Of a stretch of DNA of 64,000 nt, positions 1 through 64,000 are shown in pieces. The stretch lies in the NCBI RefSeq assembly GCF_002854065.1, contig NZ_CP024147.1, one strand, 5' to 3'. Below the pieces are notes generated by a model. It did not search any database. It was not told the origin of the DNA and saw nothing but the letters and a program-made list of their open reading frames with translations. The translations under genes and the position numbers were made by a program. Source of the DNA: Escherichia coli. Its GTDB lineage: Bacteria > Pseudomonadota > Gammaproteobacteria > Enterobacterales > Enterobacteriaceae. Numbering within the stretch: the first letter of the stretch is position 1; every line of letters begins with the position of its first letter.

Positions 1-187
1 TCAGCGCCTGAAAGCACGCGGCGTGCTGATGGTGCCGGGGCACAACTTCTTCCCAGGGCTGGATAAACCGTGGCCGCATACGCATCAATGTATGCGCATG
101 AACTACGTACCAGAGCCGGAGAAAATTGAGGCGGGGGTGAAGATTCTGGCGGAAGAGATAGAAAGAGCCTGGGCTGAAAGTCACTAA
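1..187 (+). CDS. avtA: valine-pyruvate aminotransferase, 3' end only (gene starts before the window)
   Basis: Open frame from position 2 to TAA at 185-187; C-terminal peptide ...NYVPEPEKIEAGVKILAEEIERAWAESH; position beside ysaA fits the E. coli gene order as I recall it. Confidence 0.7.
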   Translation, partial: QRLKARGVLMVPGHNFFPGLDKPWPHTHQCMRMNYVPEPEKIEAGVKILAEEIERAWAESH

Positions 188-192
188 AAATT

Positions 193-290
193 GCCTGATG
201 CGCTACGCTTATCAGGCCTACATGAGTTCTGCAATATATTGAATTTGGAAGAATTTGTAGGCCGGATAAGGCGTTTACGCCGCATCTGGC
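193..290. repeat. REP/BIME extragenic palindromes
   Basis: gcctgatgcgctacgcttatcaggcctac and inverted partner gtaggccggataaggcgtttacgccgcatc; the same motif recurs elsewhere in the window. Confidence 0.7.
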
Positions 291-337
291 ATAAACAAAG
301 CGCACTATTCCGGCGTTTAGAAACGCTGGAAAACGTT

Positions 338-817
338 TCAAACAGGCTGCTGCCGTAGCCGATGCCGCTGCACTTTCTCGACATCCATGCACTGCAACGC
401 CTTTGTCGGGCAGGCTTCAACACAGGCCGGTCCCGTCGCCCGATGCCAGCACAGATCGCACTTAATCGCCCTCGCCTTTTTGCGCGAAGAAACGACCTCC
501 ATCGCACCAAACGGGCAAGCCAGCATACAGCTTTTACAGCCAATGCAACGTGTTTGTTCAACGAAAATATGCCCATGTTCGCGGCTTATCGCGTCAACAG
601 GGCAGACATTCGCGCACGGTGCATCTTCACACTGATGACAGGCTACTGCCGTGGTCCAGCTGTGGTCTTTAATGACACGAATACGGGAAATAAACTCGTC
701 TGGTGACAACGCAGCGCAATCCTGATTCTCCTGATGCGACACTGCGCAAGCCACTTCACAGGTACGGCAACCGATACATTTCGTCGCATCCGCAATAATA
801 AACCGGTTCATGATCAC
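338..817 (-). CDS. ysaA: 4Fe-4S ferredoxin-type protein
   Basis: 159-aa ORF with repeated CxxCxxCxxxCP cysteine clusters (CIGCRTCEVAC, CHQCEDAPCANVCP, CIGCKSCMLACP, CDLC...CVEACP). Confidence 0.85.
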   Translation of the reverse strand: MIMNRFIIADATKCIGCRTCEVACAVSHQENQDCAALSPDEFISRIRVIKDHSWTTAVACHQCEDAPCANVCPVDAISREHGHIFVEQTRCIGCKSCMLACPFGAMEVVSSRKKARAIKCDLCWHRATGPACVEACPTKALQCMDVEKVQRHRLRQQPV

Positions 818-912
818 TCCTTTGCACTAAAACAGCAGAGTGCCAGAGAGCGCGTCCCTACTGCTTTGATCCAACGAAGGAAATGTTAAAGTTTTGGCAC
901 TTGTCCAAAGCG

Positions 913-1053
913 TTATGTGATCGCGCCCAGGTCATCCCTGACAGTAAATCCCAGTTCATTAGAAATAGCCTGCGCGGTTTCACGCAGTGGTTTCAGGAGA
1001 TTTTTCTCCCCCACCTGTTTCAGACGTGATGTCGAAAGCGAAATCGACACGGC
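913..1053 (-). pseudogene. 3' remnant of an IclR-family regulator gene, plausibly yiaJ
   Basis: Minus-strand translation gives AVSISLSTSRLKQVGEKNLLKPLRETAQAISNELGFTVRDDLGAIT*, the typical IclR-family C-terminus (xISISxPSSRL...ISxxLG). The frame has no start and breaks at about 1053, next to the stop of the AraC gene. Confidence 0.45.
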
Positions 1054-1054
1054 A

Positions 1055-1870
1055 CTACGAATTGATATGTTCCTTGCTGTAACGCCGCTTCCACGCTGCT
1101 GGCGTTAAACCGGTGTGTTTGCGAAAAATCTGCCGGAAATAGCCAACGTCATTAAACCCGCACAACGCCGCCACTTCCGTGAGCGATCGCGCTTCGCTAA
1201 TTAACAGCTTTTCGGCTTCGCGCACCCGCTGGCGATGGATTGCTTCTGTTAACGTCAGATGAAACACCCGCCGGTAGACGCGCCCAAGATAATCGGCATT
1301 GCAGTACAGCTCGCGGGCCAGAAGCGCCGTAGAAAGCGGGCGATGATATTGCGTGCGGATCAGTTTCTGCGCTTTCCAGGCAAGGGTGGTGCCTGCGCCA
1401 TCGGCCTGTTCATCAAGACGCGCGTCACGGGTGAGCTGCTGCAAAATGAGCAGCACAATAAACTCCAGCGCCGGAGTGCGTTGATGCTTTTCCTGTTCGC
1501 TTAAGAACTGGCGAAACAGGGCCACCAGCGCCTGCGGATCGACAACCTTCGTTTGTTGCGGCACGCTAAGATGAGTAAGCCAGCGAGGGTCGTTGTCCGG
1601 CGCTTTAACCTCAAAATGCAGCCAGTAAAATTTGAGATCGGCGGGAAAATCCTCCACCCCAACATGTTGTCGGTTCGGCCAGAGTAATAAACTCTCTCCC
1701 GCATCGACCAGAAATATCCGTTCTTCTTCCTGAATCGTTAATCGACCTTTTTCGACAAAGATAATTTCCCATGACTCCAGCCGCCTTGCAGGATGCCTCC
1801 CTACGCCACGGGAAATAAATAATCCACCATTTTGCACTTTAATCGGTAACGTCATGGATAATTCGAGCAT
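1055..1870 (-). CDS. AraC/XylS-family transcriptional regulator
   Basis: 271-aa ORF; C-terminal half has the double helix-turn-helix AraC signature (...AALCGFNDVGYFRQIFRKHTGLTPAAWKRR); divergent from the transporter gene. Start could be the ATG at 1870 or 1855. Confidence 0.8.
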   Translation of the reverse strand: MLELSMTLPIKVQNGGLFISRGVGRHPARRLESWEIIFVEKGRLTIQEEERIFLVDAGESLLLWPNRQHVGVEDFPADLKFYWLHFEVKAPDNDPRWLTHLSVPQQTKVVDPQALVALFRQFLSEQEKHQRTPALEFIVLLILQQLTRDARLDEQADGAGTTLAWKAQKLIRTQYHRPLSTALLARELYCNADYLGRVYRRVFHLTLTEAIHRQRVREAEKLLISEARSLTEVAALCGFNDVGYFRQIFRKHTGLTPAAWKRRYSKEHINS

Positions 1871-1893
1871 TGATATGTAATTTCCCGCTTATT

Positions 1894-1943
1894 CATTAAT
1901 GATTAAACACATTACCTTTTGATTATTAATCAAAAACATTAAT
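1894..1943. promoter_or_regulatory. candidate AraC-type operator: two direct repeats in the divergent promoter region
   Basis: ATTAATGATTAAACACATTA (1894-1914) and ATTAATCAAAAACATTAAT (1925-1943) are similar direct repeats about 31 bp apart between the regulator and the transporter gene. Confidence 0.3.
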
Positions 1944-2095
1944 TTCACCTGATCTATTTCACACTTTTAAATTCAGGTCGGAATCGTCACCTTTTTTTAC
2001 TCTTTTCTCGCCTTGTTGATATTCCCGTTCACGGCAGAATTAATCAGGTCATTTCAATAAAACTAAAAATTGCTCCCTATTCACGAGGAATATCT

Positions 2096-3496
2096 ATGAC
2101 CTCTACACCGATTACTACCGCTGATATCGCTAAAGGTAAAATTGACGATGCGTTATCTGTACGGGAAAAAATAGGCTACGGCCTGGGTGACGCAGGCGGC
2201 ACCGTAATAACTTGCCTGATCATGAATTTTCTCACCTTTTTCTACACCGACGTTTTTGGATTAACTCCGGCGCTGGTTGGCACGCTGTTTATTGCACTGC
2301 GCGTGTTTGATGCCATCTCCGACCCGGTGATGGGCGTCATTGCCGACCGGACGCAAAGTCGCTGGGGGCGCTTTCGTCCGTGGCAGCTATGGATTGCCAT
2401 TCCCATCGGCATTATCGGCATCCTGACGTTCACCGTGCCAGATGCCAGCATGGGAGTAAAAATCGCCTGGGCGTTCGGTACTTACCTGCTCCTTTCAGTC
2501 GGTTATACCGCCATCAACGTACCGTACTGCGCGCTGATCAACACCATGACCACCCGCCACAATGAAGTGATCTCCTGCCAGTCCTGGCGATTCGTTCTCT
2601 GTGGCGTAGCGGGATTTCTGGTTTCGGTAGGCTTACCGTGGATGGTAGATCTCTTCGGTCAGGGTAATGCCGCGCGCGGCTATCAATTGGGCGTCGGCGT
2701 GCTGTGCGCCATTGCCGTGGTGATGTTCCTGTGCTGTTTTTTCTGGGTTCGTGAACGGGTGCCACTCTCCACAATGGGGAAATTTACCCTGCGCGAACAT
2801 CTTGCCGGGCTGCGGAACAACGACCAACTGCTGCTGATGCTGGTCATGTCTTTCCTGCTGATTAACGTCTTTAACATTCGCGGCGGTGGGTATATGTACT
2901 TCATTACCTACGTCTTACAAGGCAGTACGGGCTACACGTCGCTGTTCTTCACCATGGTCACCTTCGCCTCCATTATCGGCTCGGTGATTGTCAGCCCGTT
3001 AACGCGGCGTTTCGATACCGTCAAAATTTACTACTACACCAACCTGCTCCTCGCTGCGCTGGCAGTGTTGATGTGGTTCCTGCCCTCCGGCCCGGCTTAT
3101 CAAACGCTGTGGCTGGCGGTGATCCTCGGTAATGGCGTAATTCTTGGCTTCACATTGCCACTGCACTTCTCATTGATGGCCTTTGCCGATGACTACGGCG
3201 AGTGGAAAACCCGCGTACGTTCTTCCGGCATGAACTTCGCCTTCAATCTGTTTTTCATCAAGCTGGCCTGGGCCTCCAGCGCCGGGATCATCAGCCTGCT
3301 GTTTATTTTTGTCGCCTACCAGCCTGGCGTGGAAAACCAGACCGCCAGTTCGCTTGGCGGGATCGCGGCGATGGAAACATTACTGCCTGCGCTATTCCAC
3401 CTGCTGCTGGCAGGGGCGATCCGCTTTTGCAAACTCAATCATCCTATGATGTCACGCATAGCTACCGACCTGCGTCAGCGTCATGTACAGCCTTAA
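2096..3496 (+). CDS. GPH-family (glycoside-pentoside-hexuronide:cation symporter) MFS sugar transporter
   Basis: 466-aa ORF, hydrophobic throughout; N-terminal GYGLGDAGG...[21 protein letters not shown] motif is typical of MelB/YicJ-type symporters. Confidence 0.85.
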
Positions 3497-3506
3497 GGAG
3501 CACAAG

Positions 3507-5477
3507 ATGAACATTTCGGAAGTCGATCTGCATAAACTGACGGTCAGCGATCCGTTCCTCGGTCAGTACCAACAACTGGTCCGCGACGTGGTGATTCCTT
3601 ATCAGTGGGATGCTTTGAACGATCGTATCCCAGAAGCGGAACCCAGCCATGCGATTGAAAACTTTCGCATTGCCGCCGGACTTCAGGAGGGTGAATTTTA
3701 CGGGATGGTGTTTCAGGACAGCGACGTCGCCAAATGGCTGGAAGCAGTAGCCTGGTCGCTGTGCCAGAAGCCGGACGCCGAACTGGAAAAAACCGCCGAC
3801 GAGGTGATTGAACTGGTCGCCTCCGCCCAGTGCGAAGACGGCTATCTCAATACTTACTTTACGGTAAAAGCACCCGAAGAACGCTGGAGCAATCTGGCGG
3901 AGTGTCATGAACTTTACTGCGCAGGTCATCTGATTGAAGCCGGAGTCGCCTTCTTCCAGGCCACGGGAAAACGGCGCTTGCTGGGGGTCGTTTGCCGCCT
4001 GGCCGATCATATCGACAGCGTATTTGGTCCAGATGAAAGTAAGTTACACGGTTATCCTGGTCACCCGGAAATTGAACTGGCACTAATGCGCCTGTATGAA
4101 GTGACTGAAGAGCCGCGCTACCTGGCGCTGACGAACTATTTTGTCGAACAGCGTGGTGCGCAACCGCACTATTACGACCAGGAATATGAAAAGCGCGGGC
4201 AGACATCGCACTGGCACACCTACGGCCCGGCATGGATGGTGAAAGACAAAGCCTACAGCCAGGCACATTTGCCCCTTGCGCAACAGCAAACCGCCATCGG
4301 TCACGCGGTACGTTTTGTCTATCTGATGACCGGCGTCGCGCATCTCGCGCGTTTAAGTCACGATGACAGCAAGCGTCAGGACTGCCTGCGGCTGTGGAAC
4401 AATATGGCCCAGCGTCAGTTATATATTACCGGCGGCATTGGCTCGCAAAGCAGCGGCGAAGCGTTCACTAGCGATTACGATCTGCCGAATGACACGGTAT
4501 ACGCTGAAAGTTGCGCCTCCATCGGCCTGATGATGTTTGCCCGACGAATGCTGGAAATGGAAGGCGACAGTCAATATGCCGATGTGATGGAGCGCGCACT
4601 GTACAACACCGTGCTCGGCGGCATGGCGCTGGATGGCAAACATTTCTTCTATGTGAATCCGCTGGAAGTACATCCAAAATCGCTGAAATTCAACCATATC
4701 TACGATCACGTTAAACCGATCCGCCAGCGTTGGTTTGGCTGCGCTTGTTGTCCGCCAAATATCGCCCGCGTGCTGACCTCGATTGGTCATTATCTCTACA
4801 CGCCGCGTGAAGATGCGTTGTATATCAACATATACGCAGGAAACAGCATGGAAGTGCCGGTAGAAAATGGCACGCTGCGCCTGCGGGTTAGCGGGAACTA
4901 TCCGTGGCAGGAGCAGGTGACGATTGCGGTTGAATCGCCCCAGCCGGTACGTCATACGCTGGCTTTACGTCTGCCGGACTGGTGCACACAGCCGCAGATC
5001 ATATTGAATGGGGAAGAGGTCGAGCAGGATATTCGTAAAGGGTATTTGCACATTACCCGCGAATGGCAGGAGGGCGATACGCTGAATCTGACTTTGCCGA
5101 TGCCGGTACGCCGCGTTTACGGTAACCCGCTGGTGCGTCACGTCGCCGGAAAAGTGGCGATTCAGCGCGGCCCGCTGGTGTATTGCCTGGAACAGGCCGA
5201 CAACGGCGAGTCACTGCATAATCTGTGGCTGCCCACCGATGCGCCATTTACGACATTTGAAGGCAAGGGATTGTTTAGCCATAAGATCTTAATCCAGGCA
5301 CCGGGTTACCGGTATGAACAGAGCAATCCAGAGCAGCAACCGCTGTGGCATTACGACAGCGCGCCAGCCAAACGCCAGACGCAAACTCTGACCTTTATCC
5401 CATGGTTTAGCTGGGCCAACCGGGGTGAAGGCGAAATGCGGATCTGGGTGAATGAGGAAAAGCATTGCCATCCGTAG
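3507..5477 (+). CDS. glycoside hydrolase family 127 (DUF1680, beta-L-arabinofuranosidase-like)
   Basis: Start set at ATG 3507, preceded by AAGGAG; 656 aa; Cys-rich WFGCACCPPN motif resembles the GH127 catalytic/zinc site; lies 10 bp after the transporter stop, so probably co-transcribed. Confidence 0.75.
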   Translation: MNISEVDLHKLTVSDPFLGQYQQLVRDVVIPYQWDALNDRIPEAEPSHAIENFRIAAGLQEGEFYGMVFQDSDVAKWLEAVAWSLCQKPDAELEKTADEVIELVASAQCEDGYLNTYFTVKAPEERWSNLAECHELYCAGHLIEAGVAFFQATGKRRLLGVVCRLADHIDSVFGPDESKLHGYPGHPEIELALMRLYEVTEEPRYLALTNYFVEQRGAQPHYYDQEYEKRGQTSHWHTYGPAWMVKDKAYSQAHLPLAQQQTAIGHAVRFVYLMTGVAHLARLSHDDSKRQDCLRLWNNMAQRQLYITGGIGSQSSGEAFTSDYDLPNDTVYAESCASIGLMMFARRMLEMEGDSQYADVMERALYNTVLGGMALDGKHFFYVNPLEVHPKSLKFNHIYDHVKPIRQRWFGCACCPPNIARVLTSIGHYLYTPREDALYINIYAGNSMEVPVENGTLRLRVSGNYPWQEQVTIAVESPQPVRHTLALRLPDWCTQPQIILNGEEVEQDIRKGYLHITREWQEGDTLNLTLPMPVRRVYGNPLVRHVAGKVAIQRGPLVYCLEQADNGESLHNLWLPTDAPFTTFEGKGLFSHKILIQAPGYRYEQSNPEQQPLWHYDSAPAKRQTQTLTFIPWFSWANRGEGEMRIWVNEEKHCHP

Positions 5478-5479
5478 GT

Positions 5480-5600
5480 TGGATAAGGCACTCGCGCCGC
5501 ATCCAACGTAAGGAGCACATTGCCTGATGCGACGCTTAACACGTCTTATCAGGCATACAAGTCGGTGCGAGAGCGTAGGCCAGCCGCACCGACATCCACC
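5480..5600. repeat. REP-like extragenic palindromes
   Basis: gttggataaggcactcgcgccgcatccaac and cctgatgcgacgcttaacacgtcttatcagg between two convergent genes. Confidence 0.55.
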
Positions 5601-5606
5601 GGTGAA

Positions 5607-6347
5607 TTAAAAACGCCAGCTCACGCCGGTGACAAAGGTAAAACTCTCATTACGATCAATCATCGGGCTGTCGGTAATCTCTTCCGGCAGCTCGCTGTAT
5701 CCGGCGCTCGCCATCAATACGACGTGCTCTCCTATCGGGTATTTTGCCGTCAGGCTGACATAGGGCACCCAGGCATCCTGCGCGGAATAACTTGCCAGAC
5801 CGCTACGACGGGACTCACTCTCTGAAATGCCATAGTAATAGTCACTGAAATTCTCGTCATAATAGAGAACGCCCAGCGCAGGTGTCAGCGACAGACGACC
5901 TATCTGCATTTTGTGGAATACCGATAGCTCCCCCACCCAGCCGTTGCTGTTATCCAGAACGTCCGCAGCTGCAGAGGCTTTCACGGTTCCCCAACGCTCG
6001 TGGTGATACCAGGCAACCCCCGCCATAGCCGTACTATCACGCTTATCAAGCTGTTGCATGGCATAATCGTCATTATCGGCAGGGTCAAATTCCAGCGGCA
6101 TCCAGGATGCGGTCAGGCTAAGTTCATTTTTTTCACTTTGCGACAGAATAAAACCTAACGTGGTCTGACGAACATAAAAAGAATCACCTTCATAACTAAT
6201 CAGGGGAATTGCCTTTGTATTTTCATTATAACCGCGATAAGGCGATTCATTATAAGCCGCACCAGCACCAATGGATAATTCAGAAGCAGTTGCGCTTGCC
6301 ATAAAAGGCAACGCAAATAACGCCACAATATTGCGGTTAATTAACAT
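5607..6347 (-). CDS. yiaT: MipA/OmpV-family outer membrane protein
   Basis: 246-aa ORF with signal peptide (MLINRNIVALFALPFMASATA) and C-terminal aromatic residue (…SWRF). Confidence 0.85.
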   Translation of the reverse strand: MLINRNIVALFALPFMASATASELSIGAGAAYNESPYRGYNENTKAIPLISYEGDSFYVRQTTLGFILSQSEKNELSLTASWMPLEFDPADNDDYAMQQLDKRDSTAMAGVAWYHHERWGTVKASAAADVLDNSNGWVGELSVFHKMQIGRLSLTPALGVLYYDENFSDYYYGISESESRRSGLASYSAQDAWVPYVSLTAKYPIGEHVVLMASAGYSELPEEITDSPMIDRNESFTFVTGVSWRF

Positions 6348-6470
6348 GTCCGGTATTCCATTTTAAAATAAGATAAAAAAGAGTCGGCATAGTAATGCTT
6401 ACAATTTCTCCGGTGCAAGATTCATATTTATATAGTAATATATAAAATTATATATAATTGGGCTGTTGCG

Positions 6471-7445
6471 ATGACAAAATTACAACTTAAGTACCGGGAG
6501 TTAAAAATTATCTCGGTAATCGCTGCCAGTGAAAATATCAGCCATGCTGCGACTGTACTTGGCATCGCACAGGCCAACGTCAGCAAATACCTTGCTGATT
6601 TTGAATCAAAAGTGGGTTTAAAAGTCTTTGACCGAACCACCCGGCAGCTGATGCTCACACCTTTTGGTACCGCGCTGTTACCGTACATCAACGACATGCT
6701 GGACAGAAACGAGCAGCTTAATAATTTTATTGCAGATTATAAGCATGAGAAACGTGGTCGGGTCACCATCTACGCCCCAACCGGCATAATTACCTATTTA
6801 TCCAAACATGTAATCGATAAAATTAAAGATATCGGTGATATAACCTTATCGCTAAAAACCTGCAATCTTGAGCGTAATGCCTTTTATGAAGGCGTCGAAT
6901 TTCCTGATGATTGTGATGTTTTAATCAGCTACGCTCCACCAAAAGATGAATCGCTGGTTGCCAGTTTTATTACACAATATGCCGTAACCGCTTATGCCAG
7001 CCAGCGCTATCTTGAGAAACATCCTATTAGCCGTCCTGACGAACTCGAACATCACTCCTGTATTTTGATCGACTCGATGATGATCGACGACGCGAATATC
7101 TGGCGCTTCAACGTCGCCGGGAGTAAAGAGGTGCGGGATTATCGCGTGAAGGGAAATTACGTTTGCGACAACACGCAATCTGCGCTGGAGCTGGCACGAA
7201 ATCACCTGGGGATTGTGTTTGCGCCAGACAAAAGTGTGCAGAGAGATCTGCAAGACGGCACGCTGGTGCCCTGCTTTCAGCACCCGTATGAATGGTGGCT
7301 GGATCTGGTGGCTATCTTCCGTAAACGGGAATACCAGCCCTGGCGGGTCCAGTATGTGCTGGATGAAATGCTGCGTGAAATTCGCCACCAGCTTGCTCAG
7401 TCGCAGCAACTGCGGCCTGAACAAGCGGCGGAAAGCGAAGATTAA
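6471..7445 (+). CDS. yiaU: LysR-family transcriptional regulator
   Basis: 324-aa ORF; N-terminal HTH ([23 protein letters not shown]); divergent from yiaT. Confidence 0.85.
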
Positions 7446-8578
7446 TGATCGAGATAAAGGTAATGCACCCAGCTGGTCATGCGTAATAACACTTTGCGCA
7501 TCACCGAGACATGGCTGAAATGATCAGAGTAGACCGCCACCTGGGCGTAAATACCGTCTGGTAAAGCGCTCAAATCAGTGTGCTCATTCAGTTCAATGGT
7601 CGCGATAACGCCATCTGAACCCGGCGCTGTGTTTAACGTCTGTAAGGTGCCGGTCGACTGATAAGCTCCGCCGGGAACGGCTGGACTAATGGCTGCCAGC
7701 TTACCGCTGAATACCTTACCTGGCAGAGCATTAAACACCACTTCCGCATCGTCGCCAGGGGCCAGTCGCAGCAAGGAGTTCTGACGGAACTGCGCCACAA
7801 TTTGTCGTTTCTGATCGGGTATAAACACCATCACCGGACGTAGCGGCAGCGACGCGGCATAGGTACCCGGACGAATCAGTACCTGGGTCACATAACCATC
7901 GCTCGGCGCACGCACTATCGTCTGCTCAAGGTTATATTTTGCTTCCGCGAGCTGCGCTTTCAGGCTGGCGATTTGAGAATGTTCACCCAACACCAGGCTA
8001 TCCAGCTGGCTCTGGATCTGTTTTTGTTCCGCCGCCGATGACTTCACGGAGGCTTCCTGCGCCAGATAATTTTGCCGCGCCACATCGATATCGCGTTCTG
8101 AAAACGGGTTTACTTTCGCCTGGCTGCCGCGTGCGTAACGCTGATACTCTTTAGCGAATTTATCCCGCGTGGCCTTTGCCTGCTGAGTATTCGCCGCCAT
8201 CTCATCTAACTCTGCGCCCAACGCCCGCTGTTTATGTTCTGCGGTAACGATATCCGCCATCAGCCGATCCACCTGCGCCTGATAACGCGTCGGGTCCAGT
8301 CGAAATAGCACCTCACCTTTTTTAATTAGCGTATTTTTCTTGTCCGTCACTTCGATCACCACGCCTGTCACCTGCGGGACAACAGGAATAGAAATAACCG
8401 CTTTTTGCGCTTTAAAGGTATACGGATGGTTATAGTTCATTAACAGAATTAAACCGCTGACAATAAATATTCCACCCAGGGCCGCGGTGGGAATGGTCCA
8501 TTTATTTACAGGAATTTTGAAGATCTTAAACATTGCCCATGCGAAAGCCACATAGGTCAAAATAATCAGTAAATCCAT
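7442..8578 (-). CDS. yiaV: HlyD-family membrane fusion / periplasmic adaptor protein
   Basis: 378-aa ORF; N-terminal TM anchor then coiled-coil-rich region; about 75-80% identical by eye to the ORF at 17841-18977. Confidence 0.85.
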
Positions 8579-8583
8579 AAGTA

Positions 8584-8907
8584 TTACTCGGCAGAAGAGG
8601 ATTTGATGTCAGCGAGCTGTTTCTCCAGCCCAGCAATACGCTGTTGTAGTTGCACAACGGAGGAGTCATGGTTTTGCATTCCCCATCCCCGCTCCGGGCG
8701 GTAAAGCGTGGCCCAAATCCACAAAAATGGCCAGATAACATGCAGCGTAAAAAGACTCACCCAACCAGCAACATGAATGGCGTCGGCATGAGGATGATTA
8801 CGTTTTTTAGCAATCAGGTAGGGAATATCATGTAAAATAATAATCCCATAGAATATCACCAGAAATACAAAAATAAGCACTCCCAGTGCAAAATAGTCCA
8901 GGAACAT
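8584..8907 (-). CDS. yiaW: small inner-membrane protein (DUF3302)
   Basis: 107 aa from [17 protein letters not shown]...; 5 bp upstream of yiaV; paralogous to the ORF at 18980-19342. Confidence 0.8.
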
Positions 8908-9338
8908 ATTTCCCTCAGAGAATATAAAAAAGAACAATTAACACATATTATGAAATGCCATGATGCAGTGCAATTTCCTTATTTATATAACGACATATTA
9001 TTTTTTATATACTTTCTGAAGTGTGCTGCGTGGCTTTTCAACAGGTCGAGGTTTATCATATTGAAATAATGGAACTATTGGCCAAATTTATGATTAAAAA
9101 CCGTAAAACATCCACAATGCAGATTAAGCGTATTAAACCTTCAATAATCTACCGTTTATTGCTGATTGTCCTCGGAATACCAATGGTGATTTACGGTCTG
9201 GTTTGCCCGCTCACCATCGAAACGCGAGATTAAACTCCTGGCAAAACACACCCCAGAAACGCACTTTTGTTGGCGTAGTCTGGGTTATTGCACACGTAGG
9301 TTTAAAACGTAAATTGTAACAACGTGCGCTTTGTTTAT

Positions 9339-9420
9339 GCCGGATGCGGCGTGTACGCCTTATCCGGCCTACGGTCAGGTCCCCGTAGGCATGATAAGAC
9401 GCGTAAGCGTCGCATCAGGC
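9339..9420. repeat. REP extragenic palindromes
   Basis: gccggatgcggcgtgtacgccttatccggcctac ... gacgcgtaagcgtcgcatcaggc downstream of aldB. Confidence 0.65.
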
Positions 9421-9451
9421 AATTAATACCCGATGCGACCAGCTTCTTACA

Positions 9452-10990
9452 TCAGAACAGCCCCAACGGTTTATCTGAGTAGCTCACCAGCAGGCACTTG
9501 GTTTGCTGGTAATGCTCCAGCATCATCTTGTGGGTTTCGCGTCCAATGCCTGATTGTTTGTAGCCGCCAAACGCCGCATGTGCCGGGTAAGCGTGATAAC
9601 AGTTGGTCCACACGCGCCCGGCCTGAATGCCGCGCCCCATCTTATAGGCCAGATTACCGTTGCGGCTCCAGACGCCTGCGCCCAGGCCATATTGCGTATC
9701 GTTCGCCAGCTCCAGCGCTTCTTCCATCGTTTTGAAGGTGGTCACCGCCAGCACCGGGCCAAAAATCTCTTCCTGGAACACCCGCATATTGTTCTGACCA
9801 AACAGAATCGTCGGTTCAAGGTAGTAGCCGTCTTTCAGTTCGCCTTCCAGCAGCTTGCGCCGCCCGCCGGTGAGCACGTCTGCGCCCTCTTTTTTACCGA
9901 TATCAATGTAGTTGAGGATGGTTTCCAGTTGCCCGTGAGAAACCTGCGCACCCATTTGCGTCACGCTGTCGAGTGGGTTACCGCTGCGAATGCTTTCGAC
10001 ACGGCGGATGGCGCGTTCCATAAAGCGTTCGTAGATTGACTCCTGCACTAAGGCACGACTCGGACAGGTGCAAACTTCGCCCTGGTTAAAGGCAAACAGT
10101 GCAAAGCCTTCCAGCGCTTTATCGAAAAAGGCATCTTCTTCATCCATCACATCAGCAAAGAAGATATTTGGCGACTTACCGCCCAACTCCAGCGTCACCG
10201 GAATAATGTTTTGCGTTGCGTATTGCATAATTTGTTGGCCCACTTCCGTTGAGCCGGTAAACGCCACTTTGGCGATGCGTTTCGAGGTCGCCAGATATTC
10301 GCCAATTTCCCCACCTGCGCCATTGACCACGTTCACCACGCCCGGCGGCAGTAAATCACCGACAATTTCCATTAGCAGCAGTACAGAAAGCGGGGTAAGA
10401 CGTGCGGGTTTCAGCACCACACAGTTGCCCGCCGCCAGCGCGGGAGCCATTTTCCAGCTCGCCATCAGCAGCGGGAAGTTCCACGGGATAATCTGCCCCA
10501 CCACGCCTAACGGTTCATGGAAATGATAGGCCACGGTTTCGCTATCAACTTCACTGATCCCACCTTCCTGCGCCCGAATACACGAGGCGAAATAGCGGAA
10601 ATGGTCAATCGCCAGCGGTACATCCGCAGCACTGGTTTCGCGAATGGGTTTGCCGTTATCCCAGGTTTCAGCTGTCGCTAACAGCTCGAGGTTTTGTTCC
10701 ATTCGATCGGCAATCTTAAACAGAATCGCCGCGCGATCCTGCACCGAGGTGTGCGCCCATTTATCTTTCACTTTGTGCGCAGCATCCAGCGCCAGATCGA
10801 TGTCTCGTTTGCCCGAAGACGCCACTTCGCACAGCAGCTGCCCGGTCACCGGCGTCAGGTTCTGGTAATACTCACCATCGGCAGGGGCTACCCATTCGCC
10901 GCCAATAAAGTTGTCATAGCGGTTTTTTAACTTGAGGGGGAAACCATACTCGCCGGGCTTAATCTGTGCTGAAGGGGGATTATTGGTCAT
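9452..10990 (-). CDS. aldB: NADP-dependent aldehyde dehydrogenase B
   Basis: Start set at ATG 10990 ([17 protein letters not shown]...), giving 512 aa; aldehyde dehydrogenase motifs (ELGGKSP, VCTCPSR); the track ORF over-extends upstream. Confidence 0.9.
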
Positions 10991-11154
10991 GATCGTCTCC
11001 TTGCGGTGTGAGGTATAACAAGGGTAGACGTGACTGGCGAAATCTTCGCCAGTCGGTAACAGCTTTACGACAGCTATCACGAATTTACGGGCAAGGATTA
11101 CAGAGATAGTTGAAAAAGCGGCTGACAATTTGCCAGCCGTTGTTGGAATGATGA

Positions 11155-12167
11155 TTACATTGCGGCGCGATAAATCGCCACAATTTCTTCGTGAGTTGCC
11201 TGGATCGGGTTAGTAAAGCCACAGGCATCTTTCAGGGCATTAGTCGCCAGAACCGCGAAATCTTCTTCTTTCACGTTCAGGTCGCGTAGGCCTGCCGGGA
11301 TATCCACTTTCTTCGCCAGTTCACGGATGGCGTTAATGCAGGCTTCAGCACCTTCCGCGTCGTTTTTACCTGTCACGTTCACGCCCATTGCAGCGGCACA
11401 GTCACGCAGACGTGCAGCGGCGACTTTGCTGTTGAATACCTGAACATGCGGCAGCAGAACGGCGTTACATACACCGTGTGGCAGGTTGTAGAAACCGCCC
11501 AGCTGGTGCGCCATCGCATGAACATAACCCAGAGAAGCATTATTGAACGCCATACCGGCGAGGAACTGGGCATAAGCCATTGCTTCACGCGCTTTCGCAT
11601 TACTGCCATCTTCAACGGCTAACGGCAGGTTTTCGGCAATCATGGTCACGGCTTTCAGTGCACAAGCGTCAGTGATCGGCGTGGCGGCAATAGAAACATA
11701 CGCTTCGATAGCGTGCGTTAAGGCATCCATACCCGTTGCGGCGGTCAGTGACTTCGGCATACCAATCATCAGAGAGGAGTCATTGACAGAAAGCAGCGGA
11801 GTGACATGTTTATCAACAATCGCCATTTTGATATGACGCGCTTCGTCAGTGATGATGCAGAAACGGGTCATTTCAGAGGCCGTACCCGCCGTGGTATTGA
11901 TGGCGATCATCGGCAGCTGCGGTTTTGCAGAGCGGTCAACGCCTTCGTAATCGCGAATATCGCCGCCATTGGCTGCCACCAGCGCAATACCTTTTGCGCA
12001 GTCGTGCGGAGAACCACCGCCTAAGGAAATCACGCTATCGCAATTATTTTCTTTAAGTAATTTCAAACCTGCAGCGACGTTTTCCGTGGTGGGGTTAGGT
12101 TGGGTGCCATCATAAATAATGCTAAAAATATTGCGTTCTTCCAGTGCTTTTTGCACATCGCCCGCCA
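11155..12167 (-). pseudogene. yiaY: iron-containing alcohol dehydrogenase gene, 5'-truncated by IS1
   Basis: Fe-ADH frame (…[20 protein letters not shown]…) reads uninterrupted into the IS1 terminal repeat at 12168; about 45 N-terminal codons and the native promoter are absent. Confidence 0.8.
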
Positions 12168-12182
12168 GGTAATGACTCCAAC

Positions 12183-12686
12183 TTATTGATAGTGTTTTAT
12201 GTTCAGATAATGCCCGATGACTTTGTCATGCAGCTCCACCGATTTTGAGAACGACAGCGACTTCCGTCCCAGCCGTGCCAGGTGCTGCCTCAGATTCAGG
12301 TTATGCCGCTCAATTCGCTGCGTATATCGCTTGCTGATTACGTGCAGCTTTCCCTTCAGGCGGGATTCATACAGCGGCCAGCCATCCGTCATCCATATCA
12401 CCACGTCAAAGGGTGACAGCAGGCTCATAAGACGCCCCAGCGTCGCCATAGTGCGTTCACCGAATACGTGCGCAACAACCGTCTTCCGGAGACTGTCATA
12501 CGCGTAAAACAGCCAGCGCTGGCGCGATTTAGCCCCGACATAGCCCCACTGTTCGTCCATTTCCGCGCAGACGATGACGTCACTGCCCGGCTGTATGCGC
12601 GAGGTTACCGACTGCGGCCTGAGTTTTTTAAGTGACGTAAAATCGTGTTGAGGCCAACGCCCATAATGCGGGCAGTTGCCCGGCAT
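12183..12686 (-). CDS. insB: IS1 InsB (expressed as InsAB' by -1 frameshift)
   Basis: 167-aa [28 protein letters not shown]..., overlapping insA in the -1 frame. Confidence 0.95.
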
Positions 12687-12880
12687 CCAACGCCATTCAT
12701 GGCCATATCAATGATTTTCTGGTGCGTACCGGGTTGAGAAGCGGTGTAAGTGAACTGCAGTTGCCATGTTTTACGGCAGTGAGAGCAGAGATAGCGCTGA
12801 TGTCCGGCGGTGCTTTTGCCGTTACGCACCACCCCGTCAGTAGCTGAACAGGAGGGACAGCTGATAGAAACAGAAGCCAC
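12605..12880 (-). CDS. insA: IS1 InsA
   Basis: 91 aa, [43 protein letters not shown]... Confidence 0.95.
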
Positions 12881-12963
12881 TGGAGCACCTCAAAAACACC
12901 ATCATACACTAAATCAGTAAGTTGGCAGCATCACCTATTATTGTTTAGCAAAATTAATCTAAT

Positions 12964-13007
12964 AAAAAGCACATTGTATTCATTAAACAATGTGCTTTTT
13001 TTAAAAT
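12964..13007. terminator. perfect hairpin, probable bidirectional rho-independent terminator downstream of selB
   Basis: aaaagcacattgt-attcatta-acaatgtgcttttttt: 13-bp perfect stem with an A-tract on one side and T-tract on the other; sits in the 85-bp spacer between the two IS1 copies. Confidence 0.6.
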
Positions 13008-13035
13008 CATAAGAATTTTGGGTAATGACTCCAAC

Positions 13036-13539
13036 TTATTGATAGTGTTTTATGTTCAGATAATGCCCGATGACTTTGTCATGCAGCTCCACCGATTTTG
13101 AGAACGACAGCGACTTCCGTCCCAGCCGTGCCAGGTGCTGCCTCAGATTCAGGTTATGCCGCTCAATTCGCTGCGTATATCGCTTGCTGATTACGTGCAG
13201 CTTTCCCTTCAGGCGGGATTCATACAGCGGCCAGCCATCCGTCATCCATATCACCACGTCAAAGGGTGACAGCAGGCTCATAAGACGCCCCAGCGTCGCC
13301 ATAGTGCGTTCACCGAATACGTGCGCAACAACCGTCTTCCGGAGCCTGTCATACGCGTAAAACAGCCAGCGCTGGCGCGATTTAGCCCCGACGTATCCCC
13401 ACTGTTCGTCCATTTCCGCGCAGACGATGACGTCACTGCCCGGCTGTATGCGCGAGGTTACCGACTGCGGCCTGAGTTTTTTAAATGGCGGAAAATCGTG
13501 TTGAGGCCAACGCCCATAATGCGGGCGGTTGCCCGGCAT
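13036..13539 (-). CDS. insB: IS1 InsB (variant)
   Basis: 167 aa; [21 protein letters not shown]... vs copy 1 [21 protein letters not shown]...; YDRLRKT vs YDSLRKT. Confidence 0.9.
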
Positions 13540-13733
13540 CCAACGCCATTCATGGCCATATCAATGATTTTCTGGTGCGTACCGGGTTGAGAAGCGGTGT
13601 AAGTGAACTGCAGTTGCCATGTTTTACGGCAGTGAGAGCAGAGATAGCGCTGATGTCCGGCAGTGCTTTTGCCGTTACGCACCACCCCATCAGTAGCTGA
13701 ACAGGAGGGACAGCTGATAGAAACAGAAGCCAC
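13458..13733 (-). CDS. insA: IS1 InsA (variant)
   Basis: 91 aa; differs from copy 1 (…NTIFRHLKN… vs …NTILRHLKN…). Confidence 0.9.
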
Positions 13734-13831
13734 TGGAGCACCTCAAAAACACCATCATACACTAAATCAGTAAGTTGGCAGCATCACCGAATTTTGTATT
13801 AATTTATTTTAAAACTTAATTAATCATTTCC

Positions 13832-15676
13832 TTATTTTTCCGGAAATAATAATGCGTCGCGCAATAAATGATCATTTCCACGACGACGCGTAAAGCCAAT
13901 GCGGTCAAAATATTCCAGGATTTGAATCGCCAGTTTTCGCCCAACCCCTAAGCGATCGCGGAAATCCGCCGCGCAGGTTGAACCACATTCCTGATCGAGA
14001 TCGCGGATCATATTGGCAAACTCGACAATCCGATCGTTACGGTAATAACGATCTTTGACGATCGCGGTAATTATCCCCTGTTGGGCCGCCTGGCGTAGCG
14101 TCAGACGCATTGCCTGCTCGTCGGTTCCCGTCTCTTTTGCCAGGTCACGCACCCACCACGGTTCGTCACCAAACAGCGGCTCTGCTTTTTGCCAGATGGC
14201 CTGCTGCTCTTCGCTGAAGCCCGCTTTGTGATCCGGCAGATGCAGCCAACCGTGATGACTGAGGATGTCGCCGCTTTCGCGCATCTTTTCAATCAGCAAC
14301 AGTACCAGCGCTTCATCTTCCATTGGCAACGCCATACGTCGCAGACGTTCGCGCCCAGGACCAGGTTCATCGCGATGTTGCTCATGATAAGTCGCTAATG
14401 TGTCGAGAATTTTCCGCTGCCAGCGGGCGGCAACTGGCGCATTCAACAAGCTATAACCAGCCTGAATATAGCCCGGCTGTTGCAGTAGTTCGCGCATCCC
14501 TTCGCCGTTGAGCTGGCGTGCCCAGGCGAAATCCGCAAGGTTAACCGCTCCGCGTTCCAGATGAACAGATAACGCATCGGCATCGCTCTGCGCCCGTGCA
14601 AGAGACGCCAGCCATTGCAGATATTCCGGCTTACGTTTACCGCGACGCGGCGGGTTAAGCATCACCACACGTGCCCCCGCCAGCGTATTGCGGGCCGAGA
14701 TATCGCGCAACACTAAGCGATCGTTATCCGCCAGCCACAGCGGCGTGTCGAACACCAGCTCGGCAAGGTTATCTTCCAGCAGCGAAACGCGTCCCGTAAC
14801 GTGGCTGGCGGCGTGGTGAATATGCAGCGGCTGCCACTGGGTCAGCGGCGTATGGGTTTGAAGCTCGACAATCACCCGCGTGAACGGCTCTGGCGGCACA
14901 TCGGCAAGCAGCCAGTCGCCACGGTTAATCTGCTCTTTTTCCGCATCCCCCGCGATGTTAAGCGCGATACGCTGGCCGGCATGAGCGGTTTCTGTTGGCT
15001 GGTTTTGTGCATGCAGCGCACGTACACGCATCGGTTTATTTACACCAGTCAGCCATAGTGAATCGCCTACCGTCACTTCCCCGCTTAACGCCGTACCGGT
15101 GACGACCAGCCCGGCACCTTTTACGGTAAATGCGCGGTCGATCGCGAGGCGGAAACTATGTTGGCTGGCGTGTTCACGTTCTGGTAACTGAAGCAGATGC
15201 TCGCGCAGGGCATCAATTCCCCGACCCTCGGTTGCTGCGGTGATAAACAGTTTTGCCTCAGCAAAACCGTATTCCCGCAGCACCTCCTTTACCTGGCGTT
15301 CAACCTCATTAACACGCGCTTCGTCCACGCGATCGGCTTTGGTCAGCGCCACTGTCAGCATCGGGTTACCGGTCAGCTGCAAAATCGCCAGATGCTCACG
15401 GGTCTGTGCCATCACACCGTCATCGCACGCCACCACCAACAGCGCGTGATCGATACCACCAACGCCCGCCAGCATGTTGGAAAGAAACTTTTCATGACCG
15501 GGTACGTCGATAAAACCAGGCACGCGACCATCCGGCTGCGGCCAGTAGGCATAGCCGAGATCGATGGTCATGCCGCGCTTTTTTTCTTCCGGCAGACGAT
15601 CGGCATTTACGCCAGTAATCGCCTGCAATAAGGTTGTTTTGCCGTGGTCAACGTGTCCGGCAGTCGCAATAATCAT
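13832..15676 (-). CDS. selB: selenocysteine-specific translation elongation factor
   Basis: 614-aa ORF; N-terminal GTPase motifs ([24 protein letters not shown]). Confidence 0.95.
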
Positions 15677-17064
15677 TTCAACAACATCTCCAAAAACCGT
15701 TGCTCATCTTCAAGGCAGCGTAAATCCAGCCACAATCGTCCGTCATAAATACGACCAATCACCGGCACTGGCAATTCACGCCAGCGGGCGGCTAATGACT
15801 CAAGGTGGCTACCGCGTCCATCATGGGGTGTAAACGTTAATGCCGCGCTCGGCAGGCGATCAACCGGCAGCGAACCACTGCCAATCTGCGAAAGACATGG
15901 CATAACCTGTACCGCAAACTCCGCGCCGTAATGTGCGGCAAGGGGAGCCTGTAAACGTTGTGCCTGGATTTGAATGACCTCTGCGCTGCGGGTAAGCAGG
16001 CGCAGGGTCGGTAATTTTTCACTCAGAGCTTCAGGGTGTAAATAAAGACGCAACGTGGCTTCCAACGCCGCGAGGGTCATTTTATCCGCGCGTAATGCAC
16101 GCTTCAGCGGGTGGCTTTGCAGGCGGGCGATCATCTCTTTTTTACCAACAATAATTCCTGCCTGCGGCCCGCCTAACAACTTGTCGCCGGAGAAGCTCAC
16201 CAGACTGACGCCCGCCGCAATCAACTCCTGCGGCATTGGCTCTTTCGGCAAACCGTACTGGCTAAGATCGACCAGCGAGCCACTGCCTAAATCAGTCACT
16301 ACGGGAACATCCAGCTCTTTGCCGAGCGCCACCAGTTCAGCTTCGTCTATCGCTTTGGTGAACCCCTGAATGCTGTAGTTACTGGTATGTACTTTCATCA
16401 ACAGTGCGGTATTTTCATTCACCGCCTGACGATAATCATTCGCGTGCGTGCGGTTGGTGGTCCCTACTTCGTGTAGGGTGCAGCCTGCCTGACGCATAAC
16501 ATCGGGAATACGAAACGCGCCGCCAATCTCCACCAGTTCGCCGCGAGATACCACTACCTCTTTCCCGCTGGCAATGGCCGCCAACATCAATAACACCGCC
16601 GCCGCATTGTTATTAACGATACAGGCATCTTCCGCCCCCGTAATACGGCACAGCAACTGCGCCAGCGCACGATCGCGATGTCCGCGTCCGGCGTCGTCCA
16701 GATCGTACTCGAGGGTCACTGGCGAACGCATAGCCTGCGCAACGGCTTCCACCGCGGCTTCCGCCTGTAAAGCTCGCCCAAGGTTGGTATGCAGCACGGT
16801 TCCCGTCAGGTTGATCACCGGACGCAGCGCACTCTGCGCCTCTTTCGTCAACCGGGCATCGACTTCTTGCGCCCAGTTTTCACACCACGCAGGCAGCGTC
16901 TGGCTGCCACGAATCACTTCTCGCGCTTCGTCGAGCATCTGACGCAACAATTCCACCACGCGGGTGTGACCATAAGTATCACGCAAAGAAAGGAAGGAGC
17001 TATCGCGCAATAAGCGATCAATAGCCGGAAGTTGACTATAGAGGGAACGCGTTTCGGTTGTCAT
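15673..17064 (-). CDS. selA: L-seryl-tRNA(Sec) selenium transferase
   Basis: 463-aa ORF; PLP-enzyme signature ([13 protein letters not shown]); 4-bp overlap with selB start. Confidence 0.95.
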
Positions 17065-17161
17065 AGGAAACCTGGCTGATCAAGGCCCTCTCACACGGAG
17101 AAGAGCGTTTAACATAACCACGGATTGTAACGTGAGATGGGTCAGGAGGACATATCGCGCA

Positions 17162-17770
17162 TCAAGCCTTTGGCGGTTCGGTGCGAGCAAAACTTTCGCG
17201 GCTAAACAGGTTTTCGACCAGTTTGACTAAGTGTGGGCGGTCGACACACCAACCTGGCGCAACGCGGCGGAAATTGAGATATCCGACGGCACAGGCAATA
17301 GCGATAGTCGCCAGATTGACCGTATCGGTTTTGAGTGTGCCATCGACCAGATATCCTTCCAGCACATCCAGACTGCGGTTGATTTTCTCCCGCTGGCGTA
17401 ACAATTCATCTTCAGACTGCTGCGCCGCTGGACGCGCCTGTTCACGCACCGATACCAGCCCGGCATCCATAATGCCATCCGCCAGTGCCTCAATTTTGCG
17501 CACCCGCAACGACTCCAGCGGATCGCGCGGCAACATCGCCGGAGCGACATTCATTAATTCAATATATTCAGCGATGATCGGCGAATCAAACCAGCATTCG
17601 CCCTCTTCGGTCACCAGCACCGGCACTTTTCCTAACGGGTTAAATTGCGCCACGCCGTTGTCCGCGTTATAGGGCAGTTCATTAATAAATTCGAAAGTTA
17701 TGCCCTTTTCTAACAACAGAATAGAAAGTTTGCGTACAAACGGGCTGGTGTAGCTACCGACGAGTTTCAT
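17162..17770 (-). CDS. yibF: glutathione S-transferase-like protein
   Basis: 202-aa [31 protein letters not shown]..., GST N-terminal thioredoxin-like fold. Confidence 0.9.
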
Positions 17771-17840
17771 GCCGAGTCCTTTGTGCGAGGAAAAATATCA
17801 GTATGGCTCAGGCTCACGCAAAACACAGGTGATATAAGTC

Positions 17841-18977
17841 TCAATGATCCAAATAAAGATAATGCATCCAGCTGGTCATTCTTAGCAGCACTTTTCGCAT
17901 CACCGAAACATGGCTGAAATGGTCGGAGTAAACTGCCACCTGGGCGTAAATGCCGTCGGGTAAGGCATCGATATCATCGTTAGGGTCCAGTTCAATGGTT
18001 CCCAGCACACCGTCCGTGCCGGGCACGACCGTTAATGATTGCAATACCCCCTGCGCCTGATAAGAACCGCCTGGCACGACAGGTAAAATACTGGTCAGTT
18101 TGCCGTGGAACACCTGCCCAGGTAGCGCGTTAAACACCACTTCCGCATCATCGCCAGGTTTCAGACGTAACAGCGAGTTTTGCCGAAATTGGGCGACAAT
18201 TTGCCGTTTTTGCTCGGGGATGAAAACCATCACCGGACGCAACGGCAAGGCAGCTGCGTATGTGCCTGGGCGGATCAGTACCTGAGTGACGTAGCCATTG
18301 CTTGGTGCGCGAATGACGGTCTGTTCAAGGTTATATTTTGCTTCTGTAAGTTGCGCTCTTAAGCTCACAATCTGCGATTGCTCGCCGTTGACCATACTGT
18401 CGAGCTGACTCTGGATCTGCGCCTGCTCCGCCACCGAGCCTTTCACTAACGCATCCTGCGCGAGGAAATTTTGCCGCGCATCGTCGATGTCACGTTCCGA
18501 GAACGGATTCACCGCCGCCTGGCTGCCTTTCAGATAACGTTGATAATTTTTAAACAGACGGTCGCGCTCCGCTGAAACCTGGGTGGTGTTGGCCTGCGCT
18601 TCAGTGAGCTGCGCGCGCAGCGTCTTTATATTATGCGTCGCCGTCATCAGGTCAGCCTGAAGTCTGTCAACTCGCGCCTGGTAACGAACCGGGTCGAGCT
18701 TAAAAAGCACCTCGCCCTTTTGAATAAGCTGATTATTCTTGTCAGTGACTTCAGTAACAATTCCCGTCACCTGTGGCGTGATGGGGATCGCTATCACTGC
18801 CTTTTGCGCGGTAAAAGTGTAAGGGTGGTTGTAGTTCATCAACAAAATCAAACCACTCACCAGAAACACGCCTCCCAGCGCCGCCGTCGCCAGCGTCCAC
18901 TGATTCACCGGAATGCGGAAGATTTTAAAGACCGCCCACGCCAACGCCACGTAAGTTAAAACAATCAATAGATCCAT
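17841..18977 (-). CDS. yibH: HlyD-family membrane fusion / periplasmic adaptor protein (paralog of yiaV)
   Basis: 378-aa ORF colinear with yiaV ([27 protein letters not shown]..., shared C-terminus ...[19 protein letters not shown]). Confidence 0.85.
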
Positions 18978-18979
18978 AA

Positions 18980-19342
18980 TTAGATCTCCGGGAACGTGGA
19001 ATAGTCAGTCTTTTTCTCGGCGGCGAGTTGGTGCTCCAGCCGGGAAATTCGGTCAGAAAGTGCGGCGATTTCCGGGTCAGTCGCTTTCTCCTGCGACGCA
19101 ACATGTGACTGCATACCCCAGCCACGCTCCGGTTGATAGAGCGTCGCCCAGATCCACAGAAACGGCCAGATAACATGCAGAGTAAACAGGCTCACCCAGC
19201 CCGCCGTATGAATAGCGTCGGCATGGGGATGGTTGCGCTTTTTGGCAATCAGATAAGGGATGTCATGTATCGCGATGATTCCATAAAAAATCACCAGAAA
19301 GACGAAGATCAGCACTCCCAACGCGAAATAGTTTAGAAACAT
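18980..19342 (-). CDS. yibI: small inner-membrane protein DUF3302 (paralog of yiaW)
   Basis: 120-aa [26 protein letters not shown]...; 2 bp upstream of yibH. Confidence 0.85.
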
Positions 19343-19558
19343 ATTTGCCTCGGATTCACGTTTATCAGTGTTGTTTTTTGGCTGGCAGCCAGAAGGGAGT
19401 CAGGCTGATATTTTGACAATAATCCGGGTTCGCGATTCTCGCCATAACACCAAAGAATAATTTTTAGAGGTGATGAGTTGCTTAGTTACATAACGATTGT
19501 ATGACGAAGGCATAACATGCTGTAGATCACATCAGGTGAACGCCGTAAGAAAATATCT

Positions 19559-19735
19559 TGTGATTCAGATCACAAAGATTCAACAAACCATCAAAACAAA
19601 AATGTGACATTAGTCACATTTAAATGCCATTTTTAGCGAAAATCGCCGCCTTGTTGCTTTTTTACACAAGCGTTTTGTGATGAACATCACGTCAATTACC
19701 TCTCTACCCCCTATATTTATGTGATTGATATCACA
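19559..19735. promoter_or_regulatory. mtlA promoter region with an array of CRP-type palindromes
   Basis: TGTGATTCAGATCACA (19559-19574), TGTGACATTAGTCACA (19603-19618), TGTGATGAACATCACG (19676-19691), TGTGATTGATATCACA (19720-19735), all TGTGA-N6-TCACA. Confidence 0.65.
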
Positions 19736-19878
19736 CAAAAGGCCGTCGACTGGACAGTTAACCGATTCAGTGCCAGATTTCGCAGTATCTACAAGGTCCG
19801 GCTACCTCTGCCGCCACATTAACAAAAAACCTCGGGCTTCCAGCCTGCGCGACAGCAAACATAAGAAGGGGTGTTTTT

Positions 19879-21792
19879 ATGTCATCCGATATTAAGATCA
19901 AAGTGCAAAGCTTTGGTCGTTTCCTCAGCAACATGGTGATGCCAAATATCGGCGCGTTTATCGCGTGGGGTATCATCACCGCGTTATTTATTCCAACAGG
20001 GTGGTTACCGAACGAGACGCTGGCGAAGCTGGTCGGGCCGATGATCACTTATCTCCTGCCGCTGCTGATCGGTTATACCGGTGGTAAGCTGGTAGGCGGC
20101 GAACGTGGCGGCGTAGTCGGTGCCATCACCACCATGGGCGTTATCGTCGGCGCAGACATGCCGATGTTCCTCGGTTCTATGATTGCAGGTCCGCTGGGCG
20201 GCTGGTGCATTAAGCACTTCGACCGCTGGGTAGACGGTAAGATCAAATCCGGTTTTGAGATGCTGGTGAATAACTTCTCCGCAGGCATCATCGGGATGAT
20301 CCTCGCCATTCTGGCATTTCTCGGCATTGGCCCGATTGTTGAAGCCCTGTCCAAAATGCTGGCTGCGGGCGTTAACTTCATGGTTGTCCATGACATGCTG
20401 CCGCTGGCGTCTATCTTTGTTGAACCGGCGAAAATCCTGTTCCTCAACAACGCCATTAACCACGGTATCTTCTCGCCGCTGGGTATTCAGCAGTCCCATG
20501 AACTGGGTAAATCCATATTCTTCCTGATTGAAGCTAACCCAGGTCCGGGTATGGGCGTGCTGCTGGCGTACATGTTCTTTGGTCGTGGTAGCGCTAAACA
20601 GTCTGCGGGCGGTGCGGCAATTATCCACTTCCTGGGTGGTATCCACGAAATTTACTTCCCGTATGTGTTGATGAATCCGCGTCTGATCCTGGCCGTTATC
20701 CTCGGCGGTATGACTGGCGTGTTCACGCTGACTATCCTGGGCGGTGGTCTGGTTTCTCCGGCATCTCCGGGTTCTATCCTTGCTGTACTGGCGATGACAC
20801 CAAAAGGTGCTTATTTCGCTAACATCGCGGGTGTGTGTGCGGCGATGGCTGTCTCCTTTGTTGTCTCTGCTATTTTGCTGAAAACCAGCAAAGTGAAAGA
20901 AGAAGATGATATTGAAGCAGCAACTCGTCGTATGCAGGACATGAAAGCTGAGTCTAAAGGTGCATCTCCGCTGTCTGCGGGCGATGTGACTAACGACCTG
21001 AGCCACGTACGTAAAATCATCGTTGCCTGTGACGCCGGTATGGGTTCAAGTGCGATGGGCGCAGGCGTGCTGCGTAAGAAAATTCAGGATGCAGGTCTGT
21101 CGCAGATTTCGGTCACTAACAGTGCGATCAACAACCTGCCGCCAGATGTGGACCTCGTCATCACTCACCGTGACCTGACCGAACGCGCTATGCGCCAGGT
21201 TCCGCAGGCACAGCATATTTCGCTGACCAACTTCCTCGACAGCGGCCTGTACACCAGCCTGACCGAACGTCTGGTTGCTGCCCAGCGCCATACTGAAAAC
21301 GAAGTGAAAGTGAAAGACAGTCTGAAAGACAGCTTTGACGATTCCAGTGCTAACCTGTTCAAACTGGGCGCGGAGAACATCTTCCTCGGTCGCAAAGCGG
21401 CCACCAAAGAAGAAGCGATTCGTTTTGCTGGCGAGCAGCTGGTGAAAGGCGGTTACGTTGAGCCGGAATACGTTCAGGCGATGCTGGATCGTGAAAAACT
21501 GACCCCGACTTATCTGGGTGAGTCTATCGCGGTGCCACACGGTACGGTTGAAGCGAAAGATCGCGTACTGAAAACGGGCGTGGTGTTCTGCCAGTACCCG
21601 GAAGGCGTGCGCTTCGGTGAAGAAGAAGATGACATTGCCCGTCTGGTGATTGGTATTGCTGCCCGTAACAACGAGCACATTCAGGTTATCACCAGCCTGA
21701 CCAATGCACTGGATGATGAGTCCGTCATCGAGCGTCTGGCACACACCACCAGCGTGGATGAAGTGCTGGAACTGCTGGCAGGTCATAAGTAA
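19879..21792 (+). CDS. mtlA: PTS mannitol-specific EIICBA component
   Basis: 637-aa [34 protein letters not shown]..., membrane EIIC followed by EIIB and EIIA domains. Confidence 0.95.
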
Positions 21793-21796
21793 TCCA

Positions 21797-21995
<199 letters not shown>

Positions 21996-22021
21996 TAAAA
22001 ACATTGATGAAGGTTAATACT

Positions 22022-23170
22022 ATGAAAGCATTACATTTTGGCGCAGGTAATATCGGTCGTGGCTTTATCGGTAAACTGCTGGCAGACGCGGGTATACAAC
22101 TGACGTTTGCCGATGTCAATCAGGTGGTACTTGATGCCCTGAATGCCCGTCATAGCTATCAGGTTCATGTGGTAGGTGAAACCGAGCAGGTAGATACCGT
22201 TTCCGGCGTCAATGCTGTCAGCAGCATTGGTGATGATGTCGTTGATCTCATTGCTCAGGTTGATTTAGTCACTACCGCCGTTGGCCCGGTAGTGCTGGAA
22301 CGTATTGCTCCGGCTATCGCCAAAGGGCTGGTGAAACGTAAAGAACAAGGTAATGAATCTCCGCTGAACATCATCGCTTGTGAAAACATGGTCCGCGGCA
22401 CCACGCAACTGAAAGGCCATGTGATGAACGCCCTGCCGGAAGACGCCAAAGCGTGGGTAGAAGAACACGTTGGCTTTGTCGATTCCGCCGTTGACCGCAT
22501 CGTACCGCCTTCGGCTTCGGCAACTAACGATCCGCTGGAAGTGACGGTAGAAACCTTCAGCGAATGGATTGTCGATAAAACTCAGTTCAAAGGCGCACTG
22601 CCGAACATCCCAGGCATGGAGTTAACCGACAACCTGATGGCATTTGTCGAACGTAAACTCTTCACCCTGAACACGGGTCATGCTATAACCGCGTACCTCG
22701 GAAAACTGGCCGGTCATCAGACCATTCGTGACGCTATTCTCGACGAGAAAATCCGCGCGGTGGTAAAAGGTGCGATGGAAGAAAGTGGCGCGGTACTGAT
22801 CAAGCGTTACGGCTTTGACGCTGACAAGCATGCGGCGTACATCCAGAAAATCCTCGGTCGTTTTGAGAACCCGTATCTGAAAGATGATGTAGAGCGCGTA
22901 GGCCGTCAGCCGCTGCGTAAACTGAGCGCAGGCGACCGTCTGATCAAGCCACTGCTCGGTACGCTGGAATACGGCCTCCCGTACAAAAATCTGATTCAGG
23001 GAATTGCCGCTGCAATGCACTTCCGCAGTGAAGATGATCCACAGGCTCAGGAACTGGCAGCACTGATCGCCGACAAAGGTCCGCAGGCGTCGCTGGCACA
23101 GATTTCCGGGCTTGATGCCAACAGCGAGGTTGTATCTGAGGCGGTAACCGCTTATAAAGCAATGCAATAA
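22022..23170 (+). CDS. mtlD: mannitol-1-phosphate 5-dehydrogenase
   Basis: Start set at ATG 22022 ([20 protein letters not shown]-binding motif), giving 382 aa; the track ORF over-extends upstream through the palindromes. Confidence 0.95.
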
Positions 23171-23757
23171 TGGTGGACCAGGCGCAGGACACCCTGCGCC
23201 CGAATAACAGATTGTCAGATATGCAGGCAACAATGGAACAAACCCAGGCCTTTGAAAACCGTGTGCTTGAGCGTCTGAATGCTGGCAAAACCGTGCGAAG
23301 CTTTCTGATCACCGCCGTCGAGCTCCTGACCGAGGCGGTAAATCTTCTGGTGCTTCAGGTATTCCGCAAAGACGATTACGCGGTGAAATATGCTGTAGAA
23401 CCGTTACTCGACGGCGATGGTCCGCTGGGCGATCTTTCTGTGCGTTTAAAACTCATTTACGGGTTGGGCGTCATTAACCGCCTGGAATACGAAGATGCGG
23501 AGCTGCTGATGGCATTGCGTGAAGAACTAAATCACGACGGCAACGAGTACGCCTTTACCGACGACGAGATCCTTGGACCCTTTGGTGAACTGCACTGCGT
23601 GGCGGCGTTACCACCGCCGCCACAGTTTGAACCAGCAGACTCCAGTTTGTATGCAATGCAAATTCAGCGCTATCAACAGGCTGTGCGATCAACAATGGTC
23701 CTTTCACTGACAGAGCTGATTTCCAAAATCAGCTTAAAAAAAGCCTTTCAAAAGTAA
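23170..23757 (+). CDS. mtlR: mannitol operon repressor
   Basis: 195-aa ORF immediately after mtlD (start overlaps mtlD stop). Confidence 0.9.
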   Translation: MVDQAQDTLRPNNRLSDMQATMEQTQAFENRVLERLNAGKTVRSFLITAVELLTEAVNLLVLQVFRKDDYAVKYAVEPLLDGDGPLGDLSVRLKLIYGLGVINRLEYEDAELLMALREELNHDGNEYAFTDDEILGPFGELHCVAALPPPPQFEPADSSLYAMQIQRYQQAVRSTMVLSLTELISKISLKKAFQK

Positions 23758-23768
23758 GCAACGTCTGC

Positions 23769-23978
23769 TTACTGCCCCTCTACCTGCTTCGGCCGATAAA
23801 GCCGACGATAATACTCCAGACGTTGTAGATATAACGGCACGCTTTCATCGGGTATTCCGGACGGAATCGCGTTACGGGGAGGAAGTTTTTTCAGATACTC
23901 CCGGAACGCCTGACTTGATGCCATGAAATCTACGGCTTTATCGATAAGAAGCGGAACGTTTTCACCTAATTTGCCCAT
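23769..23978 (-). CDS. yibT: small protein YibT
   Basis: 69-aa [34 protein letters not shown]... Confidence 0.75.
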
Positions 23979-24262
23979 GATGATATCTCCGTATTACCCC
24001 GCGCCGGGAATGCGCGGCCGCCAATTTTAGTTTAGGTTCCCGGTAAAGATGACATTAAGGAAAACGTGCTGAATCCTCAATAATCATCCGCTTCTGTTTA
24101 TTATCTTTTTTCTATAGATTTCTTAATTAATCAATAAATTGCGTAGTTTTTAAGCATATTAATGATTACGTTGCAGAACTATTGCAATGTCATCAGTTGT
24201 GAACAAAGCACCTGGTCGCGCATACTAGGGGCTATAAATTTATCTTTATCAGAAGCCATCAC

Positions 24263-24625
24263 ATGAAAGAAGTCGAAAAAAACGAAATCAAACGTCTCAG
24301 CGATCGTCTGGACGCCATCCGCCACCAGCAGGCCGATCTGTCGCTGGTTGAAGCCGCAGACAAATATGCCGAGCTGGAAAAAGAGAAAGCCACGCTGGAA
24401 GCAGAAATTGCCCGCCTGCGTGAAGTTCACAGCCAGAAACTGAGTAAAGAAGCACAGAAGCTGATGAAGATGCCGTTTCAGCGCGCAATTACCAAAAAAG
24501 AGCAGGCTGATATGGGCAAGCTGAAGAAAAGTGTTCGCGGACTGGTGGTTGTTCACCCAATGACCGCGCTGGGCCGCGAAATGGGCCTGGAAGAGATGAC
24601 CGGCTTCTCAAAGACCGCGTTTTAA
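24263..24625 (+). CDS. yibL: conserved protein YibL
   Basis: 120-aa [45 protein letters not shown]... Confidence 0.85.
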
Positions 24626-25170
24626 GTCCCCTACTGGTCAATACAACTAAAGTTTCCTCATTTTTATTCGCTCCTGCTGGCACATGCAGGAGCATATTTC
24701 AGATATCGAAATCTATTAACATTATCTTTTCAATTCTTCCCACTCACCTGAATAATTTTAGCAGGTTAAAATCTGAAAATATGTTACGCAATAAAAGTTA
24801 ATATATAATTTACAGCTATAAATATCAGCATAAACATGCTTATATCATAACTATTTATTTATATTTTCCAACTCAAACCGTCCTTGTCATCATAAAACAT
24901 TCACCATATAAATATTATCCTTTGCCTTTTTCTCACCTTATCCCTTTAAAAATTTGACATCGATTGACACCAATCATTAGAATCCGCGCGATTAATATAA
25001 TAATCGGCAACAAACTAAAATATTTCCGCATTGAATAACACATTCACAGTAACGACCAATTAAAAATATTATAAATTTTCACCGTGAATTTATTTAGCTT
25101 AATCATTCATAAAACAAATGATTGTAAAGTAATTTTCAACGCATCAGGATTATGAAAAGGAATTCATCCT

Positions 25171-25854
25171 ATGAATCTAAAAAAGACACTATTAAGCGTG
25201 TTAATGATATCGCCACTCTGCATATTGACAGGGTGTGACTATATTGGAAAAGCAAAACTAATCGACGATCTCTCCAAACAACAAGAGTTGCAAAAAGGTA
25301 AAATAGAGCAACTTGAAAAACAACAAGAACAAGATAAACGCAAGATAGAACTATTTGAAAAACAGCAAACTGCCATCATAAATAGTACCAAAACGCTTGC
25401 TAGTGTGGTGAAGGCGGTTAAAGAAAAGCAGGATGAATTTGTCTTCACAGAATTTAACCCAGCACAAACACAATACTTCATTTTAAATAACGGCTCTGTC
25501 GGTTTGGCGGGTCGGGTGCTGGCTATTGATGCAGTTGAAAACGGCAGCGTTATTCGTATTTCGCTGGTCAACCTATTAAGCGTTCCCGTATCAAATATTG
25601 GTTTTCATGCTACATGGGGCAATGAAAGGCCCACCGATGCCAAAGCTCTGGCGAAGTGGCAACAATTACTTTTCAATACCACCCTGAATTCCACTCTGCA
25701 ATTAATGCCTGGTCAATGGCAAGACATTAATCTGACATTAAAAGGCGTTTCGCCTAATAACCTGAAGTATCTGAAGTTGTCCATCAATATGGACAATCTC
25801 CAGTTCGACACAGTTCAACCTGCTGAAACTCGGCAGCGAAAAAACAAAAAATAA
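25171..25854 (+). CDS. SadB-like inner-membrane lipoprotein (putative trimeric-autotransporter biogenesis helper)
   Basis: 227-aa ORF; signal peptide with lipobox LTGC and Asp at +2 (CD, inner-membrane retention signal); heptad-like coiled coil (QQELQKGKIEQLEKQQEQDKRKIELFEKQQ); AAGGA 8 nt before the ATG; 43 bp upstream of the adhesin gene. Confidence 0.75.
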   Translation: MNLKKTLLSVLMISPLCILTGCDYIGKAKLIDDLSKQQELQKGKIEQLEKQQEQDKRKIELFEKQQTAIINSTKTLASVVKAVKEKQDEFVFTEFNPAQTQYFILNNGSVGLAGRVLAIDAVENGSVIRISLVNLLSVPVSNIGFHATWGNERPTDAKALAKWQQLLFNTTLNSTLQLMPGQWQDINLTLKGVSPNNLKYLKLSINMDNLQFDTVQPAETRQRKNKK

Positions 25855-25897
25855 ATGCAGCTTCTGCGCTTATATCAAGGAATAGAGAACATCAATA

Positions 25898-28800
25898 ATG
25901 AACAAAATATTTAAAGTAATCTGGAATCCGGCGACGGGCAGTTATAGCGTTGCCAGCGAAACGGCGAAGAGCCGTGGTAAGAAATCTGGTCGCAGTAAGC
26001 TGTTAATTTCTGCACTGGTTGCGGGTGGAATGTTGTCGTCGTTTGGGGCAAATGCCAGTGCGACACTTGATGGAGGTTCATCTATTGAAGACCCATCAAT
26101 GGGTACTCGCTGGCTTGCAATCGGTGAGGGCGCAAAAGCAACATCCGCGTTACAAGGTGATGGATATACCGTTGCGATAGGGCTTAATGCACTAGCAGAT
26201 GGTCAGGGTAGTCTTGCATTCGGCTACGATACCCACTCATCGGGTGATCGTTCTATCTCTATTGGCCAATATGCTGAATCCGCAGGAAACAGAACCATTG
26301 CTTTCGGTAGTGGGTCCAAGGCAATAGGAGACTATTCGCTTGCATTAGGAGGAACTACCTATACAGGTGGTGACTACTCCATTGCAGTGGGTAGGGATTC
26401 GAGGGTAGAAGACGATGCTGATTACGCCTCCTCTTTTGGTTACGGCGCCAAGGCAGGCGGGGTCTATAGCATGGCATTCGGTTTCGAAACTAAAGCTAAT
26501 GCCGTTGACAGCCTGGCAATGGGACGACTAGCTACAGCCAGTGCAGCAAACGCTATTGCGATAGGTGCAGAGGCTGAAGCCGCTGAAAATGCGATGGCTA
26601 TTGGCAATAATGCGAAGGCAAAAGGGACTAATAGCATGGCAATGGGGTTCGGAAGCCACGCCGATAAAGTCAATACTATCGCATTAGGAAATGGCAGCCA
26701 GGCTCTGGCAGATAATGCAATCGCCATAGGCCAGGGCAACAAAGCTGATGGCGTGGATGCCATCGCTCTGGGTAATGGTAGCCAGTCGAGAGGCTTAAAC
26801 ACCATTGCCTTAGGCACAGCCAGTAATGCAACTGGTGATAAGAGTCTTGCGCTTGGTAGTGATACCACTGCCAACGGTATTAACTCCGTCGCATTGGGTG
26901 CAGGTTCCACTGCGGATTTAGACAATACCGTCTCTGTCGACAATAGTTCATTAAAACGCAAGATCGTTAATGTGAAAAATGGCGCGATCAAGTCTGACAG
27001 TTACGATGCCATTAATGGTTCACAGCTTTATGCCATTAGCGACTCGGTAGCACAAAGGCTTGGGGGAGGATCATCAGTAGATGTTGATGACGGTACTGTT
27101 ACAGCACCAACCTACAATTTAAAAAATGGTAGCAAAAAGAACGTAGGGGCTGCGCTCACTGTACTTGATGAAAACACCCTGCAATGGGACCAAATCAAAG
27201 GCAAATACAGCGCTGCTCATGGTACTAGTAGCCCAACTGCCAGCGTAATCACCGATGTTGCGGATGGCACGATTTCAGCCTCCAGTAAGGAGGCGGTTAA
27301 CGGCTCCCAACTGCAAGCTACCAATGACGATGTTGAGGCCAACACCACCAATATCACCAACCTGACGGATTCCGTTGGTGACCTTCAGGCTGATGCCCTG
27401 CTCTGGAACGAAACTAAAAAGGCATTCAGTGCAGCTCACGGCCAGGATACCACCAGCAAAATCACCAACGTTAAAGATGGCGACCTGACGGCTGGCAGCA
27501 CTGATGCCGTTAACGGCTCTCAGCTGAAAACCACCAACGATGCTGTGGCGACGAATACCACCAATATCGCCAATAACACTTCCAATATTGCCACTAACAC
27601 CACCAACATCTCTAACCTGACTGAGACGGTGACTAACCTTGGTGAAGATGCGCTGAAATGGGATAAGGACAATTGTGTCTTCACGGCAGCTCATGGCACC
27701 GATGCCACCAGCAAAATCACCAATGTTAAAGATGGCGACCTGACGGCTGGCAGCACTGATGCCGTTAACGGCTCTCAGCTGAAAACTACCAACGATGCTG
27801 TGGCGACGAATACCACCAATATCGCCAATAACACTTCCAATATTGCCACTAACTCCACCAACATCTCTAACCTGACTGAGACGGTGACTAATCTTGGTGA
27901 GGATGCTCTGAAATGGGATAAGGACAATGGTGTCTTCACGGCAGCTCACGGCACCGAGGCCACCAGCAAAATCACCAACGTTAAAGATGCCGACCTGACG
28001 GCTGACAGCACCGATGCCGTTAACGGCTCTCAGCTGAAAACCACCAACGATGCCGTGGCGACGAATACCACCAATATCGCCACTAACACTTCCAATATTG
28101 CCACTAACACCACCAACATCTCTAACCTGACTGAGACGGTGACTAACCTTGGTGAAGATGCGCTGAAATGGGATAAGGACAATGGTGTATTCACGGCAGC
28201 TCACGGCACAGAAGCCACCAGCAAAATCACCAACGTTAAAGATGCCGACCTGACGGCTGGCAGCACTGATGCCGTTAACGGCTCCCAGCTGAAAACCACC
28301 AACGATGCTGTGGCGACGAATACCACCAATATTGCCACTAACACCACCAACATCTCTAACCTGACTGAGACGGTGACTAATCTTGGTGAGGATGCGCTGA
28401 AATGGGATAAGGACAATGGTGTATTCACGGCAGCTCATGGCAACAACACCGCCAGCAAAATCACCAATATCCTGGACGGCACAGTCACTGCAACCAGTTC
28501 CGATGCCATTAACGGCAGCCAGCTTTATGACTTAAGCAGCAATATCGCCACCTACTTCGGCGGCAATGCTTCTGTGAATACTGACGGTGTGTTTACCGGT
28601 CCAACCTACAAAATCGGTGAAACAAATTATTATAACGTCGGCGATGCACTGGCTGCGATTAACTCCTCATTTAGCACGTCTCTCGGCGATGCCCTGCTTT
28701 GGGACGCTTCCGTAGATAAATTTAGTGCCAAACACGGTACTAATGGTGACGCAAGCGTGATCACTGATGTCGCAAACGGGGATGTTTCAAGCACAAGCTC

Positions 28801-31111
28801 TGATGCTGTGAACGGCTCGCAACTCTATACCACCAATAAGTACGTCGTAGATGCGCTGGGTGGTGGTGCCGAAGTCAATGCAGACGGCACCATCACTGCG
28901 CCGACGTACACCATTGCTAATGCTGATTACGATAACGTCGGTGATGCCCTGAACGCCATCGACACCACTCTCGATGATGCTCTGCTCTGGGATACGGACG
29001 CCGGTGAAAATGGTGCATTTAGCGCCGCTCACGGAAAAGATAAAACTGCCAGTGTAATCACTAACGTCGCAAACGGTGCAATTTCCTCCACCAGCAGCGA
29101 TGCTGTTAACGGCTCACAACTCTATACTACCAATCAGTACATAGTCGATGCGCTGGGTGGTGACGCAGAAGTTAACGCTGACGGCACCATCACCGCACCG
29201 ACTTACACCATTGCGAATACCGATTACAACAACGTCGGTGACGCCCTGGATGCGCTTGATGATAACGCCCTGCTGTGGGATGAGACTGCCAATGGCGGTG
29301 CAGGAGCCTACAATGCCAGCCATGACGGTAAAGCCAGCATCATCACTAATGTCGCTGATGGCAGTATTAGTGAGGACAGCACCGATGCAGTGAACGGTTC
29401 TCAGTTGAATGCGACGAATATGATGATTGAGCAGAACAGCCAAATCATCAATCAGCTTGCTGGTAATACCGACGCAACCTATATCGAAGAAAATGGCGCT
29501 GGTATCAACTACGTTCGTACTAACGACAACGGTTTAGCCTTTAACGATGCAAGCGCCTCTGGTGTCGGCGCTACAGCTGTAGGTTATAACGCTGTCGCGT
29601 CTGGTGCCAGCAGCGTAGCCATTGGTCAGAACAGCAGCAGCACCGTTGATACCGGTATTGCGCTGGGTAGCAGCTCCGTTTCCAGCCGTGTAATTGCCAA
29701 AGGTTCTCGTGACACTAGCGTAACGGAAAATGGCGTGGTGATTGGTTATGACACCACTGACGGCGAACTGCTAGGTGCATTGTCAATTGGTGATGACGGT
29801 AAATACCGCCAAATCATCAACGTAGCTGATGGTTCAGAAGCCCATGACGCCGTTACGGTTCGTCAGTTGCAGAACGCTATTGGAGCGGTCGCCACTACGC
29901 CAACCAAGTACTTTCACGCCAACTCAACGGCAGAAGACTCACTGGCCGTTGGTGAAGACTCGCTGGCAATGGGTGCGAAAACTGTCGTTAATGGTAATGC
30001 AGGTATTGGTATCGGTTTGAACACTCTGGTTCTGGCTGATGCGATCAACGGCATTGCTATCGGCAGTAACGCACGCGCAAACCATGCAAACAGTATTGCA
30101 ATGGGTAACGGTTCTCAGACCACCCGTGGTGCACAGACTGGCTACACCGCCTACAACATGGACGCACCGCAGAACTCTGTAGGTGAGTTTTCTGTTGGTA
30201 GTGAAGACGGTCAACGTCAGATCACCAACGTCGCAGCTGGTTCAGCGGATACCGATGCGGTTAACGTGGGTCAGTTGAAAGTCACTGATGAGCGCGTAGC
30301 GCAAAATACCCAGAGCATTACTAACCTGAACAATCAGGTCACTAATCTGGATACTCGCGTTACTAATATCGAAAACGGTATTGGCGATATCGTGACCACC
30401 GGTAGCACCAAGTACTTCAAGACCAACACCGATGGCGTAGATGCCAACGCCCAGGGTAAAGATAGCGTTGCGATTGGTTCTGGTTCCATTGCTGCCGCTG
30501 ACAACAGCGTCGCACTGGGTACAGGCTCCGTGGCCAACGAAGAAAACACGATCTCTGTGGGTTCTTCTACCAACCAGCGCCGTATCACCAACGTAGCTGC
30601 CGGTGTTAATGCCACCGATGCGGTTAACGTGTCGCAGCTGAAATCTTCTGAAGCAGGCGGCGTTCGCTACGACACCAAAGCTGATGGCTCTATCGACTAC
30701 AGCAACATCACTCTTGGTGGTGGCAACGGAGGTACGACTCGCATCAGCAACGTTTCCGCAGGTGTGAACAACAACGACGCGGTGAACTACGCGCAGTTGA
30801 AGCAAAGCGTGCAGGAAACAAAGCAATACACCGATCAGCGCATGGTTGAGATGGATAACAAACTGTCTAAAACTGAAAGCAAGTTGAGCGGGGGTATCGC
30901 TTCTGCAATGGCAATGACCGGTCTGCCGCAGGCTTACACTCCAGGTGCCAGCATGGCTTCTATTGGTGGCGGTACTTACAACGGTGAATCGGCAGTTGCT
31001 TTAGGTGTATCGATGGTGAGCGCCAATGGTCGTTGGGTCTACAAATTACAAGGTAGTACCAATAGCCAGGGTGAATACTCCGCCGCACTCGGTGCCGGTA
31101 TTCAGTGGTAA
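25898..31111 (+). CDS. upaG: trimeric autotransporter adhesin (YadA-like; UpaG/EhaG/SadA family)
   Basis: 1737-aa ORF; extended signal peptide [27 protein letters not shown]...; repetitive head/neck/stalk motifs; C-terminal YadA-type anchor (...[15 protein letters not shown]...[38 protein letters not shown]). Position between yibL and lldP fits what I recall for upaG/ehaG/sadA. Confidence 0.85.
27392..28390 (+). repeat. in-frame tandem repeats inside the adhesin gene (255-bp / 85-aa unit)
   Basis: Units start at 27392, 27647, 27902 and 28157 (the last 21 bp shorter); a degenerate fifth starts at 28391. Units are more than 95% identical by eye ([29 protein letters not shown]...TNLGE). Confidence 0.85.
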
Positions 31112-31152
31112 TGATCCATTAAGTTAGTGTGACTAAGGGCAAACGCCAAATT

Positions 31153-31235
31153 GCCTGATGCGCTACGCTTATCAGGCCTACAGGGTGATTCTGCACATTC
31201 CTATAGGCCGAGTAAGGTGTTCACGCCGCATCTGG
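31153..31235. repeat. REP/BIME extragenic palindromes
   Basis: gcctgatgcgctacgcttatcaggcctac ... ggccgagtaaggtgttcacgccgcatctggc just after the adhesin stop. Confidence 0.7.
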
Positions 31236-31264
31236 CAAGATAAGGCGCACCGGGTCAACAATCT

Positions 31265-31300
31265 AAGGGCAATTCTCTGATGAGGATTGCCCTTTTCTTT
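31265..31300 (+). terminator. rho-independent terminator after the adhesin operon
   Basis: aagggcaat-tctctgatgagg-attgccctt followed by ttctttacc. Confidence 0.6.
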
Positions 31301-31537
31301 ACCAGACATCTCCCCCCACAAGAATTGGCCCTACCAATTCTTCGCTTATCTGACCTCTGGTTCACAATTCCCCAATTAAAACTCACATCAATGTTGCCAA
31401 TACATAACATTTAGTTAACCATTCATTGTCATTATCCCTACACAACACAATTGGCAGTGCCACTTTTACACAACGTGTGACAAGGAGATGAGCAACAGAC
31501 TCATTACACGATGTGCGTGGACTCCAGGAGACCTGCA

Positions 31538-33193
31538 ATGAATCTCTGGCAACAAAACTACGATCCCGCCGGGAATATCTGGCTTTCCAGCCTGATAGCA
31601 TCGCTTCCCATCCTGTTTTTCTTCTTTGCGCTGATTAAGCTCAAACTGAAAGGATACATCGCCGCCTCATGGACAGTGGCAATCGCCCTTGCCGTGGCTT
31701 TGCTGTTCTATAAAATGCCGGTCGCTAACGCGCTGGCCTCGGTGATTTATGGCTTCTTCTACGGGTTGTGGCCCATCGCGTGGATCATTATTGCAGCGGT
31801 GTTCGTCTATAAGATCTCGGTGAAAACCGGGCAGTTTGACATCATTCGCTCGTCTATTCTTTCGATAACCCCTGACCAGCGTCTGCAAATGCTGATCGTC
31901 GGTTTCTGTTTCGGCGCGTTCCTCGAAGGAGCTGCAGGCTTTGGCGCACCGGTAGCAATTACCGCCGCATTGCTGGTCGGTCTGGGCTTTAAACCACTGT
32001 ACGCCGCCGGGCTGTGCCTGATTGTTAACACCGCGCCAGTGGCATTTGGCGCGATGGGCATTCCAATCCTGGTTGCCGGACAGGTAACAGGTATCGACAG
32101 CTTTGAGATTGGCCAGATGGTGGGGCGGCAGCTACCGTTTATGACCATTATCGTGCTGTTCTGGATCATGGCGATTATGGACGGCTGGCGCGGTATCAAA
32201 GAGACGTGGCCTGCGGTCGTGGTTGCGGGCGGCTCGTTTGCCATCGCTCAGTACCTTAGCTCTAACTTCATTGGGCCGGAGCTGCCGGATATTATCTCTT
32301 CGCTGGTATCACTGCTCTGCCTGACGCTGTTCCTCAAACGCTGGCAGCCAGTGCGCGTATTCCGTTTTGGTGATTTGGGGGCGTCACAGGTTGATATGAC
32401 GCTGGCCCACACCGGTTACACTGCGGGTCAGGTGTTACGTGCCTGGACACCGTTCCTGTTCCTGACCGCTACCGTAACACTGTGGAGTATCCCGCCGTTT
32501 AAAGCCCTGTTCGCATCGGGTGGCGCGCTGTATGAGTGGGTGATCAATATTCCGGTGCCGTACCTCGATAAACTGGTTGCCCGTATGCCGCCAGTAGTCA
32601 GCGAGGCTACAGCCTATGCCGCCGTGTTTAAGTTCGACTGGTTCTCTGCCACCGGTACCGCCATTCTGTTTGCTGCGTTGCTCTCGGTTGTCTGGCTGAA
32701 GATGAAACCGTCTGACGCTATCAGCACCTTCGGCAGCACGCTGAAAGAACTGGCTCTGCCCATCTACTCCATCGGTATGGTGCTGGCATTCGCCTTTATT
32801 TCGAACTATTCCGGACTGTCATCAACACTGGCGCTGGCACTGGCGCACACCGGTCATGCATTCACCTTCTTCTCGCCGTTCCTCGGCTGGCTGGGGGTAT
32901 TCCTGACCGGGTCGGATACCTCATCTAACGCCCTGTTCGCCGCGCTGCAAGCCACCGCAGCACAACAAATTGGCGTCTCTGATCTGTTGCTGGTTGCCGC
33001 CAATACCACCGGTGGCGTCACCGGTAAGATGATCTCCCCGCAATCTATCGCTATCGCCTGTGCGGCGGTAGGCCTGGTGGGCAAAGAGTCTGATTTGTTC
33101 CGCTTTACTGTCAAACACAGCCTGATCTTCACCTGTATGGTGGGCGTGATCACCACGCTTCAGGCCTATGTCTTAACGTGGATGATTCCTTAA
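31538..33193 (+). CDS. lldP: L-lactate permease
   Basis: Start set at ATG 31538 ([19 protein letters not shown]...), giving 551 aa; polytopic membrane protein. Confidence 0.95.
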
Positions 33194-33969
33194 TGATTGT
33201 TTTACCCAGACGCCTGTCAGACGAGGTTGCCGATCGTGTGCGGGCGCTGATTGATGAAAAAAACCTGGAAGCGGGCATGAAGTTGCCCGCTGAGCGCCAA
33301 CTGGCGATGCAACTCGGCGTATCACGTAATTCACTGCGCGAGGCACTGGCAAAACTGGTGAGCGAAGGCGTGCTGCTCAGTCGACGCGGCGGCGGGACGT
33401 TTATTCGCTGGCGTCATGACACATGGTCGGAGCAAAACATCGTCCAGCCGCTAAAAACGCTGATGGCCGATGATCCGGATTACAGTTTCGATATTCTGGA
33501 AGCCCGCTACGCCATTGAAGCCAGCACCGCATGGCATGCGGCAATGCGCGCCACACCTGGCGACAAAGAAAAGATTCAGCTTTGCTTTGAAGCAACGCTC
33601 AGCGAAGACCCGGATATCGCCTCACAAGCGGACGTTCGTTTTCATCTGGCGATTGCCGAAGCCTCACATAACATCGTGCTGCTGCAAACCATGCGCGGTT
33701 TCTTCGATGTCCTGCAATCCTCAGTGAAGCATAGCCGTCAGCGGATGTATCTGGTGCCACCGGTTTTTTCACAACTGACCGAACAACATCAGGCTGTCAT
33801 TGACGCCATTTTTGCTGGTGATGCCGACGGGGCGCGTAAAGCAATGATGGCGCACCTTAGTTTTGTTCACACCACCATGAAACGATTCGATGAAGATCAG
33901 GCTCGCCACGCACGGATTACCCGCCTGCCCGGTGAGCATAATGAGCATTCGAGGGAGAAAAACGCATGA
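33193..33969 (+). CDS. lldR: GntR-family L-lactate operon regulator
   Basis: Start set at ATG 33193 ([23 protein letters not shown]...), giving 258 aa; GntR/FadR-type HTH. Confidence 0.9.
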
Positions 33970-35156
33970 TTATTTCCGCAGCCAGCGATTATCGCGCCGC
34001 AGCGCAACGCATTCTGCCGCCGTTCCTGTTCCACTATATGGATGGGGGTGCATATTCTGAATACACGCTGCGCCGCAACGTGGAAGATTTGTCAGAAGTG
34101 GCGCTGCGCCAGCGTATTCTGAAAAACATGTCCGACTTAAGCCTGGAAACGACGCTGTTTAATGAGAAATTGTCGATGCCGGTGGCGCTAGGTCCGGTAG
34201 GTTTGTGTGGCATGTATGCGCGACGCGGCGAAGTTCAGGCAGCCAAAGCGGCGGATGCGCATGGCATTCCGTTTACTCTCTCGACGGTTTCCGTTTGCCC
34301 GATTGAAGAAGTCGCGCCAGCCATCAAGCGCCCAATGTGGTTCCAGCTTTATGTACTGCGCGATCGCGGCTTTATGCGTAACGCGCTGGAGCGAGCAAAA
34401 GCAGCGGGTTGTTCGACGCTGGTTTTCACCGTGGATATGCCGACACCGGGAGCGCGTTATCGTGATGCGCATTCTGGAATGAGCGGCCCGAACGCGGCAA
34501 TGCGCCGCTATTTGCAGGCGGTGACGCATCCGCAATGGGCGTGGGATGTGGGCCTGAACGGTCGTCCGCATGATTTAGGAAATATTTCGGCTTACCTCGG
34601 CAAACCGACCGGACTGGAAGATTACATCGGCTGGCTGGGGAATAACTTCGATCCGTCCATCTCATGGAAAGACCTTGAGTGGATCCGCGATTTCTGGGAT
34701 GGCCCGATGGTGATCAAAGGGATCCTCGATCCGGAAGATGCGCGCGATGCAGTACGTTTTGGTGCTGATGGGATTGTAGTTTCTAACCACGGTGGCCGCC
34801 AGTTGGACGGTGTACTCTCTTCCGCTCGTGCGTTGCCCGCTATTGCAGATGCGGTGAAAGGTGATATAGCCATTCTGGCGGATAGCGGAATTCGTAACGG
34901 GCTTGATGTCGTGCGTATGATTGCGCTCGGTGCCGACACCGTACTGCTGGGTCGTGCTTTCTTGTATGCGCTGGCAACAGCTGGCCAGGCGGGTGTAGCT
35001 AACCTGCTAAATCTGATCGAAAAAGAGATGAAAGTGGCGATGACGCTGACTGGCGCGAAATCGATCAGCGAAATTACGCAAGATTCGCTGGTGCAGGGGC
35101 TGGGTAAAGAGTTGCCTGCGGCACTGGCTCCCATGGCGAAAGGGAATGCGGCATAG
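33966..35156 (+). CDS. lldD: FMN-dependent L-lactate dehydrogenase
   Basis: 396-aa ORF; alpha-hydroxy-acid oxidase family motifs (…[10 protein letters not shown]…). Confidence 0.95.
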
Positions 35157-35159
35157 TCG

Positions 35160-35340
35160 TTTGCGCCCCCTCACCCTAACCCTCTCCCTCAGGGAGAGGG
35201 GAACGTTCGGCGCTGTATGTACTCCCTCACTCTGAAACGACACCGCACTCTTTTTTTCTCCCTCGCCCCTCTGGGGAGAGGCCGGGGTGAGGGGAAAAGG
35301 CCGCACGGCTCACCAATTTTCTGCTATCCTGCCCCCGCAC
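35160..35340. repeat. ccctctcc/ggagaggg-type extragenic palindromic elements
   Basis: ccctcaccctaaccctctccctcagggagagggg and cccctctggggagaggccggggtgagggg between lldD and trmL. Confidence 0.6.
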
Positions 35341-35352
35341 TAAGGGGGCAGT

Positions 35353-35826
35353 ATGCTAAACATCGTACTTTACGAACCAGAAATTCCGCCAAATACTGGC
35401 AACATCATCCGTCTTTGCGCTAATACCGGCTTTCGTCTGCATATCATCGAACCGATGGGATTTGCCTGGGACGATAAGCGCCTGCGCCGCGCAGGGCTGG
35501 ACTATCACGAATTTACCGCCGTTACGCGTCATCATGACTATCGCGCGTTCCTCGAAGCAGAAAATCCCCAACGGCTGTTTGCCCTTACGACCAAAGGTAC
35601 GCCCGCACATAGCGCCGTAAGCTATCAGGATGGCGACTATCTGATGTTTGGCCCGGAAACGCGCGGCCTGCCAGCGAGCATTCTTGATGCCCTGCCCGCT
35701 GAACAAAAAATTCGTATTCCAATGGTGCCGGACAGCCGCAGCATGAACCTGTCCAATGCGGTGTCGGTGGTGGTGTATGAAGCCTGGCGCCAGCTGGGGT
35801 ATCCGGGAGCGGTGTTGAGAGATTAG
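35353..35826 (+). CDS. trmL: tRNA (cytidine/uridine-2'-O)-methyltransferase, SpoU family
   Basis: 157-aa [37 protein letters not shown]... Confidence 0.9.
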
Positions 35827-35828
35827 TT

Positions 35829-35875
35829 ACGCCAGGCCGGATAAGATGCGTTATGAACTGCATCGCATCCGGCAC
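35829..35875. repeat. REP extragenic palindrome
   Basis: acgccaggccggataagatgcgttatgaactgcatcgcatccggcacg. Confidence 0.6.
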
Positions 35876-35887
35876 GATCACAAGGCG

Positions 35888-36709
35888 TCAGATCCCATCC
35901 CCATACTCAAATGTATGGTTAATACCGTTGAAATGCTGGTCCATATCCATTGATGGCTTATCGCTGTCTGGTTTACCGACAATGCGTGCCGGAACGCCAG
36001 CGGCGGTGGTATGCGGCGGCACCGGTTGCAGCACTACAGAACCTGCACCAATCTTCGCGCCGCGCCCAACTTCAATATTGCCGAGAATTTTCGCGCCCGC
36101 GCCAATCATCACACCTTCACGAATTTTCGGGTGACGGTCACCACCAGATTTACCCGTACCGCCAAGCGTCACAGATTGCAGAATCGATACGTCGTTTTCA
36201 ATCACCGCCGTTTCACCAACGACGATGCCTGTCGCGTGGTCAAGCATGATACCGCGACCAATTTTTGCTGCCGGGTGAATATCAACCTGGAACATCACAG
36301 AAACCTGGTTTTGCAGAAAGATTGCCAGTGCGCGACGCCCCTGATTCCACAACCAGTGACCGATGCGATAGGCCTGCAAGGCATGAAAACCCTTCAGGTA
36401 TAACAACGGGGTTGAGTATTTATCGACTGCCGGGTCGCGGGTACGCACCGCCTGAATATCACAGGCCGCAGAGGCGATCATTTCCGGGTCAGCGGCGTAG
36501 GCTTCTTCCACCACTTCACGGATAGCAATAGCAGGCATAATTGGCGATGACAGCTTGTTCGCCAGCATGTAGCTCAGTGCACTGCCAAGGTTTTCGTGCT
36601 TGAGTAGCGTCGCGTGGTAAAAACTGGCCAGCATTGGCTCACAGTCCGCCAGCGTTCTGGCTTCGGCTTTAATATTGTTCCAGACAATTTCCAGTTCTTC
36701 ACACGACAT
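35888..36709 (-). CDS. cysE: serine O-acetyltransferase
   Basis: 273-aa ORF; hexapeptide-repeat left-handed beta-helix region (GETAVIENDVSILQSVTLGGTGK...). Confidence 0.95.
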   Translation of the reverse strand: MSCEELEIVWNNIKAEARTLADCEPMLASFYHATLLKHENLGSALSYMLANKLSSPIMPAIAIREVVEEAYAADPEMIASAACDIQAVRTRDPAVDKYSTPLLYLKGFHALQAYRIGHWLWNQGRRALAIFLQNQVSVMFQVDIHPAAKIGRGIMLDHATGIVVGETAVIENDVSILQSVTLGGTGKSGGDRHPKIREGVMIGAGAKILGNIEVGRGAKIGAGSVVLQPVPPHTTAAGVPARIVGKPDSDKPSMDMDQHFNGINHTFEYGDGI

Positions 36710-36788
36710 TGCTTACTCCACACGATGAGATAATGACCGGCCCGTTCTGCGCGGGCCGGGTCATAGCGGTAACAAAGGTTCCCTGGGG

Positions 36789-37808
36789 TTAGTGGCTGCT
36801 GCGCTCGTCCTTGCGTGCACGACCTAATAACGTCAATGCTGCCTCGCGCGCGTTTTTTCCGCAATATAATACTTGATAAATTTCCTCGGTTATTGGCATT
36901 TCAACGCCGAAGCGATGCGCCAGTTCGCGGACTTCTTTCGTATTGCGGTAGCCTTCCACCACCTGACCAATCTTCTCCTGCGCGCTTTGTACATCCATGC
37001 CCTGACCGAGCATCATGCCAAAACGGCGGTTACGCGACTGGTTGTCGGTACAGGTAAGCACCAGATCCCCCAGCCCCGCCATGCCCATAAAGGTGGCAGG
37101 ATCGGCACCCAGCGCCGCGCCAAGACGCGACATTTCAGCCAGCCCACGGGTGATCAGCGCCGTACGCGCATTCGCACCAAAACCGATACCGTCGGACATC
37201 CCCGCACCAATGGCAATGACGTTTTTCACCGCGCCGCCAAGCTGCACGCCAATGAAATCCGGGTTACTGTAAACGCGGAAACTTTTGCCGCAGTGCAGCA
37301 GCTGCTGAAGATCATCAGCAAAGGTCTGATCGGTCGAGGCCAGCGAAATAGCTGTCGGTAAACCTGCCGCCAGTTCTTTCGCAAACGTTGGGCCAGAGAT
37401 AACCGCCAGCGGAATTTGATCGCCTAACGCCTCGCGGGCCACGTCCTGTAACAGACGCCCGGTTTCCGCTTCCAGCCCTTTGGTCGCCCACACCAGACGC
37501 GCATCAGGACGCATCAGCGGTTTAATCTGGCGCAGCACTTCACCAAAGACATGGCTGGGTACGACGACGAGAATATTACGGCTGGCTGCCAGCGCAGTGG
37601 CGAGATCGCTTTCAAGATGGAGCGTATCGGGAAAAGGCACATCGGGGAGAAACGCGGCGTTACAGCGGTCGCGTTCAAGCGTTGCGATATGTTCAGGGTC
37701 ATGGCCCCAGAGGACAACCTCGTGGCCATTTCTTGCCAGGGTGATGGCAAGAGCGGTGCCGTACGAGCCGGCACCGATCACAGTCATTGAAGCATTACGT
37801 TGGTTCAT
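36789..37808 (-). CDS. gpsA: NAD(P)H-dependent glycerol-3-phosphate dehydrogenase
   Basis: 339-aa ORF; N-terminal Rossmann motif [12 protein letters not shown]. Confidence 0.95.
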
Positions 37809-38275
37809 CAGGCATCCTGATGTTCTTCAGTACCTTCGCCAGCCTGCTGCTGCAAATAGTTCATGAACAGCGCATCGAAGTTAACCGGCGCAAGGTTCAG
37901 TTGCGGGAATGTACCGCGGGATACCATGCTGGTGATGCACTCACGAGCATACGGGAACAGAATGTTCGGGCAGTATGCGCCCAGGCAATGTGCCATCTGG
38001 GTGCCTTCGATACCCGCGATGGAGAAAATACCGCCCTGCTGAACTTCACACAGGAACGCGGTTTCTTCGCCCAGGGAGGCCGTTACGGTAACACGCAGTA
38101 CCACTTCGTAAACGTCATCTGCCAGTTGAGTAGATGCCGTATCCAGATCAAGTTTAACTTCTGGCTGCCAATCTTTCTGGAAAACGTGCGGCGCGTTCGG
38201 CGCTTCGAAAGAAATATCCTTGGTATAAATACGTTGGATCTGGAAAGTCATTTCGGTGTTGTTTTGTTCTGACAT
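37808..38275 (-). CDS. secB: protein-export chaperone SecB
   Basis: 155-aa [32 protein letters not shown]...; 1-nt overlap with gpsA. Confidence 0.95.
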
Positions 38276-38337
38276 GTGTAGAAAACCCTTAAGTGTTGTC
38301 CTTAAATACTGCGCAATGTAATGCCAACGTTCACACG

Positions 38338-38589
38338 TTATTTCAGCAGGGGATCCAGTCCACCACGTGCATCCAATGCATACAAGTCATCACAGCCGCC
38401 AATGTGCTGTGCGTCAATAAAAATCTGGGGAACCGTGGTGCGACCGCTGCGTTTGATCATCTCTTCACGCTTGGCGGCGTTGCCATCGATCGGCAGCTCC
38501 TGGAAACTCACGCCTTTGCTGCTCAGCAGTGCTTTTGCACGATGGCAATACGGGCAGGTTTCTTTGGTATAGATTTCAACATTGGCCAT
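38338..38589 (-). CDS. grxC: glutaredoxin 3
   Basis: 83-aa ORF with CPYC active site. Confidence 0.95.
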
Positions 38590-38730
38590 AAATTAGCTCC
38601 TGTTTTTTTACCCTGAAATTTCATGTTGCAGGGCGGCAGCAAAATGGAGTGTCCCCAGAAGCTTATAACAATAAGTCGCTGGGGGCCTAATTGCAGCTAA
38701 CGGCCTGCATCATGAAAGACGACAGGTAAA

Positions 38731-39162
38731 TTATTTGCCGCGCACCAAAGGCAAGTTTTCGCCAGCCCAGCCAGCGACGCCTTCTTTCAGCACGAATACT
38801 TGCGCAAAACCAGCTTTCGTCAGTGCGTTTGCAGGCTCCTGGCACTGCATGCCAGAACCGTCTACCACGATAACCGGTTTGTCTTTGTGCTTCTCAAGCT
38901 CACCAACATTGTTGGCTTTGATTTCGCTCGGCAACAGATTAATAGAACCTGCGATATGGCCTTTACGGAAGTCATCACGCTGACGTAAATCCACAACCAC
39001 AGCGTCTTCTTTGTTGATCAGACGCGTAGCTTCACCACGACTAATCACCTTCACTTTCGAGGTCAGGCTCTTAAACGTAGTCACAAGAACCGCCACCAGT
39101 AACGCGATCCAGGCGATACTCAGTATGGGATGACGGCCAACAAATTGCATAATTTCTTGCAT
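38731..39162 (-). CDS. yibN: rhodanese-domain inner-membrane protein
   Basis: About 143 aa from [23 protein letters not shown]...; N-terminal TM helix plus rhodanese domain. Start is uncertain (39162 or 39174). Confidence 0.8.
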
Positions 39163-39406
39163 GGGGGGTAACAACTCCCGACGTAGTGATTAAAAAAACC
39201 AGGAAAGGAGTATACCTGCGCGGTGCGGCAAATACAGCCAGCGCGTTAACTGGAATGCAATTTTGCGGGGCGCGACGAAAAAAAAGCGTAAATCTGGCAT
39301 CGGCTTGCCGCGAGCGGTCGTATATTTTGATCTTCAGAGGCTATTTTATCGATTCAGCTGTAGTAAAATTACGCAAATTTTGACTCTTGAGTATGAGGTT
39401 GTCGCA

Positions 39407-40951
39407 ATGTCGGTTTCTAAAAAACCTATGGTACTGGTGATTCTGGATGGCTATGGCTATCGCGAAGAACAGCAGGATAACGCCATTTTTAGTGCTAAAA
39501 CCCCGGTAATGGATGCACTGTGGGCCAATCGTCCGCATACCCTGATCGACGCTTCCGGTCTGGAAGTCGGTCTGCCTGACCGTCAGATGGGTAACTCCGA
39601 AGTAGGCCACGTTAACCTGGGTGCCGGCCGCATCGTGTATCAGGACCTGACTCGTCTGGACGTTGAAATCAAAAATCGCGCTTTCTTTGCTAATCCAGTG
39701 CTGACTGGCGCGGTAGATAAAGCGAAAAACGCAGGCAAAGCGGTACACATTATGGGTCTGCTCTCCGCAGGCGGCGTACACAGCCACGAAGATCACATCA
39801 TGGCGATGGTAGAACTGGCAGCTGAACGCGGCGCAGAAAAAATCTACCTGCACGCATTCCTTGACGGTCGCGACACTCCGCCGCGCAGTGCTGAATCCTC
39901 GCTGAAAAAATTCGAAGAGAAATTTGCCGCGCTGGGTAAAGGCCGCGTAGCGTCCATCATTGGTCGTTACTACGCGATGGACCGCGATAACCGTTGGGAT
40001 CGCGTTGAAAAAGCTTATGACCTGCTGACTCTGGCGCAGGGTGAGTTCCAGGCCGATACCGCCGTTGCTGGTTTGCAGGCTGCTTATGCTCGCGACGAAA
40101 ACGACGAGTTCGTGAAAGCGACCGTTATTCGTGCAGAAGGTCAGCCAGATGCGGCAATGGAAGACGGCGATGCGCTGATTTTCATGAACTTCCGTGCTGA
40201 CCGTGCGCGTGAAATCACTCGTGCTTTCGTGAACGCTGATTTCGATGGCTTCGCGCGTAAGAAAGTGGTTAACGTCGATTTCGTGATGCTGACCGAATAC
40301 GCCGCTGACATCAAAACTGCGGTTGCTTACCCACCCGCTTCCCTGGTTAACACCTTCGGCGAGTGGATGGCGAAAAACGACAAAACTCAGTTGCGTATTT
40401 CCGAAACCGAAAAATATGCCCACGTTACTTTCTTCTTCAACGGTGGCGTAGAAGAGTCGTTCAAAGGCGAAGATCGCATTCTGATCAACTCACCGAAAGT
40501 GGCTACCTACGATCTGCAACCGGAAATGAGCTCCGCAGAGCTGACCGAAAAACTGGTTGCGGCCATCAAGAGCGGCAAATACGACACCATCATCTGTAAC
40601 TATCCGAACGGCGACATGGTAGGTCACACCGGGGTGATGGAAGCGGCGGTTAAAGCGGTTGAAGCACTGGATCACTGCGTGGAAGAAGTCGCGAAAGCGG
40701 TTGAGTCCGTGGGTGGACAACTGCTGATCACCGCTGACCACGGTAACGCTGAGCAGATGCGCGATCCGGCAACGGGTCAGGCACATACGGCACACACCAA
40801 CCTGCCAGTTCCGCTGATTTACGTTGGCGATAAGAACGTGAAAGCGGTTGAAGGCGGCAAACTTTCTGACATCGCGCCGACCATGTTGTCGCTGATGGGT
40901 ATGGAAATCCCGCAAGAGATGACTGGTAAGCCGCTGTTCATCGTGGAATAA
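39407..40951 (+). CDS. gpmM: 2,3-bisphosphoglycerate-independent phosphoglycerate mutase
   Basis: Start set at ATG 39407 ([20 protein letters not shown]...), giving 514 aa; the track ORF over-extends upstream. Confidence 0.95.
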
Positions 40952-40984
40952 TCCCTCCCCATGAGGGGAAAGGCGATTAATACC

Positions 40985-42244
40985 ATGACACGGGCCGTGA
41001 AACCGCGCAGGTTTGCAATCAGGCCCATCATCTACGCCAGCGTTCTTAGCGCTGGCGTATTGTTGTGCGCCTTTTCCGCCCACGCGGATGAGCGTGACCA
41101 ACTCAAATCTATTCAGGCCGATATCGCCGCGAAAGAGCGCGCGGTACGCCAAAAGCAACAACAACGCGCAAGCCTGCTCGCACAATTGAAAAAGCAGGAA
41201 GAAGCGATCTCTGAATCCACCCGTAAGCTGCGCGAAACGCAAAACACGCTCAATCAACTCAATAAACAGATTGATGAGATGAACGCGTCGATTGCCAAAC
41301 TGGAGCAGCAAAAAGCCGCCCAGGAGCGCAGCCTCGCCGCACAACTGGATGCCGCATTCCGTCAGGGCGAGCATACCGGTATTCAGCTGATTCTCAGCGG
41401 TGAAGAAAGCCAGCGTGGACAGCGTTTACAGGCTTATTTCGGCTATCTCAACCAGGCGCGACAAGAAACCATTGCCCAGTTGAAGCAAACGCGTGAAGAA
41501 GTCGCCATGCAGCGTGCTGAACTGGAAGAGAAACAGAGCGAGCAACAAACGCTGTTATATGAGCAGCGCGCCCAACAGGCGAAACTGACTCAGGCGCTGA
41601 ACGAGCGTAAAAAGACGCTGGCAGGGCTGGAGTCTTCCATCCAGCAAGGTCAGCAACAGTTGAGCGAGCTGCGCGCCAACGAATCCCGTCTGCGTAACAG
41701 CATTGCCCGTGCGGAAGCCGCGGCGAAAGCGCGTGCAGAACGAGAAGCACGTGAGGCCCAGGCGGTTCGCGACCGCCAGAAAGAAGCGACGCGTAAAGGC
41801 ACCACCTACAAACCGACTGAAAGCGAAAAATCGCTGATGTCCCGTACCGGTGGTCTGGGCGCGCCGCGTGGTCAGGCATTCTGGCCGGTTCGCGGGCCGA
41901 CGCTGCATCGCTATGGCGAACAGCTACAGGGTGAATTACGCTGGAAAGGGATGGTGATTGGTGCCTCTGAAGGTACTGAAGTTAAAGCGATTGCCGACGG
42001 TCGGGTGATTCTGGCTGACTGGCTGCAAGGCTACGGTCTGGTGGTGGTGGTTGAGCATGGTAAAGGCGACATGAGTCTTTACGGCTATAATCAGAGCGCA
42101 CTGGTGAGCGTTGGTTCGCAGGTTCGCGCGGGCCAGCCAATTGCACTGGTGGGCAGCAGTGGCGGTCAGGGTCGGCCTTCACTCTATTTCGAAATTCGCC
42201 GCCAGGGTCAGGCGGTCAATCCACAGCCGTGGTTGGGAAGATAA
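40985..42244 (+). CDS. envC: murein hydrolase activator (LytM/M23-domain, coiled-coil)
   Basis: Start set at ATG 40985 (MTRAVKPRRFAIRP...), giving 419 aa; long coiled coil then C-terminal M23-like domain. Confidence 0.9.
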   Translation: MTRAVKPRRFAIRPIIYASVLSAGVLLCAFSAHADERDQLKSIQADIAAKERAVRQKQQQRASLLAQLKKQEEAISESTRKLRETQNTLNQLNKQIDEMNASIAKLEQQKAAQERSLAAQLDAAFRQGEHTGIQLILSGEESQRGQRLQAYFGYLNQARQETIAQLKQTREEVAMQRAELEEKQSEQQTLLYEQRAQQAKLTQALNERKKTLAGLESSIQQGQQQLSELRANESRLRNSIARAEAAAKARAEREAREAQAVRDRQKEATRKGTTYKPTESEKSLMSRTGGLGAPRGQAFWPVRGPTLHRYGEQLQGELRWKGMVIGASEGTEVKAIADGRVILADWLQGYGLVVVVEHGKGDMSLYGYNQSALVSVGSQVRAGQPIALVGSSGGQGRPSLYFEIRRQGQAVNPQPWLGR

Positions 42245-42247
42245 GTT

Positions 42248-43207
42248 TTGTTTCCATTTCGTCGTAACGTTCTTGCATTTGCCGCTCTGTTGGCGCTCTC
42301 CTCCCCCGTAATTGCTGGCAAACTTGCCATCGTCATTGATGATTTTGGGTATCGCCCGCACAACGAAAACCAGGTGCTGGCGATGCCTTCCGCTATCTCC
42401 GTCGCTGTATTACCCGATTCACCGCACGCCAGAGAGATGGCGACCAAAGCGCATAACAGCGGTCACGAAGTGTTGATTCATCTCCCGATGGCACCGTTGA
42501 GTAAACAGCCGCTGGAGAAAAATACGCTACGCCCGGAGATGAGCAGCGACGAAATTGAGCGCATTATTCGTAGTGCGGTCAATAACGTGCCCTATGCCGT
42601 GGGGATCAACAACCACATGGGCAGCAAGATGACCTCTAACCTGTTTGGTATGCAGAAAGTGATGCAGGCGCTGGAGCGTTACAATCTTTACTTCCTCGAC
42701 AGCGTAACCATTGGTAATACCCAGGCGATGCGCGCCGCGCAAGGCACTGGCGTGAAGGTTATTAAACGGAAGGTGTTCCTCGACGATTCACAGAACGAAG
42801 CGGACATCCGTGTGCAGTTCAATCGCGCAATTGATCTGGCGCGTCGCAACGGTTCAACCATTGCCATTGGGCATCCTCACCCTTCAACGGTACGCGTGCT
42901 ACAACAGATGGTTTATAACCTGCCGCCAGACATTACGCTGGTAAAAGCCAGCAGCTTGCTGAATGAACCGCAGGTTGATACGTCTACACCGCCGAAAAAC
43001 ACTGTGCCCGACACACCGCGTAATCCGTTCCGTGGCGTGAAGCTGTGCAAACCGAAGAAACCGATAGAACCTGTTTATGCTAATCGCTTCTTTGAAGTAT
43101 TAAGCGAAAGCATCAGCCAGAGCACGCTGATCGTTTACTTCCAGCATCAGTGGCAAGGCTGGGGCAAACAGCCCGAAGCGGCGAAACTTAACGCTAGCGC
43201 AAATTAA
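42248..43207 (+). CDS. yibQ: divergent polysaccharide deacetylase family protein
   Basis: 319-aa ORF with N-terminal signal/TM; directly follows envC. Confidence 0.85.
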   Translation: MFPFRRNVLAFAALLALSSPVIAGKLAIVIDDFGYRPHNENQVLAMPSAISVAVLPDSPHAREMATKAHNSGHEVLIHLPMAPLSKQPLEKNTLRPEMSSDEIERIIRSAVNNVPYAVGINNHMGSKMTSNLFGMQKVMQALERYNLYFLDSVTIGNTQAMRAAQGTGVKVIKRKVFLDDSQNEADIRVQFNRAIDLARRNGSTIAIGHPHPSTVRVLQQMVYNLPPDITLVKASSLLNEPQVDTSTPPKNTVPDTPRNPFRGVKLCKPKKPIEPVYANRFFEVLSESISQSTLIVYFQHQWQGWGKQPEAAKLNASAN

Positions 43208-44228
43208 AGGCGCTACGCGTAATGCGATGGTGCGACCGCGTTTTGTCGCGCCATTGCCATAAGCGGAAAGACCACAGTAACGCCTGGTAACCCACCTTCA
43301 CGCTGCGCACATTGGTAATCAGGCGCTTATACATACCGGAAGTAAATATCTCGGCAATCATCCGTTGGCGGGTAAGAATATCCGGCTCTTTGCGCACCGC
43401 ATGGCAAACACGCAATGCTTCGTAAGTTATTTGCTGATGAAATTCCGGATAAATCGTAATTTTGTCGGCATAATTTCGATTTAATTTCTCCAGCAGGCGG
43501 GTAATCTTAATATAGTGACGTTGATAATTAAGGTTTTTATTCCCTTGTCTATGCAACCGACTCACTGACGTATTATGCAGATAATATTTATATAATGATT
43601 GCTCGGTATATCGCGCACGCAGCGCATTAAACATGAATTCTGTTGTCCAGACAATATCCTGATGATGTAATCCGGCAATAAATTTAATGTTATTTTTAAC
43701 AATAACATCGCGGCGATAAACCCCCATCCAGACAACGTGAGTCCAACGGCGCGAAGAAAGCCCCATCCGCAGCCAGTCCGGGCCGGTTAAGACACCGGTT
43801 GAGCGAAGGCGATCGCTGGGGATGGATTGCCAGGTTTCTCCCGTTTCACGAAAACACCAGTCAGCGTTGCACTGCGCCACGTCGAGGTCGTCCTCTAACG
43901 CCATGGTCATCAGCGTTTCGTACATGGTGGGATAGACTTCATCGTCAGCATCGACAAAAGCGACATATTTGCCCGTTGCCACTTCAATCCCACGATTACG
44001 CGCCACCGATGCGCCAGCATTCGCCTGATGCAACAAACGAACGTGCGGATAGTTTTCTGCGTAATGCTTTGCTATTTCAACAGAATTATCCGTTGAACCA
44101 TCGTTAATAATAATGATTTCCAGAGCAGTCCAGGTTTGCGTAATTAAAGATTCCATACAAGTGCGGAAATCATCGCCCGCATTATATAACGGAATAATAA
44201 CACTAAGTTTATTGGTGCTGTTCATCAT
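43194..44228 (-). CDS. waaH: family 2 glycosyltransferase (LPS core modification)
   Basis: 344-aa ORF; GT2 signature (SVIIPLYNAG...VAFVDADD). Confidence 0.85.
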   Translation of the reverse strand: MMNSTNKLSVIIPLYNAGDDFRTCMESLITQTWTALEIIIINDGSTDNSVEIAKHYAENYPHVRLLHQANAGASVARNRGIEVATGKYVAFVDADDEVYPTMYETLMTMALEDDLDVAQCNADWCFRETGETWQSIPSDRLRSTGVLTGPDWLRMGLSSRRWTHVVWMGVYRRDVIVKNNIKFIAGLHHQDIVWTTEFMFNALRARYTEQSLYKYYLHNTSVSRLHRQGNKNLNYQRHYIKITRLLEKLNRNYADKITIYPEFHQQITYEALRVCHAVRKEPDILTRQRMIAEIFTSGMYKRLITNVRSVKVGYQALLWSFRLWQWRDKTRSHHRITRSAFNLR

Positions 44229-44435
44229 AAATTACCGACAACCTCTGAAGTTATCCTGACGTTTTACAGGCTTTGTATTAAGAAACTATTAAGCCTGTGA
44301 GATATTCTTTTTACAGGTGAGAGAGTCACTTCAGGGTAGAGAGATAATGAGAGCAGCTATATAAGAGATCAGCACAATTACGAACTCTTTATTACACTGA
44401 CAGGATTTTACATATTTAACAGATTATCCTCAGAT

Positions 44436-44462
44436 AAAAGGGCTGGAATACCAGCCCTTGTT
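44436..44462 (-). terminator. rho-independent terminator after tdh
   Basis: Minus-strand aagggctgg-tatt-ccagccctt followed by TTTATCTG, just past the tdh stop. Confidence 0.6.
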
Positions 44463-44466
44463 CGTG

Positions 44467-45492
44467 TTAATCCCAGCTCAGAATAACTTTCCCGGACTGG
44501 CCCGAACGCATAGCGTCAAAGCCCTTCTGGAAATCATCGATAGAGAAACGATGGGTAATGATCGGCGAGAGATCGAGGCCAGACTGAATCAGCGCCGCCA
44601 TCTTGTACCAGGTTTCAAACATCTCACGACCGTAAATGCCTTTAATGAACAAGCCCTTAAAGATCACTTTTGTCCAGTCTATCGACATGTCAGAAGGTGG
44701 AATACCCAGCATCGCAATGCGACCGCCGTGGTTCATGGTGTCGAGCATGGTACGAAACGCTGGCGGCGCACCAGACATTTCCAGACCGACATCAAAGCCT
44801 TCGGTCATGCCTAACTCCGCCATCACGTCATTGAGATTTTCTTTGGCGACGTTAACCGCACGGGTGATACCCATTTTACGCGCCAGCTCAAGGCGGTATT
44901 CATTAACATCCGTGATCACCACGTTGCGTGCACCAACGTGTTTCGCCACCGCCGCAGCCATGATACCTATCGGCCCTGCACCAGAGACCAGCACATCCTC
45001 GCCAACCAGATCGAACGACAGCGCGGTATGCACGGCGTTACCGAAGGGATCAAAAATGGAAGCTAGGTCGTCGGAGATATTGTCTGGGATTTTGAAGGCG
45101 TTGAACGCCGGGATCACCAGATATTCGGCGAAGCAGCCCGGACGGTTAACGCCGACGCCGATCGTGTTGCGGCACAGATGGGTACGACCGCCACGACAGT
45201 TGCGACAGTGACCGCAAGTGATATGGCCTTCGCCAGAAACGCGATCGCCAATCTTGAAGCCTTTCACTTCCTGACCAATACCTACCACTTCACCGACATA
45301 TTCATGGCCCACGACCATCGGCACCGGGATGGTTTTTTGCGACCACTCATCCCAGTTATAGATGTGAACGTCAGTCCCGCAGATGGCTGTTTTACGGATT
45401 TTAATCAGCAGATCGTTATGCCCGAGTTCCGGTACAGGAACGTCGGTCATCCAGATGCCCTCTTCCGCTTTCAGTTTGGATAACGCTTTCAT
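44467..45492 (-). CDS. tdh: L-threonine 3-dehydrogenase
   Basis: 341-aa ORF; zinc-ADH family (…GHEYVGEVV…, [18 protein letters not shown]). Confidence 0.95.
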
Positions 45493-45501
45493 CTCACATC
45501 C

Positions 45502-46698
45502 TCAGGCAATAACGCCCAGTTGTTTACCAATACGCGTGAATGCTTCTACTGCACGCGTAATTTGCTCAGGGGTATGCGCCGCAGACATCTGGGTACGAAT
45601 ACGCGCCTGACCTTTCGGAACGACCGGATAGAAGAAACCGGTGACGTAAATGCCCTCTTTTTGCAGCTCACGGGCAAATTTCTGCGCCACTACCGCATCA
45701 CCAAGCATGACCGGAATAATGGCGTGATCGGCTCCCGCCAGGGTAAAGCCCGCCGCCGACATTTGCTCACGGAACTGACGCGCGTTCGCCCACAGACGGT
45801 CACGCAGCTCGCTACCCGCTTCGACCATCTCCAGTACTTTGATGGATGCGGCAACAATGGCTGGAGCCAGCGAGTTGGAGAACAGATACGGACGAGAACG
45901 CTGGCGCAGCCACTCAACCACTTCTTTGCGCGCCGCGGTATAACCACCAGAAGCCCCGCCCAGCGCTTTACCAAGCGTACCGGTGATAATATCGACCCGG
46001 CCCATCACATCGCAGTATTCATGGGAACCACGACCATTTTCACCGACAAAACCGACCGCGTGGGAGTCGTCTACCATCACCAGGGCATCGTATTTATCTG
46101 CCAGATCGCAAACGCCTTTCAGGTTGGCAATCACGCCGTCCATCGAGAACACACCATCGGTGGCAATCAGCACATGACGCGCACCGGCTTCACGCGCTTC
46201 TTTCAGACGTGCTTCCAGCTCCTGCATATCGTTGTTGGCATAGCGATAGCGTTTAGCTTTACACAGACGCACACCATCAATAATAGACGCGTGGTTCAGT
46301 GCGTCGGAGATAATGGCGTCTTCCGCGCCCAGCAGCGTTTCAAACAGGCCACCGTTAGCATCAAAGCAGGAAGAGTAGAGAATCGCATCTTCCATCCCCA
46401 GGAATGCCGCCAGTTTTTGTTCAAGCTCTTTATGGCTGTCCTGAGTGCCGCAAATAAAACGCACCGAAGCCATGCCGAAACCGTGAGAATCCATTCCCGC
46501 CTTTGCCGCCGCAATCAGATCCGGATGATTCGCCAGCCCGAGATAGTTATTGGCACAAAAGTTAATGACGTGGCTTCCATCAGCCACAGTGATATCTGCT
46601 TGCTGCGCAGACGTAATAATGCGCTCTTCTTTAAACAACCCTTCCGCCCGTGCGGTTTCCAGATCGTTGGTTAACTGCTGATAAAATTCTCCACGCAT
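45502..46698 (-). CDS. kbl: 2-amino-3-ketobutyrate CoA ligase (glycine C-acetyltransferase)
   Basis: 398-aa ORF; PLP aminotransferase class II fold; directly upstream of tdh. Confidence 0.95.
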
Positions 46699-46972
46699 TG
46701 CGATTCTCCAGACAGGGCAAATTCCAGCACATATTACCCAAACTTATAGGTCGCGACGAGATGACGCGTTAACACTTCTGCAAAATTCAGGATAAATAAC
46801 GTGTATCTTGATGTCTCTCAACACCTACAGATAGTAGAAAAACTGTACAGTTTTGGCTGAGCATAATGATGAGTGATTTTACTGCATTGATATAAAAAGA
46901 AAAAATGATGCCAAAACATCATTTTTCCTATCTCAGTTGGCATCAAAACGCTACCCACTAATGGCGGGAAAC

Positions 46973-47830
46973 CTATTTTCTTGAAAGGAAAATTCTCAGC
47001 GCCTGCATTTTTGCCCCTAAAGTGTTACTCCTGAAGCAGCGAAACAAATCGAACCATTTTCCTCTTCCCAGATAGTTTAGGTTGAAGAGATCGGAACGTT
47101 TGTAATAGCACATGACAAAAATGCCCTGGTCATCGTCCACAATGTTATTGTTTAGTGTTATTTTTTGACTTTCCAGAACTAATTTATAGAATTCTTTCCA
47201 TTTATGCTGTGAACCAACAATTGCGCCCCCAATAATATATACATGATTGCCAATCATGAAATCAAAAGCCTGTTGTTGAGATGTAACAGTAAGCCCTTTT
47301 TTTATAGTGAAAAGATGCATCTTATTTTCATCAAATGGGAAATCCCAAATTTTCAATCCTCGAGTCACATTTGGCTTACGGCAATAGCCAAAATCTATCC
47401 ACGCAACAAGAGGCGTTTTCACTAAGCCCATGTTGATAGCTTTATTTACAAAATAGGCCTTAAGGTTACATACCAAAACATACTCTGGTGACCAGTACTC
47501 TGGGTTTTTTAATTGTCGAGGCTCAAGTCTATTTGTAAACGACTCATCTTTTTGAATTTTTTCGATACGACTTCTGATATATCTAAATTTCTTTTTTATA
47601 TCGATAGCGATAACCGTTGTTGGTTTTCCGTTGCGAATCGCTTCAACCCTTGGTTTCAAATCGGGAGAAGTGAAAATAATCATCTCATTTTCAAGTACGG
47701 CCAGACGCTCAAAGTAACTAAAATAAACATCAACTGAACGAGCTAGTTTTTCACGGAACCCTTTATTAGCAGTCCAATCCCCTCTACCAATGTCAAAATA
47801 TGCAGTGATAATTGTGGTGGATGATTTCAT
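46973..47830 (-). CDS. htrL: HtrL-family protein (LPS-related)
   Basis: AT-rich ORF, about 285 aa from MKSSTTIITAYFDIGRGDWT...; start could instead be 47845. Confidence 0.75.
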   Translation of the reverse strand: MKSSTTIITAYFDIGRGDWTANKGFREKLARSVDVYFSYFERLAVLENEMIIFTSPDLKPRVEAIRNGKPTTVIAIDIKKKFRYIRSRIEKIQKDESFTNRLEPRQLKNPEYWSPEYVLVCNLKAYFVNKAINMGLVKTPLVAWIDFGYCRKPNVTRGLKIWDFPFDENKMHLFTIKKGLTVTSQQQAFDFMIGNHVYIIGGAIVGSQHKWKEFYKLVLESQKITLNNNIVDDDQGIFVMCYYKRSDLFNLNYLGRGKWFDLFRCFRSNTLGAKMQALRIFLSRK

Positions 47831-48133
47831 TACTAATAAGACCATTAATATAAAAAAATAATTATATCATAAATATTAACAGAATGTATACTGTATATTA
47901 TCCATTCAAATGCTTCCGTTATTTACCATACATCGGAATATTGATACTAAAGCACTATTCACGTGCAAAACCAACATCCGCCATGAAGGACTAGCTAAAA
48001 CCCAAACTAGTTTGTTGCAATTAGCATCCTTGCATCTCTATGTAAAGGGCTGAAGGGATTCGGATGTGATGGTATGATTACAGACATTCATGTCTGAGAT
48101 TGTCTCTGACTCCATAATTCGAAGGTTACAGTT

Positions 48134-49066
48134 ATGATCATCGTTACCGGCGGCGCGGGCTTTATCGGCAGCAACATCGTTAAGGCCCTGAATGATAAAG
48201 GCATCACCGATATTCTGGTGGTGGACAACCTGAAAGACGGCACCAAGTTTGTGAACCTGGTGGATCTGGATATCGCGGACTATATGGATAAGGAAGACTT
48301 CCTGATCCAGATTATGGCTGGCGAAGAGTTCGGCGATGTCGAAGCGATTTTCCACGAAGGCGCATGCTCTTCCACCACCGAGTGGGATGGCAAGTATATG
48401 ATGGATAACAACTATCAATACTCCAAAGAGCTGCTGCACTACTGTATGGAGCGCGAAATCCCGTTCCTGTATGCATCTTCCGCGGCCACTTACGGCGGAC
48501 GCACCTCCGACTTTATTGAATCCCGCGAGTACGAAAAACCGTTGAACGTCTACGGTTACTCAAAATTCCTGTTTGATGAATATGTTCGTCAAATCCTGCC
48601 TGAAGCGAACTCGCAGATTGTTGGATTCCGTTATTTCAACGTTTATGGACCGCGTGAAGGCCATAAAGGCAGCATGGCGAGCGTCGCTTTCCATCTCAAC
48701 ACCCAGCTTAACAACGGTGAATCACCGAAGCTGTTTGAAGGTAGCGAGAACTTCAAACGCGACTTCGTCTATGTGGGCGACGTGGCTGATGTGAATCTGT
48801 GGTTCCTGGAAAATGGCGTTTCCGGCATCTTCAATCTCGGTACTGGTCGTGCGGAATCCTTCCAGGCTGTAGCTGATGCTACGCTGGCTTATCACAAGAA
48901 AGGCCAGATCGAATACATTCCGTTCCCGGATAAACTGAAAGGCCGCTATCAGGCGTTCACTCAGGCAGATCTGACGAATCTGCGCGCGGCGGGTTACGAC
49001 AAACCGTTCAAAACCGTTGCTGAAGGTGTAACGGAATACATGGCCTGGCTGAATCGCGACGCATAA
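48134..49066 (+). CDS. hldD: ADP-L-glycero-D-manno-heptose 6-epimerase
   Basis: 310-aa [26 protein letters not shown]... (NAD-binding GxxGxxG). Confidence 0.95.
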
Positions 49067-49075
49067 GAGCTCTGC

Positions 49076-50122
49076 ATGAAAATACTGGTGATCGGCCCGT
49101 CTTGGGTTGGCGACATGATGATGTCGCAAAGTCTCTATCGCACGCTCCAGGCGCGCTATCCCCAGGCGATAATCGATGTGATGGCACCGGCATGGTGCCG
49201 TCCATTATTATCGCGGATGCCGGAAGTTAACGAAGCTATTCCTATGCCTCTCGGTCACGGAGCGCTGGAAATCGGCGAACGCCGCAAACTGGGTCATAGT
49301 CTGCGTGAAAAGCGCTACGACCGCGCCTACGTCTTACCCAACTCCTTCAAATCTGCATTAGTGCCTTTCTTCGCGGGTATTCCTCATCGCACCGGCTGGC
49401 GCGGCGAGATGCGCTACGGTTTACTCAACGATGTACGCGTGCTCGATAAAGAAGCCTGGCCGCTAATGGTGGAACGCTATATAGCGCTGGCCTATGACAA
49501 AGGCATTATGCGCACAGCACAAGATCTGCCGCAGCCATTGTTATGGCCGCAGTTGCAGGTGAGCGAAGGTGAAAAATCATATACCTGTAATCAATTTTCG
49601 CTTTCATCAGAACGTCCGATGATTGGTTTTTGCCCGGGTGCGGAGTTTGGTCCGGCAAAACGCTGGCCACACTACCACTATGCGGAGCTGGCAAAGCAGC
49701 TGATTGATGAAGGTTATCAGGTGGTTCTGTTTGGCTCGGCGAAAGATCATGAAGCGGGCAATGAGATTCTTGCCGCTTTGAATACCGAGCAGCAGGCATG
49801 GTGTCGGAACCTGGCGGGGGAAACACAGCTTGATCAAGCGGTTATCCTGATTGCAGCCTGTAAAGCCATTGTCACTAACGATTCTGGCCTGATGCATGTT
49901 GCGGCGGCGCTCAATCGTCCGCTGGTTGCCCTGTATGGTCCGAGTAGCCCGGACTTCACACCGCCGCTATCCCATAAAGCGCGCGTGATCCGTTTGATTA
50001 CCGGCTATCACAAAGTGCGTAAAGGTGACGCTGCGGAGGGTTATCACCAGAGCTTAATCGACATTACTCCCCAGCGCGTACTGGAAGAACTCAACGCGCT
50101 ATTGTTACAAGAGGAAGCCTGA
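49076..50122 (+). CDS. waaF: LPS heptosyltransferase II
   Basis: 348-aa ORF, GT9 family. Confidence 0.95.
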   Translation: MKILVIGPSWVGDMMMSQSLYRTLQARYPQAIIDVMAPAWCRPLLSRMPEVNEAIPMPLGHGALEIGERRKLGHSLREKRYDRAYVLPNSFKSALVPFFAGIPHRTGWRGEMRYGLLNDVRVLDKEAWPLMVERYIALAYDKGIMRTAQDLPQPLLWPQLQVSEGEKSYTCNQFSLSSERPMIGFCPGAEFGPAKRWPHYHYAELAKQLIDEGYQVVLFGSAKDHEAGNEILAALNTEQQAWCRNLAGETQLDQAVILIAACKAIVTNDSGLMHVAAALNRPLVALYGPSSPDFTPPLSHKARVIRLITGYHKVRKGDAAEGYHQSLIDITPQRVLEELNALLLQEEA

Positions 50123-50125
50123 CGG

Positions 50126-51100
50126 ATGCGGGTTTTGATCGTTAAAACATCGTCGATGGGCGATGTTCTCCATACGTTGCCCGCACTCACTGATGCCCAG
50201 CAGGCAATCCCAGGGATTAAATTTGACTGGGTGGTGGAAGAAGGGTTCGCACAGATTCCTTCCTGGCACGCTGCCGTTGAGCGAGTTATTCCTGTGGCAA
50301 TACGTCGCTGGCGTAAAGCCTGGTTCTCGGCCCCCATAAAAGCGGAACGCAAAGCGTTTCGTGAAGCGCTACAAGCAGAGAACTATGACGCAGTTATCGA
50401 CGCTCAGGGGCTGGTAAAAAGCGCGGCGCTGGTGACGCGTCTGGCGCATGGCGTAAAGCATGGCATGGACTGGCAAACCGCTCGCGAACCTTTAGCCAGC
50501 CTGTTTTACAATCGTAAGCATCATATTGCAAAACAGCAGCACGCCGTAGAACGCACCCGCGAACTGTTTGCCAAAAGTTTGGGCTATAGCAAACCGCAAA
50601 CCCAGGGCGATTATGCTATCGCACAGCATTTTCTGACGAACCTGCCTACAGATGCTGGCGAATATGCCGTATTTCTTCATGCGACGACCCGTGATGATAA
50701 ACACTGGCCGGAAGAACACTGGCGAGAATTGATTGGTTTACTGGCTGATTCAGGAATACGGATTAAACTTCCGTGGGGCGCGCCGCATGAGGAAGAACGG
50801 GCGAAACAACTGGCGGAAGGATTTGCTTATGTTGAAGTATTGCCGAAGATGAGTCTGGAAGGCGTTGCCCGCGTGCTGGCCGGGGCTAAATTTGTAGTGT
50901 CGGTGGATACGGGATTAAGCCATTTAACGGCGGCACTGGATAGACCCAATATCACGGTTTATGGACCAACCGATCCGGGATTAATTGGTGGGTATGGGAA
51001 GAATCAAGTAGAGTGTCGTTCTACAAGTATGTCTCTTGCAGATTTGCCAGCTCAAACCGTTTTTCAAAATTTAAATCTTGAAATAATAATCAATAAGTGA
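50126..51100 (+). CDS. waaC: LPS heptosyltransferase I
   Basis: 324-aa ORF, GT9 family; last ~30 residues differ from the K-12 C-terminus as I recall it. Confidence 0.9.
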   Translation: MRVLIVKTSSMGDVLHTLPALTDAQQAIPGIKFDWVVEEGFAQIPSWHAAVERVIPVAIRRWRKAWFSAPIKAERKAFREALQAENYDAVIDAQGLVKSAALVTRLAHGVKHGMDWQTAREPLASLFYNRKHHIAKQQHAVERTRELFAKSLGYSKPQTQGDYAIAQHFLTNLPTDAGEYAVFLHATTRDDKHWPEEHWRELIGLLADSGIRIKLPWGAPHEEERAKQLAEGFAYVEVLPKMSLEGVARVLAGAKFVVSVDTGLSHLTAALDRPNITVYGPTDPGLIGGYGKNQVECRSTSMSLADLPAQTVFQNLNLEIIINK

Positions 51101-51113
51101 CATCGGAGATAAG

Positions 51114-52322
51114 ATGACCTCAACATTATTTTTCTCTCTCGAGAAAAAAAACTGGATAGCGTACTGGAACAGAGCTCTCGTATTCTTATTCATTACCACC
51201 TATTTTTTGGGTGAGATTACAAGGTATAAACATCTTATTGTTATTCTTATGACAATAACGACAATCGTCTATCTCTGCAAACGGCCAAAACACTATCTCT
51301 CACTATTTAAAACATTTCTTTTTGGTAGTGTTGCCATATTAACTATTGCTGCATTGCTGTCACTTCTTCAATCCCCTGATGCAGGTGCTAGCATGAAGGA
51401 AATTTTCAAAGCTATTATTGAGAATACTTTACTATGCACAATAGCAATACCGGTCATATTGAGAGACGAGAAAAGAGAAGATGTCGAAAAAATCGTTTTC
51501 TTCTCATTTATTAGTGCGTTGGGCTTACGCTGTTTTTCTGAATTGATTACCTATTATAAGGACTATCAACAAGGGATAATGCCATTCGCAGATTATAGAC
51601 ACCGTAGCATTTCTGACTCGATGGTCTTTTTATTCCCTGCATTGTTAAATCTCTGGCTTATCAAATCAGCAAAATACCGCATTTCTTTTGTGGTTCTAAG
51701 CTTTATTTTTATTTTTCTGATATTAGGAACTTTATCCAGAGGGGCCTGGCTTTCCGTGTTAGTCATTGGATTAATATGGATTCTGATGTTTAAACAATGG
51801 AAGTTACTATTAGTAGGAGTAATGGTTTCCATCATTGCATTGTCGGTTATTTTCACACATAAGGAGATGACCGCAAAGCTAACGTATAAACTTCAACAAA
51901 CTAATAGTTCTTATCGCTATGCAAATGGTACTCAAGGCAGCGCACTCGATCTAATATTAGAAAATCCTGTTATTGGTTATGGTTACGGTAACGTTGCATA
52001 TAAAGATGTCTATAATAAACGTGTCGTTGATTATCCAGAATGGACCTTTAGACAATCAATAGGGCCACATAATTTTGCGCTATTCATCTGGTTTGGCACT
52101 GGTTTATTAGGACTGGTAAGTCTTATGATGCTATACTGTGCAATATTGAAAGAGTGTATAAAAAATGGCGTCCAGAATAAATACCGCTCACCATATAATG
52201 CATATTATATAATCTTACTATCTTTTATAGGTTATTTTGTTATCCGTGGAAACGTAGAACAAATTGAACCAAATTTATTAGGCGTTTACGCCGGCTTATT
52301 ATTAGCGATGAAAAACAAGTAA
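51114..52322 (+). CDS. waaL: O-antigen ligase
   Basis: 402-aa AT-rich polytopic membrane ORF at the waaL position after waaC. Confidence 0.85.
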   Translation: MTSTLFFSLEKKNWIAYWNRALVFLFITTYFLGEITRYKHLIVILMTITTIVYLCKRPKHYLSLFKTFLFGSVAILTIAALLSLLQSPDAGASMKEIFKAIIENTLLCTIAIPVILRDEKREDVEKIVFFSFISALGLRCFSELITYYKDYQQGIMPFADYRHRSISDSMVFLFPALLNLWLIKSAKYRISFVVLSFIFIFLILGTLSRGAWLSVLVIGLIWILMFKQWKLLLVGVMVSIIALSVIFTHKEMTAKLTYKLQQTNSSYRYANGTQGSALDLILENPVIGYGYGNVAYKDVYNKRVVDYPEWTFRQSIGPHNFALFIWFGTGLLGLVSLMMLYCAILKECIKNGVQNKYRSPYNAYYIILLSFIGYFVIRGNVEQIEPNLLGVYAGLLLAMKNK

Positions 52323-52323
52323 A

Positions 52324-52356
52324 AAATAAAAAAGGCTGCATAATGCGGCCTTTTTA
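52324..52356. terminator. bidirectional rho-independent terminator between convergent waaL and outer-core genes
   Basis: aaaaaaggctgcat-aatgcggcctttttatttatt: GC stem flanked by A- and T-tracts. Confidence 0.6.
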
Positions 52357-52357
52357 T

Positions 52358-53500
52358 TTATTCAAACCAATTATGAATAACCTCTTCGAATCTTTGAGTT
52401 ACGCCATCCCAACTGTAGTGATCAAACACAAAATCCTGACCTTGCTTTGCAACTGCTGTTAATTCAGGATTCGCTAACGTTTTTAAAATATCGCTGCTTA
52501 TGGAGTCTGCAGTCATAGGTTCTTTTAAATGGAATCCCGTAGTATTTTCTTTGACAAATTCCGTCATCCCCCCACGCGTACTCACTAAAACAGGCTTACC
52601 AGCACCCATAGCTTCAATTGCCACCATGCAAAATGGTTCCTGGAACTGGGAAGGAATGACGACTAAATCTGCCAGTGGGTAATAACAATGCATCTTTTCA
52701 GGCGGTATGCTTCCTAACATAATGCAACGATCCTTCAAACGTTTTGCAATTTCCCTGACATTGCGTTGATATGCACCTTTGTCACTTTTACTCATTTCTG
52801 TATAATCACCAATCACAACTAATTTTAAATTTTTGTGAGCAGCGGCCAATTTTTCGAATGATTGCATCAACAGCAATATGCCTTTGTCAGGGACGATACG
52901 CCCAGCATAAAAAATAATTTTCTCTTCAGGGGAGATATTAAGTTCGCTTCTAGTGATCGGCTGAAAAGTAGATTGATAGGTTTCTAAATCAATTCCATTT
53001 GGTACAATCTCAATATCTGCATTTGCTAAATAAGATTGGTAATACTTTTTCAAGTATAAACTAGGCACTATCATTTTAACATTTTGCTCAAGCAATTTTG
53101 GTTCAAATGCATTATGCATATGTATAACCACTCTTGCCTGAGGAGCTCGCTTACGAATTTGAGTGTATAGCTTCATACTATTATGTACTACAATAACACT
53201 TTCTTTCGTTATAGGAAAATCATGTGCAATATTCAATATTCTCTGTGAATATGGAAGAGGATCAAGTCTTGTCCATTTTTGAAATAACCGCTTATATATG
53301 CGACTGAATCCAACCCTATGAATACTACAATTATCATTAACAAAGGTGTAATTTGAGTATCCTGGATTCTTGATACAAACAATACGATTTGGGAAATTGG
53401 TACGCTGAGCAACCTGATACATCCACGTTTCAACAGCGGCCGCTCCGCGAGGAGGAATTGAAAAAATAGGAGTAACTGTAAATATTATTTTATCAACCAT
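52358..53500 (-). CDS. waaD: family 1 glycosyltransferase of the LPS outer core (R3-type WaaD-like)
   Basis: 380-aa ORF with GT1 (GT-B) C-terminal motifs; last gene of the waaQ operon. The symbol is from the R3 gene order as I recall it. Confidence 0.6.
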   Translation of the reverse strand: MVDKIIFTVTPIFSIPPRGAAAVETWMYQVAQRTNFPNRIVCIKNPGYSNYTFVNDNCSIHRVGFSRIYKRLFQKWTRLDPLPYSQRILNIAHDFPITKESVIVVHNSMKLYTQIRKRAPQARVVIHMHNAFEPKLLEQNVKMIVPSLYLKKYYQSYLANADIEIVPNGIDLETYQSTFQPITRSELNISPEEKIIFYAGRIVPDKGILLLMQSFEKLAAAHKNLKLVVIGDYTEMSKSDKGAYQRNVREIAKRLKDRCIMLGSIPPEKMHCYYPLADLVVIPSQFQEPFCMVAIEAMGAGKPVLVSTRGGMTEFVKENTTGFHLKEPMTADSISSDILKTLANPELTAVAKQGQDFVFDHYSWDGVTQRFEEVIHNWFE

Positions 53501-53508
53501 CTCGAATG

Positions 53509-54522
53509 TTAACCTTTCATAAAATTATATTTAATTGCTGTAAAAAAACCATCGAGAAATTTTTTCTGGTAAAGCAAGTGTTTATATTCTTCTTTGTACT
53601 CATGTTTTTTAACAGCTTTTTTATAAGGTATATTTCTCCATGGTGATATATTATAAATATTACGAAAATAATCTGCAGATGCGTAGTTCGCCCAATCATG
53701 CCATGGCTTTGTTACACCAGTATAATGTATGAAGACAGTTTCATCATTAATAAACCGGGTGTAATATTCACTATTTTTTTCTTCAAATTCTGACTTTATA
53801 GTATAAATACAGTTATATTTTCTCGGTAATATTTTAGCATGATGTAGAAACATTAAGTTTAAAATATCTTGATCCGGATATTTTAATTTTTTGATAATTG
53901 ACTCATCTGATAATAGTTCAAAGAATTTCTCCGTTAGTCTTTGTTTTAACCATTCCCGTAAATTAATATACATTACACCAGAGTTAAAATAGCTACCGTT
54001 AAAATCCTCATTACCTAAACGCTCAGCGCTTTTACTTTGCATAGCATCTACATCAATTACCACAGCCCCATATTCATCTTTAAACTCTAATGCTATTAAC
54101 TCGTTCAATGAACCCTTACAGACGATATCAGCATCAAGATATAATAATGAATCCAATCGCGCAGAAAAATAGTCAAATGAAAGCAAACGATAATAAATAG
54201 ATACTGGCCAGATATTTGATTGAGGTAGCGTCTTCAATGGCTCAGAATCAATATGATATAATTTAATTACTGTTTGATACTTCGTTGCTAATTGTGATAA
54301 TAATTCAATATAATCTTTGTCTAAGTAATCAGCGATTATGTGAAAGGTAAATTTGTTTTGTTTATTATTTTCAAGAATTGAAGCAATTGAAATCGCAGCC
54401 CCAACCTGGTAGTTCTCATCAATACCCCATGAGACATTAAACGTTTCCCGTTCATCAAGTTTAACGGGGCGCTTGTCCAGTTCAATTATATCTTTAAATT
54501 GAGTAAGATGTTTAAAATCCAA
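53509..54522 (-). CDS. waaJ: family 8 glycosyltransferase of the LPS outer core (R3-type WaaJ-like)
   Basis: 337-aa AT-rich ORF; GT8 motifs (DxD region …YLDADIVC…). Confidence 0.6.
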   Translation of the reverse strand: MDFKHLTQFKDIIELDKRPVKLDERETFNVSWGIDENYQVGAAISIASILENNKQNKFTFHIIADYLDKDYIELLSQLATKYQTVIKLYHIDSEPLKTLPQSNIWPVSIYYRLLSFDYFSARLDSLLYLDADIVCKGSLNELIALEFKDEYGAVVIDVDAMQSKSAERLGNEDFNGSYFNSGVMYINLREWLKQRLTEKFFELLSDESIIKKLKYPDQDILNLMFLHHAKILPRKYNCIYTIKSEFEEKNSEYYTRFINDETVFIHYTGVTKPWHDWANYASADYFRNIYNISPWRNIPYKKAVKKHEYKEEYKHLLYQKKFLDGFFTAIKYNFMKG

Positions 54523-54546
54523 TTTAATTACCCTTCATCATAATCA

Positions 54547-55254
54547 TTATTTGCTCTTCAAACCTAGTTTGACTTTTACATCCCTGATTGCTTTTTTAAT
54601 TTTCTTTTTGAATATAAGATATGTATAGCCAAAGTCTTTCAATTCATTTTTTATATTATAGTGCCGTTCAAGATCAATGCGATCTTTTGCTTTTAAAACT
54701 GCGGTTGTTTTTTTACCTGAAAGGTCAATTAGTCTTAAACCTTTTTCGGATACTATAAAATTTCCTTTATGAGGATCGCCAGACACCATTCCATGCTGAT
54801 GCAACTCTTTTATCGATTCTGATAATTGATCCTTCAGTTCTTCAGAAATTTCCAAATACTCATTTAACCCGATACCTTCAATATACTCAATGAGCATAAT
54901 ATAATAATGCGCGAAATTTAATGTTTTACGTTCAGCAAGCAAAAAATAGTCATTAATTGATTGAATGCCTTCACCACGTACCCGATCGGTTTGATAAATT
55001 AAATTTTCATAATAATCTTTTTTTATGCAAGATTTTAAGAAACGTTCGATCATTTTATGCTTTGGCGCATAAACTTTAAGTACAAGAGGTCCACGAGCAG
55101 TGTCAATAAGAATAACTTTAGTATCATCAATAGAACGAAAAACTTTTAATGTTTTAACCCTGCAAGTTAAAAAATCATTCAGAACTTGCTCATAAAAGGG
55201 ATCATTATCTTTTATGAAAACTTTCAACCCATTTATCGTTTTATTATATATCAT
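54547..55254 (-). CDS. waaY: LPS core heptose II kinase
   Basis: 235-aa ORF; kinase-like motifs (…HQHGMVSGDPHKGNFIV…). Confidence 0.8.
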   Translation of the reverse strand: MIYNKTINGLKVFIKDNDPFYEQVLNDFLTCRVKTLKVFRSIDDTKVILIDTARGPLVLKVYAPKHKMIERFLKSCIKKDYYENLIYQTDRVRGEGIQSINDYFLLAERKTLNFAHYYIMLIEYIEGIGLNEYLEISEELKDQLSESIKELHQHGMVSGDPHKGNFIVSEKGLRLIDLSGKKTTAVLKAKDRIDLERHYNIKNELKDFGYTYLIFKKKIKKAIRDVKVKLGLKSK

Positions 55255-55279
55255 ATTGAATTATTTTAACCTTAAATCT

Positions 55280-56287
55280 TTAAAAGCATTTTTCTTTATA
55301 ATACTTTAAATAATTAAAAATGCCCGCCATATAATGCTTTTGTTTAAATTTATGTTTTGCACAATACCGATACTGATTGCTATTTACAGGTTTAAGTAAA
55401 TCTTCTTTACACCACGGAGAAGATGCTTTGGCGATCAAAAAACTACGTGACACCGGATAGTCAGCCCATTCATGCCAGGGTTTTGTAGGTCCCACATAGT
55501 GTATAAACACAGTGTCATCATTGACTGGATTATCAACTTTGTCTTTTAATTCATAGTTAATACTATATCGGGTATTATATTTCCCAGAAATAAACTTCAC
55601 TTTACCATTCAATAATACATTCAGTACATCTTGATCAAGGTGGGTGATTTTACTTACCCAATCTGGATCACGCAACATTTCAATAGCTTTTGACGAAATG
55701 TTATTAAGATTCCACTCATCAATATTTATCAGTAAAAAACCAGCATTGAAATATCCAGAAGCTAATTGTGGTGTAGTTAATACCGAGGCTCGATTCTGCC
55801 ACCATTCAACATCTCTTTCAGCTACAACTGCGGCAATTTCATTAGTAGAGAATTGATAATCTAAGAGTTCTTTAATACTACCCTTGCAAGCAATATCTGC
55901 ATCAAGATATAGTATTTTTTCATGTTTATTATAGAAATAGTCTGCAATTATAAATCGAAAATATGTAGCGTAAGTCCAGTTTTTCGTGCTTGGTAATGAC
56001 TTCAGCTTATCACAATTGATAACATAAATATTAATTCTTGAATTATATTGTTTTGCTAAATCGGAAAAATATAACTTGTCTTTATCACTGATATAATCTG
56101 TGAAAACATGAAATTCACAAGAGATTTCTCTATTGTTTAATAGAATAGATGCGATGGCTACACCACATCCAAAAAGAAAATTTCTGTCAATACCAAATGC
56201 TATATCAAGAGTATTTTTAGATCTTATATTTTGATAATGAAAATTATACTCAAAAAGGATGATGTCACTATCATTGAGTTGAGACAT
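55280..56287 (-). CDS. waaI: family 8 glycosyltransferase of the LPS outer core (R3-type WaaI-like)
   Basis: 335-aa AT-rich ORF paralogous to the ORF at 53509-54522 (…YLDADIACKG…). Confidence 0.6.
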   Translation of the reverse strand: MSQLNDSDIILFEYNFHYQNIRSKNTLDIAFGIDRNFLFGCGVAIASILLNNREISCEFHVFTDYISDKDKLYFSDLAKQYNSRINIYVINCDKLKSLPSTKNWTYATYFRFIIADYFYNKHEKILYLDADIACKGSIKELLDYQFSTNEIAAVVAERDVEWWQNRASVLTTPQLASGYFNAGFLLINIDEWNLNNISSKAIEMLRDPDWVSKITHLDQDVLNVLLNGKVKFISGKYNTRYSINYELKDKVDNPVNDDTVFIHYVGPTKPWHEWADYPVSRSFLIAKASSPWCKEDLLKPVNSNQYRYCAKHKFKQKHYMAGIFNYLKYYKEKCF

Positions 56288-56329
56288 ATTTATTCTGTAT
56301 CCAAAATTTTGGCAAAAATAAGTTACGGG

Positions 56330-57136
56330 TTACAACGATTTTCGAATCGTTCTTTCCCTGATTTTTGTGGCTTTTGCTTCTGCTTGCGACAGCAGTCCTT
56401 GTTCCTGCTTGAGAATGTCTTTAAGCGGGGCGGCAAAATACACTTTCATAAACCGCCAGATATCCCGCTGAGTCAGGCCGATATTCATCGAAGAAAAATA
56501 AAGCCCTATAAGATCTTTATCGCGCCAACGACGTGGAACGCGCGTGCGAAGCTGCGCCCGGTGCAGGTCAATTACCGAAATTTTTAACTCCTCTTCCTTA
56601 CCGGAAAAAGGCAAGTGCAACAGGAAATGACAGATATAACAGTCACGGTGGTTAATGCCCGCAGCATGCATATCGCGCACCATCGTCGCGACACGCTTAA
56701 TAAGCATACGCTTTACGCGAACATCTGGAGGGTTAGTCGCCCAGTCAGCACAGTAATCTTCCAGACTTATGGTTGGTGTCAGATCTTCGGTAATAATAAA
56801 TGAAGTTCTGGTCAGCGGATTCATGCCTTTTTCGCCAAATGCCACCCCATACATAGTATCAACGCCGACATCCCGCAGTCGATGAATCGCATTCCATTCG
56901 CGGTCTGCGCCTAATACTGGCATCCGCAATGAGAGTAAATTTTTGATTATCTCTTTCAGGGTCGTGCCGCGATGCCATTTGAGAAAATAGCTTTTGCCCG
57001 CCATTTCAAAGCGCAGAGTACGGCGAGTTTCCAGTTCACGAAATACCTCACCCTGCAAGGTTTTAACTTCCTCAAAAGGATCTTTACCGCGCCATAACGT
57101 GGCAAACGGCTCTTTAAGTTCAACCATCCAGACCAC
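56330..57136 (-). CDS. waaP: LPS core heptose I kinase
   Basis: 268-aa ORF; kinase-fold motifs (…[13 protein letters not shown]…). Confidence 0.9.
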
Positions 57137-58244
57137 CCGTTATGATATCCGCCGCTTTCTCTGGCAGACTGTATAAATCTTGTGTATCAGCATAATGTCG
57201 CGCATTTTCCGCCCAGGCCTGGCGCAATGAAGATTGCGTTAACGCTTTGCGTAAAATCTCATTCAATGTTTCCTGGCGGAATGGCTCAACAATAGCCTCG
57301 CCGCAATTGGCCTCGACAATATAATGCGCATAGCCACAAACGGCTGTTGTTAGTACCGGTAATCCTGCAGTAATCGCTTCCAGCAGCACAATTCCCGCCG
57401 CTTCCTGGTAGGCAGGATGCAGTAATAAATCCGCCGCCGCCATTAATTCCGAGACATCGTTGCGCCCCGAGAAGAAGTGAACATTACTGCGCACGCCGCG
57501 TTTTTCTGCCAGCGCCTCAAATTTTCGCGGTTTATCCTGCCCAACAACATATAGCAATGTGTTGTGGCGCAGCGAATCCGGTAACGAAGCAAGTGCTTCA
57601 ATGGAACGATCGACACCTTTACGCGTGAAGTCTGAACCGACCTGCAACAATAAATATTGTTGTTCGGTTATTCCATTCTTCTTACGGAAGATTTCACGGC
57701 TATTAGCTGGCTGCTGGCTATATTTACGATCAGGATAAATCCCCGGTGGCAGAATATGAAAACGCTCCGCTTCAGTCTGATAATGTTTCTGGAAATCGGC
57801 GATTTGCTTATCTGTCAGCATCAGCAGCTGTGTCGGCTTGCCCTGTTCGAAGGTTGCCCGCTCAAAGGCGGCATAATGGCGATAACGTGACGTCAGGCGA
57901 TAGAAAAAGCCTTTTTCCTGCGCTACTTTCTCGGCATAACAAACATCAGCGGCATAATAAACGTCCAGCCCCGGCATTTTATTGAATCCAACGACTTTAT
58001 CGACGGGATGTTCGCGTAAATGTTTTTGCACCCAGGCAAAATACTCCGCATTGCGCCCGTGATTGGTATGCGATTTAACCGGCACTTTGATCAGTTCAAA
58101 TACATCAGGGCATTCGCCTTCCCACGACTGGGTATAAACCCGAACATGATGACCTCGGGCGGCGACTGTCTGAGCAATACGCATAAAATCGCGCTGCAAA
58201 CCGCCAAAGGGAAAATATTTATATAAACAAAAAGCAACGATCAT
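57120..58244 (-). CDS. waaG: LPS glucosyltransferase I
   Basis: 374-aa ORF, GT1 family; 17-bp overlap with waaP start. Confidence 0.95.
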
Positions 58245-59299
58245 AACGACGTACCTGTCGTGGAGGAGGGCAGTAATTTATCGACAGCAGCAATGATATC
58301 TGCCGCCGGAATAACCGAAAGATACATCTCATTTCGGTCACGCTGATCGCGCGTTGGCATTTCCCGGTAATCTCCCGCCCAGAATTGAATCATGTTATTT
58401 GACCAGGGACGCCAGAAAATATGGTCTGTCGCACCAAACAGCGATATCAGCGGCGTATTAACTGCAGCGGCAATATGCGCCGGTGCGGAATCAACGCCAA
58501 TAAACAGCTGCGCATGATCGATTAACGCACCAAGTTCCGGGAAGGTCACCTTTCCAGCCAGCGCCGTTACTGGTGGCGTCTGGCATCCCTGCGCAATTTC
58601 ATTGACGCAGGCCAGATCGTCTTTATCTGGGCCGGACGTCAGAACGACTTCATAACCACGAGCATGTAAGGCATCAATCACAGCGGAAAACTTGGCGTTG
58701 TCCCAGCATTTGAAGATTTGCCGCGCCGTAGGTTGGATAACCACATAATTTTGTCCAACACCAGCGTGATCAAGTTCGCGACGCATACGTTTCCAGCTTG
58801 CAGGCGGGTAACTCATGGTTGTCTGCTTCACCAACGAATCAAGTCCCAATGGTGTCAGCACGGATAAGTTACTTTCCACCACATTTCCACCCTGCAACGG
58901 CACCAAATGGGTGAAACTTTTACGCCAAAAAGCAGACTGCCGATGATGATAATCCTGGGAAATTTTCACACGGGCATTTAATAAGCGAACCAGTATAGCA
59001 ACCATCCATTGATCGGTAAGATTGACGATAAGGTCATACTTATTGGCACGTAATACCTTGATGAGATGAAAAAAGTTGGCAATTTTTTCTGAGGCTTTTG
59101 CTTTTTTATTTTTTATGCCGTAGAGCGCGTTAATCTCTGGATTTTCAGACAGGATCGGGATGGTGTCCTGATAAAGCAGCACATCGATTTTTGCGTCAGG
59201 GTAATTTTTTTTCAGCGAACTAATGACGGGAGTAGTTAATAACATATCCCCATGAAAACGCATCTTAATGAGCAAAATTCTTCGAAATGGCTTATCCAC
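58241..59299 (-). CDS. waaQ: LPS heptosyltransferase III
   Basis: 352-aa ORF, GT9 family; first gene of the operon; 4-bp overlap with waaG. Confidence 0.9.
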   Translation of the reverse strand: MDKPFRRILLIKMRFHGDMLLTTPVISSLKKNYPDAKIDVLLYQDTIPILSENPEINALYGIKNKKAKASEKIANFFHLIKVLRANKYDLIVNLTDQWMVAILVRLLNARVKISQDYHHRQSAFWRKSFTHLVPLQGGNVVESNLSVLTPLGLDSLVKQTTMSYPPASWKRMRRELDHAGVGQNYVVIQPTARQIFKCWDNAKFSAVIDALHARGYEVVLTSGPDKDDLACVNEIAQGCQTPPVTALAGKVTFPELGALIDHAQLFIGVDSAPAHIAAAVNTPLISLFGATDHIFWRPWSNNMIQFWAGDYREMPTRDQRDRNEMYLSVIPAADIIAAVDKLLPSSTTGTSL

Positions 59300-59348
59300 A
59301 AGTAACTCTTTTTGTTGAGATTATCCGATTAAGGTGAAGCAGAAAAAG

Positions 59349-59360
59349 CACGCTACCGCC
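59349..59360 (-). promoter_or_regulatory. ops element (RfaH recruitment site) in the waaQ operon leader
   Basis: Plus strand CACGCTACCGCC is the reverse complement of GGCGGTAGCGTG, 50 nt upstream of the waaQ start. Confidence 0.75.
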
Positions 59361-59711
59361 CCAGGCTCAACAGCTACCTGAATACTGATACCGCACTGAT
59401 ATTGACGCGCTAGTGTATCACTTCTTTCGCGGCAATCCGACCCGAATGATTTTTAAGCACACTGTTGATTTTCAATAAAGAAATCAATCAAATATAATCA
59501 TTAGCAACCATATTCTTTCACTGTTGCTCTGCGATTTCTTCCTGCACGTACAGCAGAAATCAATGAATCGCATAAAAATACAAAAAAAGTATAGATGTTC
59601 AGCAAGAATTGGCGGGTAAATTGCTATTTAAGTCAAAAACGGGAAAAGTAATGGTAAAGCCACAGCTAAATACATAGAATCCCCAGCACATCCATAAGTC
59701 AGCTATTTACT

Positions 59712-61476
<1,765 letters not shown>

Positions 61477-61514
61477 CGTTTATGCCGGATGGTATGCCAT
61501 CCGGCGCGCATGAA

Positions 61515-62324
61515 TTACTTCTGGCACTGCCGACAATAAAACGTTGCCCGCTGCGCATGTTTAGTCGCCACAATCGGCGTACCGCACACCCGACAGGGCT
61601 CGCCTTTTCGCCCGTAAACCTGCAATTCCTGCGCGAAATAGCCCGGTTTACCATCACTTTGCAGAAAATCTTTCAGCGTTGTACCGCCCTGCTCAATCGA
61701 ACGCAGCAACACCGCTTTAATCACCCGAGCCAGCAATTCGCACTCCGCCAGCGACAGTGATGACGCCAGCCGATTCGGATGGATCCCCGCCGCAAACAGA
61801 GATTCGCTGGCATAGATATTCCCTACGCCTACCACCAGCTTGTTATCCATCAGCCACGGTTTAATCGCCGTTTTTTTCTTCGCGCACTTCTGATGCAGAT
61901 ACTCACCATTGAAATCGACGCTAAGCGGCTCCGGCCCAAGATGAGCCAGCACGTTGTGCCCTTCCAGCTCTTTGGTCCACAGCCAGGCACCAAAGCGGCG
62001 CGGATCGGTGTAGCGCAGCACTTTACCGTTGCTCATCACCAAATCCACATGGTCATGCTTTTCAGGGGGAAGTTCTTCTGGAAGGATACGCAGGCTGCCA
62101 GACATCCCCAAATGAATGATAATCCAGCCCTCAGGCAGCTCCAGCAGCAGATATTTAGCCCGCCGCTGCACGCTAAGCACTGGTTGATCGCTTAATCGGT
62201 AGATCTCTTCTGAAACCGGCCAGCGCAAGCGTCCGTTGCGCACCACCGCATGAAGAATGGTTGCACCAACGAGATGCGGTTCTATGCCGCGGCGGCTGGT
62301 TTCAACTTCGGGTAATTCAGGCAT
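61515..62324 (-). CDS. mutM: formamidopyrimidine-DNA glycosylase
   Basis: Start set at ATG 62324 ([18 protein letters not shown]...), giving 269 aa; C-terminal zinc finger (CRVCGTPI...CRQC). Confidence 0.95.
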
Positions 62325-62421
62325 AGCATCTCCAGGAATGAACAGATGCAATCAATATGGGGGCAAGCAGATAACAAAAAACCCCGCCGGAGCGAGGTTT
62401 TTCGTTACATCAAAGCGAGAA

Positions 62422-62592
<171 letters not shown>

Positions 62593-62609
62593 TTATTTCC
62601 TCTAAGTAC

Positions 62610-62867
<258 letters not shown>

Positions 62868-63062
62868 TTAGCTCGAGCTTCGTATGGGGTATTGGCGCCT
62901 CGTCAGGCTTTACAGCCCGGTCATCGCAGTTCTATGTGAACTCTCGATTGCCAGGCCCAAATGCCAAACCCGAGATTCTCAAAGGTGGCGTAGTATACGC
63001 TGACTCAGCGATGTGCTCAAGTCCCGAACAGACAAAGATCCCGAAGGATCGCGCATAGCGGG

Positions 63063-63737
63063 TTAAATCCAGCCGCGTTCGGCAAAAGAAACATACTCTC
63101 CACGCCCAATCACGATATGGTCGAGCACGCGTAAATCCATGAACTGACAACTCTTTATTATCCGTTCAGTAATGAGTTTATCCGCTTTACTGGGTTCAGC
63201 ACAACCCGAAGGGTGATTATGTGCAAGGATCAGCGCCGAGGCGTTTATTTTTATCGCTTCGCGGATAATTTCCCGAGGATGGACTTCAACATGGTTTAGC
63301 GTGCCGGAAAAAAGACGGCTATGCGTTATAACCCGGTGTTGTGAGTCGAGAAAGATCACCATAAAGATCTCCCGCTCCTCACCCGTGAGCTGGCTTTGTA
63401 AAAATTCCCGCGTCATCTCCGGGCTGAGTAAAGGGCTTTCTTCACGCATCCGCACGTTGTAGTAACGCCGCGCCAGTTCAGCAATCCCCTTTAACTGGGC
63501 AAATTTCGCCACGCCAATTCCATGAACACCACTAAATTGTTCATATTCAGAGGTTAACAAGCCATAAAGAGAGCCGAAATTCTCCAGCATCTCTTTTGCC
63601 AGGGTTAATACATCTTTACCGCGCGTTCCGGTACGCAGAAATAGCGCCAGCAGCTCGACATCCGTTAAGGCGCTAATACCAAACTTCAGCATTTTTTCGC
63701 GCGGCATCAACAGCTGTGCATTGTTTTTCACCTTCAC
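63063..63737 (-). CDS. yicR: RadC-like JAB-domain protein (UPF0758)
   Basis: 224-aa ORF; JAMM-like motif (…HNHPSG…); start could be a few codons downstream. Confidence 0.85.
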
Positions 63738-63902
63738 CTCCTTTGTGGTGCTCGCATCCTGTCATAGCCGTTCCGTTAAATCGACGGCCAGTTTTCAATC
63801 CTGGAAAGCGCCTCGCAAAGTGATTCTCAGGTGAAGGCACGACAACAAAAGTATTGTGATAAAATCGCCAACTTCTGGTGTCACCCAACAGGAAAAATCA
63901 TC

Positions 63903-64000
63903 ATGAGCCTGGCCGGTAAAAAAATCGTTCTCGGCGTTAGCGGCGGTATTGCTGCCTATAAAACCCCTGAACTGGTGCGTCGTTTGCGCGATCGCGGGGC
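63903..64000 (+). CDS. coaBC: bifunctional phosphopantothenoylcysteine decarboxylase/synthetase, 5' end only (runs off window end)
   Basis: ATG at 63903; [32 protein letters not shown] flavoprotein N-terminus. Confidence 0.85.

Follow-up and report, generated by a model that had tools for sequence, protein, structure and literature searches.

The DNA analyzed in this study, a 64-kb stretch (64,000 nucleotides) from Escherichia coli that is referred to here as the window, contains a 536-bp intergenic spacer (19343-19878) between yibI and mtlA; the minus strand carries yibH and yibI, and the plus strand mtlA, mtlD, and mtlR (Table 1). The 601 bases around this spacer were 100% identical to those of E. 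coli O157:H7 strain TR01 and, among 5,426 complete E. coli genomes, were present as a single copy in 5,402, in each case flanked by yibI and mtlA. Elsewhere in the window, a 21-nt palindromic unit, CCCTCTCCACATGGAGA(A/G)GGT, is present twice in the mtlA-mtlD spacer (21793-22021), at 21803-21823 and 21938-21958, and its copies flank the REP-like palindromes GCCTAATGCGCTACGCTTATCAGGCCTACA and GTAGGCCGGATAAGGCGTTTACGCCGCATCCGGC. A search at the gathering level of Rfam also gave a JUMPstart element (59349-59387, minus strand, 55 bits) and the ES036/CssrF sRNA (214-256, minus strand, 39.7 bits), both of which are unrelated to the CRP array described below.

Table 1. Features of the yibI-mtlADR region. 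For the CRP sites, the centre in the window is followed by the published position in parentheses.
Feature	Position	Strand	Description
yibI (DUF3302 membrane protein)	18980-19342	-	Divergent gene
CRP1, weak site CATGCTGTAGATCACA	19516..19531	.	7/10 consensus bases, right half perfect; centre 19523.5 (-262.5)
CRP2, perfect palindrome TGTGATTCAGATCACA	19559..19574	.	0 mismatches; centre 19566.5 (-219.5)
CRP3, perfect palindrome TGTGACATTAGTCACA	19603..19618	.	Centre 19610.5 (-175.5), 44 bp from CRP2
CRP4, palindrome TGTGATGAACATCACG	19676..19691	.	1 mismatch; centre 19683.5 (-102.5), 73 bp from CRP3
CRP5, perfect palindrome TGTGATTGATATCACA	19720..19735	.	Promoter-proximal; centre 19727.5 (-58.5), 44 bp from CRP4
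Predicted -35 hexamer TGGACA	19751..19756	+	From sequence reading; 17 bp before -10; conserved in the 44-sequence MAFFT footprint
Putative Cra (FruR) site	19755..19771	.	Between the -35 and -10 elements; ACTGAATCGGTTAACT on the reverse strand
Predicted extended -10 TGcCAGATT	19771..19779	+	TG and AGA conserved at >=95% in the 44-sequence MAFFT footprint
mtlA 5' untranslated leader	19786..19878	+	From the predicted start, about 19786, to the start codon
mtlA, mannitol PTS enzyme IICBA	19879..21792	+	Regulated gene; NCBIfam PRK15083, 1323 bits
mtlD, mannitol-1-phosphate 5-dehydrogenase	22022..23170	+	NF002648, 875 bits; K-12 annotation
mtlR, repressor without DNA-binding domain, docks on CRP pairs	23170..23757	+	MltR family, 254 bits

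CRP-type palindromes were defined by the pattern TGTGANNNNNNTCACA with at most one mismatch, which was searched for across the whole 64-kb window, and the sites were judged by mismatch counts and conservation. The four matches in the window all lie within the yibI-mtlA spacer, of which they occupy just 19559-19735, thus spanning 177 bp together; CRP2, CRP3, and CRP5 have no mismatches, and CRP4 has one at its last base (right half TCACG), which is variable across orthologues. These results bore out a previous sequence-only reading of this DNA, in which four palindromes within about 180 bp, three of them perfect, had been described upstream of mtlA, the downstream gene being identified as mtlA by its NCBIfam match and by its annotation in the 5,402 E. 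coli genomes. The number of strong sites given in that reading was correct, but the total was not, because a weak fifth site (CRP1), which appears 43 bp upstream of CRP2 when the search is relaxed to three mismatches, had been overlooked. The density, which had been called striking, was also high in our analysis, at 14.9 TGTGA/TCACA half-sites per kb in the spacer versus 1.5 per kb in the window, but the decisive feature turned out to be the spacing, with centre-to-centre distances of 43/44/73/44 bp from CRP1 to CRP5. The number of perfect sites expected from the base composition was 0.06 in 64 kb and 0.0006 in 536 bp, and the Poisson probability of at least three perfect sites in the 536-bp region was 3.6e-11.

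Five cAMP-CRP sites of the mtl promoter, CRP1-5, have been reported at the positions given in Table 1, with consensus scores of 7/10 for CRP1 and 10/10 for CRP2 and CRP3 (PMC13421365, Lee et al. 2026, Nucleic Acids Research), where they are credited to Ramseier & Saier 1995. Because the centre distances in the window equal the published ones, the four strong sites can be equated with the published CRP2-CRP5 and the weak one with CRP1. The expectation in the sequence-only reading that the mtlA promoter has multiple CRP sites was thus confirmed by the coincidence with CRP2-CRP5, the comparison with the published mtlA promoter sites gave matching 44/73/44 distances, and these sites are assigned to CRP and not solely to another regulator (PMC13421365). 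Knowledge of the array itself dates back to the 1990s, and a mechanism that accounts for its density and spacing was published in 2026. Of the CRP clusters in the E. coli genome, it is the strongest; the yibI-mtlA spacer was the top CRP target in a cross-species analysis by PhyloScan (PMC1794230), and its clones ranked second in abundance in CRP genomic SELEX (PMC3105977).

The mtlADR region of E. coli K-12 is the same locus, with the same flanking genes as in the window (yibI, then mtlA-mtlD-mtlR) and with identical half-sites, site order, and 43/44/73/44 spacing. The spacer in the window differs from that of K-12 MG1655 (L241) by five SNPs and no indels, by which the half-sites are untouched; three of the five are present in N6 cores, two in CRP3 (19610-19613) and one in CRP4 (19686), and the other two near yibI. 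No functional difference between the O157-type and K-12 spacers would be expected from these five SNPs.

With respect to MtlR, the published EMSA analysis indicated that the binding of CRP to the mtl operator requires cAMP and that the operator is shifted neither by MtlR alone, which has no DNA-binding domain, nor by HPr alone (PMC13421365). MtlR produced a supershift only where a complex contained two CRP dimers at a distance of 43-46 bp; the CRP2-3 pair supported it, and the CRP4-5 pair represented the minimal MtlR-docking probe (PMC13421365). At 73 bp (CRP3-4) and at 34 bp (malK operator), no MtlR was recruited until the spacing was changed to 44 bp, at which an arbitrary spacer sequence sufficed, even in the malK operator (PMC13421365). 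Because MtlR does not bind alone and supershifts just the complexes of two CRP dimers with this spacing, it is the pairs of CRP sites that constitute the MtlR operator. In the window, the docking spacing of 43-46 bp was found for CRP1-2 (43 bp), CRP2-3 (44 bp), and CRP4-5 (44 bp), and CRP3-4 (73 bp) is non-docking. The proposal in the sequence-only reading that MtlR might use some of the sites as its operators was therefore right about the effect, although the mechanism is an indirect one, as MtlR docks via the CRP pairs. In an older model of the mtl operator, the palindromes or overlapping dyads would be classical operators touched directly by MtlR, which is in line with the role of MtlR as the genetic repressor of the operon and with the NCBIfam family name, which is still "transcriptional regulator". 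Such direct contact is, however, very unlikely, given that MtlR has no domain for binding DNA and does not shift the operator alone, that the 44-bp spacing works with an arbitrary spacer, and that the spacer sequence is not conserved across genera. The spacers between the CRP sites have also been described as sharing no sequence similarity (PMC13421365).

The pairs of CRP sites as the operator are further addressed by the published mutations. Chromosomal mutation of CRP2, CRP4, or CRP5 abolished the expression, CRP1 was dispensable and normally unoccupied, and CRP docking/supershift and repression were both lost by the R167E and L178A mutations of MtlR (PMC13421365). The MtlR translation from the window carries R167 and L178, the published CRP-contact residues. 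In addition, EII-Mtl in its dephosphorylated form sequesters MtlR at the membrane, with HPr as a competitor (PMC13421365).

The conservation of the array was evaluated in a footprint of 76 non-redundant representatives (<95% identical), which could be stacked without gaps because the spacing is invariant. The information was concentrated, at a near-maximal level, in the TGTGA/TCACA half-sites of CRP2-5, and CRP1 was poorly conserved; the half-sites of CRP2-5 were also conserved in a 44-sequence MAFFT footprint. The N6 cores and the spacers were near random in the 76-representative footprint, except for the AAAATAT and AACAAAC blocks, the T-tract before CRP4, and the core promoter. Where half-sites are retained and N6 cores and spacers are variable, as here, the pattern is characteristic of sites to which proteins bind and not of a family of repeats. 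Palindromic repeat families do exist in the genome, as exemplified by the REP-like units in the mtlA-mtlD spacer, and the same pattern arises from tandem repeats in some non-CRP phyla, so that the cluster might be considered to have accumulated by chance or to be a palindromic element of a mobile or repetitive kind. However, with a probability of about 4e-11 for three perfect sites, with no further copies within the 64-kb window, and with the conservation limited to the half-sites, the chance of such an origin is negligible.

The two conserved blocks outside the half-sites are AAAATAT (19550-19556), just upstream of CRP2, and AACAAAC (19582-19588), in the CRP2-CRP3 spacer, both of which were almost as conserved as the half-sites in the 76 arrays. 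A minus-strand divergent promoter composed of these blocks was considered and rejected because the hexamer spacings do not fit, and IHF or CytR sites in the spacers were also rejected, the consensus matches being weak and the conservation poor. There is also a 32-nt direct repeat (72% identical, 176 bp apart) at 19477-19508 and 19653-19684, one copy of which lies upstream of CRP1 and the other in the left half of CRP4 and its left flank. That a CRP module was duplicated long ago was rejected as its origin, the upstream copy having no credible site, and the repeat may be due to chance or be the trace of an old duplication.

The spacing was then compared across genomes in two surveys. In the first, which was pattern-selected, 100,044 species, each represented by one genome, were searched for a pair of perfect palindromes with a spacing of 43-46 bp, and at least 120 stretches were obtained. 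Among the matches listed, 66 of 120 adjoin mtlA, yibI, or mtlR homologues and belong to Enterobacterales, Pasteurellaceae, and Orbaceae, and the distance in these mtl-linked stretches was 44 bp in 63 and 43 bp in the other 3, 45 and 46 bp being absent. The other 54 among the matches listed were distributed evenly over 43-46 bp and were mostly from non-CRP phyla or tandem repeats; four of these 54 probably represent mtl promoters that are truncated at the edge of the locus. In the Enterobacterales loci among the matches listed, the next gap was 73 bp (72 and 74 bp in one locus each) and the one after it 44 bp, both of which are parts of the array that were not required by the survey pattern.

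The second survey was independent of the promoter, as metagenome contigs were chosen by a degenerate DNA version of an invariant 14-residue MtlA peptide (at least 120 matches), and the gaps in the test for four sites were left free over 38-50, 66-80, and 38-50 bp. Among the matches listed, the four-site array was present in 58 of the 61 distinct upstream regions for which MtlA was at least 75% identical to that of E. coli, and 54 of these 58 arrays were exactly 44/73/44, the other four being off by 1-2 bp in one gap. Two loci with MtlA at 67% identity, also among the matches listed, still had 45/73/43-44, and no such array was found among the matches listed where MtlA was less than 60% identical and mtlR was not nearby.

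The presence of the 43-46-bp pair was also compared with that of downstream mtlR. Among the matches listed, both were present in 36 cases, mtlR alone in 2, the pair alone in none, and neither in 12, and one of the two exceptions with mtlR alone was an artefact of incomplete sequence. The paired sites thus tracked mtlR across genomes in this motif-selected sample of related sequences among the matches listed; the survey counts, like the Fisher test, have descriptive value only, because the sequences are phylogenetically related. The 44/73/44 geometry is nearly invariant across Enterobacterales and beyond and travels with mtlR, which provides evolutionary support for the published spacing model.

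It may also be considered that the array controls, additionally or mainly, the divergent yibI, which shares the spacer, both genes being downstream of CRP-bound DNA. Both divergent promoters are often regulated by CRP in such cases, according to the genomic SELEX paper (PMC3105977), and the region is filed under yibI in some PhyloScan runs (PMC1794230). However, the yibI start codon is 181 bp from CRP1 and 225 bp from CRP2, the yibI-proximal 170 bp are poorly conserved, and, of the 88 orthologous arrays for which 1,300 bp or more of upstream sequence was available, 36 had no yibI homologue upstream. Where yibI was present, its distance to CRP2 ranged from 113 to 345 bp, whereas the distance from the array to mtlA was fixed within about 3 bp, CRP5 being 199-205 bp from the mtlA coding motif in nearly all arrays. 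Because the distance to mtlA is kept and yibI is often missing or at a variable distance, the array belongs to mtlA, and a role in the control of yibI is unlikely.

The core promoter of mtlA was located with reference to the transcription start, which was back-calculated from the CRP5 centre (19727.5 + 58.5) to be at about 19786 with an uncertainty of 1-2 nt, and the predicted -35 and -10 positions fit this start. In the leader, the Shine-Dalgarno sequence AAGAAGGGG was conserved in the 44-sequence MAFFT footprint. CRP is known to be competent for activation at the class I positions of about -61.5, -72, -82, -93, and -103 and at the class II position of -41.5. With the start being back-calculated, CRP4 at -102.5 is near the class I position of -103, and CRP5 at -58.5 is 3 bp off -61.5. 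The mtlA promoter was not called in a consensus promoter scan of the spacer, probably because CAGATT matches TATAAT at 3 of 6 positions, and such a weak -10 match would fit an activator-dependent promoter. The lone promoter called by the scanner (minus strand, 19885-19858, across the mtlA start codon) was within chance expectation, and its two terminators were CRP3's own palindrome and a weak stem at 19743-19757; all three were rejected as artefacts. The Rfam search of the spacer and leader gave no RNA family.

Two other putative elements overlap the core promoter. The putative Cra site matches CTGAATC, which we take to be the Cra consensus half-site, and the GATTCAGT block at this site was moderately conserved. 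According to a ChIP-exo study, Cra acts repressively at mtlA against the activation by CRP (PMC5888115). A sixth CRP-like palindrome, AGTGCCAGATTTCGCA, is present at 19769-19784 over the -10/start region, 49 bp downstream of CRP5 with its centre at about -9.5, and has three mismatches in the window and two in Enterobacter-type promoters; the loci concerned include L005, L062, L099, L103, L105, and others. It probably reflects just the conservation of the -10 region, its conserved bases being better explained by the extended -10 element, and an autoregulatory site is a possible reading.

Taken together, the region is almost certainly the control region of mtlADR, the mannitol operon of E. coli, with CRP as the activator and MtlR as the repressor via the CRP pairs. 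The present sequences show the sites together with their spacing, conservation, and linkage to mtlA and mtlR; CRP binding, MtlR docking, and the sequestration of MtlR are taken from the literature, and the exact start site, the -35 and -10 elements, and the Cra site are predictions. CRP occupancy and MtlR docking at this particular locus would accordingly be as described in PMC13421365 and older work. In the proposed mechanism, the five cAMP-CRP sites, one weak (CRP1) and four strong (CRP2-5), would operate upstream of a weak sigma-70 promoter, and CRP dimers would occupy CRP2-5 at high cAMP and activate transcription, with CRP5 at -58.5 probably touching RNA polymerase and the upstream sites, which are also required, probably having an architectural role. 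An MtlR dimer would bridge two CRP dimers at sites 43-46 bp apart and block the CRP-dependent activation, for which CRP2-3 and CRP4-5 at 44 bp would be the docking pairs and CRP1-2 at 43 bp a fallback. Mannitol transport would lead to the dephosphorylation of EII-Mtl (MtlA), by which MtlR would be pulled to the membrane and the repression relieved, and dephosphorylated HPr would, on glucose, compete for MtlR and restore the repression.

The requirement for the far-upstream sites CRP2-4 was left without explanation in the published account, in which phase-dependent remote activation was speculated (PMC13421365), and the invariance of the 73-bp gap is not discussed in its main text. In our comparison, this non-docking gap was as invariant in length as the 44-bp gaps, with the spacer sequence drifting meanwhile, and CRP3 and CRP4 would face the same side because 73 bp corresponds to about 7 helical turns. 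The invariance points to a constraint on the phase between the two CRP pairs; it agrees with the published speculation on remote activation that depends on phase, and it suggests one scaffold formed by the four sites. What is added here to the published account is small, namely the near invariance of the 73-bp gap. We consider it possible, at somewhat less than an even chance, that the four strong sites form one rigid, mirror-symmetric 44/73/44 scaffold and not two independent MtlR-docking pairs. If this is the case, four CRP dimers, alone or together with two MtlR dimers, would form a higher-order assembly needed for the activation from -220 and/or full repression, which might be a wrapped or looped nucleoprotein particle, and the AAAATAT and AACAAAC blocks might be its bending or contact elements. 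The finding itself is of small weight, and the known array serves as a good positive control for the reading of a sequence alone.

Several known systems share features with the mtl array. CytR is a LacI-family regulator that also contacts DNA, and the tandem CRP sites at which it operates are separated by about 52-53 bp, with octamer repeats located between them. In the CytR-CRP systems (deoP2, cdd, udp, and similar promoters), the repressor is held between two DNA-bound CRP dimers, as is MtlR, a parallel drawn in PMC13421365, and CRP is turned by protein-protein contacts from an activator into a part of the repression complex, as at mtl. MtlR differs from CytR in that it has no DNA-binding domain and needs the spacing of 43-46 bp. 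A CytR-CRP operator was rejected for the window, where the spacings are 43/44/73/44 and the sole GTTGC-like block (19653-19659) is weakly conserved, and no convincing conserved octamer of the CytR type was found in the mtl spacers in the 76-representative footprint. At malEp-malKp, where MalT is the co-activator, several CRP sites in one divergent spacer act architecturally, as at mtl. The malK sites differ in being 34 bp apart, with MtlR recruited just after re-spacing to 44 bp (PMC13421365). The remote activation of papBA by CRP from -215, which has been offered as a precedent for CRP2-4 of mtl (PMC13421365), differs in involving a single remote site with Lrp and phase variation and no four-site array. 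The Mlc-EIIGlc system resembles that of MtlR in that the repressor is taken off the DNA by the dephosphorylated PTS transporter at the membrane (PMC13421365), but Mlc, unlike MtlR, binds DNA directly through its own domain.

Some other arrangements were noted in the first survey. The Pasteurellaceae mtlA promoters among the matches listed (L014, L049, L067, L068, L095, L096, L106, and L111) have a single perfect pair at 44 or 43 bp near the gene, often with a third perfect site 40-41 bp further upstream, unlike the enterobacterial 44/73/44. In two marine gammaproteobacteria (L023, 2578-2636; L042, 498-556), a perfect palindrome pair 43 bp apart is located by homologous giant adhesin-like open reading frames, which could represent a CRP/Vfr-type paired site unrelated to mtl, and the adjacent large open reading frames in L042 could be secretion genes. 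A gammaproteobacterial MAG (L091, 1150-1210) has identical perfect palindromes 45 bp apart beside the gene of a putative regulator that would belong to the Crp/Fnr family, judging from its N-terminal sequence, and autoregulation is possible. In MAGs of Tannerella/Prevotellaceae (L045-L047, L061, and L087), there are tandem 23-bp units, each with TGTGA-N6-TCACA, such as TGTGACGGGAATCACAACGGCGT, and many of the non-mtl matches at 46 bp result from such tandem arrays.

Follow-up and report, generated by a model that had tools for sequence, protein, structure and literature searches.

Between yibL and lldP, the Escherichia coli chromosome analysed here carries an AT-rich leader, a small lipoprotein gene and a giant adhesin gene, and the question is whether these form a known secretion unit resident in the species or a foreign island acquired by this strain. 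Within the window (the whole 64-kb stretch of DNA, 64,000 nucleotides), both open reading frames reported in the earlier note are present and are separated by the 43 bp that it gave; the order is yibL, lipoprotein gene, adhesin gene, lldP (Table 1). The flanks are mtl and lld genes, as it had said (mtlR, yibT and yibL upstream; lldP, lldR and lldD downstream), and are 98-99% identical to E. coli. This location between yibL and lldP is that of the positional orthologs UpaG and EhaG, and RefSeq calls the genes at the same position ehaG (O157) and upaG (CFT073). The sadB gene was found in 4149 of 5426 complete E. coli genomes (76%), always chromosomal and in a single copy. We are highly confident that the locus is an E. 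coli counterpart of sadBA, an operon encoding a type Vc secretion unit; the proposed likeness to Salmonella sadB-sadA and to the UpaG/EhaG locus is supported by the match to the SadB structure 4C47, the YadA anchor, the position and the RefSeq names. The two-gene unit (a SadB-type lipoprotein and a trimeric adhesin of the UpaG/EhaG/SadA type) is a known enterobacterial system, intact here, and the allele is an ordinary, previously deposited E. coli version. Grin et al. (PMC3953254) already describe the mtl/lld position, the operon hypothesis, the inner-membrane location set by Asp at +2 and the K-12 deletion.

Table 1. Features of the sadB-adhesin locus (window coordinates, or residues of the encoded protein)
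Feature	Position	Strand	Evidence
Whole cassette: leader, lipoprotein gene, spacer, adhesin gene, first REP copy	24627..31177	+	K-12 comparison
AT-rich non-coding leader, GC 0.297	24626..25170	+	composition
Hairpin GCTCCTGC-TGGCACAT-GCAGGAGC, 45 nt past yibL stop	24670..24693	+	sequence read, leader alignment
Candidate operon promoter: TTGACA, 18 nt, TAGAAT (11/12 matches)	24954..24983	+	promoter scan, conservation
sadB ortholog, predicted inner-membrane lipoprotein, 227 aa	25171..25854	+	PDB match, fold search, RefSeq names
Lipoprotein signal peptide, aa 1-21	25171-25233	+	sequence
Lipid-modified Cys22 (predicted)	25234-25236	+	lipobox
Lipoprotein Asp23, predicted retention signal	directly after Cys22	+	sequence
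Lipoprotein coiled coil, nine heptads	about aa 31-93	+	heptad positions, SadB alignment
Lipoprotein beta-sandwich domain	about aa 94-215	+	fold search, model
43-nt spacer ATGCAGCTTCTGCGCTTATATCAAGGAATAGAGAACATCAATA with adhesin ribosome-binding region	25855..25897	+	alignment
Trimeric autotransporter adhesin gene, 1737 aa	25898..31111	+	Pfam, PDB matches, motif map, comparison with UpaG, EhaG and the O145 allele
Adhesin ESPR signal peptide, aa 1-53	25898-26056	+	PF13018
Adhesin N-terminal YadA-like head	about aa 54-345	+	Pfam, motif map
Rare variant segment of N-terminal head	26049..26506	+	genome comparison
Adhesin neck	aa 346-377	+	motif map
Adhesin long stalk of DALL, HANS, neck and coiled-coil modules	about aa 380-1175	+	motif map
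Site of 63-nt (21-aa, three-heptad) in-frame deletion relative to CUWW06 and 100416	27339..27355	+	allele alignment
Tandem array, 4.2 copies of 255-nt (85-aa) stalk module	27424..28467	+	Tandem Repeats Finder, protein motif map
Three smaller adhesin head-neck units	about aa 1230-1585	+	motif map
Adhesin C-terminal coiled coil	between head-neck units and anchor	+	
Adhesin YadA anchor, aa 1677-1737, last residue Trp	30926-31108	+	PF03895
REP-type palindromic pair, inverted	31153..31236 (31153-31181, 31203-31236)	.	sequence read
Intrinsic-terminator-like hairpin (13 pairs, loop of 4), then TTCTTT	31265..31300	+	terminator scan

Judged from its sequence, the lipoprotein is the ortholog of Salmonella SadB. 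A phmmer search of the PDB, which bears directly on the similarity that the earlier note had assumed, returned 4C47 (Salmonella SadB) as a match along the entire mature protein (E=1.6e-72; residues 23-227 against 3-207, ungapped). Foldseek, run on the predicted model, placed 4C47 first (55% identity), YajI (2JWY) next and SPOP MATH domains lower, a ranking that agrees with Grin et al. (PMC3953254); the AlphaFold model itself, of moderate confidence (pLDDT 67.5), has a helix at residues 22-85 followed by eight strands. The family assignment rests on the PDB match and the RefSeq names, because no Pfam or NCBIfam model matches the lipoprotein: scans with Pfam-A and NCBIfam gave nothing up to E 10, the copies used seemingly lacking a model for this family, and RefSeq labels identical lipoproteins either “DUF3251 domain-containing protein” or “SadB/YajI family lipoprotein.” The N-terminus reads MNLKKTLLSVLMISPLCILTGC-D, with cleavage predicted between MNLKKTLLSVLMISPLCILTG and the modifiable Cys22; the lipobox L-T-G-C and the Asp at +2 are thus as first described, and in an alignment of 11 homologs G21, C22, and D23 do not vary and every invariant residue of the SadB family is retained. 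Asp23 would place the protein in the inner membrane, as was demonstrated for SadB (PMC3953254). What had been called a heptad-like coiled coil consists of nine heptads (a positions 31, 38, ... 87; d positions 34, 41, ... 90) that align without gaps to the coiled coil of SadB. As is characteristic of the family, the gene sits between the mtl and lld operons and immediately precedes a gene for a trimeric autotransporter, and in Salmonella SadB raises the surface display and the integrity of SadA (PMC3953254).

The large reading frame was searched for a YadA-type anchor, whose lack, like a lack of SadB similarity, would by the earlier note have refuted its reading; the reading withstood both checks, for the anchor was found together with ESPR, YadA_head, and YadA_stalk domains: PF03895 (YadA_anchor) matches at E=5.6e-19, with 68.4 bits against a cut-off of 22.7, and PF13018 (ESPR) matches residues 1-48 at E=4.6e-16. 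An A-N-A/S site after residue 53 agrees with the 53-residue signal peptide of UpaG. Pfam recognises YadA_head in nine stretches and YadA_stalk in 14; the motif map contains nine neck, seven DALL, and eight HANS-like motifs, and each 255-nt module of the stalk array contains nested 21-nt (heptad) repeats. In the PDB, fragments of SadA match best (2YO0, E=3.6e-137); fragments of BpaC and AtaA and the anchor structures of Hia and YadA match as well. No NCBIfam model reaches its cut-off on the adhesin, and the PGAP name for its closest alleles is only “YadA-like family protein.”

On sequence comparison, this adhesin is a positional ortholog of upaG, ehaG, and sadA but belongs to a third allele class, being neither UpaG nor EhaG in the strict sense. 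UpaG of CFT073 (1778 aa, WP_001033292.1) has the same chromosomal position and operon layout, with a spacer that differs by one base; both proteins have a 53-aa signal peptide and a YadA anchor with a terminal Trp, but the adhesins are only 70% identical with 121 gap positions, the lipoproteins 83% identical, and the head segments unrelated at the DNA level. In related alleles, the leader can be aligned over 97% of its length, at just about 79-83% identity. EhaG of O157:H7 also has the same position, and its 43-nt spacer is identical; identity reaches 74% across stalk and anchor (aa 129-1737), whereas the head is different, the O157 adhesin is shorter (1579 aa in TR01), the O157 lipoprotein is just 73% identical, and the O157 leader about 51%. 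In other strains, both UpaG and EhaG function as adhesins (PMC7247748). Salmonella sadB-sadA (STM3690-STM3691) occupies the same slot, from mtlR/yibL to lldP. SadB, about 55% identical to the lipoprotein here, shares with it the lipobox Cys followed by Asp and a nine-heptad coiled coil with a beta-sandwich, gapless to 4C47; SadA has the same domain types as the adhesin but is listed at 147 kDa against 1737 aa here, and the number and order of stalk modules differ. A looser parallel is TpgA-AtaA of Acinetobacter, in which a small periplasm-facing helper, likewise encoded beside a giant trimeric adhesin, improves its display. TpgA, however, has BamE-like and OmpA-like peptidoglycan-binding domains, neither of which is found in the lipoprotein here, and binds the barrel; the lipoprotein, by analogy with SadB, would be an inner-membrane coiled-coil trimer, and the two are not homologous.

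The leader contains no conserved open reading frame (just ORFs of 20-36 aa) and no Rfam match, and apart from a few blocks it is just 51-70% identical among E. coli alleles. The best-conserved of these blocks across the divergent alleles, partly retained in Pseudocitrobacter and Salmonella, is the candidate promoter, which was also the top site of the promoter scan and puts the predicted transcription start near 24990, leaving a 5′ UTR of ~180 nt. Nearer to yibL, a hairpin is kept in most E. coli alleles within the divergent leader; it has no T-run and was not called by the terminator scan, and may mark the end of the yibL transcript. Between the two genes, the scan found no terminator-like or promoter-like site on the plus strand. 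Because of this and the conservation of the promoter block, we infer co-transcription of both genes from one promoter. The only terminator-like hairpin on the plus strand (31265-31294) is followed by a T-run and is the likely end of the operon transcript. The shared terminator of the earlier note therefore stands in so far as the genes have none between them and one after the adhesin gene; but the same hairpin is also present in K-12, placed after yibL, where neither gene exists. Between the adhesin stop and this hairpin lies a pair of palindromes that fit the REP consensus; the query hit a median of 14 sites in each E. coli genome, in keeping with a dispersed repeat.

The spacer is unusually well conserved: its length is fixed and its sequence near-constant across Escherichia, Salmonella, and Pseudocitrobacter, with a mean pairwise difference of 0.056 against 0.19-0.30 at adjacent third codon positions; divergence is three to ten times higher at neighbouring synonymous sites and in the leader. 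As 43 conserved positions are more than a simple ribosome-binding site would need, we raise, as a rather doubtful suggestion, that the spacer and the first adhesin codons (about 25855-25915) form a cis-acting site of post-transcriptional control. A small RNA or an RNA-binding protein could act there (CAAGGA in the spacer is similar to a CsrA site). RNA folding gave no significant structure in the spacer. If the suggestion is true, the site could set the ratio of adhesin to lipoprotein or tie translation of the adhesin to a signal.

The exact 1737-aa adhesin is already public (AUJ98062.1). The closest complete genomes, CUWW06 (NZ_CP182139.1) and 100416 (NZ_CM128593.1), share 99.9-100% DNA identity over >17 kb including flanks and have identical lipoproteins; their adhesins are 1758 aa, with three extra heptads (63 nt). 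The in-frame deletion is the only difference between the adhesin here and theirs, and one of the two 17-nt direct repeats, CCAACACCACCAATATC, that bracket the missing segment remains at its site. In contrast to the common locus, the first 803 nt of the adhesin gene (25898-26700) are covered to at least 80% at 99% identity or more in just 2 of 5426 complete E. coli genomes, the next-best full-length matches being about 75% identical, and the variant head segment within it fails to align with the alleles of O145, O157, or Escherichia sp. E1V33. Identity to Escherichia sp. E1V33 rises from about 92% in the flanks to 95-99% in the leader and sadB and 97-99.7% in parts of the adhesin gene; because the cassette is closer to this lineage than its flanks are, alleles appear to have been exchanged by recombination.

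The earlier note described the leader and both genes as markedly AT-richer than the flanks and took this as consistent with a horizontal origin. The AT-richness holds only in part: the leader (GC 0.297) is among the three lowest-GC 500-bp stretches of the window, and the lipoprotein gene (0.401; GC3 0.404) is also AT-richer than mtl (0.515) and lld (0.553), but the adhesin gene, which makes up 78% of the cassette, has a genome-like GC of 0.508 against 0.496 for the whole window. A recently acquired island would also fit the sharp absence of the cassette from K-12 MG1655, in which 10 bp (AACACAGTAT) stand in place of 24627-31177 (in a blastn comparison with the yibL-lldP region of K-12, the match to the window stops at 24626 and restarts at 31178, so that the deletion ends inside the first REP copy), and its closeness to another Escherichia lineage. 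The same genes, however, occur at the same site in identical order and with the 43-nt spacer in Salmonella enterica and Pseudocitrobacter; the lipoprotein gene is present once, on the chromosome, in three-quarters of the complete E. coli genomes; no integrase, tRNA, or IS lies at the cassette borders; Grin et al. (PMC3953254) interpret K-12 as having lost the sadBA operon by deletion; and the exchange that we see is allele replacement at a resident locus. We therefore regard a foreign island as very unlikely, and the horizontal origin of the locus is better put differently: as read from these comparisons, it is old, ancestral and syntenic in Escherichia, Salmonella, and Pseudocitrobacter, with alleles swapped by homologous recombination. 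As for the H-NS silencing proposed with it, the leader is not enriched in the H-NS nucleation motif; silencing may apply here by analogy, from the AT content and the UpaG literature, UpaG being repressed by H-NS according to the statement in PMC5012682 that cites Totsika 2012.

That reported repression of UpaG would also suit a silent or decaying relic, with genes intact by chance and never used in this strain, as would the frequent damage elsewhere: the loss in K-12, replacement of the locus by IS91 in APEC E18055, and stops in the lipoprotein gene of MS8345 (internal) and O157:H7 TR01 (TAG at codon 3), each with an intact adhesin gene after it. We think this quite unlikely, since the repeat-rich 5214-nt reading frame is still open, the sole length change seen being in frame with the heptad register kept, the promoter block and spacer are conserved well past the neutral level, the lipoprotein has lost no invariant family residue, and UpaG and EhaG function in other strains (PMC7247748). 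MS8345 and TR01, which keep the adhesin with a broken lipoprotein gene, could instead suggest that the lipoprotein is a mere neighbour with a job of its own, like its paralog YajI, and so could the different GC of the two genes (0.401 and 0.508) and the fact that the adhesin can be made without it. Yet the pair and its fixed spacer are retained across three genera, both genes were lost together in K-12, the distant sadB homologs of Citrobacter youngae and Enterobacter wuhouensis also have an ESPR-type gene start downstream of them, a published genome survey found SadB homologs beside trimeric autotransporters in Enterobacterales only, and SadB was shown to increase SadA display and integrity (PMC3953254); an unrelated job is thus extremely unlikely.

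The sadBA reading suggests the following working model. A sigma-70 promoter at about 24954-24983 would give rise to a single transcript that covers both genes and ends at the hairpin at 31265-31294. As was shown for its Salmonella homolog SadB, the lipoprotein would be exported by Sec, lipidated on Cys22, retained in the inner membrane by Asp23, and assembled into a trimer in which the nine-heptad coiled coil holds three beta-sandwich domains in the periplasm. The adhesin would cross the inner membrane by its extended ESPR signal peptide; as is usual for the family, three chains with four strands each would form a 12-strand outer-membrane barrel assembled by Bam, and the passenger, threaded outward, would fold into an extended trimeric fibre made up of heads, necks, and coiled coils. 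The lipoprotein would give more and sounder displayed adhesin, probably by keeping the three chains in register, an effect shown only for SadB and SadA. SadB is a helper, not a requirement. In strain AD202, a K-12 derivative, a published truncated UpaG assembles quickly without lipoprotein supplied. The fibre would mediate aggregation, biofilm formation, and binding of matrix proteins, as reported for UpaG and EhaG, with laboratory expression probably low through H-NS; stalk length would change between strains by in-frame gain or loss of repeat units, and whole cassette segments would be exchanged among Escherichia lineages by recombination.

The operon, the structure of the lipoprotein, the architecture of the fibre, its adhesive function, and the K-12 deletion are already published, and with the exact adhesin protein in GenBank the finding adds little to them. 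Its value is a clean annotation, in which the RefSeq entries “DUF3251 domain-containing protein” and “YadA-like family protein” become a sadB ortholog and a third upaG/ehaG allele class. The conserved promoter block in a fast-diverging leader offers a precise spot for mapping regulation, and the 43-nt spacer, being conserved, may be a control site of interest to those who study these adhesins. The mosaic exchange of head and stalk segments among Escherichia lineages and the frequent damage to the lipoprotein gene are relevant to the use of UpaG/EhaG in vaccines, and bear on how important the helper is in nature.

The two open reading frames described in the earlier note are present on the same strand and separated by 43 bp, the first encoding a lipoprotein of 227 aa and the second an adhesin of 1737 aa (coordinates of all features are collected in the table below). 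The observation is real and its interpretation is right in its principal points; the system was known before, and the allele has already been deposited, the exact adhesin as AUJ98062.1 and the lipoprotein as AUJ98061.1 (consecutive accessions). The pair lies between mtlA, mtlD, mtlR, yibT, and yibL upstream and lldP, lldR, and lldD downstream; these flanks share 98-99% identity with E. coli genomes, and across more than 17 kb the entire region matches that of E. coli CUWW06 and 100416 at 99.9-100% identity. In RefSeq, the adhesin gene of this locus is called upaG in CFT073 and ehaG in O157.

Features of the operon, its surroundings and the window, with GC content
Feature	Position	Strand	GC	Remark
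Leader	24626-25170		0.297	non-coding
Second conserved leader block	24769-24779			(A/T)TCTGAAAAT
Candidate promoter	24954-24983			TTGACA-18-TAGAAT; best promoter-like site of the region
Lipoprotein gene	25171-25854	plus	0.401
Spacer	25855-25897			43 nt
Adhesin gene	25898-31111	plus	0.508
Head variant	26049-26506
255-nt tandem array	27424-28467
REP-type palindrome pair	31153-31236			between adhesin stop and terminator
Terminator	31265-31300			hairpin of 13 pairs plus T-run; 3′ of the two REP-type elements
ESPR	adhesin aa 1-48			Pfam
YadA_head	adhesin, 9 stretches			Pfam
YadA_stalk	adhesin, 14 stretches			Pfam
YadA_anchor	adhesin aa 1677-1737			Pfam
mtl genes			0.515
lld genes			0.553
Whole window			0.496
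ES036 (CssrF) small RNA family	214-256	minus		Rfam, 39.7 bits (gathering score 37.6)
JUMPstart	59349-59387	minus		Rfam RF01707, 55 bits

The first gene product carries a standard lipobox L-T-G-C in its N-terminus (MNLKKTLLSVLMISPLCILTGC-D), with Cys22 followed by Asp23; G21, C22, and D23 are invariant across 11 lipoprotein homologs that are 65-86% identical. Its proposed similarity to SadB was borne out: among all PDB sequences the only match is Salmonella SadB (4C47, E=1.6e-72), with residues 23-227 aligning without gaps to 4C47 residues 3-207. The assignment to the SadB family rests on this PDB match, since no family was matched in the Pfam-A and NCBIfam copies used, even at E up to 10; in RefSeq the identical protein appears under two names, “SadB/YajI family lipoprotein” and “DUF3251 domain-containing protein.” The heptad a and d positions between residues 31 and 90 are hydrophobic or Gln, giving nine heptads, the same count as in the Salmonella SadB crystal. 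An AlphaFold model built with 11 homologs (moderate confidence, pLDDT 67.5) predicts a long helix at residues 22-85, followed by a strand-rich domain. Searched against the PDB with Foldseek, the model matched SadB first (55% identity) and E. coli YajI (2JWY) second, with MATH domains lower; the likeness of SadB to YajI and MATH domains was likewise described by Grin et al. (PMC3953254).

The second gene encodes a trimeric autotransporter adhesin with the expected YadA-type anchor, identified by Pfam at the very C-terminus. Its closest solved relatives are the SadA fragments 2YO0 (E=3.6e-137) and 2YO3 (E=4.8e-89), followed by pieces of BpaC, AtaA, and Hia. According to the motif map, the signal peptide is cut after A-N-A at residue 53; the N-terminal head consists of 14-residue repeats up to about aa 345 and is followed by a neck; the stalk then contains about nine DALL/HANS/neck/coiled-coil modules; and the C-terminal part comprises three short head-neck units, a final coiled coil, and the anchor with its Trp end. 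Four near-identical 85-aa stalk modules are encoded by the tandem array. The adhesin shares 70% identity with UpaG (CFT073), 74% with EhaG (O157; over aa 129-1737), and 81% with an O145 allele. Relative to CUWW06 and 100416, the window allele has lost 63 nt by deletion between two copies of a 17-nt repeat (CCAACACCACCAATATC); exactly three heptads (TNTSNIA-type) are removed, so the coiled-coil register is kept. An antisense ORF within the tandem repeats (27275-28438, 387 aa) was rejected as a by-product of repeat composition. In one stalk repeat, residue 593 (27674-27676) is Cys, where the sister repeats and 100416 have Gly (DKDNCVF vs. DKDNGVF); in a trimer, this would bring three Cys next to one another.

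We also checked the non-coding parts of the operon. Eight E. coli leader alleles were aligned; against a background identity of just 51-70%, the most conserved stretch is the promoter block, which is partly retained in Pseudocitrobacter and Salmonella. This footprint is the strongest argument for the candidate promoter, from which we infer a putative transcription start. The second short conserved block stands about 180 nt 5′ of the candidate promoter in the otherwise divergent leader, and is retained even in Salmonella and Pseudocitrobacter. Small leader ORFs (only 20-36 aa), whose sequences are unconserved between alleles, were rejected as genes. No terminator-like or promoter-like site was found by the scan on the plus strand of 25171-25897, and folding of the predicted 5′ UTR (24990-25200) gave a z-score of -0.07, with no evidence of a stable structure. 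UpaG has been reported to be repressed by H-NS (PMC5012682, citing Totsika 2012). The nucleation motif TCGATAAATT (at most two mismatches) occurs 82 times in the window, with 72 expected, and only two of these matches lie in the leader or at the beginning of the lipoprotein gene; because the motif is not enriched, only the AT content favors H-NS control of this locus.

The length of the spacer does not vary across Escherichia, Salmonella, and Pseudocitrobacter, and its sequence identity is 93-100% (compared in the window and the comparison loci L002, L012, L013, L015, L017-L020, and L023). Its mean pairwise difference is 0.056, as opposed to 0.19-0.30 at adjacent third codon positions, and it varies 3-5 times less than neighboring synonymous sites. 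It contains CAAGGA, and may simply be a translation start region that is well tuned, or else a regulator binding site. RNA folding of 25835-25940 predicted no significant structure (z-score +0.62). At gathering thresholds, the Rfam scan of the whole window matched only JUMPstart and ES036, with no match within 24000-31600, including the spacer.

Elsewhere in the window, a 4-kb block (52000-56000) has the lowest GC content (0.33); from the order of genes in CFT073, its probable location is the LPS core (waa/rfa) cluster.

The earlier note had read the AT-richness of the leader and both genes as consistent with horizontal origin. The compositional claim holds for the leader and the lipoprotein gene, but not for the adhesin gene, whose GC content is close to that of the window. 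Origin as a recent island does not fit the distribution: the same gene order and 43-nt spacer are found in Salmonella enterica and two Pseudocitrobacter species, and the lipoprotein gene occurs in 4149 of 5426 complete E. coli genomes (always chromosomal, median one copy per genome). Given this prevalence and the synteny beyond Escherichia, the locus is old and resident. The match to K-12 stops at 24626 and resumes at 31178, with 10 unrelated bases (AACACAGTAT) in between, so the cassette absent from K-12 spans 24627-31177 (6551 bp); Grin et al. (PMC3953254) interpreted the K-12 arrangement as the result of a deletion. The 10-bp junction sequence was looked for at the borders of the window's cassette and not found. 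On its right side, the K-12 deletion ends inside the first REP-type palindrome, at 31177/31178; the terminator hairpin is part of the shared backbone, and stands downstream of yibL in K-12.

Within this old locus, identity of the lipoprotein gene to the window allele is mostly 60-90%, far below the core-gene level. Citrobacter youngae and Enterobacter wuhouensis carry more remote homologs, with 51-52% identity, which are followed by a different spacer and then an ESPR-type gene start. Comparison of 24600-31200 with Escherichia sp. E1V33 gave about 92% identity for the flanking mtl/lld genes, 95-99% for the leader and lipoprotein gene, and 97-99.7% for long parts of the adhesin gene, with the head segment and repeat array unalignable. 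The cassette is closer to that of this separate Escherichia lineage (95-99.7%) than the flanks are, a mosaic pattern indicating that adhesin segments have been exchanged by recombination. The head variant of the window was found in only 2 of 5426 complete genomes. A peptide-pattern scan of genome contigs gave 10 loci, missing Salmonella owing to the patterns chosen. Three of these loci (L019, L021, and L022) are enterobacterial contigs with the operon that are filed in unrelated public MAGs labeled Oscillospiraceae, Collinsella, and Bacillota, most likely by binning error.

Some natural lipoprotein alleles contain stops ahead of an intact adhesin gene. In E. coli O157:H7 TR01 (L002 2874-2890), the lipoprotein gene reads ATG AAC TAG, with a stop at codon 3, and RefSeq places the start at an ATT five codons later; this EhaG-carrying strain may make little or none of the helper. 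In MS8345 (L010 1437-2120) the annotation marks the gene as a pseudogene interrupted by an internal stop, and in APEC E18055 (L011 3358-5620) most of the adhesin gene, together with the lipoprotein gene, is replaced by an IS91 transposase.

The lipoprotein helper is not essential in general: assembly of a truncated UpaG takes place in a strain to which no such gene is supplied. All functional statements for the window operon are drawn by orthology, and the proposed mechanism comes from the published sadBA system (PMC3953254): the lipoprotein would form a trimer at the inner membrane, facing the periplasm, and would raise the amount and integrity of the trimeric adhesin displayed on the surface.

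What the first reader, a model, noticed from the sequence alone, without database searches (positions are those of the whole stretch)
27392..28480. Near-identical 255-bp in-frame tandem repeats in the adhesin stalk, including a Gly-to-Cys variant unit
Four consecutive 85-aa units (one shortened by 7 codons) plus a degenerate fifth are more than 95% identical at DNA level, and a further pair of about 100-aa repeats follows at roughly 28700-29300. Such arrays expand and contract by slipped-strand or recombinational events and change fibre length, so copy number probably varies between isolates and may be mis-assembled from short reads. Unit 2 carries DNCVF (aattgtgtc, about 27671-27679) where the other units have DNGVF; a cysteine in a trimeric stalk would sit at three symmetry-related positions and could form inter-chain disulfides or be a sequencing error.
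Basis: seen in the sequence. Interest (0 to 1): 0.4.

Follow-up and report, generated by a model that had tools for sequence, protein, structure and literature searches.

The report
Repeat array in EhaG-like adhesin stalk
The repeats are real, in-frame copies of a standard stalk module in an E. coli EhaG/UpaG-type trimeric adhesin, and both the length differences and the odd cysteine are ordinary inherited allele variation rather than errors or anything new.

Summary
Window 27425-28423 holds four in-frame units of 255, 255, 255 and 234 bp, 94.4-96.6% identical pairwise. They lie in a 1737-aa trimeric autotransporter adhesin gene (25898-31111) at the mtlR-yibL-sadB-like-[TAA]-lldP locus, the UpaG/EhaG position. 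Each unit is a long neck, a coiled coil of IxxNTxx heptads and a DALL2 connector, homologous to crystallised SadA fragments.

Complete E. coli genomes carry 1, 2, 3 or 4 such units. Canonical EhaG has 2, and this lineage has 4. The count is constant within lineages, so this is not a hypervariable locus.

The fast-changing layer is the 21-bp heptad. The window lacks 63 bp (three heptads) relative to the near-identical strain CUWW06, and the deletion is bounded by a 17-bp direct repeat.

The cysteine codon (TGT, 27674-27676) is genuine. It recurs in CUWW06 and on about 40 public contigs, while the sister strain 100416 has GGT. It sits in the turn of the DALL beta-hairpin, where G, D, N, K, T and E all occur, so an intra-trimer disulfide is unlikely.

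The window's assembly is reproduced base for base in two independent drafts. Some public short-read assemblies of this lineage do show scrambled units.

Ordinary and already known; low interest.

The parts
25171..25854 (+). sadB-like inner-membrane lipoprotein gene (DUF3251), immediately upstream partner of the adhesin gene
   Evidence: Matches PDB 4C47 'inner membrane lipoprotein' at E 1.6e-72. Annotated as a DUF3251 protein in CUWW06. The review PMC7247746 describes SadB as needed for SadA surface display.
25898..31111 (+). Trimeric autotransporter adhesin gene, 1737 aa, EhaG/UpaG positional orthologue
   Evidence: Single ORF. Pfam hits: ESPR, YadA_head x12, YadA_stalk x14, YadA_anchor. The locus mtlR-yibT-yibL-DUF3251-TAA-lldP is the same as for ehaG and upaG.
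27206..27424 (+). Diverged unit 0 (73 aa); 63 bp (three IxxNTxx heptads) shorter than in CUWW06 and 100416, with the deletion point at about 27338-27355
   Evidence: Unit boundaries. Alignment with L001/L002 shows the 63-bp gap. The boundary carries the 17-bp direct repeat CCAACACCACCAATATC.
27425..27679 (+). Repeat unit 1 (255 bp, 85 aa), ending in the DALL motif that carries Cys593
27674..27676 (+). TGT codon = Cys593, the only Cys in the protein; GGT (Gly) in strain 100416
27680..27934 (+). Repeat unit 2 (255 bp); lineage-specific, at least 10 mismatches to any unit in other sampled alleles
27935..28189 (+). Repeat unit 3 (255 bp); DNA-identical to unit 2 of strain 2018-05-2CC
28190..28423 (+). 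Repeat unit 4 (234 bp, 78 aa; lacks one 21-bp heptad); 1 mismatch to unit 3 of strain 2018-05-2CC
27557..27610 (+). 21-bp heptad sub-repeat (IA[TN]NT[ST]N) inside unit 1; equivalents lie at 27812-27865 and 28067-28120
   Evidence: TRF period-21 rows; three [IV]xxN[TS]xx heptads per full unit
28424..29305 (+).
   Evidence: the FGG region aligns to SadA 2YO2 and AtaA 3WPA

Best explanation
The array is four tandem copies of the standard stalk module of an EhaG/UpaG/SadA-type trimeric autotransporter adhesin. Each module has three parts. A long neck ([22 protein letters not shown]) converts beta structure to helix. A trimeric coiled coil follows, built of two or three IxxNTxx heptads plus flanking heptads. 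A DALL2 connector ([18 protein letters not shown]) converts helix back to beta structure.

Adding or removing whole modules (255 bp), or single heptads (21 bp), keeps the reading frame and the coiled-coil register. It therefore only changes fibre length and the number of exposed DALL hairpins.

The modules are old duplicates. Units at the same position in different alleles are more alike than neighbouring units within one allele. Whole-unit changes arise rarely, by in-register homologous recombination between units that are about 95% identical. Heptad changes arise faster, by slippage between short direct repeats.

This lineage carries four units, where canonical EhaG has two. The window's sublineage has additionally lost three heptads from unit 0.

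Cys593 is an inherited G-to-T missense polymorphism in the solvent-exposed turn of the first DALL hairpin. It is most likely near-neutral.

Shown by the tools: anatomy, homology, allele counts, deletion junctions and recurrence of the Cys. Inferred: the effect on fibre length, the recombination and slippage mechanisms, and the neutrality and exposure of the Cys.
For: Anatomy.

Family and locus: Pfam ESPR, head, stalk and anchor. The same flanking genes occur around annotated ehaG and upaG. The C-terminal 597 aa are 93-94% identical to both EhaG and UpaG. The spacing pattern is 73/85/85/85/78/99/99/97, against 94/85/78/99/99/97 for EhaG.

Module identity: phmmer hits to SadA fragments 2YNZ (E 1.8e-17), 2YO2 and 3ZMF, and to AtaA 3WPA. 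The only PDB fold hit of the AF2 model is SadA 3ZMF. DALL2 and long-neck motif strings are given in eLife PMC4786415 Table 2. N@d layers are described there too. Each full unit has three [IV]xxN[TS]xx heptads.

Copy number in complete genomes:
- 4 units: CUWW06, 100416.
- 3 units: about 30 genomes, mostly O145:H28, plus O169:H41 and 2018-05-2CC.
- 2 units: every sampled ehaG genome.
- 1 unit: 600468, W2-5, O145 RM13514 and RM12581.

Recombination signature: the single unit of RM13514 is a u1/u3 in-register chimera.

Slippage signature: the 63-bp deletion lies between 17-bp direct repeats. The two strains otherwise differ by about 5 SNPs over about 36 kb.

Positional orthology: window u3 and u4 show 0 and 1 mismatches to 2018-05-2CC u2 and u3.

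Cys:
- Shared with CUWW06, while 100416 has GGT.
- The exact window protein is on 7 contigs and the 1758-aa Cys form on 33 contigs.
- The position is occupied by G 778, D 95, N 62, K 55, T 35, E 9 and C 7 across 1041 DALL motifs.
- The AF2 model places it as the last residue of the KDNC turn, between strands KWD and VFT.
Against: No reads were available, so read-level support for the window itself is indirect and rests on identical independent assemblies.

The 1-unit O145:H28 genomes and many shorter database alleles could be assembly collapses rather than real deletions. One search shows that such artefacts exist.

The AF2 model is a monomer of modest confidence (pLDDT 69), and no trimer coordinates could be inspected. 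Exposure of the Cys and the distance between the three copies are therefore inferred, not measured.

No expression or functional data were examined for this allele.
Confidence: 0.85

Rival explanations
1. Assembly or sequencing artefact: the repeat count, the 63-bp shortfall, or the T at the Cys codon is an error of this assembly.
For: Units share exact stretches of up to 100 bp. Public ENA-derived proteins of the same lineage (P0013, P0015, P0035) have 2-3 units with the Cys marker in impossible positions, which looks like graph mis-threading.
Against: The 5214-bp gene is base-for-base identical in two independent draft assemblies, GCA_036586245.1 and GCA_029000605.1. The exact protein is on 7 contigs, including a 4.64-Mb one. 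Two closed genomes have the same four units. The Cys codon is shared with CUWW06 and 33 further contigs.
Confidence: 0.04
2. Hypervariable (contingency-like) locus: the 255-bp array expands and contracts frequently, so copy number differs between closely related isolates and tunes fibre length on short time scales.
For: Length ladders of exactly 85 aa (1758/1673/1588/1510) and 78 aa (1909/1831) appear among database homologues with otherwise near-identical sequence. There is a 3-unit versus 1-unit difference within O145:H28.
Against: All seven distinct sequences of the lineage's 90% clusters, covering about 90 contigs, keep four units. About 30 closed genomes (mostly O145:H28) share three units, and all 24 sampled ehaG genomes plus sampled O157:H7 share two. 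Neighbouring units differ at about 5% of sites and are positionally orthologous across alleles, which means there has been no recent homogenisation. Part of the ladder is attributable to short-read artefacts.
Confidence: 0.08
3. The Gly-to-Cys change is functional: three symmetry-related thiols form inter-chain disulfides within a fibre, disulfides between fibres, or thiol-mediated contacts, altering stability, aggregation or secretion.
For: It is the only Cys in the protein. The family norm is zero Cys: 108 of 125 homologues have none and none has two. T5SS passengers are generally Cys-poor (PMC8151025). The allele persists on about 40 contigs.
Against: The position lies in a hairpin turn that tolerates G, D, N, K, T and E and has variable loop length. 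Other sporadic single-Cys variants occur at scattered positions in homologues, as expected for neutral missense noise. A three-fold arrangement can pair at most two of the three thiols. Gly and Cys alleles coexist at similar frequency in the lineage.
Confidence: 0.05

Closest known systems
EhaG (E. coli O157:H7 trimeric autotransporter adhesin, 1588 aa)
   Same: Same chromosomal position, between the sadB-like gene and lldP. Same module order. The same [14 protein letters not shown]-type 85/78-aa units are present. The C-terminal 597 aa are 92.6% identical.
   Different: EhaG has 2 units where the window has 4. EhaG unit 0 has 94 aa against 73 here. The head region (residues 1-436) is only 72% identical. 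EhaG has no Cys. RefSeq names the window-type allele only 'YadA-like family protein'.
UpaG (uropathogenic E. coli CFT073, 1778 aa)
   Same: Positional orthologue with the same flanking genes. The C-terminal 597 aa are 94% identical. It also carries a tandem array of neck/coiled-coil/DALL units.
   Different: UpaG units are 78 and 71 aa of the DSLLWN...AFSAAHG type (spacing 78/78/78/71/71). The head is 51% identical and the stalk repeat region about 66%.
SadA (Salmonella enterica), crystallised fragments 2YNZ, 2YO2, 3ZMF
   Same: The same DALL2 + long-neck connector and N@d coiled coils. The same sadB-like partner gene. [quoted passage not shown]
   Different: Different species. SadA is reported as highly conserved within S. 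enterica. Its modules are not near-identical tandem copies.
BadA (Bartonella henselae) neck/stalk repeats
   Same: The stalk is built of recurring FGG / coiled-coil / DALL-neck modules. Gene variants are generated by recombination. DALL-neck hairpins contribute directly to fibronectin binding (PMC9602544).
   Different: BadA has about 30 modules and is a much longer fibre from an unrelated genus. No ligand binding by the E. coli DALL hairpins was tested here.
Saa (STEC autoagglutinating adhesin)
   Same: An E. coli TAA reported to vary in size between strains (PMC7247748).
   Different: Saa is a different gene and locus and was not compared at sequence level here.

Membership tests
Trimeric autotransporter adhesin (type Vc secretion) | C-terminal YadA-like membrane anchor | tested here: met
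   PF03895 YadA_anchor, 68.4 bits against a cutoff of 22.7, residues 1677-1737
Trimeric autotransporter adhesin (type Vc secretion) | Passenger with YadA-like head repeats and neck/coiled-coil stalk | tested here: met
   PF05658 x12 and PF05662 x14; DAVNxxQL neck motifs at every unit
Trimeric autotransporter adhesin (type Vc secretion) | Extended signal peptide (ESPR) | tested here: met
   PF13018, 59.4 bits, residues 1-48
Trimeric autotransporter adhesin (type Vc secretion) | Forms a homotrimer on the cell surface | not testable with these tools
   Inferred only from homology to crystallised trimeric SadA fragments
SadA/UpaG/EhaG orthologue group | Chromosomal position downstream of a sadB-like lipoprotein gene, between yibL and lldP | tested here: met
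   Window and CUWW06 annotation. The same order surrounds annotated ehaG and upaG. The upstream ORF matches 4C47 at E 1.6e-72.
SadA/UpaG/EhaG orthologue group | Conserved C-terminal third (last heads, stalk and anchor) | tested here: met
   92.6% identity to EhaG and 94.0% to UpaG over 597 aa
EhaG allele type (as opposed to UpaG type) | 85/78-aa [14 protein letters not shown] units and the 94/85/78/99/99/97 module order | tested here: met
   Same unit type and order, with two extra units and a shortened unit 0
EhaG allele type (as opposed to UpaG type) | EhaG-type head domain, and naming as EhaG by RefSeq | tested here: inconclusive
   The head is 72% identical to O157 EhaG, against 51% to UpaG. 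RefSeq labels the CUWW06 and 100416 proteins 'YadA-like family protein'. NCBIfam shows no EhaG or UpaG HMM match, and all hits fall below their cutoffs.
DALL2 + long-neck tandem connector (daTAA domain dictionary) | Sequence and fold match to SadA DALL2/long-neck structures | tested here: met
   2YNZ at E 1.8e-17 and 2YO2 at E 2.5e-22. The motifs DAL-[KL]W and STDAVNGSQ[LM]K match the strings in PMC4786415 Table 2. The AF2 model shows helix, hairpin, helix, and the only PDB fold hit is 3ZMF.
N@d-layer coiled coil | Heptads with Asn at position d ([IVL]xxNTxx) that coordinate anions | tested here: inconclusive
   The sequence motif is present 2-3 times per unit and the concept is described in PMC4786415. 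Ion binding itself cannot be tested here.
Phase-variable / contingency repeat locus | Repeat changes that switch expression on and off (frame-shifting) or occur at high frequency within clones | tested here: not met
   All observed indels are multiples of 21 or 255 bp and stay in frame. The unit count is constant within lineages.

The most novel reading that the evidence does not exclude
The least conventional reading not excluded is that stalk length (unit and heptad number) is tuned lineage by lineage to the thickness of the O-antigen, capsule or fimbrial layer that would otherwise mask the adhesin. Within that reading, the lone surface Cys in this lineage would give the fibre a reactive thiol. 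That thiol could cross-link fibres of neighbouring cells, or bind host thiols or metals, changing aggregation.

The review evidence that LPS and fimbriae inhibit SadA function makes length tuning plausible. Nothing here tests it.
Probability: 0.07. Interest if true: 0.4.

Novelty: already known. Interest (0 to 1): 0.15.

Why it matters
The practical value is modest.

1. The UpaG/EhaG locus should be typed by module count and heptad count, not just presence or absence. UpaG and EhaG have been proposed as vaccine antigens, and the exposed stalk differs by up to three modules between lineages.

2. Public short-read assemblies of this gene can contain scrambled or collapsed units. Allele lengths taken from draft genomes need long-read confirmation.

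3. The 63-bp heptad deletion and an IS1-associated 6.3-kb difference are the main changes between two near-identical strains. This illustrates that repeat-mediated events outpace point mutation here.

Nothing in the finding changes the understanding of trimeric autotransporters.

Tried and rejected
1. Counting units with a 111-bp junction query. Only 51 genomes matched and 'places' under-counted the junctions, so it was unreliable. I replaced it with a query of the two flanks joined together and inferred array length from the span in each record.

2. Reading the primary papers: Hartmann 2012 (PMC3529040), Valle 2008 (PMC2446758) and Totsika 2012 (PMC3302597). None is held, so I used reviews and the eLife 2016 table instead.

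3. NCBIfam gave no EhaG or UpaG model match, and all hits were below their cutoffs, so it was uninformative for membership.

4. Structure prediction of the Cys-bearing module gave only a monomer at pLDDT 69. It is useful for secondary structure but cannot give inter-chain distances. The trimer geometry question stays open.

5. I considered and rejected a real gene on the antisense ORF 27275-28438. Its product is simply the repetitive reverse translation, and it is not annotated in RefSeq relatives.

6. I considered concerted evolution (gene conversion) among units and rejected it. Positional orthologues across alleles are closer to each other than neighbouring paralogues are.
Full report
**1. 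Observation**

Tandem Repeats Finder reports a 255-bp period array at 27424-28467, with 4.2 copies and a score of 1703. It also reports nested 21-bp repeats. An independent seed-and-extend search finds 300-nt copies spaced exactly 255 bp apart.

The array lies inside one 5214-bp ORF, 25898-31111 on the + strand, encoding 1737 aa. With the motif F[ST]AAHG as register, the units are:

| Unit | Coordinates | Length |
|---|---|---|
| u1 | 27425-27679 | 255 bp, 85 aa |
| u2 | 27680-27934 | 255 bp, 85 aa |
| u3 | 27935-28189 | 255 bp, 85 aa |
| u4 | 28190-28423 | 234 bp, 78 aa |

Pairwise DNA identity is 94.4-96.6%. More diverged relatives flank the array. One lies upstream at 27206-27424 (219 bp). 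Three modules of about 99 aa lie downstream at 28424-28720, 28721-29017 and 29018-29305. The last two of these are 76% identical at protein level.

The codon TGT at 27674-27676, within aat tgt gtc at 27671-27679, encodes the protein's only cysteine. The one small correction is that '>95%' should read 'about 95%'.

**2. What the gene is**

Pfam finds an ESPR signal peptide, 12 YadA head repeats, 14 YadA stalk segments and the YadA anchor.

The flanking genes are mtlR, yibT, yibL and a DUF3251 gene upstream, and lldP downstream. The same order surrounds the annotated ehaG of O157:H7 86-24 and upaG of CFT073. The DUF3251 ORF (25171-25854) matches the PDB entry 4C47, an inner-membrane lipoprotein, at E 1.6e-72. 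A review describes the SadB lipoprotein as required for SadA display.

Identity of the window protein to the two reference adhesins:

| Region | EhaG | UpaG |
|---|---|---|
| C-terminal 597 aa | 92.6% | 94.0% |
| Head (1-436) | 72% | 51% |

The module spacing is 73/85/85/85/78/99/99/97, against 94/85/78/99/99/97 in EhaG and 78/78/78/71/71/99/100/93 in UpaG. This is an EhaG-type allele with a distinct head variant and an expanded stalk array. RefSeq calls the same protein in close relatives 'YadA-like family protein'.

**3. What one unit is**

The repeat region hits crystallised SadA fragments: 2YNZ at E 1.8e-17, 2YO2 at E 2.5e-22, and 3ZMF. It also hits AtaA (3WPA).

Table 2 of eLife 2016 (PMC4786415) gives SadA DALL2 as VAGLAEDALLWDESI, running coiled coil, beta-layer, strand, coil. 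It gives the long neck as [12 protein letters not shown]. The window units carry [14 protein letters not shown] and [12 protein letters not shown].

Each unit is therefore a long neck, a coiled coil and a DALL2 connector. The coiled coil contains three consecutive [IV]xxN[TS]xx heptads, or two in the short unit. This is the sequence signature of the N@d layers, in which core asparagines coordinate anions.

An AlphaFold2 monomer model of the Cys-bearing module (pLDDT 69) gives helix 2-24, strand KWD, turn KDNC, strand VFT and helix 69-85. Its only PDB fold match is SadA 3ZMF.

**4. Copy-number variation**

I queried all complete RefSeq E. coli genomes with the two flanks joined together, and read the array length from the span in each record. 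I then checked representative loci directly.

| Units | Genomes |
|---|---|
| 4 | CUWW06, 100416 |
| 3 | about 30 genomes, mostly O145:H28, plus O169:H41 and 2018-05-2CC |
| 2 | every ehaG-annotated genome sampled, including O157:H7 |
| 1 | 600468, W2-5, O145:H28 RM13514 and RM12581 |

The single unit of RM13514 is an in-register chimera of units 1 and 3 of its 3-unit relatives. An unequal crossover would leave that footprint, and so would an assembly collapse.

Database proteins show matching length ladders in steps of 85, 78 and 7 aa.

Within lineages the count is constant. All seven distinct sequences in the window's 90% clusters, covering about 90 contigs, have four units.

Units are positionally orthologous across alleles. 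Window u3 and u4 differ by 0 and 1 nucleotides from u2 and u3 of strain 2018-05-2CC. Neighbouring units within the window differ by 8-14 nucleotides. The duplications are therefore old, and the array is not being homogenised.

**5. The fast layer is the heptad**

Over about 36 kb of collinear sequence, the window differs from CUWW06 by about five SNPs. Within the adhesin gene it differs by one SNP (27292, Asp to Glu) and a 63-bp gap. The gap removes three heptads ([21 protein letters not shown]) from unit 0. It is bounded by the 17-bp direct repeat CCAACACCACCAATATC. This is a classic slippage or short-homology deletion.

Variation by one heptad is also seen in other alleles, giving units of 78, 85 or 92 aa.

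**6. The cysteine**

CUWW06 also has TGT, while the sister strain 100416 has GGT. The exact window protein is on record from 7 contigs, under the accessions AUJ98062.1, EKO5026994.1, MEF3713531.1 and MEF3722121.1. The 1758-aa Cys form is on 33 contigs, and Gly forms of the same allele are on about 50. Two independent draft assemblies carry a gene identical to the window at all 5214 positions. A sequencing error is excluded.

The residue aligns with Gly in SadA 2YNZ (DDEEGAF) and with Ser in 2YO2 (DESISAF). Across 1041 DALL motifs in 125 homologues, this position holds G 778, D 95, N 62, K 55, T 35, E 9 and C 7, and the loop length varies. That pattern indicates an exposed turn.

Type V passengers are generally Cys-poor (PMC8151025). 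Here 108 of 125 homologues have no Cys and none has two. Sporadic single-Cys variants occur at other scattered positions.

The most economical reading is a tolerated missense polymorphism. An intra-trimer disulfide is unlikely, but I could not measure the distances.

**7. Mis-assembly**

The window's own structure is reproducible, as shown above. However, three ENA-derived proteins of this lineage (P0013, P0015, P0035) have 2-3 units with unit markers and the Cys in orders that no single crossover can produce. The longest exact repeat between units is 100 bp.

**8. Comparison and novelty**

Reviews already describe UpaG, EhaG and SadA as positional orthologues with extensive passenger variation. 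They also describe size variation in Saa. For BadA, a primary study reports recombination-driven variants with repeated FGG/coiled-coil/DALL-neck modules, whose DALL hairpins bind fibronectin.

The array, its polymorphism and this exact allele are all in public data. I rate this as already known and of low interest (0.15).

What remains open is whether stalk length is tuned to surface-layer thickness, and whether the lone thiol has any effect. Neither is supported by positive evidence.

Noticed in passing
window 6471-13788: The window carries yiaU-like LysR, HlyD-like, aldB-like and Fe-ADH genes plus two IS1 copies (12168-12935 and 13020-13788). The near-identical strain CUWW06 has a single IS1 there and lacks about 6.26 kb. 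This is an IS1-associated deletion or insertion between near-clonal strains.
   Followed up: partly
window 27275-28438 (- strand): A 387-aa antisense ORF lies entirely inside the repeat array. Its translation is itself repetitive and it is not annotated in RefSeq relatives, so it is most likely a by-product of the repeated codon pattern.
   Followed up: partly
window 27292: A G/T SNP (Glu in the window, Asp in CUWW06 and 100416) sits in the neck motif of unit 0. It is the only point difference from CUWW06 within the gene.
   Followed up: yes
window 25171-25854: The DUF3251 ORF directly upstream is a close homologue of the crystallised inner-membrane lipoprotein 4C47 (E 1.6e-72). This is the SadB-type partner of SadA-family adhesins.
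   Followed up: yes
NZ_CM177021.1 (hit H123, strain RMDEC332): The ehaG gene in this complete genome is interrupted by an IS3-family element, and the match span is about 1.26 kb longer.
   Followed up: no
L009 (NZ_AP027877.1, strain 2018-05-2CC): The orthologous adhesin gene is annotated as a frameshifted pseudogene, and three stops appear in the frame used. This could be a real inactivation or a long-read homopolymer error.
   Followed up: no
L005 vs L006 (O145:H28 RM13514 vs RM13516): Two O145:H28 complete genomes (RM13514, RM12581) have one unit, where about 30 closed genomes (mostly O145:H28) have three. The single unit is an in-register u1/u3 chimera. This is either a real 510-bp deletion or a collapse in older assemblies.
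   Followed up: partly
proteins P0013, P0015, P0035 (ENA assemblies): These alleles come from the window's lineage but have scrambled unit order and a misplaced Cys marker. They are probably short-read assembly artefacts sitting in public protein collections.
   Followed up: partly

Follow-up and report, generated by a model that had tools for sequence, protein, structure and literature searches.

Regulation of the waaH gene (yibD) by PmrA/BasR, QseB and the Pho system has been described before, and bioprocess engineers already use its promoter as a switch that responds to phosphate depletion. The consensus CTTAA-N5-CTTAA was derived from motif instances at known targets of PmrA, yibD being one of those listed (PMC1525208). 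PmrA~P and QseB~P shift the yibD promoter of UPEC, in which ferric-iron induction requires pmrA (PMC5677524), and Salmonella yibD was upregulated 69-fold on overexpression of PreA/QseB (PMC2653508). With respect to phosphate, Pi starvation raised waaH expression 81-fold in O157:H7, and a comparison for PhoB dependence gave 15-fold (PMC3978041). In an APEC pst mutant, yibD was upregulated 46-fold, whereas basRS and eptA were downregulated 1.7-fold in the same mutant (PMC2648988), so BasR activation does not by itself explain the response to phosphate. An engineered promoter, 'modified yibDp', provides tight phosphate control and autoinduction on phosphate depletion (bioRxiv 10.1101/2020.01.26.920280).

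PhoB binds the waaH promoter in vitro, as determined by EMSA (bioRxiv 10.1101/536201; PMC12351708). However, PhoB ChIP-seq and earlier ChIP-chip gave no signal upstream of waaH, from which the authors inferred indirect control, and RNA-seq in the same study confirmed the PhoB-dependent positive regulation of the gene (PMC10294691). The ChIP was done with a tagged PhoB that was impaired about 8-fold (PMC10294691), and ytfK was also missed, so the negative ChIP result at waaH is not decisive. Whether PhoB acts directly, through degenerate boxes, or indirectly is an existing disagreement in the literature, and no new finding of this work. Direct binding of PhoB at waaH (yibD) was reportedly claimed from a footprint by Yoshida et al. 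2011, who are said to have studied ytfK alongside waaH and to have reported two pho boxes for ytfK.

Here, we analyzed a 64-kb stretch of E. coli DNA (hereafter the window), in which the region upstream of waaH contains two copies of the 9-mer TTTTACAGG. A preliminary description, made from the sequence alone, had put these repeats forward as the only obvious candidate regulator site. We suggest that the repeat is probably a coincidence within the known waaH (yibD) promoter, with its copies lying in different working parts, and that the core of the promoter would be formed by a PmrA/BasR-type box and a predicted -10 hexamer. The functional parts are all already known from described systems, namely the PmrA/BasR box, the architecture of the Pho regulon and the tdh terminator. 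The gain is a map of the promoter that places the box, the predicted -10, the two weak Pho-like boxes in tandem and the natural variants, and this map explains why a sequence-only reading met no canonical Pho box.

The waaH promoter and its PmrA/BasR-type box

The genes that delimit the control region and the features between them are listed below, with positions in the window.

43194–44228, minus strand: waaH (yibD) coding sequence, 344 aa (open reading frame and RefSeq annotation)
44254, minus strand: predicted transcription start, from promoter geometry only, about 7 nt after the hexamer and giving a 5' UTR of about 26 nt
44261–44266, minus strand: predicted -10 hexamer TAAAAC, inferred, 10 bp downstream of the box
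44262–44270, minus strand: proximal copy of CCTGTAAAA, exact match, at predicted -16 to -8, overlapping the predicted -10 hexamer
44277–44293, minus strand: PmrA/BasR-type box CTTAATAGTTTCTTAAT, CTTAAT-N5-CTTAAT with an 11-bp period, at predicted -39 to -23
44309–44317, minus strand: distal copy of CCTGTAAAA, exact match, at predicted -63 to -55
44247–44385, minus strand: native part of 'modified yibDp', 139 bp (supplement sequence and primers, bioRxiv 10.1101/2020.01.26.920280)
44431–44459, minus strand: tdh intrinsic terminator, hairpin AAGGGCTGG-TATT-CCAGCCCTT followed by a T-rich tail
44467–45492, minus strand: tdh (RefSeq E. coli annotation), stop codon at 44467–44469

RefSeq annotates the ORF as waaH in 5,423 of 5,426 complete E. 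coli genomes, the product being UDP-glucuronate:LPS(HepIII) glycosyltransferase, and the identity given to it in the preliminary description is borne out. The waaH control region is bounded upstream by the tdh terminator. Both 9-mers lie within the 238-bp tdh-waaH gap, and the native 139 bp of 'modified yibDp' includes both of them together with the PmrA box.

Two E. coli strains differ at the level of the gene itself. In O157:H7 Z1825, waaH is annotated as a frameshifted pseudogene (L056, 393–571 and beyond). WaaH is reported not to add glucuronic acid in O157 LPS, and the frameshift may be related to this absence. In strain ET650 (NZ_CP100936.1), the match to the query was limited to 72 nt at the tdh end, which suggests that the waaH promoter, and perhaps the gene too, has been deleted or replaced.

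The sequence CTTAATAGTTTCTTAAT is a perfect PmrA/BasR box located between the two copies of the 9-mer, and a search of the window that tolerated one mismatch returned no other match. The pattern YTTAAK-N5-YTTAAK was absent from both 9-mers and was found between them, at 44277–44293. We compared the upstream regions of orthologous waaH loci fetched from 54 genomes. In the 18 non-coli sequences, the two CTTAAT half-sites had identities of 0.95 and 0.91, versus a regional mean of 0.50. The box was nearly invariant in about 20 species of 12 genera, with variable flanks, and it was present in 18 of 21 species, at 47 to 54 bp from the ATG. The repeats cannot therefore be considered the only obvious candidate regulator site, since a perfect and deeply conserved PmrA/BasR box sits between them.

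A hexamer beginning with TA was found exactly 10 bp 3' of the box in all 18 box-bearing species. It reads TAAAAC in E. coli and TATAAA in Salmonella, with TACAAC, TAGAAA, TAAGAT, TAAAAA and others elsewhere. In the E. coli hexamer, the T at -12 and the A at -11 are both conserved (18/18), a C occupies -7, and the usual T at the last position is missing in most species. The conservation and the fixed position relative to the predicted -10 that would be expected of a PmrA box were both found at 44277–44293. These observations point to a predicted arrangement in which the box would stand in the -35 position, followed by a weak -10 (TAAAAC) and a start near 44254. This start is compatible with the functional 'modified yibDp', in which the sequence is native down to 44247. 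A simple consensus promoter scan of the window allele, including the upstream sequence, reported no promoter, an outcome to be expected of an activator-dependent promoter.

We are fairly confident that the proximal 9-mer belongs to this predicted -10 region, plus four spacer bases. In the 18 non-coli promoters, the proximal copy had a mean identity of 0.66, with the GTA..A columns nearly invariant across genera, and its moderate conservation, concentrated in these columns, is explained by its lying mostly in the predicted -10 region.

Weak PhoB-like boxes and the phosphate response

A PhoB weight matrix was built from 59 ChIP-seq site sequences (PMC10294691) and used to scan the window. The ChIP-bound sites scored 6.6 to 23.2 bits (median 14.9), and the best score in the waaH-tdh gap was 6.7 bits, comparable to the weakest ChIP site (6.6). 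With such a maximum, the lack of a canonical CTGTCAT tandem, already pointed out in the preliminary description, is borne out. The best match in the gap fell not on the repeats but on the PmrA box: the 18-mer CTTAATAGTTTCTTAATA at 44276–44293, scoring 6.73 bits, is the PmrA box itself. A further match overlaps the distal copy.

44298–44315, minus strand: weak Pho-box-like 18-mer TGTAAAAAGAATATCTCA, which is TGTAAAAATAATATCTCA in most E. coli

This distal 18-mer precedes the PmrA box by 22 bp (2 × 11), a distance that keeps the two in phase, and scored 4.4 bits in the window allele, 6.9 bits in the K-12 allele and 5.1 bits in the B2 allele. The TGTAAAA word of the distal copy is its first half-site (6.0 bits) and the start of an A/T-rich tract; the second half-site is poor (-0.75 bits). 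In the 139-bp minimal promoter of K-12, two matches of at least 4 bits were found, TGTAAAAATAATATCTCA (6.86) and CTTAATAGTTTCTTAATA (6.73), both on the gene strand. Two same-strand matches in 11-bp phase occurred in 0.5% of shuffles, a P value (~0.005) that is optimistic, as the region was seen first. In the orthologous promoters, the distal 18-mer was not kept as a Pho box outside Escherichia.

As candidates for PhoB, the repeats were therefore sustained in one part and not in the other: the distal copy starts one of the two weak 18-mers, but an 18-mer begun at the proximal copy has a score of -6.5 bits. A Pho box consists of two direct repeats of 7 bp resembling CTGTCAT, with a period of 11 bp and a 4-bp A/T-rich spacer, and it takes the place of the -35, its end about 10 bp from the -10. 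The pair of 9-mers does not form such a repeat, given its 47-bp spacing and the score of the proximal 18-mer, and neither copy fits the position. That position is occupied by the CTTAAT-N5-CTTAAT box, with its 10-bp spacer to the predicted -10, TAAAAC.

Two other PhoB matches were observed. A conserved upstream block, TGTAATAAAGAGTTCGTAATTG (44375–44396, minus strand), scores 6.0 bits in E. coli. Its counterpart in Citrobacter, Pseudocitrobacter and Kosakonia (L049, L003, L013, L027) is TGTCATAAAT..TTCGTAAT, the best PhoB match there (8.6 to 11.7 bits), about 100 to 145 bp upstream of the PmrA boxes. The first half of this block is deleted in 'modified yibDp', which still responds to phosphate. 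The strongest PhoB match of the window, TGTAACAGTACCGTCATC (16.5 bits; 27086–27103, minus strand), lies inside an ORF of 1,737 codons (25898–31111) and is of the intragenic kind found in the ChIP-seq study.

In the reading that we favor, the core of the promoter would be a direct-repeat site for response regulators of the OmpR/PhoB family, the PmrA/BasR box, occupying the -35 region. The weak -10, TAAAAC, would follow 10 bp downstream, the proximal copy corresponding to that region plus four spacer bases. The distal copy would sit some 60 bp 5' of the predicted start, where its TGTAAAA would open the A/T-rich, degenerate Pho-box-like 18-mer. Most E. coli would then carry two tandem weak PhoB-type boxes, with the box-to-(-10) geometry of pstS, phoA and phoE. 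The sequence, its conservation and geometry, the matrix scores and the published regulation are the observed part of this reading; we infer the start site, the role of the hexamer as a -10 and the use of both boxes by PhoB. It is plausible that a weak upstream Pho box takes its first half-site from the distal copy, a proposal to which we give slightly less than an even chance; otherwise, this copy would be part of an A/T-rich tract.

A more tentative and, in our view, rather unlikely extension is that the CTTAAT-N5-CTTAAT box of waaH is a docking site shared by PmrA/BasR, QseB and PhoB, at which PhoB would bind weakly and cooperatively via the distal 18-mer. If true, this would explain how waaH can rank with the genes most strongly induced by phosphate starvation and bind PhoB in vitro, but show no peak in ChIP-seq. 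The phosphate response would then also be expected to vary with the allele, in the order K-12 type, B2 type and then the G allele of the window.

Indirect control by PhoB is a serious alternative for the phosphate response, although we consider it unlikely. PhoB would not bind the promoter in vivo, the response would be due to another factor or to cross-talk onto the CTTAAT box, and the distal copy would be part of an A/T-rich, UP-like tract or functionless. The distal subsite of an UP element (an alpha-CTD site) is an A/T-rich tract at about -57 to -47. The tract AAAAATAATAT, AAAAA(G/T)AATAT, at predicted ~-58 to -48, may resemble this subsite, and its placement would be consistent with such a role. 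The matrix scan found no strong Pho box in the gap, and the CTTAAT box is demonstrably used by PmrA and QseB/PreA. PhoB gave no ChIP-seq or ChIP-chip signal despite significant PhoB-dependent expression (PMC10294691), but this signal was sought with the impaired tagged protein (about 8-fold), and ytfK, with a box of 10.8 bits, was missed too. In addition, PhoB binds in vitro by EMSA (bioRxiv 10.1101/536201; PMC12351708), BasR is not the mediator, as basRS and eptA are down in the pst mutant, and two weak boxes in phase, at the canonical spacing from the predicted -10, are unlikely to occur by chance.

The 9-mer repeat and its natural variants

Exactly two matches to TTTTACAGG were found when both strands of the 64-kb window were searched, at 44262–44270 and 44309–44317 on the plus strand, confirming that the repeat described initially is exact. 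They read CCTGTAAAA on the waaH coding strand, with a spacing of 47 bp, and lie 34–42 and 81–89 nt 5' of the waaH ATG (44228), near the 40–90 bp first given. An exact direct repeat of at least 9 nt occurred in 15.6% of 5000 dinucleotide-preserving shuffles of the 238-bp intergenic region and in 16.8% of the real 238-bp tiles of the window. With a chance probability of about 0.16, the TTTTACAGG repeat alone is no evidence of function. The 47-bp spacing (4 × 11 + 3, about 4.5 helical turns) matches no 11-bp register of a response regulator, and it places the copies on opposite faces of the helix, out of the PhoB register.

The TGTAAAA word is found three times on the coding strand of the 238-bp gap, versus 11 times in the whole window (both strands). 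Its third occurrence in the gap (44406–44412, minus strand) lies within ATATGTAAAATCCTGTCAG, in the upstream part that was removed from the engineered promoter to delete an NsrR repressor site (bioRxiv 10.1101/2020.01.26.920280). A second direct repeat, CTCTCTCACCTG / CTCTCTACCCTG, is present on the coding strand at 44314–44325 and 44332–44343, with an 18-bp spacing. It lies in a CT-rich stretch directly upstream of the distal copy and is kept within Escherichia only.

The 71-bp core containing both copies and the box was identical to that of K-12 in about 4,141 of the 5,426 E. coli genomes, and the distal copy was CCGGTAAAA in about 1,270 to 1,370 of them (the UM146/B2 allele); these counts, obtained by BLAST identity bands, are approximate, and the classes overlap by about 100 genomes, probably partial alignments counted as 100% identical. 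The strain of the window has a G at 44307, versus a T in K-12 and most E. coli. Its exact 71-bp allele was found in 10 of the 5,426 genomes, and the distal 18-mer drops from 6.9 to 4.4 bits. In one ETEC strain, the proximal copy is CTTGTAAAA. E. coli O111:H8 1056-1 (L059, ~313–336) has a 12-bp tandem duplication of TGTAAAAATAAT, which creates an extra TGTAAAA word and pushes the upstream sequence 12 bp further from the box. In E. coli LCP22S3_I2 (L062, 1–100), an IS1 lies directly upstream of CTCACAGG-CTTAAT and replaces the distal copy and all upstream promoter sequence, thus constituting a natural test of the need for the distal region. The box and the hexamer were invariant in every sequence examined in these population data. 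The repeat, therefore, did not hold up as a conserved feature: the distal copy is altered in about a quarter of the E. coli genomes, and the 9-mer repeat is not kept outside E. coli.

Joint conservation is lacking, and this, together with the 47-bp spacing and the natural variants, argues against the use of both copies by one regulator. According to such an explanation, both CCTGTAAAA copies would bind PhoB or an unknown downstream factor and jointly provide phosphate control. The copies are indeed exact, the minimal phosphate-inducible promoter includes both, each TGTAAAA has a PhoB half-site score of 6.0 bits, and the word is concentrated on the coding strand of the gap (three occurrences, versus 11 in the window on both strands). 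However, a chance repeat of this length is expected in about 16% of similar regions, and the copies are on opposite faces of the helix and out of the PhoB register. Moreover, the proximal 18-mer scores -6.5 bits, and an activator bound on the predicted -10 would block RNA polymerase. The distal copy had a mean identity of 0.41 in the 18 non-coli promoters, below the regional mean of 0.50, it is CCGGTAAAA in some 1270–1370 of the 5426 E. coli genomes, and it is shifted or removed by the 12-bp duplication and the IS1 insertion. The two 9-mers thus fail as a pair, the proximal one overlapping the predicted -10 and the other lying 4 × 11 + 3 bp (about 4.5 helical turns) away, and we consider their joint use highly improbable.

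A structural role of the CCTGT/ACAGG words was also considered, in view of an inverted repeat that brackets the PmrA box.

44266–44273 and 44291–44298, no strand assigned: 8-bp inverted repeat ACAGGCTT / AAGCCTGT, bracketing the PmrA box

The downstream arm of this inverted repeat is the CCTGT of the proximal copy. The words follow one another as distal CCTGT, middle ACAGG and proximal CCTGT. That they form alternative hairpins round the box, in DNA or in a leader RNA transcribed from a promoter further upstream, with the repeat serving the pairing, is hardly credible: other genera have other arms in the same place (CAGCCTT/AAGGCTG, GTGGCT/AGCCAC, CGCGCT/AGCGCG) and the mean longest stem was 4.9, versus 3.8 ± 0.2 in shuffles, but this shuffle test overstates the significance because the species are related, the pairing is missing in close relatives (L001, L002, L014), the RNA fold of the region is unexceptional (z = -1.3), the best Rfam hit was a snoRNA with an E-value of 0.46, so that no family matched, the consensus scan found no promoter-like site upstream, and transcription from the predicted start, at about 44254, would not include the repeat.

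Several other candidates were rejected. A leader RNA or riboswitch was discarded on the basis of the Rfam result (snoRNA, E-value 0.46) and the fold z-score (-1.3). A pairing of an upstream CTGAAGT with ACTTCAG close to the ribosome-binding site was dropped, as inspection of the alignment by eye showed that the nearest Escherichia relative lacks compensatory changes. A separate constitutive promoter built on TAATAT of the distal tract reached at best 8 of 12 positions by eye (GTGACT-16-TAATAT), and the consensus scan reported none in the window allele. Readings of CCTGT/ACAGG as sites of the LexA (CTGT-N8-ACAG), CRP, ArcA or PhoP type were set aside because the spacings do not fit, as judged by eye against consensus sequences.

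Comparison with the Pho and PmrA/BasR promoters

The promoter of ytfK resembles that of waaH in its PhoB-dependent expression and its negative ChIP-seq result (PMC10294691), and its half-sites, of the GGTAAA/TGTAAC type, are akin to those of waaH. Unlike waaH, ytfK has a box nearer to the consensus, TGTAACCTTTAGGTAAAA, which scores 10.8 bits with the PhoB matrix and is located well upstream of the likely -10, and it has no PmrA box. A hidden-regulator motif common to TGTAAAAAGAATATCTCA of waaH and GGTAAAAAGATAATTCTGA of ytfK was rejected, as the real box of ytfK and this word are out of register by 2 nt, and a local alignment of the waaH and ytfK promoters yielded nothing above chance.

The classical Pho promoters pstS, phoA and phoE have a 10-bp spacing from box to hexamer, and the -10 of phoE, TAAAAA, is similar to the predicted TAAAAC of waaH. 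Like the Pho promoters (pstS, phoA, phoE, phoB), waaH has 11-bp direct repeats, a box ending 10 bp before the predicted -10 and no -35, and, like pstS, it has two tandem boxes. Half-sites of the TGTAAx form are also present in bona fide PhoB sites, for example TGTAATAAAAGCGTAAAC of phoE (ChIP-seq list). However, the waaH 18-mers score 6.7 to 6.9 bits, versus a median of 14.9, and are silent in ChIP-seq, and the proximal box matches the consensus of another regulator.

With the PmrA/BasR promoters (Salmonella pmrC/yjdB, pbgP/yfbE and ugd; E. coli eptA and arnB), characterized by the box YTTAAK-N5-YTTAAK, waaH shares a perfect CTTAAT-N5-CTTAAT with an 11-bp period, located in the -35 region, 10 bp before a predicted weak -10. 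Indeed, yibD is itself a published member of the PmrA/BasR regulon, on the basis of its motif, EMSA and ferric-iron induction. Unlike the other BasR targets, it is strongly induced by phosphate starvation in a PhoB-dependent manner, whereas basRS and eptA are downregulated.

Follow-up and report, generated by a model that had tools for sequence, protein, structure and literature searches.

An R3-type waa locus of Escherichia coli whose type-specific DNA begins inside waaC

Introduction

The stretch of Escherichia coli DNA considered here (64,000 nt of contig NZ_CP024147.1, hereafter the window) carries a waa (rfa) locus, and the questions that it raises are which lipopolysaccharide core type the locus specifies and where its type-specific DNA begins and ends. 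We conclude that this is almost certainly the chromosomal waa locus of a strain of the R3 core type. It is a version of the R3 locus that was already known, and it is ordinary apart from a 1 bp deletion at the extreme end of waaC, since the R3 version is also present in E. coli O157:H7 and in roughly one in four sequenced E. coli genomes: the R3 block occurs in 1,363 of 5,426 complete genomes, always chromosomal and in single copy. The core structure of the strain, as deduced from the genes alone, would likewise be R3.

Organization of the locus

The plus strand carries hldD (rfaD; 48134-49066), an ORF for ADP-glyceromanno-heptose 6-epimerase that is annotated as rfaD in the near-identical genome CUWW06 and is the first gene of an hldD-waaF-waaC-waaL operon; waaF (49076-50122), a conserved core-genome gene for heptosyltransferase II, with 100% amino acid identity to K-12 WaaF; the waaC ORF (50126-51100), for heptosyltransferase I (Pfam Glyco_transf_9); and waaL (51114-52322), for an R3-type O-antigen ligase (Pfam Wzy_C; NCBIfam RfaL equivalog, 690 bits), with a GGAG Shine-Dalgarno sequence at 51105-51108. 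Between the convergent waaL and waaD genes lies a palindromic, terminator-like hairpin of 12 pairs with A-run and T-run flanks (52329-52355), which is likely to act as a bidirectional terminator serving both operons.

On the minus strand are waaD (52358-53500), encoding a 380 aa GT4/GT1 protein (Pfam Glycos_transf_1); waaJ (53509-54522; GT8, 337 aa; Pfam GT8 and GT8C); an R3 allele of the heptose II kinase gene waaY (54547-55254; 235 aa; Pfam WaaY, 311 bits; NCBIfam RfaY equivalog, 387 bits); and waaI (55280-56287; GT8, 335 aa), assigned as a UDP-galactose:(glucosyl)LPS alpha-1,3-galactosyltransferase gene by NCBIfam NF011718 (616 bits, cut-off 461). The PGAP name for this last ORF is 'waaO'. 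Read from waaP towards waaL, the ORFs and their Pfam domains give the order GT8, waaY-like kinase, GT8 and GT1, as a first-pass annotation of this DNA had proposed.

The same strand continues with waaP (56330-57127; heptose I kinase; Pfam Kdo/WaaP), whose product is 97-99.6% identical to those of R3, R1 and R4 and 84% to those of K-12 and R2; waaG (57120-58244; glucosyltransferase I, GT4 by Pfam), at 99% to R1, R3 and R4 and 88-90% to R2 and K-12; and waaQ (58241-59299; heptosyltransferase III, Pfam GT9), the first gene of its operon, at 99% to R1, R3 and R4 and 73% to K-12. Pfam E-values across the genes from waaC to waaQ range from 1e-21 to 1e-93. A JUMPstart element with ops GGCGGTAG (59349-59387, minus strand; Rfam RF01707, 55.2 bits, gathering cut-off 35, E = 1.5e-10) precedes the start of waaQ by 50 nt, and we take it to be the RfaH-dependent antitermination signal. 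The conserved right flank is waaA (59712-60989, plus strand), the Kdo transferase gene, with 99.5-99.8% amino acid identity to all types tested.

Core type

The first-pass annotation had read this arrangement as the R3 layout, waaI-waaY-waaJ-waaD, and protein identities, typing PCR and knockout primers all agree with that reading. It had also set the arrangement apart from that of K-12, rightly so, because in the corresponding interval the K-12 genome has rfaS-waaB-waaO-rfaJ-rfaY-waaZ-waaU. The products of waaL, waaD, waaJ, waaY and waaI are 97.3-99.7% identical to their counterparts in O157:H7 (98.5, 99.7, 97.3, 97.9 and 98.8%, respectively), a strain type recorded as R3 (PMC11394844, PMC13293308, PMC8715443). 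Against examples from R1, R2, R4 and K-12 the same five proteins give 40-58% identity or no match; WaaY is 51-58% identical to its relatives in other core types, and WaaL is 51% identical to R2 WaaL and has no match to WaaL of R1, R4 or K-12 (for K-12, none at E <= 1e-5). A better match of the GT8 or GT1 proteins to R1, R2, R4 or K-12 enzymes was thus looked for, with the kinase and the ligase included, and R3 was the closest type. The waaD gene has been reported in R3 strains only (PMC3899070), and we did not find it in the R1, R2, R4 and K-12 loci compared, in which its nearest relative is R2 waaK (57% protein identity).

Core-typing PCR, run in silico with primers taken from PMC13293308, gave the R3 product only: the R3 primers match perfectly at 53418-53437 and, for R3-R, at 54416-54438, yielding a waaD-waaJ product of 1,021 bp (53418-54438), and the R1, R2, R4 and K-12 typing primers have no sites in the window with up to three mismatches tolerated. 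The names waaI, waaJ and waaD are fixed by published knockout primers for O157:H7 and Shigella flexneri 2a, which sit exactly at both ends of the ORFs (those of O157 and S. flexneri for waaI, those of S. flexneri for waaD). The gene table of genome CUWW06 equals that of O157:H7, with no gene gained or lost relative to R3. A complete R3 core is reported (Kaniuk et al. 2004) also to need wabB, an unlinked GlcNAc transferase gene that lies outside the waa locus and would not be expected in the window.

Boundaries of the type-specific DNA

The left junction lies inside waaC, between nucleotides 881 and 882 of the gene (window 51006/51007), at codon 294. The part before it (codons 1-294; 50126-51006) belongs to the conserved core genome: at the DNA level it is 99.7% identical to K-12, a match to it occurs in 5,423 of the 5,426 complete genomes, and it encodes residues that are 99-100% identical to WaaC from every other core type. 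Past 51006 the identity to K-12 collapses, and nucleotides 882-975 (codons 295-324 and the stop; 51007-51100) form an R3-specific tail that is the left edge of the cassette. The claim that the last 30 or so codons differ from K-12 was therefore correct (VECRSTSMSLADLPAQTVFQNLNLEIIINK in the window, MVCRAPRENLINLNSQAVLEKLSSL in K-12), and the breakpoint placed within the 3' end of waaC is a real intragenic junction. The divergent end is not a matter of chance, since every non-R3 genome among the matches listed, out of about 4,060 non-R3 genomes in all, loses the match at query position 881-884. Nor is it peculiar to the comparison of R3 with K-12, as all five core types have waaC tails of their own, starting at points no more than about 20 nt apart. 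Genomes with the R3 tail number 1,363, exactly as many as have the R3 outer-core genes, and the tail is 60% identical to that of Cedecea sp. and 28-46% to those of other E. coli types. With its left edge at codon 294, the cassette thus brings its own last 30 or so WaaC residues.

How far the divergent DNA extends to the right depends on the comparator. In blastn comparisons with R1 and R4 loci near-identity stops at 51006-51009 and returns exactly at 56330, the waaP stop codon, leaving an R3-specific block of 5.3 kb (51007-56329). Sliding identity and alignment against K-12 give a block of 8.6 kb from the waaC tail to the waaQ leader (51007-59621), with identities of 0.46-0.85 as far as about 59644 and of 0.96-1.0 after it, and a last aligned difference at about 59621. 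The waaP, waaG and waaQ genes are near normal in composition yet have only 64-85% DNA identity to K-12, and they are part of the divergent block if the comparator is K-12 or R2.

The GC content is 0.331 in the 5.3 kb block and 0.510 in the remainder of the window, and the step coincides exactly with the waaC junction (0.523 before it, 0.319 in the tail). That waaL and the outer-core genes are AT-rich relative to waaF, waaG, waaP and waaA, as the first-pass annotation had noted, is borne out by values of 0.302-0.371 (waaL 0.352, waaD 0.371, waaJ 0.305, waaY 0.302, waaI 0.312) as against 0.472-0.539 (waaP 0.472, waaG 0.483, waaF 0.536, waaA 0.539).

Deletion at the end of waaC

Alignment with O157:H7 places a 1 bp deletion at 51097-51100 in waaC, where the window has a single T and other R3 genomes carry TT (AAGTTGACA becoming AAGTGACA). 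The deletion creates a TGA stop at 51098-51100, so that WaaC has 324 rather than 330 aa; the stop arises directly, without out-of-frame residues, and only the last six residues are lost. The waaC stop and the waaL start, which usually overlap as ATGA, are 13 nt apart. This deletion had not been mentioned in the earlier annotation.

Discussion

Is the shortened waaC still a gene? PGAP labels rfaC of the near-identical genome CUWW06 'frameshifted', that is, a pseudogene, and the deletion is rare, only two of the 1,363 complete R3 genomes being identical across the site. A true pseudogene would imply a heptose-less, deep-rough lipopolysaccharide, with R3 outer-core genes that have no acceptor to act on. 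We regard this as highly improbable, given that the stop is made directly at so small a cost in residues and that the truncated protein covers the whole Pfam GT9 domain (residues 76-315) and the NCBIfam RfaC equivalog NF008204 (632.9 bits, cut-off 437; residues 1-319 on a model of 322 positions); WaaC structures 2GT1 and 6DFE match it over residues 1-315 with E = 1e-203. The exact 324 aa protein is present on 169 public contigs from several archives, the downstream genes are all intact, and waaC deletion mutants grow poorly (PMC11394844), which makes the persistence of a null allele unlikely. As the functional WaaC proteins of K-12 (319 aa) and R2 (318 aa), and that of Cedecea (320 aa), are shorter still, the 324 aa protein is probably active and the truncation neutral.

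The remaining alternatives concern the origin and the specificity of the cassette. The abrupt GC step, together with the argument from GC content that the variable region originated by horizontal transfer (PMC8715443), could be taken to indicate a recent import from a low-GC donor, this lineage having undergone a crossover at codon 294 of waaC. However, the junction is common to all 1,363 R3 genomes and falls within about 20 nt in all five types, and is thus an old allele boundary rather than an event in the lineage; no IS, phage or integrase remnant was found between 48 and 61 kb. Moreover, Cedecea, a Silvania-like organism and other Enterobacterales have homologues at the same site with a similar dip in GC (0.34-0.47 as against 0.50-0.59), which are 65-76% identical to R3, close to the values for the adjacent waaQ, waaG and waaP (67-87%), so that low GC is a long-standing property of the outer-core genes and a recent import is very unlikely. 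Even harder to credit is a core type that is new or a hybrid, in which diverged waaJ, waaY and waaI alleles would alter sugar specificity within an R3 layout. These three genes do differ by about 2% from the majority R3 allele (overall divergence from O157:H7 is about 1.5%), just 15 of the 1,363 genomes differ from them by 1% or less, PGAP gives WaaJ of CUWW06 a generic GT8 name and the O157:H7 protein the specific one, and K-12/R2 and R1/R4 hybrid loci exist (PMC13293308). All five proteins are nevertheless full length and at least 97.3% identical to those of O157:H7, the gene set is unchanged relative to R3, both R3 typing primers match perfectly, and mismatches to O157:H7 are evenly spread (1-13 per 500 nt); nowhere does the sequence look like that of another core type.

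Taking the locus as R3, we propose that the plus-strand operon would supply ADP-heptose epimerase, heptosyltransferases II and I and an R3-specific O-antigen ligase, and that the minus-strand operon, led by JUMPstart/ops, would be transcribed in the order waaQ-G-P-I-Y-J-D, with one hairpin common to both operon ends. WaaG would add glucose I, WaaP and WaaY would phosphorylate heptose I and heptose II, respectively, and WaaQ would add heptose III; with linkages taken from the literature, the outer core would be extended by WaaI (alpha-1,3-galactose), then WaaJ (alpha-1,2-glucose) and WaaD (alpha-1,2-glucose), after which WaaL would ligate the O antigen. WaaD is a glucosyltransferase according to PMC3899070, with which the PGAP and NCBIfam name, GlcNAc transferase, disagrees; waaD deletion has been linked to GlcNAc loss (PMC3184986). 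The type-specific DNA is the AT-rich cassette at 51007-56329, which is bounded on the right, when R1 and R4 are the comparators, by the waaP stop codon, and its sharp edges may mark the limits of homology between core-type alleles: outside them the DNA would be homogenized across E. coli by homologous recombination, and the cassettes themselves would be old, mutually diverged alleles.

Comparison with known loci

The R3 locus of O157:H7, S. flexneri 2a and the reference strain F653 is identical to that of the window in content and order, hldD-waaF-waaC-waaL with waaD-J-Y-I-P-G-Q on the opposite strand, and that of O157:H7 shares the waaC tail, both junctions and the R3 amplicon. Relative to O157:H7 the window has a minor allele, a WaaC of 324 rather than 330 aa and no waaC/waaL ATGA overlap, and its waaF and 5' waaC are K-12-like, with four mismatches to K-12 in 1.9 kb as against 19 for O157. 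The K-12 locus occupies the same chromosomal site, has the same flanks (hldD, waaF, waaC nt 1-881 and waaA, 98-100% identity) and has the two-operon architecture with a JUMPstart leader, but its outer-core genes are waaS-B-O-R(J)-Y-Z-U, without waaD, its WaaP, WaaG and WaaQ proteins are 73-90% identical to those of the window and its WaaC tail only 28%.

R2 and Salmonella-type loci provide the nearest E. coli relatives of WaaL and WaaD (R2 WaaL and WaaK), Salmonella RfaL being 54% identical to WaaL of the window, and have waaL downstream of waaC in the same orientation; they differ in carrying waaZ, waaB and an additional GT8 gene, in gene order and in that WaaK is a GlcNAc transferase. Syntenic loci of other genera, compared by genes only, are found in Cedecea sp. 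FDAARGOS_727, a Silvania-like metagenome contig and Enterobacter sp. Ap-916, with the arrangement waaC-waaL-GT4 (380 aa)-GT8 (339-341 aa)-GT8 (336 aa)-waaP-G-Q. They lack waaY between the GT8 genes and their WaaC bodies are 80-84% identical to that of the window, but their proteins match those of R3 at 65-71% (WaaL), 74-76% (WaaD), 69-73% (WaaJ) and 72-73% (WaaI). The WaaC tails of Cedecea sp. (60%) and the Silvania-like contig (56%) are nearer to the R3 tail than any other E. coli tail, which does not hold for that of Enterobacter sp. Ap-916 (36%), and all three loci have a GC depression like that of R3.

Organization of the waa locus

The waa (rfa) locus of the window consists of two converging gene series, in which the plus-strand ORFs hldD (48134-49066), waaF (49076-50122), waaC (50126-51100) and waaL (51114-52322) face a minus-strand series running from waaQ (58241-59299) through waaG (57120-58244), waaP (56330-57127), a GT8 gene (waaI, 55280-56287), a WaaY-kinase gene (waaY, 54547-55254) and a second GT8 gene (waaJ, 53509-54522) to a GT4/GT1 gene (waaD, 52358-53500), with waaA (59712-60989) adjoining the waaQ side. 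All of the products fall in their expected families with strong Pfam and NCBIfam scores, and the Pfam families bear out the order GT8, WaaY, GT8, GT1 from waaP towards waaL that the first-pass annotation had proposed; its view that this is not the K-12 layout is also correct, the same interval of a K-12 genome being rfaS-waaB-waaO-rfaJ-rfaY-waaZ-waaU. A JUMPstart/ops element (59349-59387), scoring 55 bits where the gathering score is 35, lies 50 nt upstream of waaQ, and a hairpin of 12 pairs flanked by an A-run and a T-run (52329-52355) is situated between waaL and waaD, where the two genes converge. Promoter-like sites were not above shuffled sequence in number (35 versus 32.3 ± 5.9) and no promoter is claimed.

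The outer-core genes and waaL are AT-rich, as had been noticed from the sequence alone, with a GC content of 0.30-0.37 for waaL, waaD, waaJ, waaY and waaI against 0.47-0.54 for waaF, waaP, waaG, waaQ and waaA. The type-specific block as a whole (51007-56329), which extends from the waaC tail to the waaP stop codon, has a GC content of 0.331, compared with 0.510 for the remainder of the window.

Assignment to the R3 core type

The window was compared with one locus each of types R3 (from O157:H7), K-12, R1 and R2 and with two of type R4, all from complete genomes and typed by gene content (waaV/GT2 for R1, waaX/GT25 for R4, waaK-waaZ-waaB for R2). The R3 status of O157:H7 is documented (PMC11394844, PMC13293308, PMC8715443), and all five proteins, which might have matched R1, R2, R4 or K-12 enzymes best, match R3. 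WaaL is 98.5% identical to its O157:H7 counterpart, 51% to that of R2, and without a match at E <= 1e-5 in R1, R4 and K-12; WaaD is 99.7% identical (best non-R3 match 57%, R2 WaaK), WaaJ 97.3% (44%), WaaY 97.9% (58%) and WaaI 98.8% (58%). The published R3 typing primers (PMC13293308) have perfect sites in silico at 53418-53437 and 54416-54438, giving the published 1,021-bp product, and the R1, R2, R4 and K-12 typing primers have no site in the window with up to three mismatches allowed. The names of these three genes are fixed by primers published for the knockout of waaI (in O157:H7 and in S. flexneri 2a) and of waaJ and waaD (in S. flexneri 2a), which coincide exactly with the ends of the corresponding ORFs, and waaD is reported to be exclusive to R3 strains (PMC3899070). 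These identities and both sets of primers uphold the R3 type first suggested by gene order, and the window holds a standard R3 core locus that has already been described. Of 5,426 complete E. coli genomes, 1,363 (25%) have the whole block, in each case as a single chromosomal copy; the locus in the window is a minor R3 allele, about 2% diverged in waaJ-Y-I. In another R3 genome, that of E. coli EC18 (NZ_CP060914.1), the waaJ-waaY-waaI segment matches in two pieces with an IS5 transposase between them, and this IS5-interrupted locus is likely to be a natural rough or core-truncated variant.

WaaP and WaaY act as heptose kinases, and WaaL as the ligase. The choice of O antigens for ligation and the range of phages and antibodies that recognise rough or semi-rough cells depend on the core type, which also correlates with pathotype, EHEC being mostly R3. 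The practical gain for the window is a correct label. According to secondary citations in the literature and to PGAP names, WaaI adds an alpha-1,3-Gal, WaaJ an alpha-1,2-Glc and WaaD an alpha-1,2-Glc residue. The WaaD annotations are in conflict, since the product is an alpha-1,2-glucosyltransferase in PMC3899070 and PGAP, the NCBI annotation pipeline, labels the gene 'lipopolysaccharide N-acetylglucosaminyltransferase' through subfamily model NF012028. PMC13293308 calls the R3 waaD PCR target a heptose 6-epimerase, confusing R3 waaD with the older use of waaD for rfaD/hldD. Annotators should be cautious with this GlcNAc-transferase label, with the PGAP label 'waaO' for R3 waaI and with a 'frameshifted' rfaC, which is probably a false alarm.

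Junctions of the type-specific DNA and the waaC tail

At the left edge, similarity is lost at query position 881-884 (window 51006-51009, waaC codon 294-295) in every non-R3 genome listed, and the GC content of waaC, 0.523 over nt 1-881, drops there to 0.319 over nt 882-975. A breakpoint inside the 3' end of waaC had been predicted from a difference of about 30 codons from K-12, and the difference is found to be exactly the last 30 codons. As many genomes (1,363) have the R3 waaC tail as have the outer-core genes, and the tail is thus part of the cassette. Divergence of the tail is not peculiar to R3 versus K-12; R1, R2, R4 and K-12 each have a tail of their own, diverging about 18 nt further downstream, past a shared CRAP motif. 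The tails of the core types are still homologous, with a common pattern C-R-x5-L-x2-L-x4-V that is suggestive of long-standing divergence within structural limits and not of unrelated sequence. Nothing relevant on a junction inside waaC or on a type-specific WaaC tail came up in a literature search, and an earlier description may exist; a type-specific tail in every core type is a modest refinement of the published picture.

The right edge depends on the comparison. Against R1 and R4, near-identity (98-99.4%) returns exactly at 56330, the waaP stop codon, whereas against K-12 it returns between waaQ and waaA, at about 59622. The first-pass annotation placed waaG and waaP with the conserved genes, which holds for their composition but not for their sequence relative to K-12: waaP, waaG and waaQ share merely 64-85% DNA identity with K-12 and R2 (the R2 comparison locus stopping inside waaQ). 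In the window waaF, together with the 5' part of waaC, resembles K-12 (four mismatches in 1.9 kb), and waaQGP is 99.4% identical to an R4 strain. The sharp edges of the cassette most probably mark where homology between old alleles ends, the flanks being homogenised by recombination.

A single-base deletion in waaC

Alignment with O157:H7 reveals that one T is missing in AAGTTGACA at window position 51098, creating an immediate TGA, so that WaaC of the window ends ...EIIINK at residue 324 and the O157:H7 form ends ...EIITNKLTSEIR at residue 330. The deletion adds no out-of-frame residues, and where the waaC stop and the waaL start normally overlap as ATGA it leaves a 13-nt spacer, GGAG being kept five bases before the ATG. 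Although the deletion is present in just two of the 1,363 complete R3 genomes, the exact 324-aa WaaC is found on 169 public contigs, which shows it to be a genuine lineage allele, not an error of sequencing. In the near-identical genome CUWW06, which differs from the window at three of 18,162 positions in the waa region, rfaC is annotated as a frameshifted pseudogene. The WaaC proteins of K-12, R2, R4 and Cedecea end at 318-320 residues, and the NCBIfam RfaC equivalog model is matched in full by the 324-aa protein; we infer from these that the truncated WaaC is probably functional and the pseudogene flag a false alarm, the lengths of the shorter functional orthologues answering the question of whether the lost residues matter.

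Other features of the window

A low-GC (0.37) segment at 46803-48085 between kbl and hldD contains yibB/htrL (46973-47845, minus strand); the window shares this segment with K-12, O157:H7 and Cedecea, the R1, R2 and R4 genomes compared lack it, and it is a second presence/absence polymorphism adjoining the waa locus. The waaH (yibD) gene for the UDP-glucuronate:LPS(HepIII) glycosyltransferase (43194-44228, minus strand) is intact in the window and in K-12; the annotation of O157:H7 strain Balcarce_14.2 marks it as frameshifted. A large gene at about 25835-31111 (plus strand), situated after a DUF3251 gene, encodes a YadA-like trimeric autotransporter adhesin, the CUWW06 form of which has about 1,758 aa. 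Repeats of about 255 bp lie inside this gene at 27293-28468, and within them there is a small length difference from CUWW06.

Upstream of the waa region the window is not collinear with CUWW06, having extra IS1-flanked DNA. Two direct IS1 copies (12168-12935 and 13020-13788) lie 84 bp apart, the first removing the 5' end of yiaY, the remaining ORF (11155-12156) matching the Fe-alcohol-dehydrogenase model over positions 51-383 only. In CUWW06 there is one IS1 at this point, and window 6600-12167 (yiaU, yiaV, aldB and the yiaY fragment) is missing, which looks like an IS1-mediated deletion polymorphism. Segment 913-5477 begins with an IclR-family gene fragment, followed by genes for an AraC-type regulator (1055-1870, minus strand), a GPH-family sugar symporter (2096-3496, plus strand) and a GH127-like hydrolase (3483-5477, plus strand); in K-12 this position is presumably occupied by the yiaJ / yiaK-S operon.

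Relatives outside Escherichia and a possible origin of the core types

The nearest relatives of R3 WaaL outside Escherichia are in Cedecea (67-72%), Silvania (65%) and Enterobacter sp. (65%), with Salmonella RfaL at 54% identity. Recent import of an AT-rich cassette, the explanation that low GC and a sharp junction might invite, is rejected, since the syntenic loci of other genera have the same GC dip (0.34-0.47 versus 0.50-0.59) and the junction is common to the core types. The two parts of WaaC are also incongruent: the body (residues 1-294) has 99-100% identity with the other E. coli types and 80-84% with these genera, whereas the tail (residues 295-319) is 60% identical to Cedecea, 56% to a Silvania-like contig and 28-46% to other E. 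coli types, a comparison that, with only 25 residues, is indicative. This supports a mosaic waaC, and it speaks for the low GC of these genes being old and against its being a mark of recent import.

A more ambitious reading is that the five core types are ancient alleles of one locus that predate the genus and are held by balancing selection from phages and immunity, R3 being the Escherichia member of a Cedecea/Silvania lineage, and each allele having its own WaaC C-terminal helix, possibly matched to its waaL. The grouping of the WaaC tail with Cedecea and of the body with E. coli, the GC dip in other genera and the junction common to all core types are in its favour; taken whole, it is a speculative proposal that we think rather unlikely to be right. 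Any match of the tail to the downstream waaL might operate through translational coupling or protein contacts.

The central region has been described as without a homologue outside Escherichia and Shigella (PMC8715443); at the level of protein similarity it does have one. A syntenic locus, waaC-waaL-GT4(380 aa)-GT8(339-341 aa)-GT8(336 aa)-waaP-G-Q, is present in Cedecea sp., a Logan contig, a Silvania-like contig and Enterobacter sp. Ap-916, with identities to the window proteins of 74-76% for WaaD, 69-73% for WaaJ and 72-73% for WaaI, similar to those of the flanking WaaQ, WaaG and WaaP (67-87%). The occurrence of R3-like loci with a GC dip in Cedecea and Silvania is a modest refinement of the published picture. 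These four loci follow the R3 layout except that no waaY separates their GT8 genes; all of the E. coli core types examined have waaY, so that the R3 arrangement is that of the non-Escherichia loci with waaY added.
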